A DNA stretch of 64,000 nt, taken from NCBI GenBank assembly GCA_963539845.1, contig CAUTML010000002.1:31372-95371 (forward strand), written 5' to 3'. Origin of the DNA: an uncultured Candidatus Saccharibacteria bacterium (GTDB lineage Bacteria > Patescibacteriota > Saccharimonadia > Saccharimonadales > Saccharimonadaceae). The position numbers were made by a program, and so were the translations under genes. Positions 1 to 64,000 of this stretch are shown in pieces (position 1 is the stretch's first letter; each line of letters opens with the position of its first letter). Under the pieces are notes generated by a model. The model was not told the DNA's origin. It worked only from the letters and a program-made list of their open reading frames with translations, and searched no databases.

Positions 1-505
1 ACGAAGGACTGCCAGGCAAATGCAACCGCCCGCCCCACTCAACTGGATATTTATCGACTTCTGTGCCGTAAGTTTTAAAATTAGCAGTCATAATGTTGGC
101 TTCTTTTAAGTTAAAATCATTAAAAACTAGGGAGTTATGATGCTCAGAAGTTTCATCAGCCTGATAAACCACTTGATCAACTTTTGCCACCGACGCGCCA
201 TCTTCCACTTGCAAATTAATCAATCTTCCAATCACGTAACAATTAGTTCTACCTCTATTAACACCCCGAACAGCCGAATTATCACAGTTTGAATGAACCG
301 ATTGAACACCAGTGTCTAAAGCCACATTTTGTACTTCGTTATATTGTCTCTGAAAAAAATCTTTTAAAGAAACCACGGCGTCTTTATAACGCTGACGATT
401 GATCGATTCCTGAACCATACCAACCATCGCCACAAATAGCACGAAGACAATGCTCAATACTAGCATCACCTCCACTAAGCTAAAGCCAGCCCTATTTTTA
501 TCCAT
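1..505 (-). CDS. Prepilin-type minor pilin / pseudopilin (partial; C-terminus runs off the window edge)
   Basis: Not in the ORF track (open to the window edge). Minus-strand ATG at 505 gives MDKNRAGFSLVEVMLVLSIVFVLFVAMVGMV... This shows a short basic leader, a G|F cleavage site, Glu at +5 and a hydrophobic helix, i.e. a class III (prepilin) signal. It lies directly downstream of the prepilin peptidase gene. Confidence 0.7.
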   Translation of the reverse strand, partial: MDKNRAGFSLVEVMLVLSIVFVLFVAMVGMVQESINRQRYKDAVVSLKDFFQRQYNEVQNVALDTGVQSVHSNCDNSAVRGVNRGRTNCYVIGRLINLQVEDGASVAKVDQVVYQADETSEHHNSLVFNDFNLKEANIMTANFKTYGTEVDKYPVEWGGRLHLPGSPS

Positions 506-528
506 GTCTAAATTATAGCACAAGCGTT

Positions 529-1422
529 TTAGATATCAAACATCATCCAGCTGATTTTTTGAAAAATTAAGGCCTTTAAAAAATAAACCGCTATCAAAGC
601 TCCGATAAACATCGGTCCAAAAGCAATCCGCATCCGACGAATGCTTTTTTTGGACAAAATCGCCTTAATCACCACCAAGATACAACCAGATAAATTAGCT
701 AGAAATAGTGCTACCGATGCCAACCAAAAATTTCCCAGCACCAATGCCACTACTGCACCAACATAGGCGTCACCCATACCCACCCAAGATTCCCGAGAAA
801 TCATCGCCAACAACCAATACAGCCCACTCAATAAGCTCACCGCCCCCAAATAATGAATAATTAATATTTTAAAATTGACTCCAGTCTGCACTTGATTAGT
901 AACATTAACCACCGCCAACATCATCGCCAGCCCAATCGCCACCCAGAGAATTTTGGTTGGCAATAATTGCCACTTAGCGTCATAAATAAACAATATAGTT
1001 AACACCACTAACAAAGCCAACCAGATGACCAATTCCAGCCAATTTCCTTGGTAAACAACATACGACATCGCAAACAACCCACCCAAAACGACCTCTGTTA
1101 AAAACTCCGTCCAGCCAATCGATTTATTGCAATAACGACAACGTCCTTTCAAACTCAGCCAACTAATAATCGGAATTAAATCAAACCAAGCCAAGCGGTG
1201 CTGACAGTGCAAACAACGCGAGTGATCAGTTGCAATCGTCACTTTATCAAGCTGAGTCCGCTTGATTAATTGTTGATATTCTTTTTGATCAGCCGTCGAT
1301 AGATCAGCTGGCTTGGCAGTAGATAGTTCACGAGATCGCAAGCGCCAAACCGTGGCTACAGCATATGAACCGAAAATCGCCCCAATCAGGAACAGCCACA
1401 CGCCAATTAACATTTCTAACAT
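529..1422 (-). CDS. pilD: Prepilin peptidase / N-methyltransferase (A24 family)
   Basis: 297-aa polytopic membrane protein. It has an N-terminal double CxxC box (CLHCQHRL...GRCRYCNKSI) flanking a FDLIPIISW motif, then many TM helices, as in PilD-type peptidases. It sits in the pilus operon. Confidence 0.9.
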   Translation of the reverse strand: MLEMLIGVWLFLIGAIFGSYAVATVWRLRSRELSTAKPADLSTADQKEYQQLIKRTQLDKVTIATDHSRCLHCQHRLAWFDLIPIISWLSLKGRCRYCNKSIGWTEFLTEVVLGGLFAMSYVVYQGNWLELVIWLALLVVLTILFIYDAKWQLLPTKILWVAIGLAMMLAVVNVTNQVQTGVNFKILIIHYLGAVSLLSGLYWLLAMISRESWVGMGDAYVGAVVALVLGNFWLASVALFLANLSGCILVVIKAILSKKSIRRMRIAFGPMFIGALIAVYFLKALIFQKISWMMFDI

Positions 1423-1423
1423 T

Positions 1424-1990
1424 TTAATTAGCGTCCAAGCAGTATATTTGACCCGATTCCAATTTCAAACGAAGCACCGCCGAGTAGTTGCCTGCCCCGA
1501 CCAGTTCACCGTCTTTGCCACAAGTGGCTGATTGGTCAATATGAACCGTGGTTAAGTCTAAATCTTGTTTCAAATCCGCCAGAGATTTTTTACGATTGAT
1601 TTCAAATAAATATTCCTTGTTAGACAATGGGTCTTTAGCAAAAGGCTTGTCTTTAATATAGACATCCAAAAATTCCCGTTGCCATTGTCGACGACTGGTT
1701 TCTGATGGCAAATTGCCCCGATGAGCAGTGCGGTAAGCCTGTAACTGGCTGGCTATCGCTTGTAAATTGTCTTTGCGTTGTCGCTCACGTGGTTCGACTC
1801 CCGATAGCCACGGCAAAGACAACCAAGCAATAAACCCAACCACACTGACAAAAGCGACCAACTTAATTATTCGCACAAAGCGTTTGGCTGACTCGCGGAC
1901 CTGGCGTTCCGCTCGAGCCGAAGCTAACATTTCGTCGGCAATAACTTGAGTTGCTTGATCTAATTCGAATTTTGACTTATTGTTATCCAT
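1424..1990 (-). CDS. Pilin-domain paralogue with a long cytoplasmic N-terminus and uncleaved TM anchor (function unknown)
   Basis: Residues after the TM helix align by eye with PilA (2070-2597). DNLQAIASQLQAYRTAHRGNLPSE matches NDLSRLVAALNDYKAAHRGKIPED. The C-terminal loop CGKDGELVGAGNYSAVLRLKLESGQIYCLDAN matches CAEGGADIVGNQGQRVVAFRIKLENAGWHCVDN. There is no G-F-T-x-x-E prepilin motif. Confidence 0.6.
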   Translation of the reverse strand: MDNNKSKFELDQATQVIADEMLASARAERQVRESAKRFVRIIKLVAFVSVVGFIAWLSLPWLSGVEPRERQRKDNLQAIASQLQAYRTAHRGNLPSETSRRQWQREFLDVYIKDKPFAKDPLSNKEYLFEINRKKSLADLKQDLDLTTVHIDQSATCGKDGELVGAGNYSAVLRLKLESGQIYCLDAN

Positions 1991-2020
1991 AATTATTTAA
2001 TATTATATCATAACCATTAT

Positions 2021-2050
2021 AAAAAATCAGCCCCGCGAGAGGCTGATTTT
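2021..2050 (-). terminator. Rho-independent terminator after pilA
   Basis: Minus strand reads AAAATCAGCC-tctcgcgg-GGCTGATTTTTT: a 10-bp GC-containing stem followed by a U-run, 20 nt after the pilA stop. Confidence 0.7.
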
Positions 2051-2069
2051 ATTAATCAAAACTTATCGA

Positions 2070-2597
2070 CTAGTTATCAACACAGTGCCAACCAGCATTT
2101 TCCAGCTTGATGCGGAAAGCCACCACGCGTTGACCTTGGTTACCGACGATGTCAGCACCACCCTCTGCACAGCGTGCTCCAGGGGTGTAATAAATAATAT
2201 TTTGTGATTCTTCAAAAGTAGCAGACAAAGCCCCAGTTGCAACTTCAGCTTTTCTTAAGAAATAAGAAGTTTCACTGTTACCATCACCGGTACTAGCTGG
2301 ACCTGATGGGTCGATAAATGAACCTCGAGCGTTAGAAGTATTGCCACCTAGCAAATAATCATTAACCATTTCTTGCCATTTGCCATCTTCAGGGATTTTA
2401 CCTCGGTGGGCAGCCTTATAATCGTTGAGCGCCGCTACCAATCGACTCAAGTCGTTTTTGCGAGCAGTGTCGCGCTGGCTACGTTGCAAAGCTGGCAAGG
2501 CCAAAAAGACCATCAAGAAAATCAAACCAGCAATCGCTAGCACCAAGACCACCTCAATGATGGTAAAGCCCTTTTTGTTAGTTGTCTGTGAGTTCAT
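2070..2597 (-). CDS. pilA: Type IV major pilin
   Basis: MNSQTTNKKGFTIIEVVLVLAIAGLIFLMVFLALP... is a canonical prepilin leader: G|FTxxE followed by a hydrophobic helix. It has a C-terminal Cys...Cys disulfide loop, a strong SD (AAAGGAG), and its own promoter and terminator. Confidence 0.85.
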   Translation of the reverse strand: MNSQTTNKKGFTIIEVVLVLAIAGLIFLMVFLALPALQRSQRDTARKNDLSRLVAALNDYKAAHRGKIPEDGKWQEMVNDYLLGGNTSNARGSFIDPSGPASTGDGNSETSYFLRKAEVATGALSATFEESQNIIYYTPGARCAEGGADIVGNQGQRVVAFRIKLENAGWHCVDN

Positions 2598-2627
2598 TAT
2601 TTCTCCTTTTATTTATTATCTATTTTT

Positions 2628-2656
2628 ATGATACTACTTATGGTTAAAATTGTCTA
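2628..2656 (-). promoter_or_regulatory. Candidate sigma-70 promoter for pilA (TAGACA-N17-TATCAT)
   Basis: Read on the minus strand in the pilC-pilA intergenic region. Hexamers and the 17-nt spacer were counted by hand. Confidence 0.45.
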
Positions 2657-2661
2657 GTCTT

Positions 2662-3870
2662 TTAAACCTTAATATCGTTAACCAGACTATAAATCGGCAA
2701 CAAAATCGCCGCCACCATCGTTCCGGCCATCAAAGCTAGCACCACCATTAACACCGGCTCAATTGCTGTTGACAAGGCTTTAATTTGTTCATCAAGCTCT
2801 TCTTCATAGACTTGAGCGGCTTTAGCCATCATTTCCGAAATCTTACCGGACTGTTCACCAATACTAATCATTTGAGGCACTAGTGGCAAAATATACTCTT
2901 GGTCTTTAATCGCAACCGACAAAGCCTTACCGCCCTGGACTTTTTCAGCTGCCGAAGCGATGCTTTCTGCCACCAACGAATTATTAACCGCCTCGCCAGC
3001 GATATCCAAACTATCCAGCATCGCCACACCAGTCTCCAAGAGCAATTCAGCCGTTCGCAAAAATCGCGCCATATATAGTTTGCGGAACATATGTTTAAAT
3101 AACGGCACATTCAGTTTAAAATTGTCCATCACGCGCGAGCCAGATTCAGTTTGAAAATACCTAACCAGCAAAAATATACCAACGACTAGAACAATCAGCA
3201 CTAACCACCAAAAATTGATCAAGAAGTTCGCCACGCCAACCATAATTTGTGTCACAAACGGCAAGGTTTTGTTCATGTCTTTATATAATTTGTCAACTTG
3301 TGGCACCACTTGAATCAGCAAAAAGCTCATCACCAAAATAATCACACACAGCACGATTGCTGGATAAGTCATCGCCCCACGAATTTTACTCATCATTTGG
3401 GCATCTTTTTCCTGCTGGTTAGCAATCCGTTTGAGAGCCGTGTCTAGCGTACCTGATACTTCACCAGCACTAACTAGCGACAAGTATAATTTGTCAAACA
3501 CCTTGGGATGTTTAGCAAACGATTCCGATAGGGTTTTACCACCTTCAACTGAGGTAACGATATCAGAAACTATGACTTTCAAGGCTTTATTTTCGGTCTG
3601 TTCGTACACCGTATGTAACGCTTGAGTCAGTGGTAATCCAGCACCAATCAGCGTCGATAATTGTCGTGAAAAAACCAACCTATCCTTTAGCGTAATTCGA
3701 TTTAGGAATTTTTCAATAAAACTATCTTGATCCGCCTCACTAATATGAATCGGTACCAAATCTTGTTCTAACAGCAATTTACCAGCAGCGATTTCGTTTT
3801 CTGCTTTAACGGTAGATTTAACAATTTTGCTAGTTTTGTTATCACGAGCTTGGTAATTAAAGGTTCGCAT
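2662..3870 (-). CDS. pilC: Type IV pilus platform protein (GspF/PilC family)
   Basis: 402 aa with two GspF-type repeats (…LSTLIGAGLPLTQAL… and …LETGVAMLDSLDI…) separated by TM helices. It is adjacent to pilT and pilB. Confidence 0.9.
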   Translation of the reverse strand: MRTFNYQARDNKTSKIVKSTVKAENEIAAGKLLLEQDLVPIHISEADQDSFIEKFLNRITLKDRLVFSRQLSTLIGAGLPLTQALHTVYEQTENKALKVIVSDIVTSVEGGKTLSESFAKHPKVFDKLYLSLVSAGEVSGTLDTALKRIANQQEKDAQMMSKIRGAMTYPAIVLCVIILVMSFLLIQVVPQVDKLYKDMNKTLPFVTQIMVGVANFLINFWWLVLIVLVVGIFLLVRYFQTESGSRVMDNFKLNVPLFKHMFRKLYMARFLRTAELLLETGVAMLDSLDIAGEAVNNSLVAESIASAAEKVQGGKALSVAIKDQEYILPLVPQMISIGEQSGKISEMMAKAAQVYEEELDEQIKALSTAIEPVLMVVLALMAGTMVAAILLPIYSLVNDIKV

Positions 3871-3879
3871 CGTTTACTC

Positions 3880-4947
3880 CTATCCCCTTACTAATCGATT
3901 AAATTCAGTCATATCAACTGCGTAATTGCGAGCTTCATCATAAGTTATAACGCCAGTTTGCACCAATTTAACCAGAGTGCGATCCATCGTCTGCATACCC
4001 TGGTCAGCTCCAGTTTGAATCACCGCATCGAGCTGATGGGCTTTACCTTCACGGATAATGTTACGCACTGCCGGATTGGCAACTAGTACTTCCGTCGCAA
4101 CTACACGCCCACCACCGATCGCCGGAACTAGCCGTTGACAACAAATCCCCTGCAAAATATTAGCTAATTGCGAACGAATTTGCGGTTGCTGGTGCGGTGG
4201 AAAAACGTCAATCATACGATCAACCGATTGAGCTGCCGAGTTAGTGTGCAGTGTCGCGAACACCAAGTGACCGGTTTCAGCAATGGTAATCGCCGCCGCA
4301 ATTGTCTCTAGATCGCGCATCTCACCAATTAGCACCACATCGGGGTCTTGACGCAACGCCGATCGCAAGGCTGCGGAGAAAGAATAAGTATCGTAATGAA
4401 CTTCGCGTTGCACAATTACCGAACGCTTTGATTGATGAGTAAACTCAATTGGATCCTCAATGGTAACGATATGGTGTGATTTTTCGGAGTTGATTTTGTC
4501 AATTAGGGCCGCCAAGGTGGTCGATTTGCCAGAACCAGTCGGGCCAGTCACCAACACCAATCCTCGCGGAAAATCAGCAAACGAAGAAATGACTTTTGGC
4601 AAACCAAGCTCATCGACAGTTTGAACAACATTGGGGATCGAACGCAAAGCTATTGCTAAATTGCCTCGCTCGTGGAAGGCATTAGCCCGGAATCGAGCTA
4701 AATTACCAAAAGCAAACGAGAAATCAAATTCCTTATCTTTTAATAAAATCTGTTGTTGCTCCTCATCCAAAATGCTCATCACCAACGCTTCGGTCATTTT
4801 TTCATCAAGCACTGGAGCTTGAGCAATCGGTGCCAAGGAACCATCAACACGCAACATCGGCTTGAGACCAACTTGCAAATGCAAGTCAGACGCCTTACGG
4901 CGCACCACTTCTTCTAGTAATAATTCGATTTTTAACCCATTCTCCAT
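3880..4947 (-). CDS. pilT: Twitching-motility retraction ATPase
   Basis: 355 aa with Walker A GPTGSGKST, a PilT-type AVRNIIREGKAHQL motif and no GspE N-terminal domain. Confidence 0.9.
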   Translation of the reverse strand: MENGLKIELLLEEVVRRKASDLHLQVGLKPMLRVDGSLAPIAQAPVLDEKMTEALVMSILDEEQQQILLKDKEFDFSFAFGNLARFRANAFHERGNLAIALRSIPNVVQTVDELGLPKVISSFADFPRGLVLVTGPTGSGKSTTLAALIDKINSEKSHHIVTIEDPIEFTHQSKRSVIVQREVHYDTYSFSAALRSALRQDPDVVLIGEMRDLETIAAAITIAETGHLVFATLHTNSAAQSVDRMIDVFPPHQQPQIRSQLANILQGICCQRLVPAIGGGRVVATEVLVANPAVRNIIREGKAHQLDAVIQTGADQGMQTMDRTLVKLVQTGVITYDEARNYAVDMTEFNRLVRG

Positions 4948-4964
4948 ATTATTCTCCTTATTTA

Positions 4965-6740
4965 TTAAGCCATATCAGAGGCCACGCGGTTGACTTCCTC
5001 GAGCGAAGTGATACCGTTTAGAGCTTTAAGATAACCGTCCTGTTTCATAGTAACCATGCCCTGCTCAACCGCTAGTTTGTTAATTTCGGTGCTGGTAGCT
5101 CGTTTAACGATCAAATTTTCCATCTCGTCAGTAATATCCATCACTTCATAAATACCAGCTCGTCCCTTATAACCACCCGGTGCGGTTTTAGTCGATGCCG
5201 CCTTAGTCAAAGTATAAGATTGCTGACCAGCCAATGGTAAATTAGCATAACCCAAATCTTCCGAAATTTCCCGAACTTCTTCTTTGGTTTTTGGTAAAAT
5301 CGAGTCAAGCGCATTACGAATCGAATCGGTTTCAGCGGCACTCGATTGATAGGTCGACCGTTCTTCCTTAGAAATACGACGAACCAAACGCTGACCAATG
5401 ACCGTATTAACCGTTGAAGCGATCAGATATGGTTCAATTCCCATGTCTAGCAATCGAGGTAGCACACCAGCAGCTGAGTTGGTGTGTAAAGTTGAAAACA
5501 CCAAGTGACCGGTTAGCGCTGCTTGCACCGCCAAACGAGCCGTTTCCGAGTCACGAATCTCACCAACCATCACCACATCCGGGTCCTGACGCAAAATTGA
5601 GCGCAAACCACTAGCAAAAGTCAAACCAACTTCCGAGTTAACCTGAATCTGATTAATGCCACCCATTTTATACTCAACTGGATCCTCGAGAGTAACAATG
5701 TTGATGGTTTCATCTTTAATTTCTTGAATTAAAGCATACAAGCTAGTCGATTTACCAGAACCGGTTGGACCAGAGGTCAACACCATACCATTTGGTTGGG
5801 CAATACCTTTACGAATCGCCCGAAGCGACCGACCAGCATAACCCATATCTTCTAGTTTCAGCGTTGTACCAGTTTTGTCTAGCAAACGAATCACCACTTG
5901 CTCACCCCAAACCACTGGGCTAATCGCAATACGCAAGTCAACTTCTTTATCCATCACTTTGACTGCAAACTGACCGTCTTGTGGAATACGATGCTCGTCG
6001 ATTTTTAAATCTGACAAAATTTTAATACGCGACACCAGCGCCGGTTCAATCGTCTTCGGTAATTGCATAATTTCTCGCAACATACCGTCCACTCGACAGC
6101 GAATTTTTAACGATTCTTCCAATGGTTCAATGTGAATATCGCTGGCTTTAGTTTTAACAGCATATTCCAAAATCGTATTTAAAGCTTTTGAAATCGGTGA
6201 GTCCTGAACAATAACCTTCAGATTATCCGATTCTTCGTTAGCGATTTTACTCTCGGCTTCGGACACCGCGGCTGCTTTATTAACCGATGAAAAATCAGTA
6301 CCGTATTGTTCCAAAACATGCCGAATTCCCTGCTCACTAGCCATATAGACCTTGAGTGGTTTTTTAACCAGACTAGTCAAATAATCAATCGCTTGAATAT
6401 TATTAGCGTCGAGCATCGCTACCGACAATCGCCCACCAGATGATAGTTGCAACGGAACAGCCATACTACGCTCGGCGGCGCTAGTCGGTATCAGTTTCAA
6501 GACTTCTTGATCAACGATGAAATCGTTAATGTTGACATATGGCACCCCCAATAGCATGGCTTCTATTTGGACAATTGCCTCAATGTCCACCAGATTGTTT
6601 TTCAACAAAAAATCAATAATCGGTTCGTTAGCCGCTTCAGCTGCCTCTACCGTCGCCTTTAATTTAGCACCATCAACTAACCCTTCAGTGCTGAGGATTT
6701 GAATAATTTGTGTTTGATGTTCAGTGGTGAGTAGTGGCAT
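4965..6740 (-). CDS. pilB: Type IV pilus assembly (extension) ATPase, GspE/PilB family
   Basis: 591 aa with an N-terminal GspE_N-like domain, Walker A GPTGSGKST, and Asp/His boxes (ILRQDPDVVMVGEIRD, FSTLHTN). Confidence 0.9.
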   Translation of the reverse strand: MPLLTTEHQTQIIQILSTEGLVDGAKLKATVEAAEAANEPIIDFLLKNNLVDIEAIVQIEAMLLGVPYVNINDFIVDQEVLKLIPTSAAERSMAVPLQLSSGGRLSVAMLDANNIQAIDYLTSLVKKPLKVYMASEQGIRHVLEQYGTDFSSVNKAAAVSEAESKIANEESDNLKVIVQDSPISKALNTILEYAVKTKASDIHIEPLEESLKIRCRVDGMLREIMQLPKTIEPALVSRIKILSDLKIDEHRIPQDGQFAVKVMDKEVDLRIAISPVVWGEQVVIRLLDKTGTTLKLEDMGYAGRSLRAIRKGIAQPNGMVLTSGPTGSGKSTSLYALIQEIKDETINIVTLEDPVEYKMGGINQIQVNSEVGLTFASGLRSILRQDPDVVMVGEIRDSETARLAVQAALTGHLVFSTLHTNSAAGVLPRLLDMGIEPYLIASTVNTVIGQRLVRRISKEERSTYQSSAAETDSIRNALDSILPKTKEEVREISEDLGYANLPLAGQQSYTLTKAASTKTAPGGYKGRAGIYEVMDITDEMENLIVKRATSTEINKLAVEQGMVTMKQDGYLKALNGITSLEEVNRVASDMA

Positions 6741-7069
6741 TATTTTTTAATCTCAGTTCCTTGATTGGATTTTGAATTAGGTTTGTCAGTTTTATTGGTT
6801 TTGTCGGATTTATCAGTTTTATTAGGCTTGTCAATCTGCTCTTCTTCGTTTTTTTCTAGCCCAATAAACACCTGAACAGCCGGGTTGATCGAATCTTTAT
6901 GAAAAATCTTCTCGTCGGGCGTTTTTAAAGTAGATTTAACCACTTCAATCACTTTAACTTTGGCCTCGTTTGGTTGTTTTTTAATAAACAAACTGCTAAT
7001 TAAAAAATAAGAACCAGCTACACAAACGATCACTATCGTTACAATTAATGCAATATCATTTTTTTTCAT
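6740..7069 (-). CDS. Small bitopic membrane protein of the pilus operon (unknown; Lys/Thr/Asp-rich tail)
   Basis: 109 aa with an N-terminal TM helix and a C-terminal KTDKSDKTNKTDKPNSK low-complexity tail. Its start overlaps the upstream gene by 14 nt and its stop overlaps the pilB start, which implies translational coupling. Confidence 0.5.
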   Translation of the reverse strand: MKKNDIALIVTIVIVCVAGSYFLISSLFIKKQPNEAKVKVIEVVKSTLKTPDEKIFHKDSINPAVQVFIGLEKNEEEQIDKPNKTDKSDKTNKTDKPNSKSNQGTEIKK

Positions 7070-7859
7070 TTTTAGAGCCCTTCACTCCTGTTTTCTTTTT
7101 AACAGCTTTCTTATTGTCACCTTCTTTGATTGTTTTCTCTTTCATCTCAGCTTTAATGCCATAACTGTAAAAAGAGCGAGCTGTAATCGTCAACCAGTGC
7201 TTATGTTCTTCTGCAGGTATAGCATTTCCCTTGTTATCAACCGTTTTGTTACTTGACTCGAATTTGATTTTATCAACAAAAATTGGACGAATAGAGTTCT
7301 CGATATTTTTTAAGACTTGGTTAAGTCCCATGGCCGTACCGGTAATTTTAACGCGAAAATAAATTGGTGGTTCTTTAATATCGTCGTATTCTTCGTTGTA
7401 AGAAGCACCGCCCTGACCAACAAATTCGCTGCCTGTCTCATCCTCAGTCTTCGTCAAAGACATCTGGTCAATCACAATATTCGGCACATTGAGAATACTA
7501 CGTCGCAAGCTCTCACCCAACGCTGGTGTGTTAGCACGATCCGGAAGAGCGTCCAAAATCACCTGAAGCGGGGTTTGGCTAGGATAAGCTTTTTTATCGG
7601 CCAATAGTTTATTGGTTTCTAAAACTCGAACTTGCTTGTCCAACTCAACAATAGTTTTGTTATTTTTAGCGAGATTCGAAATGGTTTCGTTCTGAGCAGA
7701 AATCACTCGCTGGTTAAAGAACACCCGCTTGACCAAAAACCAGTTCAGCACCATGGCCGCCCCGACAAACACCGAAGCTACAGCCACCACGATTAGCATG
7801 GTTTGATGGGCTTTTTTTAGCATTTGTCGTTTACGAATTGCAAAATCTTTTTTAGCCAT
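7056..7859 (-). CDS. pilO: PilO-like pilus alignment protein (bitopic, coiled coil)
   Basis: 267 aa with a short basic N-terminus, one TM helix and a coiled-coil segment. Its position immediately after the pilM and pilN-like genes matches the pilMNO order. The assignment rests on architecture and synteny only. Confidence 0.45.
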   Translation of the reverse strand: MAKKDFAIRKRQMLKKAHQTMLIVVAVASVFVGAAMVLNWFLVKRVFFNQRVISAQNETISNLAKNNKTIVELDKQVRVLETNKLLADKKAYPSQTPLQVILDALPDRANTPALGESLRRSILNVPNIVIDQMSLTKTEDETGSEFVGQGGASYNEEYDDIKEPPIYFRVKITGTAMGLNQVLKNIENSIRPIFVDKIKFESSNKTVDNKGNAIPAEEHKHWLTITARSFYSYGIKAEMKEKTIKEGDNKKAVKKKTGVKGSKNEKK

Positions 7860-8707
7860 TATTTATCCTCCCGTTTTTGCTCATCTTGTTGCTCTTTGTC
7901 TTTTTTGATGCTACCAAATAGTTCTTGCGGAATCGATAAGTATGAGTCAGTTACGTCGCGATAGCTCGAACCTTTGATAATTGCCATTTTTTGATTAGCA
8001 GTAAAAAAGGTCTTTTGCATTGGCAAACCGATTTTAAAGGTCAGCACGCGTTTTCCTTCGGAGTTATCGCCCAAAGTAGGATCCGCTAGTAATGATGCCT
8101 CTTGACGAAGCAAACTTTCCTTGCCAGCCTCTTCCAACGCCTTCTTCCAGGCCGCCTCGATGTCTTTTTCGTTGGCGTTGTTATTGATTTCACTAATCTT
8201 AGAGATGTCAGCATAAGAAATCTCGGCGTTGTTAAGAGTCTTAATAAACCGTTCGAGTTCAACATAGCCAGTTTCCGAATAACCCTCGATAATCATATTT
8301 TTCTTATGAGGTAAAACGTCGATTTGTGACACTTTAATGTCCAATTTGTATTTAGGAATTATTTGCGTCAAAATAATAAACATCCGAGAAGTAATTGGCT
8401 TTTTGGTGTGCATCTCGTCTAAATTATTCAGTTGTTTTTGAATGGTCAAAATACTGGACGAACCTGGATATTTAGCAAATTTATCAAAATCACTTTTAAT
8501 TTGATTTTTTTGACTATTGATAATCAATCCCTGAGCCGCAAAAGCCACCATCGCCAGAATAATCACCAAAGAAGCGATCACGGCTGAGACAATAATCGAC
8601 CAAGTTACCACTCGATCACGAGTTTGGCGAGCCAGCAGAACTTCCTGTTTAATATCAGGAATTAGGTTGACCTCGATCATTTTTAACTGTTTTTTTGATT
8701 TTTTCAT
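7859..8707 (-). CDS. pilN: PilN-like pilus alignment protein
   Basis: The N-terminus IEVNLIPDIKQEVL resembles the PilN INLLP motif that binds PilM, and is followed by a single TM helix. It overlaps pilM by 4 nt. Confidence 0.55.
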   Translation of the reverse strand: MKKSKKQLKMIEVNLIPDIKQEVLLARQTRDRVVTWSIIVSAVIASLVIILAMVAFAAQGLIINSQKNQIKSDFDKFAKYPGSSSILTIQKQLNNLDEMHTKKPITSRMFIILTQIIPKYKLDIKVSQIDVLPHKKNMIIEGYSETGYVELERFIKTLNNAEISYADISKISEINNNANEKDIEAAWKKALEEAGKESLLRQEASLLADPTLGDNSEGKRVLTFKIGLPMQKTFFTANQKMAIIKGSSYRDVTDSYLSIPQELFGSIKKDKEQQDEQKREDK

Positions 8708-9765
8708 AAATTATTACCTCGTTGTGCTAAACCAACCGCTACCGCAAATTCCGCGCCGATCGACATCAGCGAAGTTTGTTGGTCAGGTGTCAAAACCACA
8801 TCATTCCACGGCGAACCAATTACCGTTTTGACGTTGGTATAGTTAGCGATATATTGATTCATCATCGGTGTCATAGCCGCGTATCCAGAGACGATAATTT
8901 GATTCACCGGGATTTGTGGGTAGCGAGTCTGGAAGAATTTAAGTGATTTATTAAGTTCCCCAGTAAAATTCTCCAAAACCGACTGAATAGCGTTAAATAC
9001 CTTACCTTCTAACTTGTCCGTGGCCAAACCGAACTTCAGAATAAATTGTCGAGCCTGATCTTCTTTAATGTCTAGCCCTCGCACTGCCGATTGAATAATT
9101 GTATTAAAACCGATTGGAATCGAGCGAACTAAACGTGGCGCTCCCTGATAAACGATCGTCAACTCAGTCGTGGTTTCACCGAGATCAACAATCATATTAA
9201 CCGCCCCCTCAAGCTCCATATTTAGCGACCGAGAAATGGCAATTTGATCTGGCTCCATAGCAATCACATTCAAGCCCAGATCCTCCAAAAATTCCAGCTG
9301 ACGTTCGCTATATTCAATCGAAGTACTCGATAGAATCACTTCTTTTTTGGACGGATCGCGAGGCGATTGACCCAGCACCGCCCAGTCAAACTTGGCGTCT
9401 TCGACCGCCATCGGAATATATTGATCAACTTGATATTTGATAGTTTTGGTAAGTTCAATATCGGTCTGATCTGGCATATCGATAATCGTGGTAAAAGCCT
9501 TGCTTGATGGCAAACTCAGCACTACGTTTTTAGTTTTAATGCTAGATTGACCGATAGCATTAAGAATTGCTTCGCCGAGCTTCTTATTTCCTAGATCTGA
9601 ATCATCCGCACTGACCTTAGGATCAATCGGTAAATAGGCATAATTTTTTAAGATAAAAGAACCAGCCCCGTCTTTATTATCACGAGGTGCTAATTGAACT
9701 ATACGGATTGACCTAGTGCCTATATCTAGACCAAAAAAGTCGCCCACTCTGCTAAACATACTCAT
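8704..9765 (-). CDS. pilM: Type IV pilus assembly ATPase-fold protein PilM
   Basis: Actin/FtsA-like fold motifs (GLDIGTRSIRIVQL..., VDLGETTTELTIV). The ORF is open to 9828, but ATG 9765 sits 6 nt after a TTGCTA-N17-TATAAT promoter, so I take 9765 (or 9759) as the start. Confidence 0.85.
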   Translation of the reverse strand: MSMFSRVGDFFGLDIGTRSIRIVQLAPRDNKDGAGSFILKNYAYLPIDPKVSADDSDLGNKKLGEAILNAIGQSSIKTKNVVLSLPSSKAFTTIIDMPDQTDIELTKTIKYQVDQYIPMAVEDAKFDWAVLGQSPRDPSKKEVILSSTSIEYSERQLEFLEDLGLNVIAMEPDQIAISRSLNMELEGAVNMIVDLGETTTELTIVYQGAPRLVRSIPIGFNTIIQSAVRGLDIKEDQARQFILKFGLATDKLEGKVFNAIQSVLENFTGELNKSLKFFQTRYPQIPVNQIIVSGYAAMTPMMNQYIANYTNVKTVIGSPWNDVVLTPDQQTSLMSIGAEFAVAVGLAQRGNNL

Positions 9766-9771
9766 AATTTT

Positions 9772-9800
9772 ATTATACATAAGCACTACCGTTTTAGCAA
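9772..9800 (-). promoter_or_regulatory. Promoter of the pilus operon (TTGCTA-N17-TATAAT), leaderless geometry
   Basis: The -10 box ends 6 nt before ATG 9765 and there is no SD sequence. Confidence 0.55.
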
Positions 9801-9911
9801 CTATTTTATAACTAGACTGCCAAATCACCGAAATCGCCCGCTGATTAGCTGACTCGACTGGGTTTTGTGGCGATTTTATGCTATAATTTGCCTGATTATC
9901 AAAGGAGTTTT

Positions 9912-10985
9912 ATGAGTTTATCAATTGGAATTGTTGGTTTGCCTAATGTTGGCAAATCCACCCTGTTTAATGTCTTAACTAAAAATGAAATTTTAGCGGC
10001 TAACTATCCGTTTGCTACCATCGAGCCCAATTCAGGCATTGTGCCAGTGCCCGACCCCCGTCTTAATGTCCTACAAACAATCTATGGCGCCGACAAAATT
10101 ATTCCCGCGACCGTGGAATTTATTGATATCGCTGGCTTGGTCGCTGGCGCTTCTAAAGGCGAAGGTCTCGGCAATCAATTTTTAGCTAATATTCGCAATA
10201 CCAACGCTATTATTCACCTGGTGCGCGCCTTCGAAGACGACAATATTATTCACGTCAACAACCAAATCAACCCCGCTGGCGACATTGAAATTATTAACAC
10301 CGAGCTGATCCTAGCCGACATCGCTTCGATTGACAAACAACTAACCAAACTCGCCAAAGAAGCCAAAGCCAACCCTAAACTCCGGACGAAACTTGACCTA
10401 CTCAACCACATCAAGACTGAGCTTGAATCCGGCAAAACCATCAATCAATTAGCTATCGACCACGCCGAAATTAAAGACCTTAATTTATTAACCGCTAAGC
10501 CGGTGATTTATGTGTTTAATTTAACCGAAGCTGACCTGGCTAACGACGCCAAAAAAGCCGAATTATCCGCCCTAGTCGTTCCCGCTCAAGCCAATTTCAT
10601 CGCCATCAAATTAGAAGATGAACTGCGCACGCTGCCTGACGACGAAGCCAAAGAATTGCTTGAAAGCTACGGCGTCAGCGAAGGCGGTTTAGCTCAATTA
10701 ATTCACACCGCTTACGACATTTTGGGCTTACAAAGCTACCTGACCGCCGGCCAAAAAGAAGTCCGCGCCTGGACCATCAAAAAAGGTTCGACCGCCCCCC
10801 AAGCCGCTGGCGTAATTCACTCTGATTTTGAACGTGGTTTTATTGCTGCTCAAATTGTTGATTATAACGATTTAATTACATATGGCAGCGAGCAAAAAGC
10901 CAAAGAGGCTGGCAAAGTCCGCACTGAAGGCAAAGATTATGTTATGCAGCCTAATGATGTAGTTGAATTTCGTTTTAATGTTTAA
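9912..10985 (+). CDS. ychF: Ribosome-binding ATPase YchF (Obg-like)
   Basis: MSLSIGIVGLPNVGKSTLFN..., a G4/TGS-like C-terminus and the DVVEFRFNV ending typical of YchF. AAAGGAG SD lies 5 nt upstream of ATG 9912. The upstream in-frame GTG/ATG extension lacks an SD. Confidence 0.9.
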   Translation: MSLSIGIVGLPNVGKSTLFNVLTKNEILAANYPFATIEPNSGIVPVPDPRLNVLQTIYGADKIIPATVEFIDIAGLVAGASKGEGLGNQFLANIRNTNAIIHLVRAFEDDNIIHVNNQINPAGDIEIINTELILADIASIDKQLTKLAKEAKANPKLRTKLDLLNHIKTELESGKTINQLAIDHAEIKDLNLLTAKPVIYVFNLTEADLANDAKKAELSALVVPAQANFIAIKLEDELRTLPDDEAKELLESYGVSEGGLAQLIHTAYDILGLQSYLTAGQKEVRAWTIKKGSTAPQAAGVIHSDFERGFIAAQIVDYNDLITYGSEQKAKEAGKVRTEGKDYVMQPNDVVEFRFNV

Positions 10986-10988
10986 TAA

Positions 10989-11013
10989 ATAACCCCACAT
11001 TGAGTGGGGTTTC
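10989..11013. terminator. Bidirectional hairpin terminator between convergent genes
   Basis: AACCCCAC-attga-GTGGGGTT between ychF (+) and the 11015-11650 gene (-). Confidence 0.55.
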
Positions 11014-11014
11014 A

Positions 11015-11650
11015 TTAAGTGATCGTATTATCAATCTTGCCATAGTTATAAGGCATTAAAAACGGCAAAATATTCAAGGCCAACATATTAGCGTCGATTT
11101 CACTGCGGCTAATTTTATAGTCGGATAAAATGCCAACTATCTCCGTTTTCCCAGATAATTCAATTAACTCTTTTTCTGGTTTAGAATCAGTCGGAATATT
11201 AACAAAATCATAATATTCCACCCATTCAGTATCACAATCCAAGAGATAGTCGAGCGAACTACGAATTGACTTCTGCCGCTCAGCCTGCTTAAACATGATT
11301 GGGCTAATTGGCAAAGATGCCGATTGACCTTGCAATAAAGTTCTGGCTTCACGGCTGATAATTGCACATTTTGACTGCAAATAAAAGTTGTCTTCTGACT
11401 CCTCAAAATAACCACCCTCAACTGAAATAATAAAATCCCAATCGATGTTATATTTAGTTAAATTTTTCTGAGCTTCAATTAACCGATTTAATGCACCAAG
11501 TGCTGTTTCATCGCCGATTGGATGACTGCTGACACCAGATTCGACATTTAGACAGATAACATCGGCTGCTACATGTAAAACTCGAAACGCCTTCTTTACC
11601 GCCTTGTATTTTGACAAACTCATCGAGGCTAAAAATACTTTTTTCCTCAT
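11015..11650 (-). CDS. YjjX-family (DUF84) inosine/xanthosine triphosphatase-like protein
   Basis: By-eye collinearity with E. coli YjjX. [22 protein letters not shown] matches [31 protein letters not shown] matches WVAIEAGI, and the C-terminal [24 protein letters not shown] matches [24 protein letters not shown]. It carries an internal insertion. Confidence 0.5.
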   Translation of the reverse strand: [211 protein letters not shown]

Positions 11651-11728
11651 CTTCTACCCTCCTTTTTATATTTTTAAAATAACTATAACTACACTTCTAT
11701 TATACTATATTTTAAACTTATTTTCAAA

Positions 11729-12457
11729 TTAACCAAGCTTTTTTAGCAGATAAAACCGCTCGACATTGCCTTTTTTACCGCTAATGGCACTGTCTTGCTT
11801 GGCAATAATCACCGCCCAATCTCGCACCCACGCCTCAAATTCCGCCAGCACTTGTCGGCGGTATTTTTCGTTTTTGACCACACCTTTATTTAATATTTCT
11901 CTCGATGCTTCAAATTGTGGTTTTAACATCAGCACCACTTCTGTTGTGTTTTTAACAATATTTTCAAACAAATGTGGTAAAATTTGCCGCACCGAGATGA
12001 AAGACACGTCGATTAGAATCATATCCGGTCGCCCAGCTAAATCACTAATCCTAAAATCCCGAATGTCGGTTTTTTCGTACAGTTCAATCCGTGGATCCTG
12101 ACGCAAAACCCGATCCATTTGATCAGATCCGACATCTACTGCATAAACTTTTTGTGCACCAGATTTGAGAGCAAATTCAGTAAATCCGCCAGTGCTAGAG
12201 CCAACATCCAGAACAATTTTATCGCCAAAATTCAGTCGCAACGCTTCCGTGACGCTCGCCAATTTTAGCCCAGCTCGGCTAACTAATTGTTGTTCAATTT
12301 GCAAGTCAATTTTGTCGGTCTCATTGACAAAAAAACCAGCTTTATTGACCACTCGCCCATTCACCACAACTTTACCTAGTCGAATGAAATTTTCCGCTTG
12401 CGAGCGGCTAGCAACCAAGCCTCGCTCCACTAGTATTTTATCTAATCGAAATTTCAT
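11729..12457 (-). CDS. tlyA: TlyA-family rRNA 2'-O-methyltransferase
   Basis: N-terminal S4 domain (RLDKILVERGLVASRSQAENFI) plus an FtsJ-type SAM-binding motif (VLDVGSSTGGFT). Confidence 0.85.
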   Translation of the reverse strand: MKFRLDKILVERGLVASRSQAENFIRLGKVVVNGRVVNKAGFFVNETDKIDLQIEQQLVSRAGLKLASVTEALRLNFGDKIVLDVGSSTGGFTEFALKSGAQKVYAVDVGSDQMDRVLRQDPRIELYEKTDIRDFRISDLAGRPDMILIDVSFISVRQILPHLFENIVKNTTEVVLMLKPQFEASREILNKGVVKNEKYRRQVLAEFEAWVRDWAVIIAKQDSAISGKKGNVERFYLLKKLG

Positions 12458-12458
12458 T

Positions 12459-13577
12459 TTACTCCCAACGAAACAACTTTATGGCTAGTGTATAGACAAT
12501 TATAATTGCTAAAACAACCCCACCAGCATAAGGTAAAATTTCTAACAAAGAAGCATTTTCAGCTATAATCAGCCGAAAGCCATCAACCACTGGTGTCATT
12601 GGAATAAATTTACTGACCACCTTTAGCCACTCAGGGAACATAAACGACGGGAAAAAAGCGCCTGACAAAAACATCATTGGGAAAGAGATTAAGTTACTTA
12701 ACGGCGACGATTGATTTTCATTTTTTGCCCAAGAACCAACTACCAGACCAAGTCCAACCATCATCATAGCCGACAAAGCCAAGAATGGCACAAACAGCAG
12801 CCAACTACCTCGCATTTGAAAATTAAACACTAACATACCAACTACAATCATCATGAAAGCACTTAACATTGCAATGATTGTATATTGAATGGCATTAGCG
12901 ATGATTAATTGACCCGAGCTAAAAGGTGCAGCTCGTAAACGTCGATATGAACCTTTTTGTTTCTCGGTTGGCATTTGATTAGCCAGTCCAAATACACCCA
13001 TACTCATCAGGCTAAACGCCAATAATCCAGTAAAAGTATAATCAAAATTACTTAAACGCTCATCACCAACCGCTCGTGAAGCAACTTTTAATGGCGGTTC
13101 AGGCTGTCCCATACTTTTATTGATACTATCAACCACTTGTGATATAACTGCTGCTAAAGTACTGCCAGCCTGATCAGAACCTTTTGAATAAAGCACGTTA
13201 ATTGTACCAGATGGCGAACCAGTTTCAGAATTAATTTTTCCAAACTCAGCTGAGAGCTCAATAATTCCGCTGATTTCCGAATGTTTCATTTTTTCTTTAG
13301 CATCATTTAGATCAGCAGCGTCTTTAATTTTTAGCACGCCACTCTTATCACTTTTTACCCCTTCAACAAATCCTCGAGCGAAATCATTTTCAGCATGGTT
13401 AATAATTGCTATATTGAAACTAACTGAAGAATTATTATTAAAAACCGCAGCAAAAACTAGTAAAAATAATAAGGGAAACAAAAAGGTAAAAAATAGCGCT
13501 ACCTTATCTCGCCTAAAACGCTTAAATCCAGCCACAACCTGACCAGCAATTCCGCCCCAATATCGTCTAATACTCAT
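12459..13577 (-). CDS. ABC-2 type transporter permease
   Basis: 372 aa with an N-terminal TM helix, a large extracytoplasmic loop and five C-terminal TM helices. It is coupled (1-nt gap) to the upstream ABC ATPase. Confidence 0.8.
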   Translation of the reverse strand: MSIRRYWGGIAGQVVAGFKRFRRDKVALFFTFLFPLLFLLVFAAVFNNNSSVSFNIAIINHAENDFARGFVEGVKSDKSGVLKIKDAADLNDAKEKMKHSEISGIIELSAEFGKINSETGSPSGTINVLYSKGSDQAGSTLAAVISQVVDSINKSMGQPEPPLKVASRAVGDERLSNFDYTFTGLLAFSLMSMGVFGLANQMPTEKQKGSYRRLRAAPFSSGQLIIANAIQYTIIAMLSAFMMIVVGMLVFNFQMRGSWLLFVPFLALSAMMMVGLGLVVGSWAKNENQSSPLSNLISFPMMFLSGAFFPSFMFPEWLKVVSKFIPMTPVVDGFRLIIAENASLLEILPYAGGVVLAIIIVYTLAIKLFRWE

Positions 13578-13578
13578 C

Positions 13579-14337
13579 TTAATCCCTAATTGCCTTTCCC
13601 GTTAAATCAATAAATACATCTTCTAAATTAGCCTGTTCAACATGCTGTTTTTTCTTAAAACCGCGCTTAAGCAATTGCTGAATTAGGTTTTGTGGTGTGT
13701 CAATCGTCAAAATCTGTCCTCCGTCCATAATTGCTAAACGATCACACAAAACCTCAGCCTCATCCATATAATGTGTTGTCAGTACAATTGTCACTCCATT
13801 ATCACGAATTAGTTTGATTAAATCCCAGAGATTACGTCGCGCCTGGGGATCAAGACCAGTAGTTGGTTCATCAAGAAATAACACCTTGGGATTATTGACT
13901 AGAGCGGAAGCAATCGCAAAGCGCTGCTTTTGACCGCCAGACAATTGCTCAATATAGCTGTTGGCTTTATCAGTTAGTTGCACTTTTTTAAGTAAAGCGT
14001 CAGCATCAACTTTTTCACCATACAAACTAGCAAACATTCTCAACTGCTCACGCAAATTTAACTTGTCGTAAAAGCTAGTTGATTGAAGTTGAATACCAAT
14101 AATTTCTTTTACTCGGTTTGGGGTTTTCGCTACATCAATCCCATCAATCTCGGCTGTTCCACTATCAATCTCTCGTAGTGCTTCTAGCATCTCTAGAGTG
14201 GTTGTCTTACCAGCACCGTTTGGACCTAAAATACCAAAGATTTCCCCCTGTTGGACCGAAAAACTGATCTTCTTAACTACACGGCGACGATTATAGGTTT
14301 TTACTAAATTTTTTACCTCGATAATTGTTTTTGTCAT
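13579..14337 (-). CDS. ABC transporter ATP-binding protein
   Basis: Walker A GPNGAGKTT, signature LSGGQKQR and Walker B LFLDEPT. TGGTAAAAT lies 6 nt upstream of the ATG (leaderless geometry). Confidence 0.9.
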   Translation of the reverse strand: MTKTIIEVKNLVKTYNRRRVVKKISFSVQQGEIFGILGPNGAGKTTTLEMLEALREIDSGTAEIDGIDVAKTPNRVKEIIGIQLQSTSFYDKLNLREQLRMFASLYGEKVDADALLKKVQLTDKANSYIEQLSGGQKQRFAIASALVNNPKVLFLDEPTTGLDPQARRNLWDLIKLIRDNGVTIVLTTHYMDEAEVLCDRLAIMDGGQILTIDTPQNLIQQLLKRGFKKKQHVEQANLEDVFIDLTGKAIRD

Positions 14338-14382
14338 GATTACATTTTACCACTTTTGCCATTAATTAATATCTCTCAATTT

Positions 14383-14411
14383 AAAAATCGCCGAACTAAA
14401 CGACGATTTTT
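14383..14411 (-). terminator. Rho-independent terminator after efp
   Basis: Minus strand reads AAAATCGTCG-tttagtt-CGGCGATTTTTAA. Confidence 0.6.
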
Positions 14412-14421
14412 AAAAACACTG

Positions 14422-14988
14422 TTATTTTTTACGCTCTCGATAGGCGCCAGTTTCGGTATCAATCGACACTTCATCACCAGTTTTAATAAAAGCCGGCACT
14501 TTAACAACCAAACCAGTTTCTAGTTCGGCGTCTTTTAGCACACTAGAAGTAGTGTCGCCTTTAACCACGTCCTCGGTGTAAACCACACTCAAGAACAGGT
14601 TTTTAGGCAAAATCAGGTTAATCACCCGACCATCAAAAAATTGCAGATTAACTTCCGTACCTTCTTTAAGATAATTGATGCTATCACCGACAATTTCCAG
14701 ATTAAGTTCGAATTGCTCAAAAGTTTCTTGATTCATAAAGTAAGCGTTGTCGCCGTCTTTATATAAATATTGCACTTTTTGGCTATCAACTTCAGCTGGT
14801 TTGATTTTTTCTTGACCTTTGTAAGTTTTTGGTAGCACACTACCGTCGGCTAAGTTGCGGATTTTAACGTTAACAATGCTACCGCCTCGCCCCATTACCT
14901 TTTGTGAATATTCAATCACCTGATAAGGCGCGCCATCAATATCAATCAGCACACCTTTTTTTAGCTCAGTTGGTAAATACATAACCAA
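14422..14988 (-). CDS. efp: Elongation factor P
   Basis: 188 aa with a KOW-like N-domain (…IDGAPYQVIEYSQKVMGRGGSIVNVKIRNL…) and OB domains. Confidence 0.95.
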   Translation of the reverse strand: MVMYLPTELKKGVLIDIDGAPYQVIEYSQKVMGRGGSIVNVKIRNLADGSVLPKTYKGQEKIKPAEVDSQKVQYLYKDGDNAYFMNQETFEQFELNLEIVGDSINYLKEGTEVNLQFFDGRVINLILPKNLFLSVVYTEDVVKGDTTSSVLKDAELETGLVVKVPAFIKTGDEVSIDTETGAYRERKK

Positions 14989-14991
14989 CCT

Positions 14992-15186
14992 CTACGCCTG
15001 GACAAATGGCAACAGCGCCAAATGTCGAGCTCGTTTGATCGCCACCGCTAAAGCACGTTGTTGCTTGGCAGTTAGGCCGGTTTTGCTAATTGGATCAATT
15101 TGACCATACATATTGATGTAACGTTGTAAAGTTTTAACATCTCGATAATCAAACACTAGATCATTATCATTTTTTTTCTTTGACAT
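14992..15186 (-). CDS. rpsR: 30S ribosomal protein S18
   Basis: [18 protein letters not shown]...[26 protein letters not shown], in the rpsF-ssb-rpsR arrangement. Confidence 0.9.
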
Positions 15187-15213
15187 ACAATTCCTTTTTC
15201 AATTAATTAGTGA

Positions 15214-15636
15214 TTAAAACGGAATATCTGACAAATCAATTTCATCATCAACCACGGCATCGGCTTTTGGCTCTGAACTGGTTGGTTGGCTAGCTGGAGC
15301 GCTAGTGCCTTCGCTGTTGCCAGTTGGACCGTCAAGAAAAGTCACATCGTTAGCCATCACCTCAATACGTGAGCGTTTTTGACCATCTTGTTCCCATTGG
15401 CGTTGACTGAGACGACCCTGCACCAAACAGCGACGCCCCTTGCTCAAATATTGAGCCACCAACTCCGCCAATTTTTCCCAAGCGACGATTTCAAAAAAAT
15501 CAGCGCCGGCGTCTTGACCACCTTTATCGACCGCTAAACTAAAATTAACGACCGACTTACCAGTAGTGGTAGTGCGTAGTTCTGGATCACGCGTTAGGCG
15601 ACCCATTAGAATTACTTGGTTGATACTTTTTGCCAT
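15214..15636 (-). CDS. ssb: Single-stranded DNA-binding protein
   Basis: OB fold (INQVILMGRLTRDPELR...) and an acidic tail ending DIPF. Confidence 0.95.
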   Translation of the reverse strand: MAKSINQVILMGRLTRDPELRTTTTGKSVVNFSLAVDKGGQDAGADFFEIVAWEKLAELVAQYLSKGRRCLVQGRLSQRQWEQDGQKRSRIEVMANDVTFLDGPTGNSEGTSAPASQPTSSEPKADAVVDDEIDLSDIPF

Positions 15637-15656
15637 ATATTCCCCTTTTTAATTTA

Positions 15657-15977
15657 TTATTTTTCCTCAATGGCTTCGGTTTTGACTTGAGTTTTTGGGT
15701 CGGCTTTAACAAGCAGATAGCGCATAACTTCCTTGGTGATGTTTAGCACGTTGGAAATCTTGAGAGGCGCCGTTGCTGGAAGCTCGAGCTCAAAATAGAG
15801 ATAATTAGCAAAAAACTGCTTATCAATTGAGTAAGCTAGACGTTTTTTACCCCAGTTATCTTGTTTAACGATTTTACCGTCAGCTTTGGTAACAATCCCC
15901 GAAATTAGCTCAATCGCCTTATCGATTTCGCTTTCCAGGTCTGGATGGACCAAAACCGTCAATTCGTATTTCTTCAT
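15657..15977 (-). CDS. rpsF: 30S ribosomal protein S6
   Basis: MKKYELTVLVHPDL... is a typical S6 N-terminus, and the gene heads the rpsF-ssb-rpsR cluster. Confidence 0.9.
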   Translation of the reverse strand: MKKYELTVLVHPDLESEIDKAIELISGIVTKADGKIVKQDNWGKKRLAYSIDKQFFANYLYFELELPATAPLKISNVLNITKEVMRYLLVKADPKTQVKTEAIEEK

Positions 15978-16003
15978 ACTCCCGTTGGAATCCTTTCTTG
16001 GAT

Positions 16004-16111
16004 GCTCATTGTTGAGACTTCTGCAAAAAGCTAAATTACTACTGTAAATGCTACTTTTTCACATTTGCTCCCAAATGAGCTGAAGTTAATTAATATTACT
16101 CTTTTATTATA
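16004..16111 (-). promoter_or_regulatory. Extended -10 promoter (TGGTATAAT, 16106-16114) plus a structured ~120-nt 5' leader of rpsF
   Basis: GCTCATT (16080-16074) can pair with AATGAGC (16010-16004), enclosing internal hairpins. The SD GGGAG follows the structure. Confidence 0.35.
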
Positions 16112-16154
16112 CCACAGTTGCCAAAAAAAGTCGAGAATAATCTTTTTAAAATTA

Positions 16155-18350
16155 TTACAATTCGTCTAAACTAGAAATTAGAATTTCACGGGGCTTGGAA
16201 CCATTGCTAGGACCGATGATTCCCCGCGATTCCAACTCGTCAATAATCCGCGCTGCTCGCGAATAACCAATCCGTAACCGTGTTTGTAAATGACTAGTGC
16301 TAGCCCGTTTGCTCTCGAGAATCACCTGCACTGCCTGACGCAAAGTAGCATCGTCCGCCCCACCCATATCGAGATTGCCAACAATTCCGCCCGCGCCCCC
16401 CATTTGGACATCTTGCATGACAATTTCGTCGTTATATTGTGGAGGCATTTGAGCCCGCAGAAAATCGGTAATTTTCATCACTTCTTCATCCGTTACCCAG
16501 GCACCCTGTAACCGACGTGGCTTTGGTGCTTTGGTGGTAACAATCAGCATATCACCCTTGCCGAGCAGTTTCTCGGCGCCCGATTTGTCCATAATCGTCT
16601 TAGAGTCAACCTGACTAGCCACAGTGAAGGCAATCCGCGCCGGCACATTGGCTTTAATCAAACCAGTTACCACATTGACACTCGGGCGCTGAGTCGCCAG
16701 AACCAAGTGAATACCAACCGCTCGGGCTTTTTGCGCCAACCGCACAATTAAGCCTTCCACTTCTTTTGAAGCCACCATCATCAAATCGGCCATCTCATCG
16801 ATCACAATCACAATATAAGGCATTGCGCCGTCATTATGCTGTTGCAAATTACCCCGGTCGTCAGTCAGCCCCACAGTTTTTGACTCTTGCATAATGTAAT
16901 TGTTATAACTGATAATATCGCGCTTTTTAACGCTGGCTAGCAACTGATAACGACGCTCCATTTCGTTAACTGCCCATTTTAAGGCCGAAATTGTCTTAGT
17001 TGGATCGCTAATAATTGGCGTTAGCAAATGTGGAATATCCTCAAAAGGCGCCATCTCCACTTGTTTCGGGTCAACTAAAATCAGCTTTAAATCGCTCGGG
17101 CTATTGCGATATAACAAACTCGTCAGCAAGGTGTTGATCATCACCGATTTACCGGAACCGGTTTGACCAGCAATCAACAAATGTGGCATATCACTCAAAC
17201 TCTCCACTACCGCGTCACCAGAGATATCACGGCCCGCCACGAAGCTCAGCTTATCAGTTTTGTTAAACCAAGCCGACGACTCCATAATACCCCGCAACCG
17301 CACATCAGCGGCACGCACATTTGGTACCTCAATACCAACCGCTCGCTTACCAGGGATTGGCGCCTCAATACGAATACTTTGTGCCGCTAGATTCAAGGCA
17401 ATGTTAGTTTCTAAGGCCGCAATTTTGGTTAGCTTCACCCCACTTGGCGGAGTTAGCGTATATTGGGTAACTTTCGGACCGACATTCGCCCCGGTCATTT
17501 CCACATCAATGTTAAACTCATGAAGGGTATTTTTGATAATCTCAGCGTTTTGTTTGACATCACCAGCATCAGCTGGCGACTGTTTGGATGACAAAATATC
17601 CAGTGGTGGTTGTTTCCAATTCGGGTCCCGCACCGATACCAGCGCCGTTGGCGCTTGTTTATCTTTGTCGTCTTTGGTTTCAGCTGGCTTTGATTTTAAT
17701 AAATTGTCAAATTTGTTGGTTTTATCGCCACCAGAGGTGGTTGGCACGCCCTCCACTAGTTGAAATTCAGACTTGGCAACCTTTGCATCAATGGCAGGTG
17801 CCACTTCTTTAGGTTTAAAACCACTAATTTTGCCTGGTTTTTGGGTTGCAAAAATTTCCTGCATCCGTTTAATGAACAAAAACGGCGATGCTCGAAACAT
17901 AAATAAGCTGTTGATAATAATCAGCACTAGATACACTAATCCCGCTACCCAGCCAGTCGCCAACGAGGCCATTATTTGATTAGCCCCAGCGCCACAAACA
18001 CCTCCGGCAGTTTTTTCGCTAAACAGCGTCCCAAACAGCCCGCTCATCAGCACTAGCATCACTAAACTTGACACATAGGTCGCGATTGATAATTTGTTTT
18101 TATCAGATTTAAATACTTCAGTCCCCAGATACAACAACACCGCCGGCACGATATACGCCCCGTAGCCAAATACCTGCATATTCGCCTGATGGATCGATTG
18201 CAAGGCTGGACCGCCACTGCCAAACCACGATACTGCTAGCAACAACGCCAGCACTATCAACAAAATCGCCCGAACTTGCGCCCAAAAACCAGCCGGTAAT
18301 TGATGTTGCACTGCCGAAGCTTTAGATTTTTTTGATTTTCGTCTTGCCAT
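16155..18350 (-). CDS. ftsK: DNA translocase FtsK/SpoIIIE
   Basis: Four or five N-terminal TM helices, a linker, a motor domain with Walker A GQTGSGKS, and a C-terminal gamma winged-helix domain (…TSHLQTRLRIGYSRAARIIDELE…). Confidence 0.9.
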   Translation of the reverse strand: MARRKSKKSKASAVQHQLPAGFWAQVRAILLIVLALLLAVSWFGSGGPALQSIHQANMQVFGYGAYIVPAVLLYLGTEVFKSDKNKLSIATYVSSLVMLVLMSGLFGTLFSEKTAGGVCGAGANQIMASLATGWVAGLVYLVLIIINSLFMFRASPFLFIKRMQEIFATQKPGKISGFKPKEVAPAIDAKVAKSEFQLVEGVPTTSGGDKTNKFDNLLKSKPAETKDDKDKQAPTALVSVRDPNWKQPPLDILSSKQSPADAGDVKQNAEIIKNTLHEFNIDVEMTGANVGPKVTQYTLTPPSGVKLTKIAALETNIALNLAAQSIRIEAPIPGKRAVGIEVPNVRAADVRLRGIMESSAWFNKTDKLSFVAGRDISGDAVVESLSDMPHLLIAGQTGSGKSVMINTLLTSLLYRNSPSDLKLILVDPKQVEMAPFEDIPHLLTPIISDPTKTISALKWAVNEMERRYQLLASVKKRDIISYNNYIMQESKTVGLTDDRGNLQQHNDGAMPYIVIVIDEMADLMMVASKEVEGLIVRLAQKARAVGIHLVLATQRPSVNVVTGLIKANVPARIAFTVASQVDSKTIMDKSGAEKLLGKGDMLIVTTKAPKPRRLQGAWVTDEEVMKITDFLRAQMPPQYNDEIVMQDVQMGGAGGIVGNLDMGGADDATLRQAVQVILESKRASTSHLQTRLRIGYSRAARIIDELESRGIIGPSNGSKPREILISSLDEL

Positions 18351-18512
18351 ATTTTACCTATTCTTATCTGGGAAACGTTAGTTTGAGTCTAGTCCCAGTT
18401 TTATCTATCTTAACCTTTTTTATTATACGCCAAAAAAGATCAAAATACTCATGTTTATTGTAGCATAAAATACAACATTTGTAAAGATTATGGTTAAATT
18501 TTCAGGCTGTTT

Positions 18513-18824
18513 TTAATCGGTATATTCAAATAAAAGAGTGCCGGCAGCCTTTTCTTTTAAAGAATCATCCGTAATTAGTATCTCGCGCTGAAGAACGAAT
18601 TCGAGTTTTGTAAACTCACTGTCGTTAAATTTCAAAAGATGCGGAAAAACCTCAAATTCGTAATCACCAAAATAATCAGTCGATATCAATATATATTTCG
18701 TGTCGTTTAACCCAAAAAGATAAATCCAGGTATCAGGTCCAACTTCATAATGATTAATTTCTACGGCGTTCTCGCAACCATACGAAGCCATAATTTCTTC
18801 TCGTTCAGTCTTCGATAAATACAT
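18513..18824 (-). CDS. Small acidic hypothetical protein (103 aa)
   Basis: The ORF is open to 18902, but ATG 18824 lies 6 nt after TGTTATAAT (leaderless geometry). The longer form would overlap the divergent femAB-like start. I recognise no family. Confidence 0.5.
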   Translation of the reverse strand: MYLSKTEREEIMASYGCENAVEINHYEVGPDTWIYLFGLNDTKYILISTDYFGDYEFEVFPHLLKFNDSEFTKLEFVLQREILITDDSLKEKAAGTLLFEYTD

Positions 18825-18830
18825 CTTTTT

Positions 18831-18893
18831 ATTATAACATATTTTATGATAATTGTAAAATAACCCTCTTTTTGGCATTATTTTTGATATAAT
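18831..18893. promoter_or_regulatory. Back-to-back extended -10 promoters for two divergent leaderless genes
   Basis: Minus strand: TGTTATAAT (18839-18831), N6, ATG 18824. Plus strand: TGATATAAT (18885-18893), N7, ATG 18901. Confidence 0.5.
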
Positions 18894-18900
18894 ACTAATC

Positions 18901-19962
18901 ATGAATTTACGCTTTGCAACGCCAGCCGAAGTGGCTGACTGGGATCAACTCATCACCGCCAATCAAGCCGGCACTAATGTTTTACAATGTCGCAGTTTTG
19001 CCAAATTAAAGTCGAGCTTCGGCTGGACGGCTCGCTATTTTGTCTATGATTTGAACTCCCAACCGCAGTATTTTCTGGGCTTTGAACAGATTTTCCCCCC
19101 GTTTGGTAAATTGTGGTACTTGCCAAAAGCCCCAAATTTTCTCGAGTCAGCTGATTTTCTGGCTTGTCTCGCTGATTTTCGGACTCTCGCTACCCAAGAA
19201 AACGTCTTTTTAGTTAAATTCGAGCCGGAAATGCCAGCCTCAGCCGAATTATCGCGAGAATTAACCAAGCTCGGCTTACACCCAAATCACCAAATTCAAC
19301 CCGACCAAACCACGATTTTTATCAACACCGCCCTTGATGATGAACAACTTTTTGCGTCATTCCCACAACGGGGTCGCCGAGCCGTGCGTCAAGCCGAAAA
19401 AAACCACATCACCGTTGTTCAAGCCAAACCAACCGAACAAACCTTCCAAAAAATGTATCAACTGATGCAAAACGCCAATGGTGGCGAGGGCGTGCCATTT
19501 ATGCGCGAATACGCTTATTACCAACGTTTCTGGCAACTCTACACTGACGCTCAGATGGGTCAATTTTATTTTGCCCAAGATGAAACTAGTGAGGTGTTAT
19601 CTGGGGCATTTGTCTCGTTCACTGGCGATTATGGTTTTTACAAAGACGGTGGCTCGATGGCTGGAGCCAACCGCAAATCCGCTTCCCACAAGCTCCAATG
19701 GGAAATTATGCGCGACCTTCATCAACGTGGTGTCAAAAAATACAACCTCCACTCCACTCCACCCGCCGACCAACTTAAAAACCCCGATCACCCATACTAC
19801 GGTCTTGGTATTTTTAAGACTAGCTTTTCCAAAGACTTAACCGAATTTTGCGGTTGTTGGGATTTACCACTCCACCCACTACGCTATCAACTGTGGAATC
19901 ACCTCGGTGAACGCCTCGCCCGTCGTCGCTATCGCCGACACCATTCCGGCTCAATGTATTAA
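18901..19962 (+). CDS. FemAB-family peptidoglycan interpeptide-bridge aminoacyltransferase
   Basis: 353 aa. The N-terminus (W-D-x-L...NVLQCRSFAKLKSSFGW) and C-terminal half (…YKDGGSMAGANRKSASHKLQWEIM…YNLHST…) follow the FemX/FemAB pattern. Confidence 0.7.
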   Translation: MNLRFATPAEVADWDQLITANQAGTNVLQCRSFAKLKSSFGWTARYFVYDLNSQPQYFLGFEQIFPPFGKLWYLPKAPNFLESADFLACLADFRTLATQENVFLVKFEPEMPASAELSRELTKLGLHPNHQIQPDQTTIFINTALDDEQLFASFPQRGRRAVRQAEKNHITVVQAKPTEQTFQKMYQLMQNANGGEGVPFMREYAYYQRFWQLYTDAQMGQFYFAQDETSEVLSGAFVSFTGDYGFYKDGGSMAGANRKSASHKLQWEIMRDLHQRGVKKYNLHSTPPADQLKNPDHPYYGLGIFKTSFSKDLTEFCGCWDLPLHPLRYQLWNHLGERLARRRYRRHHSGSMY

Positions 19963-19988
19963 TTTTTACCACATTTTAAAGCTTTTTA

Positions 19989-20018
19989 CCCACCTCTTTT
20001 TAACAGAGGTGAGTTTTA
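19989..20018 (+). terminator. Rho-independent terminator after the femAB-like gene
   Basis: CCACCTCT-ttttaac-AGAGGTG followed by AGTTTT. Confidence 0.6.
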
Positions 20019-20039
20019 AAAATTACAACGTTTTGTGGG

Positions 20040-20068
20040 TTGACCTTTAGCATAAGCCTTTCTATAAT
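20040..20068 (+). promoter_or_regulatory. Near-consensus sigma-70 promoter for nrdDG (TTGACC-N17-TATAAT)
   Basis: Hexamers and spacer were counted by hand. It gives a ~120-nt 5' UTR before ATG 20195. Confidence 0.6.
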
Positions 20069-20194
20069 AGACTTATCACTAAGTGTGTGAAAAGCGATTA
20101 CTGAGAGAGATTGCTTTAAAAAATAAAAAAATAATTAAAAACGGGCCTTTCCTATTTGGTAAGGGTCTTTTTAACCAACCAAGAAAGGGAGAAT

Positions 20195-22549
20195 ATGAAT
20201 CAATTTAACAAAATCAAAAAACGCGACGGCAAAATCGTCAGTTTTAACCAACAAAAAATCATCGACGCTATCGCTAAAGCCGGCGCCGCCACTGGTGAAT
20301 TTGGTCCTGACCGGGCTCGCAACCTCGCCGAAAAAGTCACCCGCACCGCCCTGGCCGACCTGCCCTCACGCATTCCCACTGTCGAACAACTTCAGGACGT
20401 CGTCGAAAAAGTTTTGATGGAATCAGCGTTTAAAAAAACCGCCAAAGCTTACATTGAATATCGGGCGGAACGCGAACGCCAACGCGCTAAAAAAACCAGA
20501 CTGATGCAAATTTACAACACTATTTCTCATGCCGACGCCTCCGAAGATTCCGACGTCAAACGCGGTAACGCCAATGTCGACGGTAACTCCGCCATGGGTA
20601 AAATGCTCCAATTTGGCGCCGAAGGTTCTAAAGAATTCGCGCGCACCTGCCTGCTCAAACCAGAATTCGCTCAAGCTCACGACAGTGGCGAAATTCATAT
20701 CCACGACCTCGATTTTATGGCGACCGGCACCCTAACTTGCTGCCAAACCGACCCATTGAAACTGTTCAAAAATGGCTTTAATACCGGACATGGTTTTTTG
20801 CGCACTCCTAATTCGATTGGTTCTTACACCGCCCTGGCCGCTATTATTCTCCAAGCCAACCAAAACGAACAGCATGGTGGTCAATCAATTCCTAATTTTG
20901 ACTATGCCATGGCACCCGGCATCAACAAAACCTACAAAAAAGCCCTACGCGCCAACCTTCAAAAATACAATGATTTCACCGGCAAAAATCTCAAAATTAC
21001 TATCCCAGACGACATTACTTTTGGCGACGATAAAAAACTAGCCAAGCTGAAAGTTCCCGCAGTTATCATCAAAGACGCCAAAGCTGATACCGAGCATCAA
21101 GCTCTCCAAGCCATGGAAGGTTTTGTTCATAATCTCAACACCATGCACTCCCGCGCTGGCGCCCAAGTGCCTTTTACCTCGATTAACTTCGGTACTGACA
21201 CTAGCCCAGAAGGTCGCCTAGTCTCTAAAATGCTCCTCGAAGCTACCGCCAATGGCCTCGGTCGGGGCGAAACTCCAATTTTCCCAATCTCAATTTTTAA
21301 AGTTAAAGAAGGTGTCAACTACAACCCTGAAGACCCTAACTACGATTTGTTCAAACGCTCGATGGAAGTTTCCGCTAAGCGTTTATTCCCAAATTTCGTG
21401 TTCATCGACGCGCCGTTTAATCTCCAATATTACAAACCTGGCGATTATCTGTCAGAAATCGCCACCATGGGTTGTCGCACTCGGGTGATGTCGTCAATTT
21501 TCCCAGAGTCTAATGGCACAACGGTTGGTCGCGGTAATAATTCTTTTACCACTATCAATTTGGTACGCATTGGCATCAAACACGGTATCGCCACCAACAT
21601 CCGCGACAAGGCCGATTGGAATGGTTTTTATAAAGAATTAGACCAAAAAATTGACCTGTGCGCCGAACAATTGCTCGAGCGTTACGAGTTTCAAGCTAAC
21701 CAACGTGTTAAAAACTTCCCATTCCTGATGGGTCAAGGCAACTGGATGGGCAGCGACAAGCTTAAAGCTAACGATACTTTGCGCGAGGTGATCAAACACG
21801 GTACTTTAAGTATTGGCTTTATTGGGCTAGCTGAAACACTTGTGGCTATGATCGGCAAACATCACGGCGAAGACCGAATCGCCCGCGAACTCGGTCTCGA
21901 TATCATCTCCCACATGCGCGAACGCTGTGACCAACTCGCCAAAAAACACCGCCTGAACTTCTCATTGCTAGCCACCCCAGCTGAGGGTTTGTCGGGGCGC
22001 TTCACTCGCATTGACCGCAAGGAATTTGGCGTAATTAAAGGCGTCACCGATCGTGATTTTTACACCAATTCCTTCCACGTGCCAGTTTATTATCCAATCT
22101 CAGCCTTCGAAAAAATTGAAATCGAAGCGCCGTATCACGATTTAACCAACGCCGGTCACATCACCTACATCGAAATGGACGGTGACCCATCGAACAACAT
22201 CGAAGCCTTCGAAGCAGTTGTTCGCAAAATGAAAGAATCAGGCATCGGTTACGGTAGCATCAACCACCCGGTTGACCGCGACCCGTTATGTGGCTTTAGT
22301 GGCATTATCGAAGGTCAGATTTGCCCAGGTTGTGGTCGCCATGAAGACGACGGCGATTGTGGTTTTGAACGCCTACGCCGAATTACCGGCTATCTGGTCG
22401 GCTCGCTCGAGCGTTGGAATGATGGCAAAAAAGCCGAGGAATCAGCCCGCGTCAAACACGGCATTGTGACCGAAAATTACGATCAAGACACCAAAACCGC
22501 CCGTGAACTCAAAAAACAAGTCGTTGATTCGGCTGTCGGCAAGGCTTAG
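20195..22549 (+). CDS. nrdD: Anaerobic ribonucleoside-triphosphate reductase (class III)
   Basis: N-terminal ATP-cone (IKKRDGKIVSFNQQKIIDAI), a C-terminal Zn site CPGCG...C, and the glycyl-radical motif RRITGYLVG. GAAAGGGAG SD lies before ATG 20195. Confidence 0.95.
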   Translation: MNQFNKIKKRDGKIVSFNQQKIIDAIAKAGAATGEFGPDRARNLAEKVTRTALADLPSRIPTVEQLQDVVEKVLMESAFKKTAKAYIEYRAERERQRAKKTRLMQIYNTISHADASEDSDVKRGNANVDGNSAMGKMLQFGAEGSKEFARTCLLKPEFAQAHDSGEIHIHDLDFMATGTLTCCQTDPLKLFKNGFNTGHGFLRTPNSIGSYTALAAIILQANQNEQHGGQSIPNFDYAMAPGINKTYKKALRANLQKYNDFTGKNLKITIPDDITFGDDKKLAKLKVPAVIIKDAKADTEHQALQAMEGFVHNLNTMHSRAGAQVPFTSINFGTDTSPEGRLVSKMLLEATANGLGRGETPIFPISIFKVKEGVNYNPEDPNYDLFKRSMEVSAKRLFPNFVFIDAPFNLQYYKPGDYLSEIATMGCRTRVMSSIFPESNGTTVGRGNNSFTTINLVRIGIKHGIATNIRDKADWNGFYKELDQKIDLCAEQLLERYEFQANQRVKNFPFLMGQGNWMGSDKLKANDTLREVIKHGTLSIGFIGLAETLVAMIGKHHGEDRIARELGLDIISHMRERCDQLAKKHRLNFSLLATPAEGLSGRFTRIDRKEFGVIKGVTDRDFYTNSFHVPVYYPISAFEKIEIEAPYHDLTNAGHITYIEMDGDPSNNIEAFEAVVRKMKESGIGYGSINHPVDRDPLCGFSGIIEGQICPGCGRHEDDGDCGFERLRRITGYLVGSLERWNDGKKAEESARVKHGIVTENYDQDTKTARELKKQVVDSAVGKA

Positions 22550-22557
22550 GATATAAA

Positions 22558-23160
22558 ATGAGCGCTTCAGCCCCCACCCCCACCAACTCGAGCAATCCAG
22601 CTTTTTCCGCCCGTCAAAAAGTCAAAAAAATCGCTCACTACCAAGATTTATTATTGCCTCAATTATCCACGCCCGAAGGTTTTATTCGGTTGGCAGGTCC
22701 GATTGAACGCGACAACATCGTCAACGGACCCGGCCTGCGGGCGGTAATTTGGACACAAGGCTGTCGCCAACGTTGCCCCGGCTGTCAAAATCCCGAAACT
22801 TGGAACGAATCAGCCGGTCAATTAGTCGCCATCGAAGACGTCAAACAACAACTCCGCGCCCTCAAAGGTCAAACCGGCTTGACTTTTTGCGGTGGCGAAC
22901 CACTCTTGCAGGCCGACGCTTGCCGTCAAATTGCCGATTGGGCGCGCCAAGAATTAGGCTGGAATATTTGGTCATTCACCGGTTTAATTTACGAAAGAAT
23001 CCCCCACGACAGCCCCGCCTGGCGCTTTATCCAATCGCTCGATGTGCTAATTGATGGACCGTTCATCCAAGCTCAGCGTGATTTGTCGATCAAATGGCGC
23101 GGTAGTCGCAACCAACGCCTGCTCCATCTCAAAAACGGCGAAATCACCAAAATTAAATAA
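22558..23160 (+). CDS. nrdG: Anaerobic RNR activating protein (radical SAM)
   Basis: NGPGLRAVIWTQGCRQRCPGCQNPETW contains the CxxxCxxC cluster. It lies 8 nt after nrdD. Relative to typical NrdG, the ATG start implies a ~50-aa N-terminal extension. Confidence 0.9.
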   Translation: MSASAPTPTNSSNPAFSARQKVKKIAHYQDLLLPQLSTPEGFIRLAGPIERDNIVNGPGLRAVIWTQGCRQRCPGCQNPETWNESAGQLVAIEDVKQQLRALKGQTGLTFCGGEPLLQADACRQIADWARQELGWNIWSFTGLIYERIPHDSPAWRFIQSLDVLIDGPFIQAQRDLSIKWRGSRNQRLLHLKNGEITKIK

Positions 23161-23177
23161 TTAAATAGTGCCCACTT

Positions 23178-23208
23178 AAAAATCCCCACTCCAGGCGGGG
23201 ATTTTTAT
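23178..23208. terminator. Bidirectional terminator between nrdG (+) and pnp (-)
   Basis: AAAAATCCCC-actccaggc-GGGGATTTTT, with A/T runs on both sides. Confidence 0.7.
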
Positions 23209-23221
23209 TATCGCTAGTGAA

Positions 23222-25333
23222 TTATTTAGCGTCTTTCATCGACAACTTCAGGCGACCCTTGTCGTCAATTGCCACCAATTTGACCTTAACTTCAGCGCCG
23301 AGATGAACCACATCTTCAACTTTAGCCACTCGATGGTCAGCCATTTCTGAAATATGCACCATCCCGTCAATACCCGGCATGATATTCACAAACGCCCCAA
23401 ATTCTTTAATCGAAACCACTTTACCAGTGTAAATCTGACCAACTTCCGGCTCAATTGTCAGACTTTTAACCCAATCCAGAGCCTTAGTGATCGCTTCGGA
23501 ATCAACCGCTGAAATAGTCACCAAACCATCATCAGCAATATCGATTTCGGCGCCAGTCGCGCTGGTAATTTCGCGAATTGTCTCGCCACCTTTACCAATC
23601 ACCGCCCCGATTTTGTCAGGATTAATCATCAGTTTTTCAATCCGTGGCGCGTATTGACTGAGCTCTTTGCGTGGGGCTGGCAAAATCGACAGCATATGCT
23701 CCATGATTTTTTCGCGACCTTCTTTAGCCCGCAAAATCGCCTTGCGCAACACCTCAACCGGCAAACCATGAACTTTCATGTCCATTTGCAATGCCGTAAT
23801 ACCCAATTCCGTACCAGTTGCTTTAAAATCCATATCACCAGCAAAATCTTCAGTATCAGCAATATCGGTCAAAATATACGGCTGTCCGTCCTCGCCCATC
23901 ATCAGACCCATCGCCACACCAGCTACTGGGCGTTTCAGAGGCACACCAGCGTCCATCAGCGCCAAACAGCTCGAGCAAGTCGCCGCCATCGACGTTGAAC
24001 CATTTTGTGACATAATCTCAGTTACTGAGCGAATGGCATACGGAAAATCTTCTTTCGCCGGCAAAACTGGCTCCAGCGCTCGTTCCGCCAGATAGCCGTG
24101 ACCAATTTCGCGACGTCCCGGCGAACCCAGCCGACCGCATTCACCCACGGTATAGCTTGGCGCATTATAGTGATGCATATAACGACGTTCACCATCAGTA
24201 ATTTCCATAGTATCAACAATCTGCGCATACGACAGAGGCGCCAGGGTTACGATATTCATCGCCTGGGTTACCCCGCGGGTAAACAAACTCGAACCGTGAG
24301 TGCGTGGTAAAATCCCGACTTCACTCGACAGCGGTCTGACTTCATCCAGCGCCCGACCATCTGGTCGCACGCCATCTTCAATAATTCCCCGGCGGACGTC
24401 TTTATGCGCTTCAACAGTAAACGCTTCATCATATTGAACTTTAAGCTCGGCATAAGCTTCACCATGCCGGGCTTCTAACTCGGCGTGCATTTGTTGACGC
24501 AGTTGTTCCACCACTAGATTGCGATAGGGATATTGTTGACGCATATCAGGAGTAAATTTACCCTGACACCACTGCTCAACTTCTGCCAAAATCGCTTCAT
24601 CGGGCTTGACTAATTCATAAGGCAACGGCTCAACCGCCAATTTTGCCACCAATTCTTTTTGCAATTCGATCGCTGGTTGCATCGCTTGATGAGCCCAGGC
24701 AAAAGCATCCGCCAGCAAGGTTTCTGGCACTTCTTTTGCGCCAGCTTCCACCATGGTGATACCGCTGGCAATACCGGCTACTGTTAAATCAATACTCGAG
24801 CGCGCTTGTTCCTCAGGGCTAGCAAAGGCTTTAAACTGCCCGTCAACATACGCCACCCGCAAACCAGCCACCGGCCCGTCAAACGGCACCCCAGCGACCA
24901 TCAAAGCTGTACTGGTGGCAATCATCGCCACGATGTCTGGCCGAAAATCCGGATCCATCGACAACACGCTAGCCACCGCCTGAACTTCTTGGCGATAGCC
25001 TTTTGGAAACAGCGGTCGAATTGGTCGATCAATCAACCGACCCGACAAAATTGCCTGATCACTTGGCCGACCTTCGCGTTTGATAAACCGCGAGCCAGAG
25101 ATTTTACCAGCTGCATAAAATTTTTCTTCATAATCAATCGACAACGGGAAATAATCCCGGGTAGGATCAACTTTACCGACCATCACATTGCCCAGCACTA
25201 CCGTATCGCCATAACGCGCCAGTACACTCGCCGTGGTCCGAAAACCAACCCGGTTGACTTCCAGCGTCAATTGGCGCCCACAAAGCTCGCCAGACACCGA
25301 GATAATATCTTTGCCTAGAGGGTTTATAATCAT
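23222..25333 (-). CDS. pnp: Polyribonucleotide nucleotidyltransferase (PNPase)
   Basis: 703 aa with two RNase PH domains, KH (…GKGGETIREI…) and S1 (…GKVVSIKEFGAFVNI…) domains. Confidence 0.95.
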   Translation of the reverse strand: MIINPLGKDIISVSGELCGRQLTLEVNRVGFRTTASVLARYGDTVVLGNVMVGKVDPTRDYFPLSIDYEEKFYAAGKISGSRFIKREGRPSDQAILSGRLIDRPIRPLFPKGYRQEVQAVASVLSMDPDFRPDIVAMIATSTALMVAGVPFDGPVAGLRVAYVDGQFKAFASPEEQARSSIDLTVAGIASGITMVEAGAKEVPETLLADAFAWAHQAMQPAIELQKELVAKLAVEPLPYELVKPDEAILAEVEQWCQGKFTPDMRQQYPYRNLVVEQLRQQMHAELEARHGEAYAELKVQYDEAFTVEAHKDVRRGIIEDGVRPDGRALDEVRPLSSEVGILPRTHGSSLFTRGVTQAMNIVTLAPLSYAQIVDTMEITDGERRYMHHYNAPSYTVGECGRLGSPGRREIGHGYLAERALEPVLPAKEDFPYAIRSVTEIMSQNGSTSMAATCSSCLALMDAGVPLKRPVAGVAMGLMMGEDGQPYILTDIADTEDFAGDMDFKATGTELGITALQMDMKVHGLPVEVLRKAILRAKEGREKIMEHMLSILPAPRKELSQYAPRIEKLMINPDKIGAVIGKGGETIREITSATGAEIDIADDGLVTISAVDSEAITKALDWVKSLTIEPEVGQIYTGKVVSIKEFGAFVNIMPGIDGMVHISEMADHRVAKVEDVVHLGAEVKVKLVAIDDKGRLKLSMKDAK

Positions 25334-25349
25334 AAATTCTCCTTTTTAT

Positions 25350-25413
25350 CTTAAAGCTAAGTAACAGATGTATGACGTGCCAAGCACCCCGCGCAACCAT
25401 CACTTACTTTAAG
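25350..25413 (-). promoter_or_regulatory. Long imperfect hairpin in the pnp 5' leader
   Basis: Minus strand: CTTAAAGTAAGTGATG...CATCTGTTACTTAGCTTTAAG, with stems of 7+5+4 bp and bulges. It lies downstream of TGGTATAAT (-10 at 25439-25434) and upstream of the SD AAAGGAG. Confidence 0.4.
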
Positions 25414-25517
25414 ATGATTAATTTTACAGAGATATTATACCACTTTTAAATAGTTTAAACCAGTCAACTCCGTGCCAATCCCCTTAATCACACAATGAAT
25501 GTTTGACTAACAAATGC

Positions 25518-25546
25518 TTGACTTTTAACCATAAGTGTGATATAAT
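25518..25546 (+). promoter_or_regulatory. Consensus-like promoter TTGACT-N17-TATAAT for the 25570 gene
   Basis: Counted by hand. The leader is ~16 nt with no SD. Confidence 0.6.
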
Positions 25547-25569
25547 TAAAGTATTACTATGGTTATTTT

Positions 25570-26484
25570 ATGAAAAACACAAACAATCACCCCATCTACC
25601 GTTATGATACCCACCCCAAACCAGACGCTCAGAGTTTGCCATTAAAAACTCAGCGTCCGGCAGAGGCTTATTTTGAACAGTCTGCTCGTCGCGTCAACCG
25701 CTACGAACATCTGAACCAACCAGATCTGCCTAAACCGCTTTTGCGCAAACTCGGCGCCACTGCGACTGCTTTAGCGGTGTTAGTGGCTGGGCAGTATTTA
25801 ACTCACAGCGATCAGCGCATCGCCAAAGCCTCCTCGGCGCCAGTTCCAACAGTTGAAGAACCACAGCACCCCACCGCCCCAAATTCAAATTCAGAACCCG
25901 ACCAGCCTCCGCATCAAGAACCTCAATTAGCTGTCGCCACCCTCGACCAACAACCATCCGCCGTTGAAAACGCTCAGCCTGGTCCCGAAGCCTCACCAAC
26001 CATCAACAAAACCGTTACGCCACCACCAAACAGCGGTAAATTTAAGTCGTTCATGGATTATCGGACGATCACCAACCGTGCCTCGCGCCAGTATGAATTG
26101 TTACACAGCTCCAACATTATCACCAACGAGCAAGGTTTGCGCTGTTATCAGCTTGATGATCAAGTTTATCCGCTGGTAGCTGTTGGTAGTGGCGTAACGA
26201 CCCAAGTCGGACAACGGTTAGACATTTCCATCCAAGCTAACAACCAGCCAGAACATGTCCTCCAGGCGGTGGTTGGCGATTTAAAAGCTGACAAAGATAC
26301 CGATTCGACTCACACTTATCATCTGGTTGACAAAAGCATGGTCGAGTTTCTAGTGGACACCCCTCAGCTTCGTCGAGCCGAGCCCCTAGTGACCAAAATG
26401 GGCAACCTCAGCTACACCACCGACGGTCAGTTAGCCGGCGCAGTCACCAAAATCGACGTGCTTGATCAGATCGTTGATTATTAG
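25570..26484 (+). CDS. Membrane-anchored extracytoplasmic protein with a Pro/Gln-rich stalk and a ~150-aa C-terminal globular domain (unknown)
   Basis: 304 aa with one TM helix (LGATATALAVLVAGQYL), a linker rich in P/Q/E/S, and a C-terminal domain starting FKSFMDYRTITNRASRQYELL. It is on the opposite strand to its neighbours. Confidence 0.6.
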   Translation: MKNTNNHPIYRYDTHPKPDAQSLPLKTQRPAEAYFEQSARRVNRYEHLNQPDLPKPLLRKLGATATALAVLVAGQYLTHSDQRIAKASSAPVPTVEEPQHPTAPNSNSEPDQPPHQEPQLAVATLDQQPSAVENAQPGPEASPTINKTVTPPPNSGKFKSFMDYRTITNRASRQYELLHSSNIITNEQGLRCYQLDDQVYPLVAVGSGVTTQVGQRLDISIQANNQPEHVLQAVVGDLKADKDTDSTHTYHLVDKSMVEFLVDTPQLRRAEPLVTKMGNLSYTTDGQLAGAVTKIDVLDQIVDY

Positions 26485-26597
26485 CCTCTGCCAACTTCAC
26501 TTTTTCTAAAAAATACACTCGCTAATTTCGACAAATCCCCGCTCTTAATTCCGAGCGTCTCATCAATCACCGATAGTTCACTTCAAGCCAAACTAAA

Positions 26598-26617
26598 ACT
26601 GCGCCTATTTGCGCAGT
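26598..26617 (-). terminator. Hairpin terminator overlapping the rpsO stop codon
   Basis: Minus strand: ACTGCGC-aaatag-GCGCAGT followed by TTTAGTTT. The loop contains the TAG stop. Confidence 0.45.
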
Positions 26618-26871
26618 CCTAGAGTTTGGATGGTTTTTTTGTAAGATTCGTAATCTTTTTTCTCAAGATATTTGAGCAGTTTCTTACGCTTACCAACCAT
26701 TTGAATCAAGCCACGACGAGCCATTTTGTCTTGTTTGTTGGTCTTGAGGTGTTCGATAATCTCGTTGATACGAGCGGTCAAAATTGACACTTGCACCTCT
26801 GGTGAGCCAACATCATTTGCTCCGCGTTGGGTTTGCTTGATCGCTTTAGCTTTATTGTCTTTAGTAATCAT
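26605..26871 (-). CDS. rpsO: 30S ribosomal protein S15
   Basis: 88 aa: …GSPEVQVSILTARINEIIEHLKTNKQDKMARRGLIQMVGKRKKLLKYL…. Confidence 0.95.
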   Translation of the reverse strand: MITKDNKAKAIKQTQRGANDVGSPEVQVSILTARINEIIEHLKTNKQDKMARRGLIQMVGKRKKLLKYLEKKDYESYKKTIQTLGLRK

Positions 26872-26879
26872 CGTGAATT

Positions 26880-26908
26880 ATTTTACCAGATATAATCAGT
26901 TTTTACAA
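26880..26908 (-). promoter_or_regulatory. rpsO promoter TTGTAA-N17-TAAAAT, 8 nt from the ATG (leaderless geometry)
   Basis: Counted by hand. The -35 box lies 12 nt downstream of the pgi stop codon (26920). Confidence 0.5.
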
Positions 26909-26919
26909 GCCCCGACGAT

Positions 26920-28173
26920 TTATTGCTCGTTCATAATTTCTTTAATAGCCGCCTTGTAATGCTCAACTCCCGGTTGGTCAAAGGGATTAACGCCCAGCAT
27001 ATAACCACTCACCGCACAACTAATCATGAAAAACATATAAGCATAACCGAGCGAATACGGACTAAAATCCTCAATAATTAACTCAATCACTGGCACTCCA
27101 CCCATCGAGTGAGCCTTGATCGTCCCCTCTAGCGCAAAAGTATTCATATCGGACAGATTAGGATTAACCATCTCATCAACCATTTCCGCGACGGTCGCAT
27201 CAATTGGATTTTTGACATCAATTATCGTTTCTAGCATATTGCGCGGACCAGCCTGCATGTATTGCCCCATAGAGTGCAAATCTGCGGCATACACCAACGA
27301 TGCCGGAAACAAGCCTTTGCCGTCCTTACCTTCACTTTCACCAAATAATTGTTTAAGCCACTCTAAGAATGAGCGCATGCGAGGTTCAAAACAAGCAAAA
27401 CACTCAATCGCATGTTCACCGCCATAAGCCATGTGCCGATAGACCGCATGTTTCAGCAGTCCGACATCACCCCTCGTTGCTTCTTGCAAGACATAATCTG
27501 CACCTTCGATATATTCGGCAATATCACAGCCAGCCACCGCCAGTGGCAACAAAGTTCCCGCCGTAAACGCTGAATAACGGCCACCGATATCTGATGGAAT
27601 AGTTAGCATCGTCCATTTTTTAGCTAAAGCCTGCTCGCGTAATTTACCAGTTTTAGGATCGGTAATCGCATAAACGCGCCGGTCAGCCTTGTCACCGTAT
27701 TTTTTACACAATTTTTCATAAAAAATCTTAAAGGCGACCGATGGTTCCAAAGTGCCACCAGATTTAGAAACATAAATCACCGAAAAATCACGATCACCAA
27801 TAGCTTTTAGCACGCCAGCCATATTACTCGGACTAAAACTGTTACCGGCGTAATAAATTTCTAAAGTTGAGGTATCTGCATCAGTGTTGTAATAATTACC
27901 AAACAAATAATCAATGCCCGCTCGCGAGCCCATATAAGAGCCACCGATACCAATTACTATGACCACTTCTGATTTTTTTTGGATTTGCTTGGCAACTTCG
28001 TTAATTTGAGCAATTTCGGCTGGTTTTGGTAATTTTAACCACCCTAGCCACTCCGTTCCAACACCTTCGCGCTTCAACAACTGTTCCAGCGCCACTCGCG
28101 CTTGTTTCATATGATGTTGGTATTTTTCAAAGTCGCTGATTCCTCGGTTTCGAACCACTACTGCACTTTTCAT
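26920..28173 (-). CDS. pgi: Glucose-6-phosphate isomerase (short form)
   Basis: 417 aa with SIS-domain motifs IGIGGSYMGSRA, YVSKSGGTLE and GGRYS. Confidence 0.9.
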   Translation of the reverse strand: MKSAVVVRNRGISDFEKYQHHMKQARVALEQLLKREGVGTEWLGWLKLPKPAEIAQINEVAKQIQKKSEVVIVIGIGGSYMGSRAGIDYLFGNYYNTDADTSTLEIYYAGNSFSPSNMAGVLKAIGDRDFSVIYVSKSGGTLEPSVAFKIFYEKLCKKYGDKADRRVYAITDPKTGKLREQALAKKWTMLTIPSDIGGRYSAFTAGTLLPLAVAGCDIAEYIEGADYVLQEATRGDVGLLKHAVYRHMAYGGEHAIECFACFEPRMRSFLEWLKQLFGESEGKDGKGLFPASLVYAADLHSMGQYMQAGPRNMLETIIDVKNPIDATVAEMVDEMVNPNLSDMNTFALEGTIKAHSMGGVPVIELIIEDFSPYSLGYAYMFFMISCAVSGYMLGVNPFDQPGVEHYKAAIKEIMNEQ

Positions 28174-28301
28174 TTCAAAATTCCTTATTTAAATTATGGT
28201 GCGAGCTTAATTAGCTCACGTTTTTATTATACACCGCTAAAATAGCCCTGGCTAGTTATAGCAATGACATATCTTTATATTATACCATAAAAAGCAGGAT
28301 T

Positions 28302-29726
28302 TTACAATACTTTTGGCTGGTTAATATTTGACTGGTTAGATTGAGAAATTACTTGTTGTTTAAATTGTTGACCGCGGTCTTCAAAATTCTTAAAAAAACC
28401 ATAGCTTGGCGAAGCTGGCGATAATACGCAGGCTTTATGAGCAGAAGTTACCCTATAAGCCGTCGCCACTGCTTGTTCTAAATCGTCGACTCGATATTTT
28501 TCGTTGGATAATTGCTCAAAAATCTGATGCCCAGTCGTCGGCAAACAAATCAATTTCAAAGCTGGGCGCTGATTGAGGTAGTTTATCATCAGTTGGCGAT
28601 CGATCCCCCGATCCTGACCGCCGATAATCACCGTTTGGATATTAGAAATCGCCTCAATCGCCCGTTCCATCGCCTCAGGAATGGTTGAAATTGAGTCATT
28701 GTAAAAATCAATCTCGCGAAACTTGCCGACATATTCCAGCCGATGTTCTAAACCAGCGAACTCCGCAATGGCCGTTTGCGCTAGCGGTAGATTATCGGCG
28801 GTCAGCCCCACTATTTCATCGGCCACGATTAGCGCCACCAGCGAGTTTAATAAATTGTGCCGTCCCCGCAGTTTACGCTCAAAATCAGCTGGCAACAATA
28901 TCTGCTGACCATTAGCGTCAATTCGAACAATTTGTTGAGTTTCAGCGTCCAAAAAAATCCCCGCTTCCTGGTGCGCCTGATTAGTTTTTAAACCAAAACT
29001 GCGAATTTTATCGGCCTGAAATTGCGAGCGGTGCTGTTTTAATAATTGATTATCGCAACCGTAAATCGCCAAACGTTGTCCTGGCAAGCTAATTAACTTC
29101 AGCTTAGCCGAAACATAATCCGCAAAATCAACATAATGATCGAGATGCTCCTCAAACAGATTGATCACCACCCCAATCGCCGGCGCCACGGTAATATTTT
29201 CCGCCTGATAGGATGACATTTCATAAACAAACCAGCCCTCGCCATCATCTTGCGCCAGCATCTCTAAGGCCGGCTGACCGATATTGCCAACTAGCTGAGT
29301 TTTAACGCCCAACTTGGTTAACACGCTAGCCGTCAGCGAACTAGTAGTGCTTTTGCCTTTGGTGCCGGTAATAGCAATCGTCCGATGAGCTTGGGTTAGT
29401 AGCAGTTCGTTGGTTTGCGAAGTCAAGCGCCAGGCTTCAACCTCGAGTAACTTAGTGCGACTCACACCCGGCGTCCGAAAAATCAAATCAAATTGATTAA
29501 GCGCCGTTGCTGATTCCGGACGAAACTGGCTTAGTTCCACAGCTTCGTTGGGATGTTCCGCCTGCCAGTGTTTGAGCGAGACTAAGTTTTCGTCGACAAG
29601 TGTCAGTTGGTCAGTCACCCCCATCTGTCGCAACCAGCGATATGACGATTGACCTTCCCGACCAAAACCCAAAATAGCTACCCGTTTACCCTGGTAGCGA
29701 CGGGCGTAAAACTCTTTAAATTCCAT
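28302..29726 (-). CDS. murD: Mur ligase of the MurD family; N-terminus of the MurD2 (L-Glu-adding) type
   Basis: ITGTKGKSTTSSL P-loop and Mur ligase middle and C-terminal domains. The N-terminal GKRVAILGFGREGQS matches the GxGREG signature I associate with Xanthomonas MurD2 rather than the GLGxSG of canonical MurD. It overlaps the upstream gene by 11 nt. Confidence 0.65.
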   Translation of the reverse strand: MEFKEFYARRYQGKRVAILGFGREGQSSYRWLRQMGVTDQLTLVDENLVSLKHWQAEHPNEAVELSQFRPESATALNQFDLIFRTPGVSRTKLLEVEAWRLTSQTNELLLTQAHRTIAITGTKGKSTTSSLTASVLTKLGVKTQLVGNIGQPALEMLAQDDGEGWFVYEMSSYQAENITVAPAIGVVINLFEEHLDHYVDFADYVSAKLKLISLPGQRLAIYGCDNQLLKQHRSQFQADKIRSFGLKTNQAHQEAGIFLDAETQQIVRIDANGQQILLPADFERKLRGRHNLLNSLVALIVADEIVGLTADNLPLAQTAIAEFAGLEHRLEYVGKFREIDFYNDSISTIPEAMERAIEAISNIQTVIIGGQDRGIDRQLMINYLNQRPALKLICLPTTGHQIFEQLSNEKYRVDDLEQAVATAYRVTSAHKACVLSPASPSYGFFKNFEDRGQQFKQQVISQSNQSNINQPKVL

Positions 29727-31194
29727 ATTTAGCGCACTCCTTGTGTAATTTTGCTAATAATTCAGCCGGCACGGCGTGATGTTGGTCGTGAGCCAATTTA
29801 ATGGCGTCTAGATCATATTCAACAAATTTTTGTAACAAAATCGGCATAGTTGTAGTTTGGTGATCAGCAATCGCACCTTCAGCTGAATAATGACGCTCAA
29901 CAATCAAGCGCATTGCCCGACGCACTTCACTAACCGTGCCAACACATTCGAACGGCTTCGTCTGCTCAAGCCCCAATAATTGACGCAAAATCGGCAACAA
30001 TTGCTCATCCGCCAATAAATCTTTGCCAAACATCGCCACTACCCGATCATAATCAACGAACCCAGCCATCATAATAAACACAAATAAACATTTCGGACAA
30101 TGACCGCACCAGCTGTTGGTTTTTTTGCCAACATTACAACTGCGAAACAGCTGATGATAAGCCGGATAGTGACTAAACAATCCCGCAATCTGTAGTTCCT
30201 CTAGTGGTCGCAACAAACTAAAGTAGTCAACTCCCTCCACTACAAATTTAGCGATATAATCCCGAAAATCAGCCTCAAATTCCCAACTTTTTGAATATTG
30301 ATGATTAAAATCCGTCCCCGGCACCGAGGGCTCGTTGGCGGAATTTTCGTTAGACAGCGTGATGTAGCGTTTACCGGTCACTACTGCTGTCAACAGACTA
30401 ATAAAGGCTAAAATCGCCGAAAATGGCACATGACCATTTAGAAATCCAGCTTGATTGAGAGCTAAAATCTGCGGGTCGAGTTGACGCTTGATCTCAACAT
30501 AATTAGTATAGCCAGCCGCCGCTATGCAGTCATATGACGCCACTGGCGCACTCATCACCAGTGGTAAATTGTCAGCAACTTGATCACGCAAAATTTCCAG
30601 AGTAACCGCCGAATCTTTGCCTCCGCCGACCGGAATAAGATTGCCAGTGCCAGCCACTGTGATTTTCGGATAAATTGTTGATGACGTTGTGGTAAATTTT
30701 ACAATATTATCGGCAGTTAGCTCCAGCCCGGCCACCTCTGGCCGATGGAGTTGATTGACATAAATAAACTCGCCCAGACCTTTATAGGCTAATTTTTGCC
30801 AAAACAACTGCATTTCGGCAGTTAATTGACCGCAAGCCAACTCAATTACCGCCGGACAAGCTAGTTTCCAGTAATTGATCGCTTCCACCACCCCAATTTG
30901 AAAAATCACGCCCGCCAAATCGTCATTTTGAACCAAAGAACCAGTTTTTAAGCCTAACTCTAAACGATGAGTAAAGGTTTTAGTCGTTAATTGATCAAGC
31001 CAGTCCACCGTTTCACCAGCAACAACACCGTCATTTGCATTGTTAATCAGTTCTTGACGCATCGCCAGCCGTTCCGCTTCATTTGCCACCAGCTGATAAT
31101 CAAACTCCAACAGCAACCGCCCATCGCGCCATTGTTGACGCCAGCCAGCAAACACTAGTTTTTGGTAAACTCGTCGTAAATCCCGAAAATTCAT
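29716..31194 (-). CDS. Candidate MurL-like UDP-MurNAc-L-Ala-L-Glu epimerase (PP-loop-like ATP-binding protein)
   Basis: 492 aa with an IPVGGGKDSAVTLE PP-loop-like motif and a C-terminal Cys motif CGHCPKCLFV. It is translationally coupled to the MurD2-like ligase. The assignment rests on context plus motifs, not on an alignment. Confidence 0.4.
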   Translation of the reverse strand: MNFRDLRRVYQKLVFAGWRQQWRDGRLLLEFDYQLVANEAERLAMRQELINNANDGVVAGETVDWLDQLTTKTFTHRLELGLKTGSLVQNDDLAGVIFQIGVVEAINYWKLACPAVIELACGQLTAEMQLFWQKLAYKGLGEFIYVNQLHRPEVAGLELTADNIVKFTTTSSTIYPKITVAGTGNLIPVGGGKDSAVTLEILRDQVADNLPLVMSAPVASYDCIAAAGYTNYVEIKRQLDPQILALNQAGFLNGHVPFSAILAFISLLTAVVTGKRYITLSNENSANEPSVPGTDFNHQYSKSWEFEADFRDYIAKFVVEGVDYFSLLRPLEELQIAGLFSHYPAYHQLFRSCNVGKKTNSWCGHCPKCLFVFIMMAGFVDYDRVVAMFGKDLLADEQLLPILRQLLGLEQTKPFECVGTVSEVRRAMRLIVERHYSAEGAIADHQTTTMPILLQKFVEYDLDAIKLAHDQHHAVPAELLAKLHKECAKYGI

Positions 31195-31200
31195 GTTTCT

Positions 31201-31229
31201 ATTTTACTCTCTATCGACGACAAGCTCAA
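31201..31229 (-). promoter_or_regulatory. Promoter TTGAGC-N17-TAAAAT, 6 nt before the ATG of the murL-like gene (leaderless geometry)
   Basis: Counted by hand. It lies directly after the stop of the 1257-aa gene. Confidence 0.5.
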
Positions 31230-31242
31230 CTCCTACCCTAAA

Positions 31243-34200
31243 CTAGCCACCGATTTTTTGACCAAATGGATCAGCGTTAGCCGACGGGAAACAATCAAAA
31301 CGATAGCGCGCCCCGAATCGATTACCGATAATAGTTTGACCACTGACATAATTAGCCCGATTTTGAATATCTTTGCGATTGGTGTATTTTTTGGCGCCGG
31401 TCTGGATCCAAGTGATATCGCTAAAACTATCATGTTCGTCAGCAACCGTTAGACGTTTTCCACCACGTAACACCTCATCAACCGCTTTAATCATCTCTGC
31501 GGTTGGGGCGCCGTAACAATTGCCTCGATTACACTTCCGACCGGCTTGATATGAGCGTCGAACGTTGTATTTGTTAAACCATCCTGAATTTAATAAATAA
31601 TCTTTAGGCGAGGTAAATTTCTTGCTTTTATCGGTCAAATTAGCTAACAGCGAAGCCTCAAATGCCAGAGCTTTAACATTGCTACCCTGCTCACTCATCA
31701 TCGCTGCGGTAATTCGTCGAATTTCATCATCAGTTAGCTCGGTATAACGACGCGACGTTCCAGCCGGCGGTGACTGACAACCATCAGCATCACGTTGACC
31801 ATTGTTCGGTGGCAAATCTGACGAACCCAATTGATTGTTATCGCTAGCCACATTACCAGCTGTAGCATATTGTTGGCCAACCATATCGCCAGCACAACCC
31901 TGGTTATCATCTAGCATGCATTGTACCCGCTCATCCATAAAATACAGCGCAAATATAATTCGACGCTTCTGTTCATCGCTTAAAACACCATTAACGTCCG
32001 ATTTGCCTTTTAAAACACATTCTTGACCGCTGTTGATCAATTTACCGAACAAGCCACCAAACAACCGCTCGCCCAACCGGACACCGTCTCTTGTTTCGCC
32101 CAATTCTTTATCACCTTGCGACGCCATTTCGTCAAGTTGTTGCATACCATAGGGCACTTCACCGCGCTCAATGCAGTTGATTTTAAACGATAATAGCGGA
32201 TTTAAAACATTGCGTTTTAAAACATTAAAATATTTATAATTCGGATCAACCGGCGAACTAACGCCCCACTGAGGTTGAGTTAGGTGCTTATCGGTATAAT
32301 ACAGCTCATTCTGACCATTTTGACCCTTCTCTGTGACAAATTTCTGTTGCACAAAATAGCCATTTGACGATTCACGATCATCAATCGCCCATTCAAATTC
32401 ATAATTCAAACCAGTTTCATCCAAACAAGGGTTATCTTTTTGTTCGGCGGTGTTTAATCCAGCAAAACCCTTAGAAACCACTCGACCATCACTTAAAATA
32501 ATCGGTACTAGCGAGCATTCCTTGCCGTTTTTATCGACTGGTTTAAAATAAGTTTTGCAAGTTTTTGTGCTGCCATTATATTCACAGCCAGCGTCTTTTA
32601 AAACACCGTTGATATATTTCTCAATTTCGCGACCTTTAGCGCGAGCTTGCTGATAATTGCTAACCCGACCAGCGCCGTCATAACGATAGTTAATGGTGTA
32701 ATCTTTTAGCGTAGTAGTCAGTTTGCCGTTGGCGTCTTTTTCATAAGTATTTGGTGCTAAATATTCCAAAACTCGATGTGGACTATAATCACTAGAGTTA
32801 CTTTCAGTCTGAGGCACGCCTAGCATCATCGAACAGAACGGATACATGCCGAGGCGATCTTTCGGATTAGAATTGTTCAAACCAGCAAATGATCGATATT
32901 CTGGATCTTGGCAATAATTCATTGTTCGGCGCATAGCTTCGATTTCCTCCGCCCCCGACAAAGCCGACACGCGAGGCAAAACCGCCGTTAAAGATTTCAA
33001 ACCATACGACCAAGTACTGCTGATTCGACCAGCAAAACTATGCATTCGTCCCATATACGGCAAACTACCCGCCAAAATACTGCCCATTAGCGTGTGCCGA
33101 GTAGTCATATCAAACGGACTGTGGGTTTGGCGAATCATGGCAGCTTTTTTGTTAATTAGGCTTTTTTGCGCAAAAGCTTGCTCAATGGCGGAGTTTTGCC
33201 CCAGTGGTAAATTACCACTACCCTGGGCTTGTTTATTGCTTAGTTCCGCCGTTCCAGTAGCCAAGGCGTTGACCATATCTTGTCCTTGAGTTTTGCTATT
33301 GACCCAATTACCGCCCAAGCCGTTTTGTAGTTCGGTCGACATCCAGATTTTTGCCCCCAAAAAGAAAGCAGTAACTCCGACTTGTTTAGCAATATCAACC
33401 ATTTTTACAGCAACTGGGCCAACAAAGCCCGTCGAAAGTGCTAAAATCACTTGCCCCACGATCACCAACGCCTGAACTTCAAAACTGTCCATCACCCGGC
33501 AGAATTGACTAACATTTAACCCTAGTTTTTTGGCTTGGTTTTCGATGGATTCTTTAATTTTTAAATAACCTTTAATCGCTCCTTCGTCATTGACACCCAA
33601 CTGCATTTTACGAAAAGATTCGTTCGGCGCATCCATATAACCATCCGTCATAAACCGATATGCCTGCGAATCAAAACCATTCATCTCATAATCAGTTATT
33701 TCCCGACTACCATCAGGATTATTGGTGGTAATTGGATTAGTGGCCATAATTTTGTTTAAATACATAGTCATTTCTTCTTCGGTCGACTCGCCCGCCTTAA
33801 TAGACGACGCCATCGTCAAAAACCCAGCAGCATACCGACTGAGATGGACTGATTTAGCCACTTTAGCGCTATAAATCAGTTTGTTAGCCAGATTATAAAA
33901 AGAACAAGCGTCGCTAATGCCGTCAATCGCGTTTAGCATTTTCCCAATTCCAGCGTGAGAAGTCTCGCCGACAAGCTTCGCCGAATTAGCGTCATCCAAA
34001 GAATCTATAGCTTTCGTAAGTTTAGCTTCTTTATCCTTTAACGTCTCGAGAGCCTCGCCACTGTGATTACCACTTTCGATTTCACTCTTAACATGGTCAA
34101 GATCGTTTTGCAATTTAGCCTTGGCATTGTCGGGTGTTTCGGTCCCATTGCGCACTTTGTCGTCTTGTTCGGCTTCTAGTTTTTCCTTGCTTAAATCACC

Positions 34201-35016
34201 ATCTTTAACTTTTGATGATAAAGGCTCAAATTTGATGCCTAGACGCTCCCGAATCGATTTAGTGATTTTATCACTATACATTCCGAACTTGCCCCTACTG
34301 GCATTAAAATGCTTATTGTGCCATTCCGGATCGGCTAATAATCGATCGTTAAAATCGGCAGCGTTGGTGATTTTACGCCAGCCTCCGGGTGCGTCTGGAT
34401 CATCAATTTCAACGCTAACAATCCGTTTACGACCAAAAGAAGCTTCTTCTAGCTCAAATTTATAACCTTGGGCTTCCCATAGTTCAATCTGTTTTTGGCT
34501 CATTGTTGAGAAACGATGATGTTTTTTACCAAAACCGAGCCGTGATTTTCGGGCTTCGATAAAATCATTTGGACCGTGTGATCGCTTAAAGCGATAAACC
34601 GATAATTTTCCGACTCGAGTGCGAGTGTTAAGACTTTGGATGTCAAACGTCTCAGTTAATCGCTCAGCTAATTGCAACGGCACTAGCGCCGGGAAAGCCA
34701 TTGACAACCCAGTAACCAAAGTTACTAACAGACCACCAAATAGTGCCCACGACGGACCTGATTTTTTAACAAAATTAGCCAAATTAGCTAAAAATTTGCC
34801 AGAGGATTCACCTGCCGAGGGTTGATAATTAAATTCATTGCCTTGATTCTCAGCAAGACGCGCCTGATTAACATCATCAATCCCCCCGACCACTGACTGG
34901 TCATCGCCATGATCAAATAAGTACTGCTTAGGCATTGATGTTCGGTAAGGATTGTCCTCGTTAAACATCGCGCGGTACTTCTGCTCCACTGGATTACGAT
35001 CTCGTTGACTGGCCAT
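31243..35016 (-). CDS. Giant polytopic membrane protein of unknown function (1257 aa), with a possible C-terminal cell-wall-hydrolase-like domain
   Basis: The ORF is open to 35058, but the terminator of the upstream gene abuts it and TGGTATAAT precedes ATG 35016 (MASQRDRN...). It has a TM helix near residue 100, a coiled-coil region, a hydrophobic core (…VQALVIVGQVILALSTGFVGPVAV…VTAFFLGAKIW…) and a Cys-containing extracytoplasmic C-terminal half. Confidence 0.8.
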   Translation of the reverse strand: MASQRDRNPVEQKYRAMFNEDNPYRTSMPKQYLFDHGDDQSVVGGIDDVNQARLAENQGNEFNYQPSAGESSGKFLANLANFVKKSGPSWALFGGLLVTLVTGLSMAFPALVPLQLAERLTETFDIQSLNTRTRVGKLSVYRFKRSHGPNDFIEARKSRLGFGKKHHRFSTMSQKQIELWEAQGYKFELEEASFGRKRIVSVEIDDPDAPGGWRKITNAADFNDRLLADPEWHNKHFNASRGKFGMYSDKITKSIRERLGIKFEPLSSKVKDGDLSKEKLEAEQDDKVRNGTETPDNAKAKLQNDLDHVKSEIESGNHSGEALETLKDKEAKLTKAIDSLDDANSAKLVGETSHAGIGKMLNAIDGISDACSFYNLANKLIYSAKVAKSVHLSRYAAGFLTMASSIKAGESTEEEMTMYLNKIMATNPITTNNPDGSREITDYEMNGFDSQAYRFMTDGYMDAPNESFRKMQLGVNDEGAIKGYLKIKESIENQAKKLGLNVSQFCRVMDSFEVQALVIVGQVILALSTGFVGPVAVKMVDIAKQVGVTAFFLGAKIWMSTELQNGLGGNWVNSKTQGQDMVNALATGTAELSNKQAQGSGNLPLGQNSAIEQAFAQKSLINKKAAMIRQTHSPFDMTTRHTLMGSILAGSLPYMGRMHSFAGRISSTWSYGLKSLTAVLPRVSALSGAEEIEAMRRTMNYCQDPEYRSFAGLNNSNPKDRLGMYPFCSMMLGVPQTESNSSDYSPHRVLEYLAPNTYEKDANGKLTTTLKDYTINYRYDGAGRVSNYQQARAKGREIEKYINGVLKDAGCEYNGSTKTCKTYFKPVDKNGKECSLVPIILSDGRVVSKGFAGLNTAEQKDNPCLDETGLNYEFEWAIDDRESSNGYFVQQKFVTEKGQNGQNELYYTDKHLTQPQWGVSSPVDPNYKYFNVLKRNVLNPLLSFKINCIERGEVPYGMQQLDEMASQGDKELGETRDGVRLGERLFGGLFGKLINSGQECVLKGKSDVNGVLSDEQKRRIIFALYFMDERVQCMLDDNQGCAGDMVGQQYATAGNVASDNNQLGSSDLPPNNGQRDADGCQSPPAGTSRRYTELTDDEIRRITAAMMSEQGSNVKALAFEASLLANLTDKSKKFTSPKDYLLNSGWFNKYNVRRSYQAGRKCNRGNCYGAPTAEMIKAVDEVLRGGKRLTVADEHDSFSDITWIQTGAKKYTNRKDIQNRANYVSGQTIIGNRFGARYRFDCFPSANADPFGQKIGG

Positions 35017-35055
35017 AATTAACTTTATTATACCAAAAAACTTATGCTTAAACCA

Positions 35056-35089
35056 CAAAAACGCCCCAGTTTCATAGCTAGGGCGTTAT
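35056..35089 (-). terminator. Rho-independent terminator after the 1058-aa gene
   Basis: Minus strand: AACGCCC-tagctatgaaactg-GGGCGTT followed by TTTGTGG. Confidence 0.6.
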
Positions 35090-35111
35090 TTGAGTAAAAA
35101 CCTTATTCAGG

Positions 35112-38100
35112 CTAATACCTCGGTGCTACTTCTCTTAGATAAACTGTTTGGACTTGGCCTTTATCGAGGGAGTTGTAATAAGACCAGATGTAGGTTTTAG
35201 GGGTGTGACGGAAGGTTTCGGCTGGTTCGGTTAGTTGCTCTTTGTTAGGTTTGAGCTTGTCGTAATCACTATGAATACCCGAACCATAGGTGCGACGGAG
35301 TTTGACTTGGCCGGCTTTGACTGGACCGGTGATGGTTAGTGGGACTTCGTCTTTATCGATGCCTTTTTCAACAGTATTGGCAGTAACTGGGTTTTGAGAG
35401 GTCATTAGGGCGCCAGTAACAATTAACCAAGCATCAATGTTACGAACCTTGTTATTGATGGTTAAATCACCATTAACGACAATTACCGCTTGGTCAGTAT
35501 TAGCTAGTGAGCCGTGGTTAGCAGAGCTGTTAGCGGAAACATCGCCAGTGATGGTGGTATTGCCGTTATAAACATGAACACCCGATAGACTACCCGCGAT
35601 ATCACCACCGGCGTGGGAAGTGATGGTGGTGTTAGCGTAACGACCGGTTTTGAGATGAGAGAAGAAACTGGCTGGGTCAATCAGTTCGCTCGTGGCGTCG
35701 GCTTCAAATTGACCAAGTTTACCTTGATTGGCGAAGCTGAGGCGGTGCCAAGCTTTTTTGTCGTAAGTGCTTGCACCGAAACTACCGCTGTTGGTGGCGA
35801 ACAGTTTACCGATGTCGCCTTGAGAGATGGCGTTGTATTCTGCCCAGGAACCAGCTCGACGTTGTGGAGATTGGCGACGATTGAGGTTAGTGATGATGTT
35901 TCCGCCAGATAATAGCATGCCGTTTTCAACCGTGAAGAATGGTTTTTTGGAGACTACGAAACAGCGAGGTTGGGAGTGACGCCATTGGGGTTTGTTTTCT
36001 CTGTAGCTTTCTAGGTCTGAGTCGCTTCCAGCATTTCTCCAAGGATAAATTGAAGCCGCGAAACAGACCTTGGTGCCTGATGGCAGAGCTTCAACTTGGT
36101 AAGGCAAATCACCTAAACCGCCTAAATGAGGTTTGACGTTGTCACTGAGTCCGCCTTTGGTTGGCGTGATGTTAGTATGGATTAAACCATTTAAAGCATT
36201 AAAACCTTTTTGAATTGAGAAAGGATCTTCAGTTGAGTCAAATTTATATTCACCCTGAAGGGCGGTTTGACAGATACCTCCCTTTGGCACTTTGAAATGC
36301 TTACAAGGATGTTCATCAACTAGACCAGATAACGGCGTGTTTTCAATGGTGGTGTCAGTTTCTGGCTTGAAGATCATTTTGGTGATCTGCCATTTGGCAT
36401 TTTCTTCGCGTTGGTAATGGTAGCATTGAGCAGTGCCCTGATGTTGGTATTCAACGCACCAACAATCACCTTTCTTACATCTCTCTCTACAGCAGAACCT
36501 TTTAATATCTTCGTTCTCTTTCTTACAGTTTATTTTATTTTCAGGATCGCTTTTACATTTAACATTGCATTGTCGACTTAAGGAATTTTTTACGCTAGCT
36601 CTACTATTACCACAATAACCACCTTCACTAACATCTGGTTTGTGCCAATAGGACCATTGTTTTTTACGAATAACATAGCTATTGATGCCTTTATAATCTG
36701 GCAGGATTGGGTCGGTGATTGAGGCTATGTCTGGAGCTAACGGGAAAACATAAATCGTGCCGTCTGCACCAGGTGCTTCACCGAATTTAATGTCAACACA
36801 ACTAGTTGATTCAGCTGTGAGTTTGCTTTTGGGTGGATCGGGCATATTGTTGGATTTGTCTGGCTTGGCTTGCACGGTGCGACAAATGTGACCAGAGGTG
36901 GCATCGATCGGATACCAAACTTTGTTTTTGTTGGCTTGGTTAATGGTTACTTCTTCTTGGTATTCAATTTGTGCGTAAGGGATGCCTTTGCCTAGGACAA
37001 CGGCTTTTTCGGGTTTAAGAGTTGAACCAACTGTCAAACCATTTGGCTCGACTTTAGTGACTTTGACATCATTTGGATTAAAGTCTAGTTTATCGTAGGC
37101 TCGATTATGACCAGAGAAGCTGTATTTGATAGAAGTGTCTTTGCCGGGAAAGCCTCGTAGGCTTTTGTAGATTTTGTATTTAAAGGTTACTTTAGCTGTG
37201 CCGTTAACGGGTAAAAAGACTGGGTTGGGTTCGCCTTTGACCTGGGCGTCGACTTTGGCGGTTTTGGCATAAACGTTAGCCATGATTGGATTGGCACAAC
37301 GCAAACGCAGAATCCATCGAGCGCGGTATTTTTGGTTGAGGCCATCGGGTTTTTCCCAGACTACCACGGCGAGGCTTTGGCGGACGGGACTACTAGGATT
37401 GTAACCTATCACATCGTTACGATCATCCTTATTAATAGCAGTATTCATTCTTTCAGGAGTAAATTTATCAGTAGATTTATTGACACCTTCATAATATTGT
37501 GCTACCCTCCCATGAGATATCATCTTCTGGACAGTAACTACTTTACTAGTATCAGCGATGAAGTCGGCTTTCTTTTGTTTGTATAAAGATCCGTTATTGG
37601 ACTGACTTTGGGGAACACCGACTAGAGAGTAAGCTAGGAATTTATAGCCGGTTTCTAACCAACTAGCACATTTCTTATAGCGTTTTTTGTAAACTTCCTT
37701 ATTCTTGACAAATTTACGTGGGACTGGAGTGTCGCTTGCAGAGGTTTGGTTATAGGTTTGAATACATTGGTTAATTTCTCCAACATCATCTGGACCTCTA
37801 TTAGGATCATGATATATAGCATAGTAGCGATCCCAGGCAGCATCGAGATTTGGAAGATCAACGCTTTTTAGATTTTCTATATAAGTCATACGATCTTCGA
37901 CAGCTTTAATAATAAAGCCAGCTCCTTGACCTTTAAATACTTCTTGGTAAAGATCGGCATTGGGGTCATTATATAAATCGTAGCGTTGTTGAGCAGTTAA
38001 TTCAGACTCAGGGATACCAACGCGTGGTGGGTCAATCGCATAAGGGACTTCGTGATTAGGATTAGATTGAGTAAACCGATATATAGGTGGCAAAACATTA

Positions 38101-38288
38101 TGATTAGGCACGGCACTACCACGCCCAAAATAACGGCCACCGCCTTTGTCAAAGACACTATGACCTTTAGCTTGAGAGGAGTTGTGCAGAGAAACAGTAG
38201 TTAGTAACCAGCCAGCACCAACTACGCCTACAATTCCTAAACCTAATTTTAGCCAATTTTTATATTTACTCCGATACTTCATGCTCAC
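35112..38288 (-). CDS. Large secreted or anchored protein of unknown function (1058 aa) with a Cys-rich module and a beta-helix-like C-terminal region
   Basis: N-terminal signal anchor (WLKLGLGIVGVVGAGWLLTTV) and SD AGGGAG. It has 11 Cys within 64 aa (36423-36614) and a Gly/Asn/Thr-rich repetitive segment (…GGDIAGSLSGVHVYNGNTTITGDVSANSSANHGSLANTDQAVIVVNGDLTINN…). Confidence 0.8.
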   Translation of the reverse strand: MSMKYRSKYKNWLKLGLGIVGVVGAGWLLTTVSLHNSSQAKGHSVFDKGGGRYFGRGSAVPNHNVLPPIYRFTQSNPNHEVPYAIDPPRVGIPESELTAQQRYDLYNDPNADLYQEVFKGQGAGFIIKAVEDRMTYIENLKSVDLPNLDAAWDRYYAIYHDPNRGPDDVGEINQCIQTYNQTSASDTPVPRKFVKNKEVYKKRYKKCASWLETGYKFLAYSLVGVPQSQSNNGSLYKQKKADFIADTSKVVTVQKMISHGRVAQYYEGVNKSTDKFTPERMNTAINKDDRNDVIGYNPSSPVRQSLAVVVWEKPDGLNQKYRARWILRLRCANPIMANVYAKTAKVDAQVKGEPNPVFLPVNGTAKVTFKYKIYKSLRGFPGKDTSIKYSFSGHNRAYDKLDFNPNDVKVTKVEPNGLTVGSTLKPEKAVVLGKGIPYAQIEYQEEVTINQANKNKVWYPIDATSGHICRTVQAKPDKSNNMPDPPKSKLTAESTSCVDIKFGEAPGADGTIYVFPLAPDIASITDPILPDYKGINSYVIRKKQWSYWHKPDVSEGGYCGNSRASVKNSLSRQCNVKCKSDPENKINCKKENEDIKRFCCRERCKKGDCWCVEYQHQGTAQCYHYQREENAKWQITKMIFKPETDTTIENTPLSGLVDEHPCKHFKVPKGGICQTALQGEYKFDSTEDPFSIQKGFNALNGLIHTNITPTKGGLSDNVKPHLGGLGDLPYQVEALPSGTKVCFAASIYPWRNAGSDSDLESYRENKPQWRHSQPRCFVVSKKPFFTVENGMLLSGGNIITNLNRRQSPQRRAGSWAEYNAISQGDIGKLFATNSGSFGASTYDKKAWHRLSFANQGKLGQFEADATSELIDPASFFSHLKTGRYANTTITSHAGGDIAGSLSGVHVYNGNTTITGDVSANSSANHGSLANTDQAVIVVNGDLTINNKVRNIDAWLIVTGALMTSQNPVTANTVEKGIDKDEVPLTITGPVKAGQVKLRRTYGSGIHSDYDKLKPNKEQLTEPAETFRHTPKTYIWSYYNSLDKGQVQTVYLREVAPRY

Positions 38289-38348
38289 TCCCTGTTTAGT
38301 TAACGTTACTTGACTTCATTATATCATAAGCATAATTAAAGTTAAATT

Positions 38349-38379
38349 AAAAAACCAAAGCTTAAAGCTTTGGTTTTTT
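38349..38379. terminator. Near-perfect palindromic terminator
   Basis: AAAAACCAAAGC-ttaaa-GCTTTGGTTTTTT lies between the 368-aa and 1058-aa genes. Confidence 0.7.
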
Positions 38380-38394
38380 AGAGGACTACATAAA

Positions 38395-39501
38395 CTAAAA
38401 ACCTTCGAAGCCCATTAGCATATTACACATCAGCCTATCTAACATAAGAACGTCAACATTACCAAATCGAATTCGAAGTGGATGATCGGGATCAACAAAA
38501 GTCTGAGGAAAAATATCGATTCGTTTTAATTCTAAAAGCATTTTAAGTTCTTCCGCAGATATTTTATCCACATCACTTGAATTGAATGGATGATTATGCC
38601 AATTACCTTCTTGCATTTGATTTAAATCAACGCCCATATACTCAGTGTAATAGAGATAGACGGTCTTGGTTAATAATGAAGCTTGCATTGGAGCATCCAT
38701 TTGGTCACCGATGTTACCATCAGGCCCAATTAGATCTTTGAACATCGGGGTTTTGCCGAATTTAGCCCACAGAATATAATCTGGTGAGCCTTGTTTGTTG
38801 CGTAGATCGAGCGGAATATTGCGCTCATCCGAATTTGGACTGAGACGCAATGCTCGGGCAAATTCCAGCATTATTTCACGGGTGGTGACTTCTTGATCCC
38901 AATTGCCTTTGTACAAATTGTTATACTGAGCTTTAATACGCACTAGTGGTATAGTATCATCATCATAACTAGAGACAAAATTATCCACGATTTGTTTATC
39001 CGATACTTTTACCCTTCCTGCTCTCACATCATCCCTGTAATCTGGCACCGGGTTAGGATAAGCCGGTGGTAGAGCTTCTCGAACAAAAACACCATCAATG
39101 TCTGTGTTAGTTGATGAACTTTTGAAATGAGAGTCAATCAACACTCGTTTGTTAGCTGGTTGATAGTCTAAACTAAGACCCAGGGCTTCTAGGGAACGAA
39201 GTTTAGCATAACTAGCTCCATTGACAATGGCGATATCTTGATTAGCTTCAGATAAAACAGCTTGTCTGTCGTTGTAATTGACAGTGGCAGTTTTAGTAGC
39301 ATTGTTCCAAGCTACATTAGCGCCTAGGTTTTCTAGGTCACGAATTGGTACCATCGCTCGTCCTTTGATTACCAGAGCTTGTCCTAAGGTTTGACCTTGG
39401 ACTAACACTGGGATGGTTGGATAAGCTTCGTCAGCATAAGTTAGGCCAGTTGTTGCCATAACTAAACTTAATACAGTTGCCATAATTGTTCTTTTTTTCA
39501 T
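38395..39501 (-). CDS. Secreted protein with a copper-amine-oxidase-N-terminal-like (stalk) domain and an unknown C-terminal domain
   Basis: Signal peptide MKKRTIMATVLSLVMATTGLTYA|DEA. The segment VLVQGQTLGQALVIKGRAMVPIRDLENLGANVAWNNATKTATVNYNDRQAVL matches the Cu_amine_oxidN1 repeat pattern common in Firmicutes envelope proteins. Strong SD GGAAGGAGGGAG. Confidence 0.7.
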   Translation of the reverse strand: MKKRTIMATVLSLVMATTGLTYADEAYPTIPVLVQGQTLGQALVIKGRAMVPIRDLENLGANVAWNNATKTATVNYNDRQAVLSEANQDIAIVNGASYAKLRSLEALGLSLDYQPANKRVLIDSHFKSSSTNTDIDGVFVREALPPAYPNPVPDYRDDVRAGRVKVSDKQIVDNFVSSYDDDTIPLVRIKAQYNNLYKGNWDQEVTTREIMLEFARALRLSPNSDERNIPLDLRNKQGSPDYILWAKFGKTPMFKDLIGPDGNIGDQMDAPMQASLLTKTVYLYYTEYMGVDLNQMQEGNWHNHPFNSSDVDKISAEELKMLLELKRIDIFPQTFVDPDHPLRIRFGNVDVLMLDRLMCNMLMGFEGF

Positions 39502-39615
39502 GATATTACTCCCTCCTTCCGCTTATTTAGCGGATAATAATAAAATAAAAAATAATGTGAAAAAATAATTAGCCAACAGTAAAGATTAACCTTGATCTAA
39601 AACTTAAGCTAATTT

Positions 39616-39655
39616 GTTAAAAAACTATTAAAGTCTAATCTAAACTAGACTTTAA
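39616..39655 (-). terminator. Rho-independent terminator after the 256-aa gene
   Basis: Minus strand: TTAAAGTCTA-gtttagat-TAGACTTTAA followed by TAGTTTTTT. Confidence 0.6.
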
Positions 39656-39690
39656 TTTATTATAGCATAAAAGTATGAGGAATGCAATAG

Positions 39691-40461
39691 TTATTTTTTA
39701 AATACAGCGTCTAACTCTTCTTCGCTAGTCGGAAACTCATAGACATCCAAGTCCGAAGTGGGATCTTTGGCGATAGCGTCCTGATGCTTTTGCTTGGCGA
39801 TTTTGAACAATTCAATGGCTTTGGCTCGATCGTATTTAACATATTCAACCGCCAAATCCTGAAAAGTGATATAATCGGCGTTATATTTTTTGGCTTCTTC
39901 CACTAGTTTATCAAGTTTAGCGACGATATCTTTAGCACCCAGTTCCGCCTCCAAGGTGTTTCTAATTTTTGACTGAAGCAGTTCGTTAATTTTGTCATCA
40001 GGTAGCTTTTTGCCATCGTCACTGTTTAAAACATCATTGATTTTTTTGAGGCGCAATTCCGCACGACAAACCCGCTGGCCGAAATCATCACCAGCTCCAT
40101 TACAACGCTTAATATCGAGCTCACCCCCGATGGCTTGATTGGTTTTTTCGATGGCCGTGGCTATTTCTTTACGACGGAGCGCTTCTTCAGCGGCTTTTTT
40201 GTCGTCTTGACGCTTTTTAAGCACTGACCAAACCACTAGTCCAATCACCGCGCAAACCACCATCACCGTGACAACTGATCGAACAGTCCATTTTTTGACT
40301 TTTTTGAGTTCGGTTTTGTTGGTTTCAACTGAAGTGTCTTTAATCTTCTTAGCTGGTTTAGTCGGCCGCACACTAGCTAGCTCCTGCTCCATCGCCTGTT
40401 GCTTAGCTTTTTCCTCAGCCTCGTGGTCAATAACCAGGGTAGTTTTTTTCTTAATCGCCAT
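39691..40461 (-). CDS. Bitopic membrane protein with a Lys/Glu-rich helical ectodomain (unknown)
   Basis: 256 aa with a basic N-terminus, one TM helix (VVTVMVVCAVIGLVVWSVL), charged helical segments and SD AAGGGGA. Confidence 0.65.
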   Translation of the reverse strand: MAIKKKTTLVIDHEAEEKAKQQAMEQELASVRPTKPAKKIKDTSVETNKTELKKVKKWTVRSVVTVMVVCAVIGLVVWSVLKKRQDDKKAAEEALRRKEIATAIEKTNQAIGGELDIKRCNGAGDDFGQRVCRAELRLKKINDVLNSDDGKKLPDDKINELLQSKIRNTLEAELGAKDIVAKLDKLVEEAKKYNADYITFQDLAVEYVKYDRAKAIELFKIAKQKHQDAIAKDPTSDLDVYEFPTSEEELDAVFKK

Positions 40462-40551
40462 ATTATCCCCTTAGATTTAGTTAACTTACTTCTATTTTAA
40501 CATAAGCTTAACAAAACTAAAATAGCAATAATTTTAACCAACGGTAGCTTT

Positions 40552-41208
40552 TTAGCTTAATTGTTGCCAATCAAGCGCCTGCTCTACTCGATAATCAGCA
40601 ATTTGCAAGCGACGCAGGCTCTGACAATACGCCCCCACCCCTAGCGACTGCCCCAAATCAACCGCCAGTGACCGAATATAGGTGCCCGAAGAAACATGAG
40701 TGCGAATGGTCAAACGCGGATAATCATAATCAATCAATTCCAAACTGTAAATCGATACCTGGCGCCTCGGCATTTCGACGGTTTTACCCTGACGTGCCAA
40801 GTGATAAGCTCGCTGACCGTTAATTTTAATAGCGCTAAACACTGGTGGCGTTTGCCAAATTTGCCCCGTTAGCGCTACTAGGGCGCTCTGCACGGTAGCT
40901 AGCGATGGTTGCTGACGCGCTCGATAGCGAAACCGACCCTCAACATCAGCGGTCGAACTGGTTTTGCCCAACACAAAAGTCGCCTGATAAACCTTATCTT
41001 GTTTGGAGAAGTCTTGAGCCCGACGGCACATTTGACCAGTCACCAAAATCAGCAAACCAGTCGCAAACGGATCAAGCGTTCCGGTGTGGCCGACTTTAGC
41101 TTTTTTACCAAGCTGTTGAGATAGCTGATAGCGAACCTTAGCAACCACCCCAAAGCTAGAGATGCCACTGGGTTTATCAACCAATACTAGACTATCGTTT
41201 TGAATCAT
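40552..41208 (-). CDS. truB: tRNA pseudouridine(55) synthase
   Basis: GHTGTLDPFATGLL catalytic Asp motif. 218 aa, short form without a PUA domain. Confidence 0.9.
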   Translation of the reverse strand: MIQNDSLVLVDKPSGISSFGVVAKVRYQLSQQLGKKAKVGHTGTLDPFATGLLILVTGQMCRRAQDFSKQDKVYQATFVLGKTSSTADVEGRFRYRARQQPSLATVQSALVALTGQIWQTPPVFSAIKINGQRAYHLARQGKTVEMPRRQVSIYSLELIDYDYPRLTIRTHVSSGTYIRSLAVDLGQSLGVGAYCQSLRRLQIADYRVEQALDWQQLS

Positions 41209-41214
41209 TTAGCT

Positions 41215-43371
41215 CTACTCCGGAATAACAAATTGGTTTTCCGGAACTGGAGCTTTAGGAGCTGGCTGTTTTAAGCCAATAGCTTGGGCTTCTTGGGGAG
41301 TTAATTGAGCGTTCAAATCTGGTTTAGGCGAAGCCGGAGCGGAGTCAGCTGATGTCAGCGGAGTTGAGGGTGCAGTTGGCGCTGGAGTTGGCGATGTCAC
41401 TGGAGACGAGGCAACGGCGGGCGCTGGGGCTGGCGATGTTGCCGGAGTTGCTGACGCTGGTGCCGTGTTTAAAGCATCAAACGGATTATTGTCAAAACCA
41501 ACTTCCACCGGAGGCAGTCCAGTCATCGTCAACTGATCCAGAGCCGGAGGCATTGGCGGAAGCGGTGGTGGCAAATCCAAACCAGTCGGCATTGGCGGAA
41601 CAGTCGGCGGAGCCACAGGGCTCAGCTCCCGCTCGATTTGCTCAGTAAGCGACGGACCAGTTTCGGGTTGTTTAGCTAGCGGTCGAATAACTTTGCCCGA
41701 TTTCTTTTTTAAATTAGCTCGTTTGGGTTTGGGCGAAGTTTTGGGAGCGGTTGATTCCGTAGCCTGAGGCAAATCAACTGGCGTTTCGAGATAACCACCG
41801 AGTTTATCAGTCGTTAAGTCAGACTTTTTTGAGGTTGATTGAGCCAGAGCGGTTTTGTCATCTGAGTTGTCTAACGAAGTGGAATTAGCAGAAGTCTTGG
41901 TTTGAGGTTCAGCCACCTCCACCGGAGGTTTAACGGCCATTGGAGGCTCAGGCGGTTCAGCTTGTTTCAATTCATCAAGACCGGCCTGGCGAGCCTGATC
42001 GGCTTGAGCCTGACTCTGTTTCATTTTATCCAAAAAAGCTTGTTTAAACTGATTGACTTTGTCCCAAGATTCATCTTTAGTTTTAGCTGAACCAGTTTTT
42101 TGTTCAACAGCCGGAGCCACCGGAGTGGTCGCCTCGCCTAAAGTCGGTTCAGCTGGAGAAATTGGGGCTACGACCGGCGGTTCAATCGGCGCTAACTCTG
42201 GTGCTTCAATTGGCGTTGATTCTGGTGTAGCATCGGTTTTGGGCTGAGAATTTTGAACCATTTTGTCAATCAACTGGTTTAAATCAACCGCTGATTGCTG
42301 AGACTGAGAACTAGCCTCAGCTGGCGCCTTGGCGGTTTGAGCTTCTGGAGCTAAGATTGGGGTGGTCGAAGGCGCTGAGGCGACTACTGGCGCTGACGGT
42401 TCAGTCGATTCAGCTGGAGATTGATTAGTCTCCACCGTTGAAATAGTTTCTTTATGATTAATCACTGCCTCATGTTCTAACTTTTTTTCTGGTTCGGCCG
42501 GAGTTGCTTCAGTCGGAGCGGAAGTCGGCTGATTTTTAAGCTGATTTTGACGGTTATTAAGAGTCTGTTTGAGCTGTTCAATGCGATTCGGCTCGTCTAG
42601 TTCTTTAGCAATTAACTGCTGATTAGCCCCCTGCCCCATCAACACCGCCGCCAAACTCATAATTTCTGGGGTGGTTAAATTATTACTAAACCGCTCGGTA
42701 ATCGACACTAACCCGGTCATCAACGCCGTCGCCACTGAACTATCAATCAATACCGTATCAACTGGTTGACCAGTTTCGTCCAGTTTTGGATCAAGATTGA
42801 GGCTTAAATCAGCCACAATTTGAGCGTAAGATTGCAAAGCCGGTTCTTGCCAGTTCAGATTGCCCAGCTCAGTCAAAGCCGAACCAACCCCAATCGACGC
42901 CACAAAAGCACTATGCAAAATACGTCCGTGCGCCTCGAGAGCTTTATCGAGATCAGCTTGGTTTTGTACCCCTAAAGCAATCACCAAATCCACATTGTAA
43001 TCGCCTTGACTAAACTCCAAATCATCAACCGTCACCGCCCCTTTGCTAGGGGTAATCGACACCCGCACCATACCATCAACCACTTTAGTGCGCACCCGGT
43101 CGGCTTTTTCCGGATTCAAGGCAATAATAAAATCACGCAAACCATCAACTGTTTTATCAAAAAACTTATTAGGCTCAAGAAAATTAAGCACGCTCGGCAC
43201 TTCACCACTGAAAATCGTCGTCACATGATCGTTAGTTTTGTTTAAAATCAAAGTTAAACCTAGCGCCGAAGTCAGCTCGTCAATGGTCGGATTAGCACTC
43301 AGTGCCACCAAAATATTCTCAGATTGCTTGATTTGTTCGATAAGAGCGTCGCGCGCGCTAGTGTTGTTCAT
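41215..43371 (-). CDS. Protein with a degenerate DHH/NrnA-like N-terminal domain and a ~390-aa Pro/Ala/Thr/Ser-rich disordered tail
   Basis: The first ~330 aa are collinear with DHH phosphoesterases that often precede truB, but the DxD and DHH motifs are not visible (SANPTIDELTSALGL). The remainder is low-complexity (PAPAPAVASSPVTSPTPAPTAPSTP…). Confidence 0.55.
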   Translation of the reverse strand: MNNTSARDALIEQIKQSENILVALSANPTIDELTSALGLTLILNKTNDHVTTIFSGEVPSVLNFLEPNKFFDKTVDGLRDFIIALNPEKADRVRTKVVDGMVRVSITPSKGAVTVDDLEFSQGDYNVDLVIALGVQNQADLDKALEAHGRILHSAFVASIGVGSALTELGNLNWQEPALQSYAQIVADLSLNLDPKLDETGQPVDTVLIDSSVATALMTGLVSITERFSNNLTTPEIMSLAAVLMGQGANQQLIAKELDEPNRIEQLKQTLNNRQNQLKNQPTSAPTEATPAEPEKKLEHEAVINHKETISTVETNQSPAESTEPSAPVVASAPSTTPILAPEAQTAKAPAEASSQSQQSAVDLNQLIDKMVQNSQPKTDATPESTPIEAPELAPIEPPVVAPISPAEPTLGEATTPVAPAVEQKTGSAKTKDESWDKVNQFKQAFLDKMKQSQAQADQARQAGLDELKQAEPPEPPMAVKPPVEVAEPQTKTSANSTSLDNSDDKTALAQSTSKKSDLTTDKLGGYLETPVDLPQATESTAPKTSPKPKRANLKKKSGKVIRPLAKQPETGPSLTEQIERELSPVAPPTVPPMPTGLDLPPPLPPMPPALDQLTMTGLPPVEVGFDNNPFDALNTAPASATPATSPAPAPAVASSPVTSPTPAPTAPSTPLTSADSAPASPKPDLNAQLTPQEAQAIGLKQPAPKAPVPENQFVIPE

Positions 43372-43428
43372 GGTTTTGCCTTTTTGTGGGTTAGTTGATG
43401 TTGATTTTTACTATGTAAATATACTTTC

Positions 43429-43457
43429 ATTATATCAAATTTAGTCAATTTTGTCAA
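43429..43457 (-). promoter_or_regulatory. Consensus promoter TTGACA-N17-TATAAT for the 718-aa gene/truB unit
   Basis: Both hexamers are perfect and the spacer was counted by hand. Confidence 0.65.
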
Positions 43458-43550
43458 TAGGATTATGCTAAAACCATTGACCGCTAACCCGCCAAATCGC
43501 CCGTTAGATCCTATTTTGTTGGGCTGTGGGCGGTTTTTGTTTTTTAACTC

Positions 43551-43579
43551 TTTACAAACTAGAGATTTTTTAGTATAAT
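43551..43579 (+). promoter_or_regulatory. rpsT promoter TTTACA-N17-TATAAT
   Basis: Counted by hand. The SD AAAGGAG precedes ATG 43629. Confidence 0.6.
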
Positions 43580-43628
43580 CAGCAGAAGTCAATAAATTAT
43601 TTAATTTTAATAAGCAAAAAGGAGACTA

Positions 43629-43883
43629 ATGCCAATTATTAAATCTGCCACCAAACGGGCGCGCCAATCTGTTAAACGAACCGCTAACAATCGCAAAATC
43701 AAAACTGCGATCAAGACCGCGGTAAAAGCGTTTATCGCTGAACCTAGCCAAAAAAATCTTTCAACCGCCCAAAGCGAGTTTGACAAAGCCGTCAAAAAAG
43801 GCTTGCTCAAGAAAAATACCGCTAGCCGACGCAAGGCTAACCTGTCTAAAATCGCTAAACAAGCTCAACTTAAAATTAAATAA
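43629..43883 (+). CDS. rpsT: 30S ribosomal protein S20
   Basis: MPIIKSATKRARQSVKRTANNRKIK… is a typical S20 N-terminus. Confidence 0.95.
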   Translation: MPIIKSATKRARQSVKRTANNRKIKTAIKTAVKAFIAEPSQKNLSTAQSEFDKAVKKGLLKKNTASRRKANLSKIAKQAQLKIK

Positions 43884-43910
43884 TTAGATTATCTTATTTA
43901 GAAACCTTCT

Positions 43911-43948
43911 AAAACCGCCCTGTTTTATGCTCTAGTGGCGGTTTTTGC
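43911..43948 (+). terminator. rpsT terminator
   Basis: AAACCGCC-(17-nt loop)-GGCGGTTT followed by TTGC. Confidence 0.55.
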
Positions 43949-44065
43949 TTGGTGAGTTGTGCCTCTTGATGACACTTGGTGGCGGTAGCTTCTCCAGTGG
44001 AGGCTTTTGCCTTGGCGGTGGTTTTTTACCTTAATGAAGTTTTTAGCCTTGATGGTACTTTTTAT

Positions 44066-44974
44066 TTAAGCGTCAATTGATTGAGCGATTTGGACAAGAG
44101 CTAATTTGATCAAAGTCCAGTCGTGCTGACCACTAGTTTTGAGTTGTAAATCAGTTTCGGCCAAAATAGTGACCATCTGTTTGATAGTCGGCAGCCTCAG
44201 TCGATTGGCAACATTGGCTAGTTTGCCCGCCACGAATGGATGGAGTTTGAGCTCAGTGGTAGCGACGGCCTTGCCGAGCACTTTAATCATCAATAGATTG
44301 CTGATTTGCCCACTGATTAAGCCAAAAAACTGATAGGCGTTGGCACTAGTGCGATCCATTTCGTCGACAAGCTCAGCAACCGCTAAAGCCCGCCCAGCAA
44401 ACAGCTCATCGACCACTTTGAAGACATTTACTTCCAGCGACGGCGCGATGTATTTTTCGACCATATCGGCGCTGATGGTAGCACTGACAGTGGCGAGCTT
44501 TTCCAGCGCCATATGCCCCGCCCAGCTATCAAGTCCGACCCGATCAACAATCATTCGCGCCACGCCCGGTTGCAATTGCAACTGTAATTGTCGGGCTTCG
44601 GCCTCGAGGTAAGTTGTGGCCTGATGAGCGTCTTTTGGCAGTGGGTAATCTTCCAGCCAGCCAGCTTGTTTGGCGAGTTTAATTAATTTACTACGACCGT
44701 CGGGTTTATTTTCAATCAAAATCAGCGTTAAATCTGGATCGCTAGCTAATTGATCGGCCAGTTCGCCAAGACGTTCCCAGCCGGTTTTGTTGGCTGACAA
44801 TTCATCAATTATTACCGTCCGTTTAGTGCTAAATAGACTCTGTGCCCCCAAAATATCCGCTAGCTCGCCGGCTGTTAGATCACTACCTTGGTAACGAGTA
44901 ATTTCTTCAGTTTCGAACTCGGCAAGCGCCCGTTTAATCAGCCAACTGTTCGGACCAGTGAAAATTTTTAGCAT
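44066..44974 (-). CDS. holA: DNA polymerase III delta subunit
   Basis: 302 aa with holA-like N-terminal (…LFSTKRTVIIDEL…) and C-terminal helical domains. The assignment is by pattern and size. Confidence 0.75.
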   Translation of the reverse strand: MLKIFTGPNSWLIKRALAEFETEEITRYQGSDLTAGELADILGAQSLFSTKRTVIIDELSANKTGWERLGELADQLASDPDLTLILIENKPDGRSKLIKLAKQAGWLEDYPLPKDAHQATTYLEAEARQLQLQLQPGVARMIVDRVGLDSWAGHMALEKLATVSATISADMVEKYIAPSLEVNVFKVVDELFAGRALAVAELVDEMDRTSANAYQFFGLISGQISNLLMIKVLGKAVATTELKLHPFVAGKLANVANRLRLPTIKQMVTILAETDLQLKTSGQHDWTLIKLALVQIAQSIDA

Positions 44975-44977
44975 ATT

Positions 44978-45898
44978 TTAGCCTCGTTTTGATTGCGCGG
45001 AGGTCGATTTGGCTTTTGGTTGATTAGACGCTGGAAATGACTGACAAACCGGACAAATATGCGTACCCCGCCCCGCTACTTTTGATTTAATAATCGGCGT
45101 GCCACACAACCGACACGGCAAACCAGCCCGACCATAAACATAGGCGCCATCGAGATAATTACCGCGTTTGCCATCAGCATCGACGTAATTACGACTACTG
45201 GAACCGCCAGCGTCAATCGATTGTTGCAAAACTTGTTTAATATTATCAGTTAAACGCTCAATTTGCTCCGATGTTAGCTCTGCCGTGAGGGTTTCGGGAT
45301 GAATTCGGCTCAAAAACAAGCTCTCATCAACATAAATATTGCCCAGCCCAGCCACAGTAGTTTGATCGAGCAAAACGGCTTTGATGCAGGATTTAGCCCG
45401 GCGTTGCAAGCGCTTAGCTAATACCTCAGCTGTAAATTGCTTAGTCAGCGGTTCAGGCCCAACTGTTTGAAAAAATGGCAAGTCTTCCACCAGTGGCGTG
45501 GCTAGCAATTTCATCCAGCCGAACTTGCGCTGATCGTTAAAAAACAGTTTCGAGCCATCACTAAATTCCAGTTCGGCGTGGGTAGTTTTATCGGGCAAAT
45601 CACCAATCAGACTGTCATTCGGATGCCCAGCGCCCCAGTTTTCTTCGCCCCGATAAACCAGTTGCCCAGTCATTTTGAGATGGATCACCAGAGAATAATT
45701 AGTATCTAGATCAATGATAATCACCTTGGCGCGACGTCGCACCGCCACGATGCGCGCCCCCAGCAAAAAAGCCTTAATTTCCGGCGGTAAATTAGGAAAG
45801 CTTTTAAAATTATCGCTAGTTGCTTTAGTGATTTGTTTGCGAATAATCAATTTGGACAAGCCACGCTTGACGGTCTCGACCTCAGGCAATTCCGGCAT
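44978..45898 (-). CDS. mutM: Formamidopyrimidine-DNA glycosylase
   Basis: MPELPEVETVKRGL N-terminus, an H2TH region and a C-terminal zinc finger CRLCGTPI…CPVCQ. Confidence 0.9.
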   Translation of the reverse strand: MPELPEVETVKRGLSKLIIRKQITKATSDNFKSFPNLPPEIKAFLLGARIVAVRRRAKVIIIDLDTNYSLVIHLKMTGQLVYRGEENWGAGHPNDSLIGDLPDKTTHAELEFSDGSKLFFNDQRKFGWMKLLATPLVEDLPFFQTVGPEPLTKQFTAEVLAKRLQRRAKSCIKAVLLDQTTVAGLGNIYVDESLFLSRIHPETLTAELTSEQIERLTDNIKQVLQQSIDAGGSSSRNYVDADGKRGNYLDGAYVYGRAGLPCRLCGTPIIKSKVAGRGTHICPVCQSFPASNQPKAKSTSAQSKRG

Positions 45899-46498
45899 TT
45901 AGCGAATTCCTGCTGTCGACAGAATTTTGCTATAGTCAGGGATTTGATTTAAAAACAAGTTTCTATTTTGATCGACACTGGCAGACAACGAACCAGCCGA
46001 GCCTTTGCAAGTCGAGGTCCAAATGTGTGCTAACGAAGTGTTGTTTTGCAAAACATCAAACTCAGTCACAGTGCCAGTAGCACAAATACCGTTAAGATTT
46101 TCGGTTTCAAAGGGTTTGCTTTTTGATAGATTAGTTTTGACTAAAGAATGAACAAACTGCTCGTAAGCCGGTAGGTTATTATCGAGCTGTTTGCTACTGA
46201 TTTGTTCGCCAAGATAGCCTTTGTAAGTGGTGATAGTTCGACTTGATGGCGTAATCAGAATTTGGTAAGAACGAAAATTCTCCTGAGCCACAATTGGACC
46301 ACGCACGGTCATTTTAACGCCACGGCTAGCATCGGTCGCCAGCAAAGCCTGCTCCAGTGCATTAACTTGAGGCTCGGTTTTTTTATTATTTTTTAAAATC
46401 GCCTTACCCAGAGACATCAAGGCAAACACCGCCATAACCACAATCAAAATAATGATTATAATCGGCAAAATCTTCACAAAAGTATCTTTTTTCTTCAT
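45899..46498 (-). CDS. Membrane-anchored hypothetical protein
   Basis: 199 aa with an N-terminal TM helix (ILPIIIIILIVVMAVFALMSL). Its stop abuts the mutM start. Confidence 0.6.
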   Translation of the reverse strand: MKKKDTFVKILPIIIIILIVVMAVFALMSLGKAILKNNKKTEPQVNALEQALLATDASRGVKMTVRGPIVAQENFRSYQILITPSSRTITTYKGYLGEQISSKQLDNNLPAYEQFVHSLVKTNLSKSKPFETENLNGICATGTVTEFDVLQNNTSLAHIWTSTCKGSAGSLSASVDQNRNLFLNQIPDYSKILSTAGIR

Positions 46499-46537
46499 AA
46501 GATAATTTTAAAACTAATCAACAAGATTGTCAATCAG

Positions 46538-48352
46538 TTACTCCACCGTCACTGATTTGGCGAGGTTGCGTGGTTTGTCAACATCTTGACCGAGAGCGTC
46601 GGCAGTGTGATAAGCTAACAATTGCATCGGCAAAGCCGACACCAACGCTGATTCAATCAAATCTACCGCCGGAATATCAATCACGAAGTCAGCCAGTTTA
46701 GCCAGTTCGGCAGATTTAGAAATCAGGATAATTTGAGCGCCACGGGCCTTAAGCTCCTCGATATTAGATTTAATTTTATCAAACAACGTCGGCTCGGTCG
46801 CCACCACAATAACTGGGGTTTTTGGTGTGATTAAAGCAATTGTGCCGTGTTTTAGCTCGCCCGCCGGAAACGCCTCGGTGTGAATATAAGAGATTTCCTT
46901 GAGTTTTAAAGCACCTTCCATCGCCAGATAAGCATCCATCCCCCGCCCGATATAAAAAGCACTGGTTTGGTTTTTGATAGCTTTGGCAATTTGCTGATAA
47001 ATCGCTTGGTTTTTAAGGATTTTAGTTAATTTAGCCCCAATCTTAGCTAAGTTATCAATTGCCGACTGATAAAAATCCGCCGAAATTTGCTTGCGTCGTC
47101 GAGCTAAATCCAGCGCCAATAGTCCAAAAATTGCCAGCTGAGTAGTGTAAGCCTTGGTGGAACAAACCCCAACCTCTGGTCCCGCCCAAGTATAAAGCAC
47201 CGCATCAGCCAAGCGCGTAATCGACGAACCAACCACGTTGGTAATAGCCAAGGTTTGCGCGCCAGCCTGTTTGGCTTTTTTCAGAGCACCGAGCGTGTCA
47301 GCCGTTTCGCCTGATTGACTAACAGCAATAACCAAAGTGTGCTGATCGGTGAAATTTTTTTGATAACGATATTCCGAAGCGACTAAAGACTCCACCGGCA
47401 AACTAGCCAAATTCTCCAGTAGTTTTTTGCCGTACAATCCAGCATGATAAGCCGTACCGCAGCCAATAATTTCGATTCGTTGAATGGTATTTGGGTTAAT
47501 TTTGTCAAAAATTTCTAAATTAATTTGACCTTTGGCGTCGAGCCGCGGATTGATGGTTTTTTTCAGGGCTTCAGGCTGTTCGTGAATTTCTTTTAGCGTA
47601 AAATGCTTAAAACCACCCTTGGTAACCGCGTCGGCGTCCCAAGTGATGGTTGTTGATTGACGCTGGATAGTTTTTAAATTAAAGTCAAAAAACGCCACAC
47701 CGGTGTCGTCAATTTTAACAATATCACCGTCTTCGAGATAATAGACTTGCTTGCCCAGGCTTAAAATTGGAGCGACGTCTGAAGCTAACATCGCTTGCGA
47801 GCCAGCCACCCCAACCACTAGCGGGCTTTCTTTGCGCACACCAATTAAACAGTTCGGCGCTAAGCTAGAAACCACCCCCAGGGCGAACGACCCCTGGAGC
47901 TGACGCACCGCCTGAGCCACTGCTTCTAGCAAATCGCCAGTCATATATTGATCAATCAGATGGGCTACCACCTCGGTATCAGTTTGGGAGCGAAATTTGA
48001 CACCTTTTTTAGTCAGCTGAGTTTTTAGCTCTTGGTAGTTTTCAATAATACCGTTGTGGACCACGGCGATAGTTTTAGCTTGGTTAGTGTGCGGATGGGA
48101 GTTAGTCTCCGACGGCTGACCATGCGTCGCCCAACGAGTATGGCCGATGCCGATATCGCCAGTTATCTTTTTATCTAAAACTTTAGCTTCGAGATCCGCC
48201 ACTCGACCTTTAGCCTTAGTGATTTGCAATTTATTTGGTTTAATTATCGCCAAACCAGCCGAATCATAACCTCGGTACTCTAGTTTTTTCAGCCCATCAA
48301 TAACAACTCGTGGCGCGTTAGTTTCGCCCACAAATCCAATAATTCCACACAT
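46538..48352 (-). CDS. glmS: Glutamine--fructose-6-phosphate aminotransferase
   Basis: MCGIIGF… Ntn amidotransferase N-terminus, two SIS domains and the C-terminal …KSVTVE. Confidence 0.95.
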   Translation of the reverse strand: MCGIIGFVGETNAPRVVIDGLKKLEYRGYDSAGLAIIKPNKLQITKAKGRVADLEAKVLDKKITGDIGIGHTRWATHGQPSETNSHPHTNQAKTIAVVHNGIIENYQELKTQLTKKGVKFRSQTDTEVVAHLIDQYMTGDLLEAVAQAVRQLQGSFALGVVSSLAPNCLIGVRKESPLVVGVAGSQAMLASDVAPILSLGKQVYYLEDGDIVKIDDTGVAFFDFNLKTIQRQSTTITWDADAVTKGGFKHFTLKEIHEQPEALKKTINPRLDAKGQINLEIFDKINPNTIQRIEIIGCGTAYHAGLYGKKLLENLASLPVESLVASEYRYQKNFTDQHTLVIAVSQSGETADTLGALKKAKQAGAQTLAITNVVGSSITRLADAVLYTWAGPEVGVCSTKAYTTQLAIFGLLALDLARRRKQISADFYQSAIDNLAKIGAKLTKILKNQAIYQQIAKAIKNQTSAFYIGRGMDAYLAMEGALKLKEISYIHTEAFPAGELKHGTIALITPKTPVIVVATEPTLFDKIKSNIEELKARGAQIILISKSAELAKLADFVIDIPAVDLIESALVSALPMQLLAYHTADALGQDVDKPRNLAKSVTVE

Positions 48353-48389
48353 ATTTTGTCCTTTGCTGTGCGTTAGTTAATAATTTAGG

Positions 48390-48535
48390 CTAATTGTTGC
48401 GGTTAGAGAATTTGTCGCCAGAATCACTTCTGGGTTTTGTTCCAACTGAGGCTGCAACCACCTCTGGAGCATCCGCCGAATTTTCGATAACTCCAGTCCT
48501 CGTCAACTTCTTTTTAAAAAAGTTCAGGCGCTTAA
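48390..48535 (-). ncRNA. glmS ribozyme (GlcN6P-dependent self-cleaving riboswitch)
   Basis: Minus strand reads A|AGCGCCUGAACUU-loop-AAGUUGACGAGGACUGGAGUUAUCGAAAAUUCGGCGGAUGCUCCAGAGGUGGUUGCAGCC… This matches the conserved core AGCGCC…GACGAGGAUGGAGGUUAUCGAAUUUUCGGCGGAUGCCUCC of Bacillus-type glmS ribozymes. It lies immediately upstream of glmS. Confidence 0.85.
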
Positions 48536-48558
48536 AATCTTTTAATTAGCTTAAGTTT

Positions 48559-48586
48559 ATTATAACACAACTTAAAATCCAGTCAA
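48559..48586 (-). promoter_or_regulatory. glmS promoter TTGACT-N16-(TGT)TATAAT
   Basis: It has an extended -10 box. The TSS is predicted ~15-20 nt upstream of the ribozyme cleavage site. Confidence 0.55.
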
Positions 48587-48620
48587 AAATTAAAACACAC
48601 CCCCGAGAGAGTGTGTTTTA
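48583..48620 (-). terminator. Rho-independent terminator after the 1624-aa adhesin gene
   Basis: Minus strand: AAAACACAC-tctctcgggg-GTGTGTTTT followed by AATTTTT. Confidence 0.7.
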
Positions 48621-48633
48621 AGGCAAGGTCGAT

Positions 48634-51600
48634 TTAGCGTCGTGATCGTCTAGAACTGGTAGCGTTTCGTGATTGGCGCTGTTTTTGCCAACGGCGATAC
48701 AGTCTGTAAGCTATGATTAGCAAGATTAGCCACCACCACCAGAACGAATATTTAGCATAGATTTGTTTTAATTTTGCACCAAAGGTTGCTTTTTTATCAG
48801 CGCTAGTATTGGCATTTGCCGTTTTATCATTAGCACCTCGGACCGTGACTTTGCGGGTGATGGTAGTAACTTTACCATTAGCGTCGGTTGTTTTATAGGT
48901 GATCGTGTAAGTTCCTGGAACTTTGGAGTTGACTTTACCAGTGATTTCAACTGAACAGCTGGTGCCTGGCGCACAAGTGACACCTGGCTCAACGTAAGCA
49001 TCACCTTGGTTGATTGTCATTTCTGGTTGACCATTGATGGTAAATGGCGGTTTGTTGTTGTCGGTTGATGAAGCTGGATCATTATCAGAGTTGTTGGTTT
49101 GACCGCCTTGGTTGGTTGATGAGCCAGTCTGGCTGCCTTGATTTTGACCACTTTGGTTGGTCGATGAGCCACCTTGGTTGCCCTGGTTACCCTGGTTAGT
49201 TTGACCGCCCTGGTTGCCTTGATTACCTTGATTACCTGGTTGAACCGGCGCTTTGACTTTAACGGCAATGGTCACTATTGTACGATTGCCTGCTTCGTCA
49301 ATTGCGGTATAAGTCACTTGGTAATCCCCAGCTGTGGTTGTGTCAACTGAATTAGCAACCGTTAACGTACAATTACCTTGATTGTCATGACAAGTTGCTG
49401 ATGGAGCGTTAAAGGTCTCACCTACCGTAATCTCCCGAGGGGCTATACCACCATCCACAGTGATGGTCGGAGCTTCGTCATCAACGTCAGTGATATTGAT
49501 GGTAATGTCAGCTTCAGCGTGAAGAGTTGGGGTGCCGTTGTCGGTGACTTTAACACGAAGGGTTACTGATTGATGTTGTTCATAGTCAAGGTTAGTATTA
49601 TCTTTGACTTTCAGTTTACCATCGTTGGTGATTTCAAAGATACCGAGATCGTTACCGCTGGTGATTTGGTAAGTTAGCGATTGACCAGCGTCGGAATCAG
49701 TAGCTACCACCTGCCCTAGTTCGGTACCATTAGCCGAGTTTTCAGCGATAGAGAAGGTTTGGTTGGCGATAGTTGGAGCGTAGTTTTTATCATTAACTGT
49801 TAAGTTGAAGGTCTGGGTGGTAGTAGCGGTGCCATCAGACACAGTTAGTGTAACGGAGTAAGTTTGACCAACTTCGCTGTTGCCTGGAGTACCCGACAAG
49901 GTGCGAGTAGTAGCGTCAAAAGTTAACCAGTCTGGTTTAGCCGTTACTGCGAAAGTCAATGAGTCATTATCTTCATCAGTGGCGGTGATTGTATAACTAT
50001 ATTGTTCACCCTTGATGGCGGTTTCATTTGGGGTGGAGGTGATAACTGGAGCGTCGTTGACGTTTTTCACGGTAATAGTGAGAGTTTGCGGAACAGTCAC
50101 GGTGCCGTCAGAGACTTTAACCGTGACGGTATGGGTGCCAATTTCAGTCTTTTGAGGTTTGAGAGTTAGTTTATTGTTAGCTAATGTGATCCAGCTTGGT
50201 AGATTGTCAGCAGTGTAGGTTAATGAGTCGCCATCTTCGTCGGTAGCAGTGAGGTTATGAACTAGAGTCTCCTTTTCGTTCATAGTGATGGTGTTAGCCG
50301 AAGTCCAGACCGGAGCGTCGTTGACGTTTTTGACGGTGACTTTGAGGGTTTGGGTAGTTTGGTTGGTGCCATCAGACACTTTAAGCTTAATATTATGGTT
50401 ACCAACTGCAGATTGAGTAGGATTAAAGGTTAATTTGTTATTTGTTAAAGTAGCCCAACTTGGTAGATTGTCAGCTGAGTAAGTTAAAGGATTGTTTTCT
50501 GGATCAGTAGCAGTTAGAGTGTGTTCGCTAGTAGCATCTTCGTTGATGGTGACTTGATCAGCCGAAGTCCAGCTTGGGGCTTCGTTGACATTGGTAATAT
50601 TGATAGTAATGTCAGCCTCAGCATGAAGGGCTGGCGTGCCATTGTCGGTGACTTTAACACGAAGGGTTACTGATTGATGTTGTTCATAGTCAAGGTTAGT
50701 ATTATCTTTGACTTTCAGTTTACCATCGTTGGTGATTTCAAAGATACCGAGATCGTTACCGCTGGTGATTTGGTAAGTTAGCGATTGACCAGCGTCGGAA
50801 TCAGTAGCTACCACCTGCCCTAGTTCAATGCCATTAGCCGAGTTTTCAGCGATAGAGAAGGTTTGGTTGGCGATAGTTGGGGTTTCGTTAAGATCACGAA
50901 CATCGATAGTGAAGTTTTTGTCTTTGGTTTTGCCGAAAGAATCGGTAGCACGAACACAAATTTTATACTTATTTTTGGTTTCAAAATCAGCAGAAGGTTT
51001 TAAGATCAGTTTATTACCAGTAATCTGGAAGTTATTATCATTCGCCCCAGCCGTCGCACAAGTCAAGCTAGCAGTATTAGTGTCATTTGGAATATCATTC
51101 GGGTCGTTGGTGATAGTGATGTCGGCTAATTCGAAATTAGGAGCGTTATTTTCGTTGACTTGGGTGTTGGATAATGTAATATCGGTTGGCGCTAAATTGA
51201 ACTCCGAACAGTCTTTGCTGTCGTTAAATGTCCAGTTCTTGGTGTTTTTTAGGTAGTCGTGTTCGGCTTCGGCAGCGCAGTATTTTAAATTATCTGATTT
51301 GGGTTGATGGACGACTGGATTGTCTTTAAACTGAGTATGCCATTTTTTGAGAAGTTTATCGTAGTTTTTGGTGGATAATTTAGTTTCGGAAACGAAATTT
51401 TCGATTGCTCGTGCAGTTGCAAAATCTAGAGATGAGAGATCTTGGTTAAAGGCAGCGGCGCCATAGAACATGTAGTTCATATTAGCTACTCGTGAAGTAT
51501 CAAAATTAACCGGCTTATTGAAATTCTTGGCGCCATAAAACATGCCGGGCATGTCAGTGACATTCCTAGTATCAAAGTTAACGGGTTGATTGAAGGCTGT

Positions 51601-53508
51601 GGCACCATAGAACATACCTTCCATAGTGGTTACTTTTGAGGTATTAAAACTAACCAATTGGTTAAAGGCTCGGGTATGGCCGAACATATAACTCATATCG
51701 GTGACGTTTGAAGTATCGAAATTGACCGGTTGGTTGAAGGCATAGGTGCCACTGAACATATGAGACATGTTAGTTACTTTTGAAGTATCGAAATTGACTG
51801 ATTGATTGAAAACCGAGGCGCCACTAAACATATGGCTCATATCGGTGACGTTTGAAGTATCGAAATTGACCGGTTGGTTGAAGGCATAGGTGCCACTGAA
51901 CATCTCTTTCATGCTGGTAACTTCGGAAGTATCGGGAGCTTGCGTTGGGAAGGAATCGAGTTTTTCTGCAGACTCGAACATATGGGACATGTTGGTAAAT
52001 TTAATATTGCCCCAATTTAGCACGTGAGTGAGGTAATTGGCGCTGGAGTTACCTGTTAACCTCCAGCCGTTGAATTTCTGGCCTGTTCCGGAAGCATAGA
52101 TTTTGATTTCACGAGTGCCGGTAGTAGTGTAGTCGTGAGAGATGTTATCAACATTGGTTTTGGTTTCAACTATACCATCACCCCAATCAATCTTAAAGGT
52201 GTTGTCATTGCCATGAAGAGCAATGAAGAACCACTTAGCTGGAAGATCGGTCCAGCGGGTAGTGAAGGCTGAAGGACAGTGTTTGCTGTCGTTAAATGTC
52301 CAGTTCTTGGTGTTTTTTAGGTAGTCGTGTTCGGCTTCGGCAGCGCAGTATTTTAAATTATCTGATTTGGGTTGATGGACGACTGGATTGTCTTTAAACT
52401 GAGTATGCCATTTTTTGAGAAGTTTATCGTAGTTTTTGGTGGATAATTTAGTTTCGGAAACGAAATGTTCGATTGTTTGTGCAACTGCAAAATCTAGAGA
52501 TGAGAGGTCTTGATTGAAGGCTTTGGCGCCAGCGAACATATCTCTCATGTTGGTGACATTCTTAGTGTCAAAGTTAAGAGGTTTATTAAAATTCCCAGCG
52601 TTTTGGAACATACCGCTCATATTAGTCACTTTTGAAGTATCGAAATTAATTGGTTGGTTGAAGAATCTGGCCTCACAGAACATATGGCTCATATTAGTTA
52701 CTTTTGAGGTATTGAAATTAACTGGCTGGTTGAAGGCTTCGGCGTAAGCGAACATGCTGCTCATGTCGGTTACTTGTGAAGTATTGAAATTGACTGGCTG
52801 ATTGAAGGCTTTGGCGCCATAGAACATAGAGCTCATATCCATTACTCTAGAGGTATTAAAATTAACTGAACGGTTAAACTTAGTGGCAGCGTAAAACATA
52901 TGACTCATCGAAAAAACCTCCTCGGTAGTGTTGGGTGATATGTTAGGGAATGAATTAAGATTGCTGGCACCATAAAACATATAGGACGTGTTGCTAAGCT
53001 TTAGATTGTCGCCCCAGTGTAAGACGTCGGTAAGATACTGGGCTTTTCTGTTATCTTGTAGAGTCCAGCCGTTAAAGCGATTAGCGGCACCATTGAGAAG
53101 CTTAATTGTTATATCGTAAGTACCTGGGTTTTGGTAATCGTGCGAGATTTGAGATGCGTTGGTGACTACAGTAACTTGACCATCGCCCCAATCGAGATAA
53201 AAACCATTATTGTTTCCATGTAGATTGATAGTTAATACGCCAGCAGGGAGGTTGGTCCAGCGGGTGACGAATTCGGTGCTTTCGTAGGCGGAGGCTTGAT
53301 TTTGTTTGAGAGCTTGCATCGACAAACCGGTCACTACCGCTACTACCAATGACAATGCTAACAAAATTTTTATTCGACTAAATTGTTTGCGGCTGGCTTT
53401 TTGACTAACTATTTTTTGACTAAAAGTTTGCTTCAACAAACGACGTCCAAAAAGTCGCTCTAGCATCGACCGCACGCCAAGTGACCTTTTACTAATGTTT
53501 TTGTTCAT
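48634..53508 (-). CDS. Giant cell-surface adhesin: two BspA/DUF285-type LRR modules, cadherin-like/He_PIG Ig repeats, DUF5011-like Ig domains and a C-terminal TM anchor
   Basis: 1624 aa with a signal peptide. It has ~24-aa repeats of the form MSHMFxGAxAFNQPVNFDTSxVTx, repeated …VNDAPV/VNEAP… cadherin-like junctions, a DWLTFDATTRTLSGTPGNSEVG He_PIG motif, a GNQGNQ linker, and the C-terminal WWWLILLIIAYRLYRRW anchor plus a basic tail. Confidence 0.9.
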   Translation of the reverse strand: MNKNISKRSLGVRSMLERLFGRRLLKQTFSQKIVSQKASRKQFSRIKILLALSLVVAVVTGLSMQALKQNQASAYESTEFVTRWTNLPAGVLTINLHGNNNGFYLDWGDGQVTVVTNASQISHDYQNPGTYDITIKLLNGAANRFNGWTLQDNRKAQYLTDVLHWGDNLKLSNTSYMFYGASNLNSFPNISPNTTEEVFSMSHMFYAATKFNRSVNFNTSRVMDMSSMFYGAKAFNQPVNFNTSQVTDMSSMFAYAEAFNQPVNFNTSKVTNMSHMFCEARFFNQPINFDTSKVTNMSGMFQNAGNFNKPLNFDTKNVTNMRDMFAGAKAFNQDLSSLDFAVAQTIEHFVSETKLSTKNYDKLLKKWHTQFKDNPVVHQPKSDNLKYCAAEAEHDYLKNTKNWTFNDSKHCPSAFTTRWTDLPAKWFFIALHGNDNTFKIDWGDGIVETKTNVDNISHDYTTTGTREIKIYASGTGQKFNGWRLTGNSSANYLTHVLNWGNIKFTNMSHMFESAEKLDSFPTQAPDTSEVTSMKEMFSGTYAFNQPVNFDTSNVTDMSHMFSGASVFNQSVNFDTSKVTNMSHMFSGTYAFNQPVNFDTSNVTDMSYMFGHTRAFNQLVSFNTSKVTTMEGMFYGATAFNQPVNFDTRNVTDMPGMFYGAKNFNKPVNFDTSRVANMNYMFYGAAAFNQDLSSLDFATARAIENFVSETKLSTKNYDKLLKKWHTQFKDNPVVHQPKSDNLKYCAAEAEHDYLKNTKNWTFNDSKDCSEFNLAPTDITLSNTQVNENNAPNFELADITITNDPNDIPNDTNTASLTCATAGANDNNFQITGNKLILKPSADFETKNKYKICVRATDSFGKTKDKNFTIDVRDLNETPTIANQTFSIAENSANGIELGQVVATDSDAGQSLTYQITSGNDLGIFEITNDGKLKVKDNTNLDYEQHQSVTLRVKVTDNGTPALHAEADITINITNVNEAPSWTSADQVTINEDATSEHTLTATDPENNPLTYSADNLPSWATLTNNKLTFNPTQSAVGNHNIKLKVSDGTNQTTQTLKVTVKNVNDAPVWTSANTITMNEKETLVHNLTATDEDGDSLTYTADNLPSWITLANNKLTLKPQKTEIGTHTVTVKVSDGTVTVPQTLTITVKNVNDAPVITSTPNETAIKGEQYSYTITATDEDNDSLTFAVTAKPDWLTFDATTRTLSGTPGNSEVGQTYSVTLTVSDGTATTTQTFNLTVNDKNYAPTIANQTFSIAENSANGTELGQVVATDSDAGQSLTYQITSGNDLGIFEITNDGKLKVKDNTNLDYEQHQSVTLRVKVTDNGTPTLHAEADITINITDVDDEAPTITVDGGIAPREITVGETFNAPSATCHDNQGNCTLTVANSVDTTTAGDYQVTYTAIDEAGNRTIVTIAVKVKAPVQPGNQGNQGNQGGQTNQGNQGNQGGSSTNQSGQNQGSQTGSSTNQGGQTNNSDNDPASSTDNNKPPFTINGQPEMTINQGDAYVEPGVTCAPGTSCSVEITGKVNSKVPGTYTITYKTTDANGKVTTITRKVTVRGANDKTANANTSADKKATFGAKLKQIYAKYSFWWWWLILLIIAYRLYRRWQKQRQSRNATSSRRSRR
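49490..49776 (-). repeat. Intragenic long repeat A, copy 1 (cadherin-like module)
   Basis: Near-identical to 50594-50880 (offset 1104 nt). 49540-49722 is identical by eye to 50644-50826. Confidence 0.8.
50594..50880 (-). repeat. Intragenic long repeat A, copy 2
   Basis: See copy 1. It encodes TIANQTFSIAENSANG.ELGQVVATDSDAGQSLTYQITSGNDLGIFEITNDGKLKVKDNTNLDYEQHQSVTLRVKVTDNGTP.LHAEADITINIT. Confidence 0.8.
51214..51398 (-). repeat. Intragenic long repeat B, copy 1 (end of an LRR module)
   Basis: 185 nt identical by eye to 52282-52466 (offset 1068 nt = 356 codons). Similarity continues with scattered mismatches on both sides. Confidence 0.8.
52282..52466 (-). repeat. Intragenic long repeat B, copy 2
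   Basis: See copy 1. It encodes …FVSETKLSTKNYDKLLKKWHTQFKDNPVVHQPKSDNLKYCAAEAEHDYLKNTKNWTFNDSK…. Confidence 0.8.
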
Positions 53509-53583
53509 GTTGTTACCTTTTTTGTTTTTGTTTTTTTGTTTTTCGCCAAAAACTCCAACGATTTGGCTTGGATATACGTCTCG

Positions 53584-53612
53584 AGTTTAGCATAAACATT
53601 ATATAAAGTCAA
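53584..53612 (-). promoter_or_regulatory. Candidate promoter of the adhesin gene (TTGACT-N17-TAAACT)
   Basis: Counted by hand. It gives a ~75-nt leader containing A-tracts. Confidence 0.45.
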
Positions 53613-53708
53613 GGCTTTTTATGAAAATTTATTTTTTGCGTTTAAATTGAAATTAAATTTGTATAAATCTTACTATTTTAACAGCGCAAACTCTGGCTCA
53701 TTTTTTTA

Positions 53709-53800
53709 TTCAAAATGTCCGATAAAATGTCCGATAAACGCATTTTTATCGACTCTAACAGAGGTAGTTCACGTCTTCAAAATGTCCGATAAACGCATTT
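53709..53800. repeat. Three copies of a 14-24-nt motif (core AAATGTCCGATAAA) between polA and the adhesin promoter
   Basis: TTCAAAATGTCCGATAAACGCATTT sits at 53777-53800. The same unit at 53709-53745 carries an internal 12-nt tandem duplication (AATGTCCGATAA x2). CGATAAA…TTTATCG also forms an inverted repeat at 53732-53751. Confidence 0.7.
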
Positions 53801-53806
53801 ATGTCT

Positions 53807-56362
53807 TTATAACCCAAACCAGCTTTTGCCGAGTTTAGCGTCAACCGCCAAGTTGATATTTAACTCCGGGCAAATATTAGTCATAATCTCAATCACACCG
53901 GCCTTAATCGCCTCAGCGTCAGCTTCAGCACACTCAATCAGCACGCTGTCATGCACCTGCAAAATCTGATCAGACTCAGGATAATCGTTCAGAAACTCTT
54001 CAATTTTAATCATCGCCAGCTTCATCAAGTCCGCCTCCGTGCCTTGAATCGGCATATTGACGCTGGCCCGTTTTGCAGCCTCACGCACCTGAAAATTGCT
54101 ACTTTTGACATCAGGCGTTGGACGACGCCGACCGAAGTAGGTCTCAACGAATCCCTGTTCTTCGGCTTGTTTGAGCGTGGCATCCATAAAAGCCCGCACT
54201 TTATGCCGTGCCGTAAAATAGCGCTCAATCATCGCCTTGGCCTCAGCGAAGGTCAAGCCTTCGACGGTTTGGGTCAAATTACGCGGTCCAGCCCCATAAA
54301 GCACACTAAAATTAACAATTTTAGCGACACGGCGTTGATCTTTGGTCACCTGCTCGGGCGGAATTTGATAAATCTGAGACGCCATTTCGGTGTGAATATC
54401 ACGATTTGATTTAAAAATCTCAATCATTTCGGTATCGTCCGACAATCCCGCCACCAACCGCAGTTCAAACTGAGCATAATCGACCGACAATAACACCTTA
54501 CCCTCGCCCGCCACGAAGCCTTGACGCAGACGATTGCCCCAATCAGAGCGAATTGGAATATTCTGCAGATTGGGGTTGGTGGATGACAGCCGACCAGTCG
54601 AAGTGACGTTTTGATTAAACGAAGTGTGCAGACGCGACTGAGCGTCGACCATGGTCGGCAAGGGATCAACATAAGTGGTCTTGAGTTTAGTTAATTCGCG
54701 CACATCCTTGATCAAAGGAATAATCGGGTGGGCATCATGAAGCGCGTCAAGAGTTTGGCGATCAGTCGAGAAGCCAGCGGTGCGTTTTTTCAGTCCCGTA
54801 GTCGGGAGAGCTAGCGTTTCAAACAAGACATGCGATAACTGTGCTGGTGAGTTAATATTAAATCGCTCCCCCGCCAACTGATAAATCTGCTCCGTCAACG
54901 CCTCGATTCGCTCGGCTAATTCTCGTCCAAATTCAGCAAAAAACCGCTGATCAATCTCGACCCCACGCTTTTCGGTCAAATATAACACTAGTGCCAGCGG
55001 AAAATCGAGCTGTTTGGCGACTTGAGCTAATTTGGGCAGTTTTGCCCACTGAGGTAGATGGTCGTGATAAAGTTGTTTGAGATGCGGTAATTGGTTGATA
55101 GTTGGAGTAATTTGATGATCACGGGCTAATGGATCCAACAAAAAACTCGCTTGATTTATATCATATATGCTATATTTATCTAGAGGTAATTCCGCCAGCG
55201 ACCGCCAAGTGGAATTGTTTAAATTATGAAGTAATTGCTTAATATCGCTGGAAATTACCGTCTTGGTTTTGAGCCAATGATAAAAATTTTCATCTGTTTT
55301 GGTCAATTCTAAAGCATAAATTGCCTCGGAGTCTAGTCCGCTGATAAAAATTTTTTGATCAATGATTTCGACCAGAATTTTCGGTTGGTCAGTCATTATT
55401 TTAATCAATTCCTCGACATTCGATATATCATCATACGCAATAGCTGGCTGATTATTAAACAAATCAGCTTGTCCACTGGCAGGTCGGTCCACCCCGAGAA
55501 TAGTCGCTAAACGATTTTTCAGCGAACGAAACTCCAGCTGGTCGAGCGCGGTTAGGGCTTTTTCGGGCGTCATTTGGCTAATTTGCCCCTGATTAGGGTC
55601 AAATTTCACCGGCGCTTCCGTCATAATCCGCACAATTTTTTTGCTCAAAAACGCCATCTCACGCCCGGCCTCGAGTTTTTTGGCGAGTGTCGGCTTAATA
55701 TCGGCTAAATGGGTATAGATTTGCTCCAGATTAGCATATTGGGTCAGTAGTTCGACCGCTGTTTTCGGCCCAATACCCGCCACACCAGGGATATTATCAC
55801 TCGAATCACCACGCAGAGCCTTATAATCCACGAATTGGCTCAGTTTTATCTGATATTTAGCTTCAAAATGTGCCTGATCAAACTGTTCAATCTTCGAAAA
55901 ACCGGTTTTAGTGGCAAACACCTTAATACCATCGCCAATCACCTGCAATAAATCCAAATCCCCGGTCACCAACCCGACCTCAAAGCCCTGCTGAGCCGCC
56001 TGCACCGCCAACGCCCCCATGAGATCATCGGCCTCGTAGCCGTCCAGTTCCATCAACGGTACATTTAACGCCTCGAGTAATTGGTGCAAAATCGGAATCT
56101 GAGTGAAAAAATCCTCAGGTGGCGCCTTGCGGGTGGCTTTATAGGCGGGATAAAGGGCCGTGCGCTTGGCGGTAGAGGTGCCTTGTTTATCCCAAGCAAC
56201 GATCACGTGACTTGGTTTTAATTCAGCTAATACCGCCAAAAACATCGACGCAAAGCCATATACCCCGCCAGTTGGGGTGCCGTCCTTAAGACTAAGGCTA
56301 CCCATGGCGTAATATCCCCGATAAAACACGCTTTTGCCGTCAATAATTACCAGTTTTTTCAT
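53807..56362 (-). CDS. polA: DNA polymerase I
   Basis: 851 aa with a 5'-nuclease domain (…DSSDNIPGVAGIGPKTA…) and polymerase motifs A, B and C (…LLSVDYAQFELRL…, …RRVAKIVNFSVLYG…, …LQVHDSVLIE…). Confidence 0.95.
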   Translation of the reverse strand: MKKLVIIDGKSVFYRGYYAMGSLSLKDGTPTGGVYGFASMFLAVLAELKPSHVIVAWDKQGTSTAKRTALYPAYKATRKAPPEDFFTQIPILHQLLEALNVPLMELDGYEADDLMGALAVQAAQQGFEVGLVTGDLDLLQVIGDGIKVFATKTGFSKIEQFDQAHFEAKYQIKLSQFVDYKALRGDSSDNIPGVAGIGPKTAVELLTQYANLEQIYTHLADIKPTLAKKLEAGREMAFLSKKIVRIMTEAPVKFDPNQGQISQMTPEKALTALDQLEFRSLKNRLATILGVDRPASGQADLFNNQPAIAYDDISNVEELIKIMTDQPKILVEIIDQKIFISGLDSEAIYALELTKTDENFYHWLKTKTVISSDIKQLLHNLNNSTWRSLAELPLDKYSIYDINQASFLLDPLARDHQITPTINQLPHLKQLYHDHLPQWAKLPKLAQVAKQLDFPLALVLYLTEKRGVEIDQRFFAEFGRELAERIEALTEQIYQLAGERFNINSPAQLSHVLFETLALPTTGLKKRTAGFSTDRQTLDALHDAHPIIPLIKDVRELTKLKTTYVDPLPTMVDAQSRLHTSFNQNVTSTGRLSSTNPNLQNIPIRSDWGNRLRQGFVAGEGKVLLSVDYAQFELRLVAGLSDDTEMIEIFKSNRDIHTEMASQIYQIPPEQVTKDQRRVAKIVNFSVLYGAGPRNLTQTVEGLTFAEAKAMIERYFTARHKVRAFMDATLKQAEEQGFVETYFGRRRPTPDVKSSNFQVREAAKRASVNMPIQGTEADLMKLAMIKIEEFLNDYPESDQILQVHDSVLIECAEADAEAIKAGVIEIMTNICPELNINLAVDAKLGKSWFGL

Positions 56363-56421
56363 ATTTTTCCTTTATTTTAGCTATATTATATCAAAAATCA
56401 CCCTACGACGAGAGGTTGCGA

Positions 56422-57744
56422 CTACGGTTTTGGTAGTTTAATTTTAAAAATAAAGCGATTTTGGCGGTGTGAAGCTTGATATTTGATGCGATAATTGTTT
56501 AATAAATTGCTAACAATATACAGACCCAGCCCACTACTATTCTCGCGTTGGAGGTCAAATTTTAGCCGTGTGAGGCGTTTTAGGTCGACAGACAGTGGGT
56601 CAGCGCAGGTATTTTCAATACATAGCCACCCCTGTTTGATAGCCAGATTAATCGTGCCACGCTGGTCAGAATATTTAACGGCGTTGCTAATTAGATTCGA
56701 CAAAATGATTTTTAAAGCCGTTTTGCCGATTAAAATTTGCTCATCGGTCACAGAATTGCTGATGGTCAGTTGTTTTTGAGCTATTAGAACCTGGTATTTT
56801 TTGATAACCTCTGTTAAGACAGCGTTAATTGGCACTAATTCCTCGTCGTTTTTGAGGTTATCTAGCGACGAAACCGACAGAATTTGCGAAATATTTTGGT
56901 TTAAACCATCGACAATCTCAATACAATCACCAATGTACAGATCGCGGTTTTTATATTTGCCGACCCGATATTTCATATTTTCTAAAATAATTTTCAGGCT
57001 AGCTAGCGGGGTTTTAAGCTCGTGAGAGGCGCCTTTGAGAAAATCATACTTCAGCTTCTCCAAACGCAAAATTGCCTGGTTTTTACGCTCTAAATCGTCA
57101 ATCGATCGCAATAAAGTCGTGTATAGATCGTTAATTTGGGCTTTTAACTGCCCAATTTCGTCGTTTGAAGTGATATTGAGGCGCGCCTGGGTATCGAGCG
57201 TCATCATTCGGTCGGTGACGTTTTTGATTTCTTGGATATGATTTTTGATAACCTGAGCGTAAATCAGCGACACCACCACCGATGCCAGTAGTGAAAGTAG
57301 TAACGAATACGGCAAAAACTTAAAACTTAGGTTTTTGGCGTCTTTTTGCATGTCAGCGGTCGAAACAAACTGCAAAAAGACCTTTTGCTGGGTATTGATA
57401 GTGATTTCGCGCTCCTCAATGATTAAAGAGTTATTATTGCTGTTTAAATCAACTTGCGGGTTGTTTTTGATCTGGATTTCATTGGCGGTGTTACGACCTT
57501 TAACAAAGGCCTTGATTTCGCCGGATTTGGAGTAAAAATCGAGTGCCTGCTCAATATAAGTCAGGTCTTTGCCTTGCATATTGCGGGCGATGTCGTTAGC
57601 TTTGTGGTAGATTTCGGCTTTGCGGGTCTCGAGGTAGGTTTGCGGAAACACCACAAATACCGCACCGTGGACCAGCAGACTGATCAGCCCCAGCACCGCA
57701 AAAATTTGCAAAAACATTTTAGGAAAAATCTTGAGGTTTTTCAT
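56422..57744 (-). CDS. Sensor histidine kinase (two TM helices, extracytoplasmic loop, HisKA + HATPase_c)
   Basis: H-box SHELKTPLASL, N-box LISNAVKYS and G-box SSGLGLYIV. It overlaps the response regulator gene by 4 nt. Size and position resemble VncS. Confidence 0.85.
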   Translation of the reverse strand: MKNLKIFPKMFLQIFAVLGLISLLVHGAVFVVFPQTYLETRKAEIYHKANDIARNMQGKDLTYIEQALDFYSKSGEIKAFVKGRNTANEIQIKNNPQVDLNSNNNSLIIEEREITINTQQKVFLQFVSTADMQKDAKNLSFKFLPYSLLLSLLASVVVSLIYAQVIKNHIQEIKNVTDRMMTLDTQARLNITSNDEIGQLKAQINDLYTTLLRSIDDLERKNQAILRLEKLKYDFLKGASHELKTPLASLKIILENMKYRVGKYKNRDLYIGDCIEIVDGLNQNISQILSVSSLDNLKNDEELVPINAVLTEVIKKYQVLIAQKQLTISNSVTDEQILIGKTALKIILSNLISNAVKYSDQRGTINLAIKQGWLCIENTCADPLSVDLKRLTRLKFDLQRENSSGLGLYIVSNLLNNYRIKYQASHRQNRFIFKIKLPKP

Positions 57745-58394
57745 GGGCGCTCCAGTTTATAGCCAACATTACGGATAGTGATAATGCAGTCCAGTTCGAG
57801 TTTTTTACGCAGTTCTTTGATATAAACATCAATCACCCGATCAAAAGGAATTTCTTCGGTTTCTTTCCAAACATTATCGATGATTTGAGCGCGAGTCAGG
57901 GCTTGGCCTTCGTTAGCCAGTAGATATTTTAAAATTTCCAGTTCTTTGGCGTTGATATCAATATGCTGACCATTAACCGTAGCGGTGTAACTAGTGAAAT
58001 TAACCGCCGTATTTTTGTAATCAAACCGCTCAATTTCGCCAAAATGCTTTTTAATCAAAGAATCAATCCGCACTTTTAGCACTGGTAGCGAAAACGGCTT
58101 CTCGATATAACCATCAGCTAAATTAGAAAAAGCGTCAATCTTATACTCCTCATCGCTAAACGCCGTCAGCATCAAAATCGGCAAACTACTGGTCTGGCGA
58201 ATGGTTTTAAGCACTTCTAGCCCGCTAACAAACGGAATTTGAATATCTAGCACCACTAAATTAACCTTGTGATTAAACTTAGCCAGGGCTTCCCGACCGT
58301 CTTGAGCTTCCACTACTGTATAGCCCGATTCGGACAAATACTCGCTAATACCTTCGCGAATGTTAGGATCGTCTTCAACAACTAATATTTTCAT
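57741..58394 (-). CDS. OmpR/PhoB-family response regulator
   Basis: MKILVVEDDPNIREGI…LDIQIPFVSGLEVL receiver domain plus a winged-helix output domain (…IRNVGYKLE). Confidence 0.9.
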   Translation of the reverse strand: MKILVVEDDPNIREGISEYLSESGYTVVEAQDGREALAKFNHKVNLVVLDIQIPFVSGLEVLKTIRQTSSLPILMLTAFSDEEYKIDAFSNLADGYIEKPFSLPVLKVRIDSLIKKHFGEIERFDYKNTAVNFTSYTATVNGQHIDINAKELEILKYLLANEGQALTRAQIIDNVWKETEEIPFDRVIDVYIKELRKKLELDCIITIRNVGYKLERP

Positions 58395-58440
58395 AACTTT
58401 TTGACTTAATATCTTTATTATAGCTTATTTAAGGCTTGAT

Positions 58441-58474
58441 ATAAAATTATCGGCGCGACTAGGCACCGATAATT
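58441..58474 (-). terminator. Hairpin terminator between the ABC genes and the two-component genes
   Basis: Minus strand: ATTATCGGTGC-ctagtc-GCGCCGATAAT followed by TTTAT. Confidence 0.5.
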
Positions 58475-58496
58475 TAAAGTTTAGACCACTAGGGGT

Positions 58497-59873
58497 TTAT
58501 TTAGTGTCGATTAGCAATTCTTTTGGATTTTTCTTAAGAATACCTGAGGTTGAGATCGCTAGCGCAATCAGCAACACAATCGACATAAAGATCACCACAT
58601 ACAACATCGATTCAGGCACGATATTGATATCAAGGCTGGTTAGGGCTTTGTTAAAGCCATCAACCTCTGCCCCACCACCAAGTTGGCTCGAAGCGGACTG
58701 TTTAGCGACCCGTTTAGCGATATCGCCAGTGACTTTATTTAAGATGCTGTTACCCATCATTTTACCTAGATAATCAGCTGCGAAGTAAGCGCCGATAAAG
58801 GCTGGAATCGAGATAAATAACAGCTCGAAGACAAATTGTCCGAAAATGCGCGATTTTGACATACCGATTGATAATAGGACAGCAATTTCTTTTTTGCGGG
58901 CGTTCATCCATAGGAACAGTAGCAATGATACCACCACCCCGGCGAAGATTAATGAACCGATAAATAGCTTGTTAGCGATAGAGTAAACGCCTGAGATTGA
59001 TTGTTGCAAAGCTGGGTAGTTCGATGAGCTTTTGATTAAGCTATACTGACGCCAGTTGATGTCCAATTTACCGAGGTCTTTCATGACTTGGTCGAGTTTT
59101 TTGTTACCTTTGACGAAGAAAGTAGCGTCTTGGTAGGTAGCGGTATGTTCGGTGTTGCCATAAACTTTAGCCGCGGTGTCAATGTCGGTAATCAAAGTGT
59201 TTTCATACAATTCTTGAGCGGCACTAACTCCCCCAGTGTTATGACCGTCAAACAAGCCTTTGATTTCGACTTCAACGGTTTCGTTGGCGCCTTTTTCGTT
59301 ATCAGCGTCAAACAGGTTTGATTTTACTTTGAGTTTGTCACCGATTTTTAGGTTGTTCTTTTTAGCTAAATCTTTGTGCATCAAGATTTTGTGCTTGTCT
59401 TGGCTGGTTAAATGTGAACCTTCGACTAATTTATAGGCGCCAGAGACGAATTTAGTCTCTTTTGACGAGTCATTGACGCCGGTCAGCATCACAGTCCGGC
59501 CAAAGTTTTTAGCGCGTTCTGGCGAGCGCATCGAGAGGGTTTGTTTGGTCTCGATAATGTCGTGACCCATCAGGTCAGCCACACTATTGATACGTTTGAC
59601 ATAGCCATCAATGTCTTTAGAATCGGAGATTTTTTTAATATCCTGACCTTTGACATTACCACCACCACGCGGTGTGCCAGGGTTAACTTGGCGATTAATC
59701 TCCATTGAGAAGCTATTGGTAATGGTGCCAAAAGTCTCCTCCGACGCCTTGTCAGTCGCCCGGCTAATCGACAAACCAATCAAGCTCAGGGTCGACATCG
59801 CCAAAATCACCAGGAGGATTACCAGCGATTTGAGGCTTTTTCGCGTCACATAAGCAAAAGCATTTTTTAACAT
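58497..59873 (-). CDS. FtsX/MacB-type ABC transporter permease (Vex3-like position)
   Basis: 458 aa with an N-terminal TM helix, a large extracytoplasmic domain and a C-terminal FtsX 3-TM bundle. Confidence 0.85.
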   Translation of the reverse strand: MLKNAFAYVTRKSLKSLVILLVILAMSTLSLIGLSISRATDKASEETFGTITNSFSMEINRQVNPGTPRGGGNVKGQDIKKISDSKDIDGYVKRINSVADLMGHDIIETKQTLSMRSPERAKNFGRTVMLTGVNDSSKETKFVSGAYKLVEGSHLTSQDKHKILMHKDLAKKNNLKIGDKLKVKSNLFDADNEKGANETVEVEIKGLFDGHNTGGVSAAQELYENTLITDIDTAAKVYGNTEHTATYQDATFFVKGNKKLDQVMKDLGKLDINWRQYSLIKSSSNYPALQQSISGVYSIANKLFIGSLIFAGVVVSLLLFLWMNARKKEIAVLLSIGMSKSRIFGQFVFELLFISIPAFIGAYFAADYLGKMMGNSILNKVTGDIAKRVAKQSASSQLGGGAEVDGFNKALTSLDINIVPESMLYVVIFMSIVLLIALAISTSGILKKNPKELLIDTK

Positions 59874-59894
59874 CGTTTTTCTCCTATATTTTGT

Positions 59895-60533
59895 TTATAA
59901 TTTAACTTTTTTAAGTTTTTTGTTGCCAAGTTCCAGCACTACGTCAGCCGCTTTAGCGACTTTTTTGCTGTGCGTCACCACAATCACGCATTTGTTGCGC
60001 TCGCGAGCTAATTTTTTCAAAATTTCGATGATTTCGCTGGCGGTATGACTATCGAGGTTACCAGTTGGCTCGTCGGCTAGAATTACCGGCGCTTCCGACA
60101 CTAGGGCGCGGGCGATCGCCACCCGTTGTTGCTGTCCACCCGATAACTTCATCACATTGCGCTTGATTTGTTTTTGACTAAGACCGAGTTCTAACAAAAT
60201 CGTCTCCGGTGCTTCGCGGTTGACCAAGCGAATATTTTCGAGCGGTGATAAATAATCAATTAGATTATAGTTTTGAAACACTAGCGAAATGTTGTTCTTG
60301 CGGTGATGGGAATAACCCTGTTCTTCGATATCTTCATTTTGGAAGAGGATTTGACCACGTTTGGGGGTGTCGAGTCCAGCTAGCAACGACAACAAGGTTG
60401 ATTTGCCGGCGCCCGATTTACCAATGATGGCATAAAATTTACCAAGCTGGAATTTTTGCCCAACTGATGATAAAACTTCTTCTTTTGAGCCTGAGTAACG
60501 ATACGTTACATTTTTAATTTCTAATACGTCCAT
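59895..60533 (-). CDS. ABC transporter ATP-binding protein (MacB/LolD-like; Vex2-like position)
   Basis: Walker [10 protein letters not shown], signature [14 protein letters not shown] and Walker [12 protein letters not shown]. Confidence 0.9.
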
Positions 60534-60543
60534 TATTATTCTC

Positions 60544-61821
60544 CTAACTAATTTGTGATAATATTTTTTTCGGTTTTTTAATTAAAATCATGATTGATGA
60601 CAGCACCACCGAGATGATAATAATACTGATTAAAATGCCATAACTCTGAGCAAAAGTCAGTAAACTATTACCACCGCTGTCGCTACTTAACAGATTATTA
60701 GCCAAGGTGCCGGTTTCATCAGCACTAACAAAACCACTGACGATTTGGCTTAAGAGCAAATTACCAAACACCAAGGATACCACGGTCGCTGGTAATGAGA
60801 TAAAGATTAGCTCTAAAATGAACTGGCTGACGATTTTGACTTTGCTAAAGCCAATTGACAGCAAAATACCGATTTCGTAGACCCGTTCACGTAGCCAGAG
60901 CATCAGAATTAGCGACAAAACAATCACTCCCCCCGCCATAATCGCATAAGTCATAATGTTGATAATGTACTTGACGCCACCGAGCGATTCAATGGCTTCC
61001 TTAAAGGCGTTATCATCTTTAGCGACATCGTAGCTGGTCCAGTCGATTGACAGTTGTTGAACTTGTTTGAGTGCTTCGTCAAGCTGTTCTGGGCTACTGG
61101 TGAATAAATTGAGTTTATTGGCGATTTGATTAGTTTCCTTTAGCCCCAAAGCCGTTTGGCTCGACTGATAATCGACAAACATGCTATTTTCGCTGAAATC
61201 CGACGACAAGCCGGTGTATTTTTCCTGTTTTTTGCCAGAGAAAATACCAACGATTTCAAATTGATGTGCAGGGCGGGTGCCAGAATTGTCAATTTTTGTC
61301 AATTCCAGGCTGATTTTATCGTGTAATTTGAGGTTGTTTTTCTTGGCAAAATCCTCATGCACCATAATCTTATTGCGGTCGTTTTTGTCGATACCTCGAC
61401 CTTGCTTAATCGTAAACACTCCGCTACTAAATAAGACATTCTTCTTAATGTTATTGATCGCTTCGACCGACACGAGATTTTTAAATTCATTCGGCACGTC
61501 GTCACGCTGAATTCGTTGTTCGCCGGTAACAACCTTAGCGTTAGTCAGTTTAGCCGTGCCGTTATATTGAGCCACGATATCTTGGATTTGTTTAATCTGG
61601 CGGATATCTTTGAACTGATTAACAGCAAAGTAGCCACTGGCTTTTTTAGTGATCGACAGCGATGAGTTAGAGGTTTTATAGAGAGTTTTCTCTAAATTAT
61701 TACTCGATTTCATAATACTCAAACACGCGTACAAACACGACAGCACTAAGGTTAAAATGACTAAAACTATCAATGTGCGATTCTTTTTTCTTGAAACATA
61801 TGCCAAAGCGTTTTTAATCAC
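60544..61821 (-). CDS. FtsX/MacB-type ABC transporter permease (Vex1-like position)
   Basis: 425 aa with the same architecture as 58497-59873. GTG start preceded by SD AAAGGAGTG. Confidence 0.85.
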   Translation of the reverse strand: MIKNALAYVSRKKNRTLIVLVILTLVLSCLYACLSIMKSSNNLEKTLYKTSNSSLSITKKASGYFAVNQFKDIRQIKQIQDIVAQYNGTAKLTNAKVVTGEQRIQRDDVPNEFKNLVSVEAINNIKKNVLFSSGVFTIKQGRGIDKNDRNKIMVHEDFAKKNNLKLHDKISLELTKIDNSGTRPAHQFEIVGIFSGKKQEKYTGLSSDFSENSMFVDYQSSQTALGLKETNQIANKLNLFTSSPEQLDEALKQVQQLSIDWTSYDVAKDDNAFKEAIESLGGVKYIINIMTYAIMAGGVIVLSLILMLWLRERVYEIGILLSIGFSKVKIVSQFILELIFISLPATVVSLVFGNLLLSQIVSGFVSADETGTLANNLLSSDSGGNSLLTFAQSYGILISIIIISVVLSSIMILIKKPKKILSQIS

Positions 61822-61987
61822 TGGTGATTCACTCCTTTCTAATTTCTAGCCCAAACTCAAGACACAAGACATTTACGCTAGACGCCCTTAATTTTAATTA
61901 ACATTCCGAACAGCCTTAGTTTACATCCCAAATAAGCTTGTTCATAATGTAGTTTACAAGCCATTTATGAAATAAATATGAAATTAA

Positions 61988-62014
61988 ATAAAAAGCACCC
62001 AAACGAGTGCTTAA
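61988..62014 (-). terminator. Weak hairpin terminator after the 140-aa gene
   Basis: Minus strand: AAGCAC-tcgtttgg-GTGCTT followed by TTTATTT. Confidence 0.4.
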
Positions 62015-62039
62015 ATAGCCAAGAGATGATGTATTTTAG

Positions 62040-62462
62040 CTATTTTCTATAAAAAATCACGTTACTAAATGCCACGTCTTGGGCATTACTTGGGCTATAA
62101 AATACCACCCGATAATTACCAGGTTGATTGCATCCCCAAAACAAAGCGATGTCTTTGCCATCGCTGTCATGCTCACACAGGTGTTGTGTGCTTATACTTT
62201 GCCATCTGCCCCAAAAATCACGTCTTTGGAGCTTCGCTATAAAAGTGCCATAATCATCCGATTTAGCGGTCATGCTTAAAAATATCCTACCGCGAAAAAC
62301 ATTAGCTGCAGACGGTAAATAAGCTTCAATAGCGACAAAATTATTCTTTTTTCGATCTTGTTCCCAGATAAAGTAACTCTTATTTGGTGGTCGAGATACG
62401 ATTCCCACACGCATCGCCACCACTACTAGAAAAATTATTAGTATTGTCGTTTTATTCTTCAT
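62040..62462 (-). CDS. Small exported or membrane-anchored hypothetical protein (140 aa)
   Basis: ATG 62462 is preceded by AGGAGGGG. N-terminus MKNKTTILIIFLVVVAMRVGIV. I recognise no family. Confidence 0.55.
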   Translation of the reverse strand: MKNKTTILIIFLVVVAMRVGIVSRPPNKSYFIWEQDRKKNNFVAIEAYLPSAANVFRGRIFLSMTAKSDDYGTFIAKLQRRDFWGRWQSISTQHLCEHDSDGKDIALFWGCNQPGNYRVVFYSPSNAQDVAFSNVIFYRK

Positions 62463-62565
62463 AGCCCCTCCTATCGTTGTCAAACATCATCTCTTGTTAA
62501 AGTACTTCTGATCGTTTAAAAATCAGATTTACCTTAACTATTTTAACACATTTTTGAGTTTTTGG

Positions 62566-63600
62566 CTAGTTTAAATACTCGTGAAGCTTTTTGGAGTCTT
62601 TGTGTTTGCGCAATTTAGCTAGCGCTTTGGCCTCAATTTGGCGAATACGCTCTCGAGTCACATCAAATTCTTGACCGACTTCTTCCAGGGTTCGACTTTT
62701 ACCATTACCTAGTCCAAAACGCATTTGAATAATCTTTCGTTCGCGCTCTGACAAGCTGCCAAGAACTTCATTGATTTGCTCTTTTAGTAGTTGTGTTGAA
62801 GCTACATCCTCAGGCGAATCATTATCATCGTCACTGATAAAATCCCCCAAAACCGAGTCTTCATCGTCACCGTCGCGCCCAATTGAAGCGTCAAGCGAGC
62901 TAATATCTTGTTTAATTTTCATGATATATTCGACTTTGTCAACTTCCATATCCATTTCTTTAGCCAATTCCTCGAGACTCGGCTCGCGGTTTAATTGTTG
63001 GGTCAAACGACGTTGAGTGCGTAGTAATTTGTTAATGGTTTCCACCATATGCACCGGAATGCGAATCGTCCGCGCCTGATCAGCGATAGCCCGAGTAATT
63101 GCCTGGCGAATCCACCAAGTCGCATAAGTCGAAAATTTGAAGCCTTTATTGGGGTCAAATTTATCGACCGCTCGCAACAAACCCGTATTGCCTTCTTGAA
63201 TTAAATCCAAAAAATCCAGACCTCGCCCCGAGTAGCGTTTAGCAATCGACACCACCAGACGCATGTTGGCTTCAGCCATTTTGTCTTTGGCTTTTTGCGA
63301 ACCTTCCAGGATTTGGTAAGCGAGTTTAGTTTCTTCCTCAATTGACAACAGCGGAATTTTGCCGATTTCGTGCAGGTATAATTTAACCGAATCGTCAGCA
63401 ATTTCGTCAATCAAATTAGTGTTGGCAAAAAAATCAAACTCATCAACTAAATCTTCGTCATTTTCCAGTTCATCAAGGCTTGGTTCGTCATAATCTGAGC
63501 CATCACTGGCTTCTTTAATCAATTCATTGATATCTTCGGGCTGAATGGCTTTTTTGTCTTTTTTGCTTGGTTTGGGGTTTTTGTCTAGAGGTGTTGGCAT
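62566..63600 (-). CDS. rpoD: Primary RNA polymerase sigma factor (sigma-70)
   Basis: Acidic N-terminus and regions 1.2-4.2 (…[11 protein letters not shown]…, …[18 protein letters not shown]…[15 protein letters not shown]…, …[24 protein letters not shown]…). Confidence 0.95.
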
Positions 63601-64000
63601 TACTTCTTGTCTCCTTTAATCAATTGATTTAACTCGGCGCGAATGGCGGTGGCACGGTTCTCGTCGCCATCGTATTCCGCTTGCCTTAACTGATCAGTTA
63701 ATTGTTCGGTCAGGTTTTTTTGGAAGTCGGCTTTTGACTGATTAACCAATCGGCGCGCTTCTCGTTCCACTTCGGTTTTTGACCACAATAAATAACGCTC
63801 TTCAGTTTTTAATGTCAACACTTTACCATAAATCGTTAAATCTTGCAATCCACCAAGTTGATCTTTAGTAAAATCATCACCCGCCTGGATTAACAACTCC
63901 ATTAGCTGTTGGCGCGGTTTATCTTTAAAATCAACCATAGCACGCACATCGAGCGTCGCTAACACTTGGCGAGCCTCCTTCGAAATCAAGCACATCGCCA
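63600..64000 (-). CDS. dnaG: Probable C-terminal part of DNA primase (partial; N-terminus beyond the window)
   Basis: The ORF is open to the window end and its stop overlaps the rpoD start, matching the conserved dnaG-rpoD order. The helical, charged C-terminus is compatible with a DnaB-binding domain. No catalytic motifs are inside the window. Confidence 0.5.

Follow-up and report, generated by a model that had tools for sequence, protein, structure and literature searches.

A chromosomal envelope gene cluster of a Saccharibacterium encodes a paralogue of a T4SS-associated protein family and an uncharacterised partner

Introduction

What is the role of four large envelope proteins that are encoded side by side between mur genes and truB in a gene-dense Saccharibacterial genome? 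The initial annotation of this locus had presented them as independently expressed products without a recognisable family, and as candidates for a system of host contact. Here, the locus is analysed in its window, that is, the whole 64-kb stretch of DNA that was available, and compared with related lineages (designated L001, L002 and so on; single proteins as P0001 and so on).

Organization of the locus

According to the ORF list, all four co-oriented genes lie on the minus strand: A (1257 aa, 31243-35016), B (1056 aa, secreted or anchored, 35112-38282), C (368 aa, with a signal peptide, 38395-39501) and D (256 aa, bitopic on account of one hydrophobic segment, 39691-40461). Both these ORFs and their flanks agree with the original description, and the view that all four products are envelope proteins is upheld. 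On one side lies the TruB gene (40552-41208). On the other side, 49 nt beyond the end of A, lies murL, a 492-aa gene (29716-31194) that is 62% identical to an L014 gene, the product of which has precomputed MurL_N and MurL_epimerase_C matches; a Mur ligase gene (28302-29726) is found next to it. FemAB and FtsK are encoded near the A-D locus. No VirB4, VirB6 or other T4SS genes were found in the 64-kb window, an observation that we counted against the interpretation proposed below; the genes of secretion type that it does contain belong to a type IV pilus and lie 25 kb off.

The start codons of the two largest genes could be placed by comparison. The open frame of A extends to a TTG at 35058, adjoining a terminator hairpin, but ATG 35016 is favoured because the 97% identical protein P0001 has 1256 aa. 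For B, the listed start is GTG 38288, but ATG 38282 is more probable in view of the AGGGAG Shine-Dalgarno sequence upstream of it and of the length of 1056 aa of the 100% identical P0003.

Transcription signals

Three hairpins had been described as terminators, and all are present on the minus strand, with a stability well above that of shuffled sequence. The hairpin between B and A (35060-35087; 10 pairs, 6 of them G-C; -19.0 kcal/mol, z -4.3) is followed by TTTTGTGGTTT, and the hairpin after C (38348-38380; 15 pairs; -17.4 kcal/mol, z -6.2) by a U-rich stretch. The third, after D (about 39627-39656; -12.3 kcal/mol, z -3.7), precedes a U-run, AGUUUUUU, and is AT-rich and therefore a weaker terminator. 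The two extended -10 boxes were also located on this strand: TGgTATAAT upstream of A (35027-35035) and TGaTATAAT upstream of B (38318-38326), the latter followed by AGGGAG and ATG 38282. Since the former ends only 10 nt ahead of ATG 35016, with no Shine-Dalgarno sequence in between, the transcript of A would be nearly leaderless. Over the whole region, neither promoter-like sites (27 versus 22 +/- 4.3 in shuffles) nor terminator-like sites (10 versus 11.4 +/- 3.8) are in excess; the argument from these signals is therefore one of position, not of enrichment.

The proposed independent expression fits the hairpins and -10 boxes of the window, but not lineages L001 and L002, in which only 4 nt separate B from A. 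Separate transcription of these two genes is therefore specific to the lineage of the window. In L004, the gap is 78 nt long and holds an analogous hairpin. In the window genome, the presence of a terminator and a promoter in the B-A gap was counted against a strict co-expression of the two genes.

Gene A and its family

An exhaustive phmmer (HMMER) search with residues 58-1257 of A retrieved 808 representative clusters at E <= 1e-3, of which 352 reached E <= 1e-10. Most matches align with positions 1-700 of this query, and residues 58-760 of A are common to members from T4SS loci. The orthologues of A form a sharply delimited subfamily (E <= 1e-139, versus about 1e-35 for the remaining matches), while distant members are encoded in Patescibacterial T4SS loci, beside VirB4 and TrbL/VirB6 genes. 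In L005, a gene for a VirB4-like ATPase (TraG P-loop match, E 1e-28) is followed after 12 nt by an A-like gene with an M23 domain, then by a Phage_lysozyme2 gene and a PEGA gene; the A-like product is 25% identical to A over 782 columns (E 3e-46). L006 and L010 contain TrbL_3 genes and two A-family paralogues per locus, the second of which match the A-family profile with E-values of 9e-111 and 7e-108, respectively. In S. epibionticum, SEML1_0007 lies directly after virB4; its product has 1113 aa and ends in a DD-peptidase fold (PMC10633639 supplement; PMC12102498), and the gene was scored as essential by Tn-seq (Wang et al. 2023, PMC10633639; also treated in PMC12102498). Gene order and size, rather than a sequence comparison, suggest that it is a counterpart in the A family.

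A is a stray chromosomal paralogue, located outside a T4SS locus, of a large Patescibacterial family whose genes normally lie within T4SS loci. The supposed lack of a recognisable family holds for B, but neither for A, with its 808 clusters, nor for C, which has a Cu_amine_oxidN1 domain, and homology to known conjugative T4SS parts is in part present, through the T4SS-locus relatives of A.

The family shares a scaffold of about 1000 aa, composed of a cytoplasmic tail, a transmembrane helix, an outer domain, a hydrophobic hairpin and a second outer domain. In A, helix 1 (residues 89-114; 34675-34752, minus strand, as are all parts of A) is supported by hydropathy and by a helix in the model, with a family-average hydropathy of 2.08 at an occupancy of 0.93. 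It is preceded by a conserved KK.GP motif, which indicates an N-in topology. Outer domain 1 (residues 115-511; 33484-34674; pLDDT mostly 80-95) has a small alpha/beta subdomain, long helices and the conserved Cys371 and Cys506. The central hydrophobic helix hairpin (residues 512-568; 33313-33483) is apparent from hydropathy, family profile and model. Outer domain 2 (residues 569-1045; 31882-33312), delimited by family conservation and the model, carries the motifs SKTQGQDM, SPFD..TRHT.MGS and LYFMDER.QCM; it is disulfide-stabilised, and Cys702, Cys728, Cys948 and Cys1000 are conserved family-wide. Conserved Cys pairs on either side of the hairpin fit the outward-facing topology. A is therefore a membrane protein, as annotated, with about three helices (the N-terminal one and the central hairpin) rather than an extensively polytopic one. 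The AlphaFold2 model of the scaffold (about 990 aa) is confident, with a pTM of 0.76 and 471 residues with a pLDDT of at least 90. It has no match in the PDB (best E 0.46), so that the fold gives no clue to the mechanism. A phage tape-measure protein, the best match in BFVD, was rejected as not significant (E 0.9, TM 0.05).

Exchange of the C-terminal head

A ends in a cargo domain of about 180 aa that belongs to an unnamed family (residues 1079-1254; 31255-31782). G1111, S1122, W1146, R1188, E1194-H1195-D1196, D1200 and D1249 are invariant in this head, and E1109, E1120 and F1147 nearly so. It has no match in Pfam or the PDB and no detectable similarity to any known hydrolase, which was likewise counted against our interpretation; with a pLDDT of about 30, this part of the AlphaFold2 model is unusable. 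Elsewhere, the domain is fused to NlpC/P60, CHAP, Amidase_5 and Phage_lysozyme2 (tail lysozyme), and tblastn gave no phage match. Judged by this domain co-occurrence only, the head of the window's A probably cuts the cell wall.

Other heads occur throughout the family. Among 42 long members, M23 is found in 19, Exo_endo_phos in 6, VanY in 3 and CHAP in 2, with Amidase_2, Glucosaminidase and C39_2 (C39-like) heads in one each. Even orthologues of A differ: the head is Peptidase_M15_4 in L002 and C39_2 in L008 and L009, and is missing altogether in L004, P0035 and P0038. The existence of headless orthologues, also entered against our interpretation, means that the scaffold must have a function of its own. 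Across the family, this scaffold presents, outside the cell, an enzyme head that can be exchanged and is usually a peptidoglycan hydrolase.

Partner genes and their linkage

B has an N-terminal signal sequence with an invariant Ala38 in SQA|KG, beta-rich and Ig-like regions in the middle, a Cys-rich knot at residues about 557-620 and a C-terminus, QTVYLREVAPRY, that is invariant. It matches the initial claim of novelty: Pfam, NCBIfam, PHROG and the PDB gave no matches, the AlphaFold2 model is poor (pLDDT 53) and Foldseek matches are generic (TM at most 0.12). The T4SS loci examined contain no B homologue, and this absence was weighed against the proposed interpretation. In D, a single transmembrane helix (residues 63-81) links a cytoplasmic tail rich in Lys to an outer domain that is helical. 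C carries Cu_amine_oxidN1 (Pfam PF07833, E 1.3e-10) at residues 40-98, its C-terminal part being unassigned.

Synteny of the trio or quartet, a check suggested at first, holds for B, A and D in relatives in which A is 27-41% identical, but C moves, inverts or is missing. In each of the six lineages examined, B immediately precedes A or is separated from it by one gene; its homology was confirmed in L001, L002, L004, L013 and L014. The two genes adjoin each other in all of these except L013, where a weak D homologue (22%, E 2e-7) intervenes. Other D homologues adjoin truB in L001 (32% identity), L004 (37%) and L002 (31%). C resembles a 329-aa gene of L001 in the N-terminal domain only, and this gene is on the opposite strand. 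In L002 and L004, a C-like gene has another position and orientation, and BLAST of C against the proteins concerned (378 and 289 aa) gave no match; two short loci lack it. C is only a loosely attached neighbour. The position of the A locus, flanked by truB and by murL-murD, is stable across lineages. In more distant Saccharibacteria, truB is followed by A without B, C and D, and in S. epibionticum there is apparently no A or B gene after truB.

Possible function of the cluster

The family membership, the variable heads, the T4SS-locus paralogues and the conserved B-A-D linkage are counted as established here. The cluster is partly explained by the A family and is not wholly new, B being its uncharacterised partner. 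On balance, we lean towards an envelope module of B, A and D that is particular to this lineage and has as its base a wall-cutting scaffold of T4SS origin. In one subclade of Saccharibacteria, A would have gained two fixed partners, B and D, with which it may form a physical complex. The scaffold would sit in the membrane of the epibiont and, with B as its extracellular partner, would position a hydrolase that opens the peptidoglycan locally, so that a structure for contact or transport could get through the wall. The wall that is cut could be that of the own cell, that of the host at the attachment site, or both. A host-contact role of the cluster is possible.

One could also imagine a housekeeping autolysin: A, with B and D, would remodel the cell's own peptidoglycan in growth, budding or division, and would resemble FtsEX-PcsB or CwlO in its logic, being a hydrolase complex tethered to the membrane. 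In favour of it are the constant place of the locus in the core genome, with truB on one side and murL and murD, which serve wall synthesis, on the other, the proximity of FemAB and FtsK, the lack of an immunity-like gene after A, and M23 heads, which are typical of division hydrolases. We nevertheless consider it rather unlikely, in view of the A paralogues in T4SS loci and a fast head turnover between close lineages that includes the non-wall Exo_endo_phos and would be unusual for such an enzyme. Moreover, other Saccharibacteria keep A without B and D, and S. epibionticum apparently dispenses with A and B at this site.

It seems improbable that A, perhaps with B, is an alternative subunit for a putative T4SS encoded elsewhere in the genome. 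There is a precedent in Rickettsiales, where extended VirB6 paralogues are duplicated and scattered, the scaffold is common to A and the T4SS-locus members, and headless orthologues imply a structural role; with two paralogues each in L006 and L010, multiple scaffolds per system would be normal. However, the A subfamily is sharply separated from the rest, occupies a conserved site that is particular to it and has a separate partner in B, which the T4SS loci examined lack. Finally, four unrelated envelope genes might be chance neighbours, each with its own hairpin and promoter-like site, C being unstable as a neighbour and reduced genomes broadly keeping gene order anyway. This is very improbable, as B-A adjacency outlasts rearrangements in which C switches side or inverts and D comes between them in L013, and in two lineages the gap between B and A is just 4 nt.

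Comparison with known systems

Among known systems, A is close to the Patescibacterial 'peptidase' encoded directly after virB4 (SEML1_0007 type), which is likewise about 1000-1300 aa long with a C-terminal enzyme head, belongs to a monoderm Patescibacterial setting and has the N-terminal scaffold in common with A, as tested on the VirB4-adjacent member of L005. In contrast, A forms a distinct subfamily between truB and murL, outside any T4SS locus, its unnamed head is neither M23 nor M15, and its partners B and D are absent from T4SS loci. The VirB1-type hydrolases of Gram-positive conjugation systems (PrgK of pCF10, TraG of pIP501, CwlT, TcpG) also combine a membrane anchor with modular and variable muralytic domains outside the cell, and open the wall for a secretion apparatus. 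They mostly consist of an anchor and enzyme domains (SLT, lysozyme, CHAP, NlpC/P60, LytM), whereas A has a conserved scaffold without a PDB match and, here, no recognised hydrolase domain. Phage tape-measure and tail proteins, for example Pb2 of T5, have muralytic ends; they share with A long helical stretches, hydrophobic segments and, at the C-terminus, an M23-type or lysozyme head for wall crossing, but A resides in the membrane, anchored by its N-terminal part, and has globular domains stabilised by disulfides and a head without phage match. In polymorphic toxins, a conserved N-terminal delivery part carries a swappable C-terminal toxin, which is reminiscent of the long conserved N-terminal part of A and of C-terminal domains swapped among close relatives; unlike these toxins, A has no adjacent immunity gene and no link to T5, T6 or T7 secretion, and occurs in headless forms.

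Gene order, flanks and expression signals

The four envelope-protein genes lie on the minus strand between truB and a pair of mur genes, exactly where the initial annotation had placed them: A at 31243-35016 (1257 aa), B at 35112-38288 (1058 aa as listed), C at 38395-39501 (368 aa) and D at 39691-40461 (256 aa). The flanking genes are also those that it had named. TruB is encoded at 40552-41208, and immediately downstream of A a gene for a MurL-type epimerase (29716-31194, minus strand, 492 aa) and, directly beyond it, one for a MurD-type Mur ligase (28302-29726, minus strand) overlap by 11 nt, the pair spanning 28302-31194. The 492-aa MurL-like protein itself is not recognised by the local Pfam copy; it is 62% identical to its counterpart in L014, a locus of another genome, and that counterpart has precomputed MurL_N and MurL_epimerase_C matches. 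Elsewhere in the window, a FemAB gene is found at 18901-19962, and the Rfam model of the glmS ribozyme (RF00234) matches with 90.5 bits at 48393-48543 (minus strand), directly upstream of glmS (46538-48352).

An AGGGAG Shine-Dalgarno sequence upstream of the ATG at 38282, together with the length (1056 aa) of the 100%-identical database protein P0003, makes this codon a more likely start of B than the listed one. The start of A at ATG 35016 is supported by P0001, a 97%-identical protein of 1256 aa. The three intergenic hairpins reported previously are real and far stabler than shuffled sequences (z -4.3, -6.2 and -3.7), and TGnTATAAT boxes are indeed present 5' of A and of B. Within 35016-35035 (minus strand), the extended -10 box of A ends 10 nt before the ATG and no Shine-Dalgarno sequence is found, so that the A mRNA would be nearly leaderless; in contrast, a clear Shine-Dalgarno sequence precedes both B and C. 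Over the whole region, promoter-like and terminator-like sites are not in excess over shuffles, and it is their position that counts.

Conservation of the locus

In L001, the gene order is S20, a 717-aa protein, TruB, D, a C-like gene on the opposite strand, B, a 4-nt gap, A, MurL and MurD. L002 has TruB, D, B, 4 nt, A, a 378-aa gene on the opposite strand, MurL and MurD, and L004 has TruB, D, a 289-aa gene, B, a hairpin-containing gap of 78 nt, A, MurL and MurD, the names TruB, MurL and MurD being assigned in these two loci from gene size and order, as the listed reading frames are unannotated. Two short contigs of about 7 kb carry B, a D-like gene and A (L013) or B, A, MurL and MurD (L014). 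Pairwise identity to the window proteins is 41% (L001) and 27% (L002) for A, 34-47% for B and 31-37% for D. C shares the N-terminal domain alone with its L001 neighbour and has no match to the neighbour proteins of L002 and L004. The conserved clustering that had been proposed for the whole quartet thus applies to B-A with D, which form a stable unit, and does not extend to C, a loose neighbour.

B has one match among GTDB species representatives, in the Candidatus Saccharibacteria MAG of L002. The type IV pilus genes, FemAB, the glmS ribozyme and further features of the window fit this group as well. L008 and L009 read S20, a 772-aa protein, TruB, an A-like gene with a C39_2 head, S15 and PNPase, and B, C, D and MurL are all absent from the listed order. 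The older occupant of the truB-side position is A by itself.

Between S20 and truB, the window itself contains a 718-aa open reading frame (41215-43371, minus strand) with no Pfam match and a long C-terminal half rich in Pro, Ala, Thr and Ser. A large gene at this position also occurs in L001 and L008, between S20 and truB, and just before the presumed truB in L002 (675 aa) and L004 (588 aa). S. epibionticum has a counterpart to which a DHH phosphoesterase fold has been assigned (PMC10633639 supplement).

The B, C and D proteins

When the four proteins were scanned against Pfam, NCBIfam and PHROG, there was a single match, a domain in C, and the statement that none belongs to a recognisable family therefore does not hold for this protein: residues 40-98 match PF07833 (Cu_amine_oxidN1) with 41.6 bits (gathering cut-off 24.2) and E 1.3e-10, behind a signal peptide. 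A single-sequence search of C against the PDB gave nothing. D is a bitopic, helical protein.

For B, the same statement was right, since Pfam, NCBIfam, PHROG and PDB searches are empty, the last with both a B-family profile and the single sequence. The signal sequence of B contains an Ala, at the point where cleavage is likely, that does not vary, and the Cys residues of the protein are conserved. Its C-terminal 430 aa are more conserved than the remainder (40-47% identity), and the last 12 residues, ending in YLREVAPRY, are invariant. The predicted structure has a pLDDT of 53, and its Foldseek matches to an integrin and a Cys-loop receptor (TM at most 0.12) reflect generic beta-sandwich likeness only. 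B was also rejected as an S-layer or sortase-anchored protein, there being no SLH or S-layer match in Pfam or NCBIfam and no LPXTG motif. B is not an immunity protein specific to the head, since in L004 it occurs beside an A that has no head domain.

Outside the A-D cluster, the clearest adhesin-type giant surface protein of the window is encoded at 48634-53508 (minus strand); its 1624 aa contain five DUF285 repeats as well as cadherin, Big_9, He_PIG and Bact_surface_Ig-like domains. A type IV pilus block occupies 529-9828 (minus strand), with genes for PilC-like T2SSF (2662-3870), PilT-like (3880-4947), PilB-like with MshEN (4965-6740) and PilM (8704-9828) proteins, all on the minus strand.

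A widespread scaffold family

A itself has nothing significant in Pfam, NCBIfam, PHROG or PDB sequence searches. The view that it lacks any family has to be given up: phmmer, run exhaustively with residues 58-1257 as the query, matched 808 representative clusters at E <= 1e-3, of which 352 reach E <= 1e-10, the alignments almost always falling within residues ~60-760. A member adjacent to VirB4 in L005 is 25% identical over 782 columns (E 3e-46), and an L006 member is found at E 7e-39. A word-index homology search with the A alignment gave two close relatives and nothing further. The names that source databases give to members mirror the head domain only.

Family-wide hydropathy and conservation reveal a conserved N-terminal transmembrane helix, with KK.GP just before it, and a central hydrophobic hairpin. 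The two domains flanking the hairpin share between them six Cys residues (C371, C506, C702, C728, C948 and C1000), every one of which is found in 80% or more of 131 family sequences. Together, these features fit an N-in topology with two large domains outside the cell. An AlphaFold2 model of residues 72-1045, based on an 81-sequence alignment, has a pTM of 0.76 with 471 residues at pLDDT >= 90 and shows the conserved helices. Foldseek found no match for it in the PDB (best E 0.46, TM at most 0.08) or in BFVD, and the A-family profile has no sequence relative in the PDB.

Several candidate identities were rejected. An NlpC/P60 match of the A4 profile in the PDB was discarded, as it came from fused domains of other members inside the profile. 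VirB6/TrbL proteins need five or more transmembrane helices, against about three hydrophobic helices in A, and there is no TrbL match. An FtsX/MacB-like topology was entertained because of the large outer domain between helix 1 and the later helices; A has no FtsX match, while the true FtsX proteins of the window score well. At 58497-61821 (minus strand), genes for two permeases of the FtsX/MacB type (458 and 425 aa) lie beside a histidine kinase gene at 56422-57744.

Exchangeable heads

The scaffold is followed by a C-terminal head that differs between members. A Pfam scan of 42 long family members detected Peptidase_M23 in 19, Exo_endo_phos in six, VanY in three and CHAP in two; Amidase_2, Glucosaminidase and Peptidase_C39_2 each occur in one. 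In the six Exo_endo_phos members (alignment A5), this nuclease, phosphatase or phosphodiesterase domain takes the place of a wall hydrolase at the end of the protein, and one of them, P0084, is named for it in one source. Heads are also exchanged among orthologues: Peptidase_M15_4 is found in L002 (E 7e-17) and C39_2 in L008, and the orthologue in L004 as well as P0035, P0038 and P0039 have no head.

The head of the window protein (residues 1079-1254) matches nothing in Pfam, NCBIfam or the PDB, and tblastn against phage and plasmid collections gave nothing. Searched alone, it retrieves about 20 other representative clusters, in which some proteins are small and others giant and multi-enzyme. 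It occurs with Phage_lysozyme2 in P0087 (2249 aa), just upstream of NlpC/P60 in P0111 and P0131, with CHAP in P0180, and in two copies in P0179. Its alignment shows the motifs E.G, EASL.CNL, S.WF, GNR, an invariant EHD and DPFG. Judged from domain association alone, this head may be a muralytic or otherwise wall-directed enzyme.

Paralogues in T4SS loci

Members of the family are encoded in L005, L006 and L010, which are Patescibacterial type IV secretion system (T4SS) loci like those reported in PMC12102498. In L005, only 12 nt separate a VirB4-like ATPase gene (TraG P-loop, AAA_10) from the A-like gene downstream, which has an M23 head; then come two small genes and genes encoding Phage_lysozyme2 and PEGA proteins. 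L006 and L010 have two or three TrbL_3 genes, a ~620-aa gene, a ~1100-aa protein and an A-like gene, and beyond a ~200-aa gene lies a second A-family paralogue, giving two per locus (L006 6548-18427, L010 6616-18793). Lysozyme and PEGA genes follow the second paralogue in L006; the L010 stretch ends at a partial, unannotated 626-aa gene. The ~1100-aa protein directly upstream of the first A-like gene combines a signal peptide with an outer part that contains Cys and with a polytopic segment; kinship of B with it was rejected on HMM and hhalign comparison.

In S. epibionticum, the gene directly after virB4 (SEML1_0008) is SEML1_0007, whose product of 1113 aa has a Hedgehog/DD-peptidase fold (residues 951-1105); the gene has a Tn-seq score of GD/ES/ES and is followed by a lysozyme gene (PMC10633639 supplement). 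Judged by its place after virB4, its length and its head, SEML1_0007 probably belongs to the same family as A. The truB region of S. epibionticum has no gene as large as A or B.

The window gene lies outside any such locus, with truB, murL and murD as neighbours. Pfam detected no VirB4, VirB6 or TrbL gene among the flanking genes and a further 20 reading frames of the 64 kb, a set that covers all but about 18 frames of at least 100 aa, none above 300 aa.

Possible roles

On balance, B-A-D probably constitutes a lineage-specific envelope module, which would be built on a scaffold otherwise used in Patescibacterial T4SS loci to present wall hydrolases. A, B and D may associate physically, and the head may act on a wall, either the cell's own or that of a host. 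A conflict or host-directed role is favoured by the rapid head turnover, by non-wall heads such as Exo_endo_phos and by the T4SS paralogy. A housekeeping or structural role is favoured by the core-genome position beside murL and murD, by the orthologues without a head and by the absence of an immunity gene. A rival reading, an autolysin acting on the cell's own wall, is unlikely.

The T4SS paralogy could also mean that A and B serve as substitute subunits for a T4SS whose locus lies elsewhere, which is unlikely: A has a conserved position of its own, and B has no kin in the T4SS loci examined. That the four genes are unrelated neighbours fits the loose attachment of C, and is very improbable given the linkage of the other three. 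A bolder extension of the envelope-module reading, which we consider rather unlikely, is that B-A-D is a self-standing, previously undescribed membrane-rooted "wall drill" derived from the T4SS scaffold, breaching the host wall where the cell attaches and needing no T4SS to do so, with a head tuned to host wall chemistry and the secreted B contacting the host.

The envelope-module reading bears on how ultrasmall epibionts cross two walls, their own and the thick one of the Actinobacteria that they live on. In the sole genetic study available, the T4SS locus is essential, including the gene directly after virB4. The scaffold of this gene's family, widespread and bearing interchangeable wall-cutting heads, is a candidate for the wall-crossing step; duplication has also carried it to a place outside the T4SS locus, and in one clade it has gained its own secreted partner. 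Scaffold, head, B and D are bounded, testable parts, and the ~180-aa EHD domain is a new candidate muralytic domain. If the head is host-directed, the head spectrum could help to predict host range.

Comparison with known systems

A literature search found no description of the out-of-locus A subfamily, of its partner B or of the 180-aa head. In polymorphic toxin systems, a variable C-terminal domain is carried on a conserved N-terminal part, as in A; however, their cognate immunity gene lies directly downstream, whereas A is followed by murL, 49 nt beyond its stop codon. In its way of working, A can be likened to the VirB1-type T4SS hydrolases of Gram-positives (PrgK, TraG, CwlT). These carry SLT/lysozyme, CHAP or NlpC/P60 domains, and A is not one of them because it has none of these, even at E <= 1, and lies outside a T4SS locus. 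The closest likeness is to the scaffold-hydrolases of Patescibacterial T4SS loci, whose N-terminal scaffold is homologous to that of A and has the same N-terminal helix, hairpin and outer-domain Cys residues, although they are encoded inside the T4SS locus and the window protein is not. By sequence, A is a member of an uncharacterised Patescibacterial family, the T4SS-locus copy of which appears to be essential in S. epibionticum.
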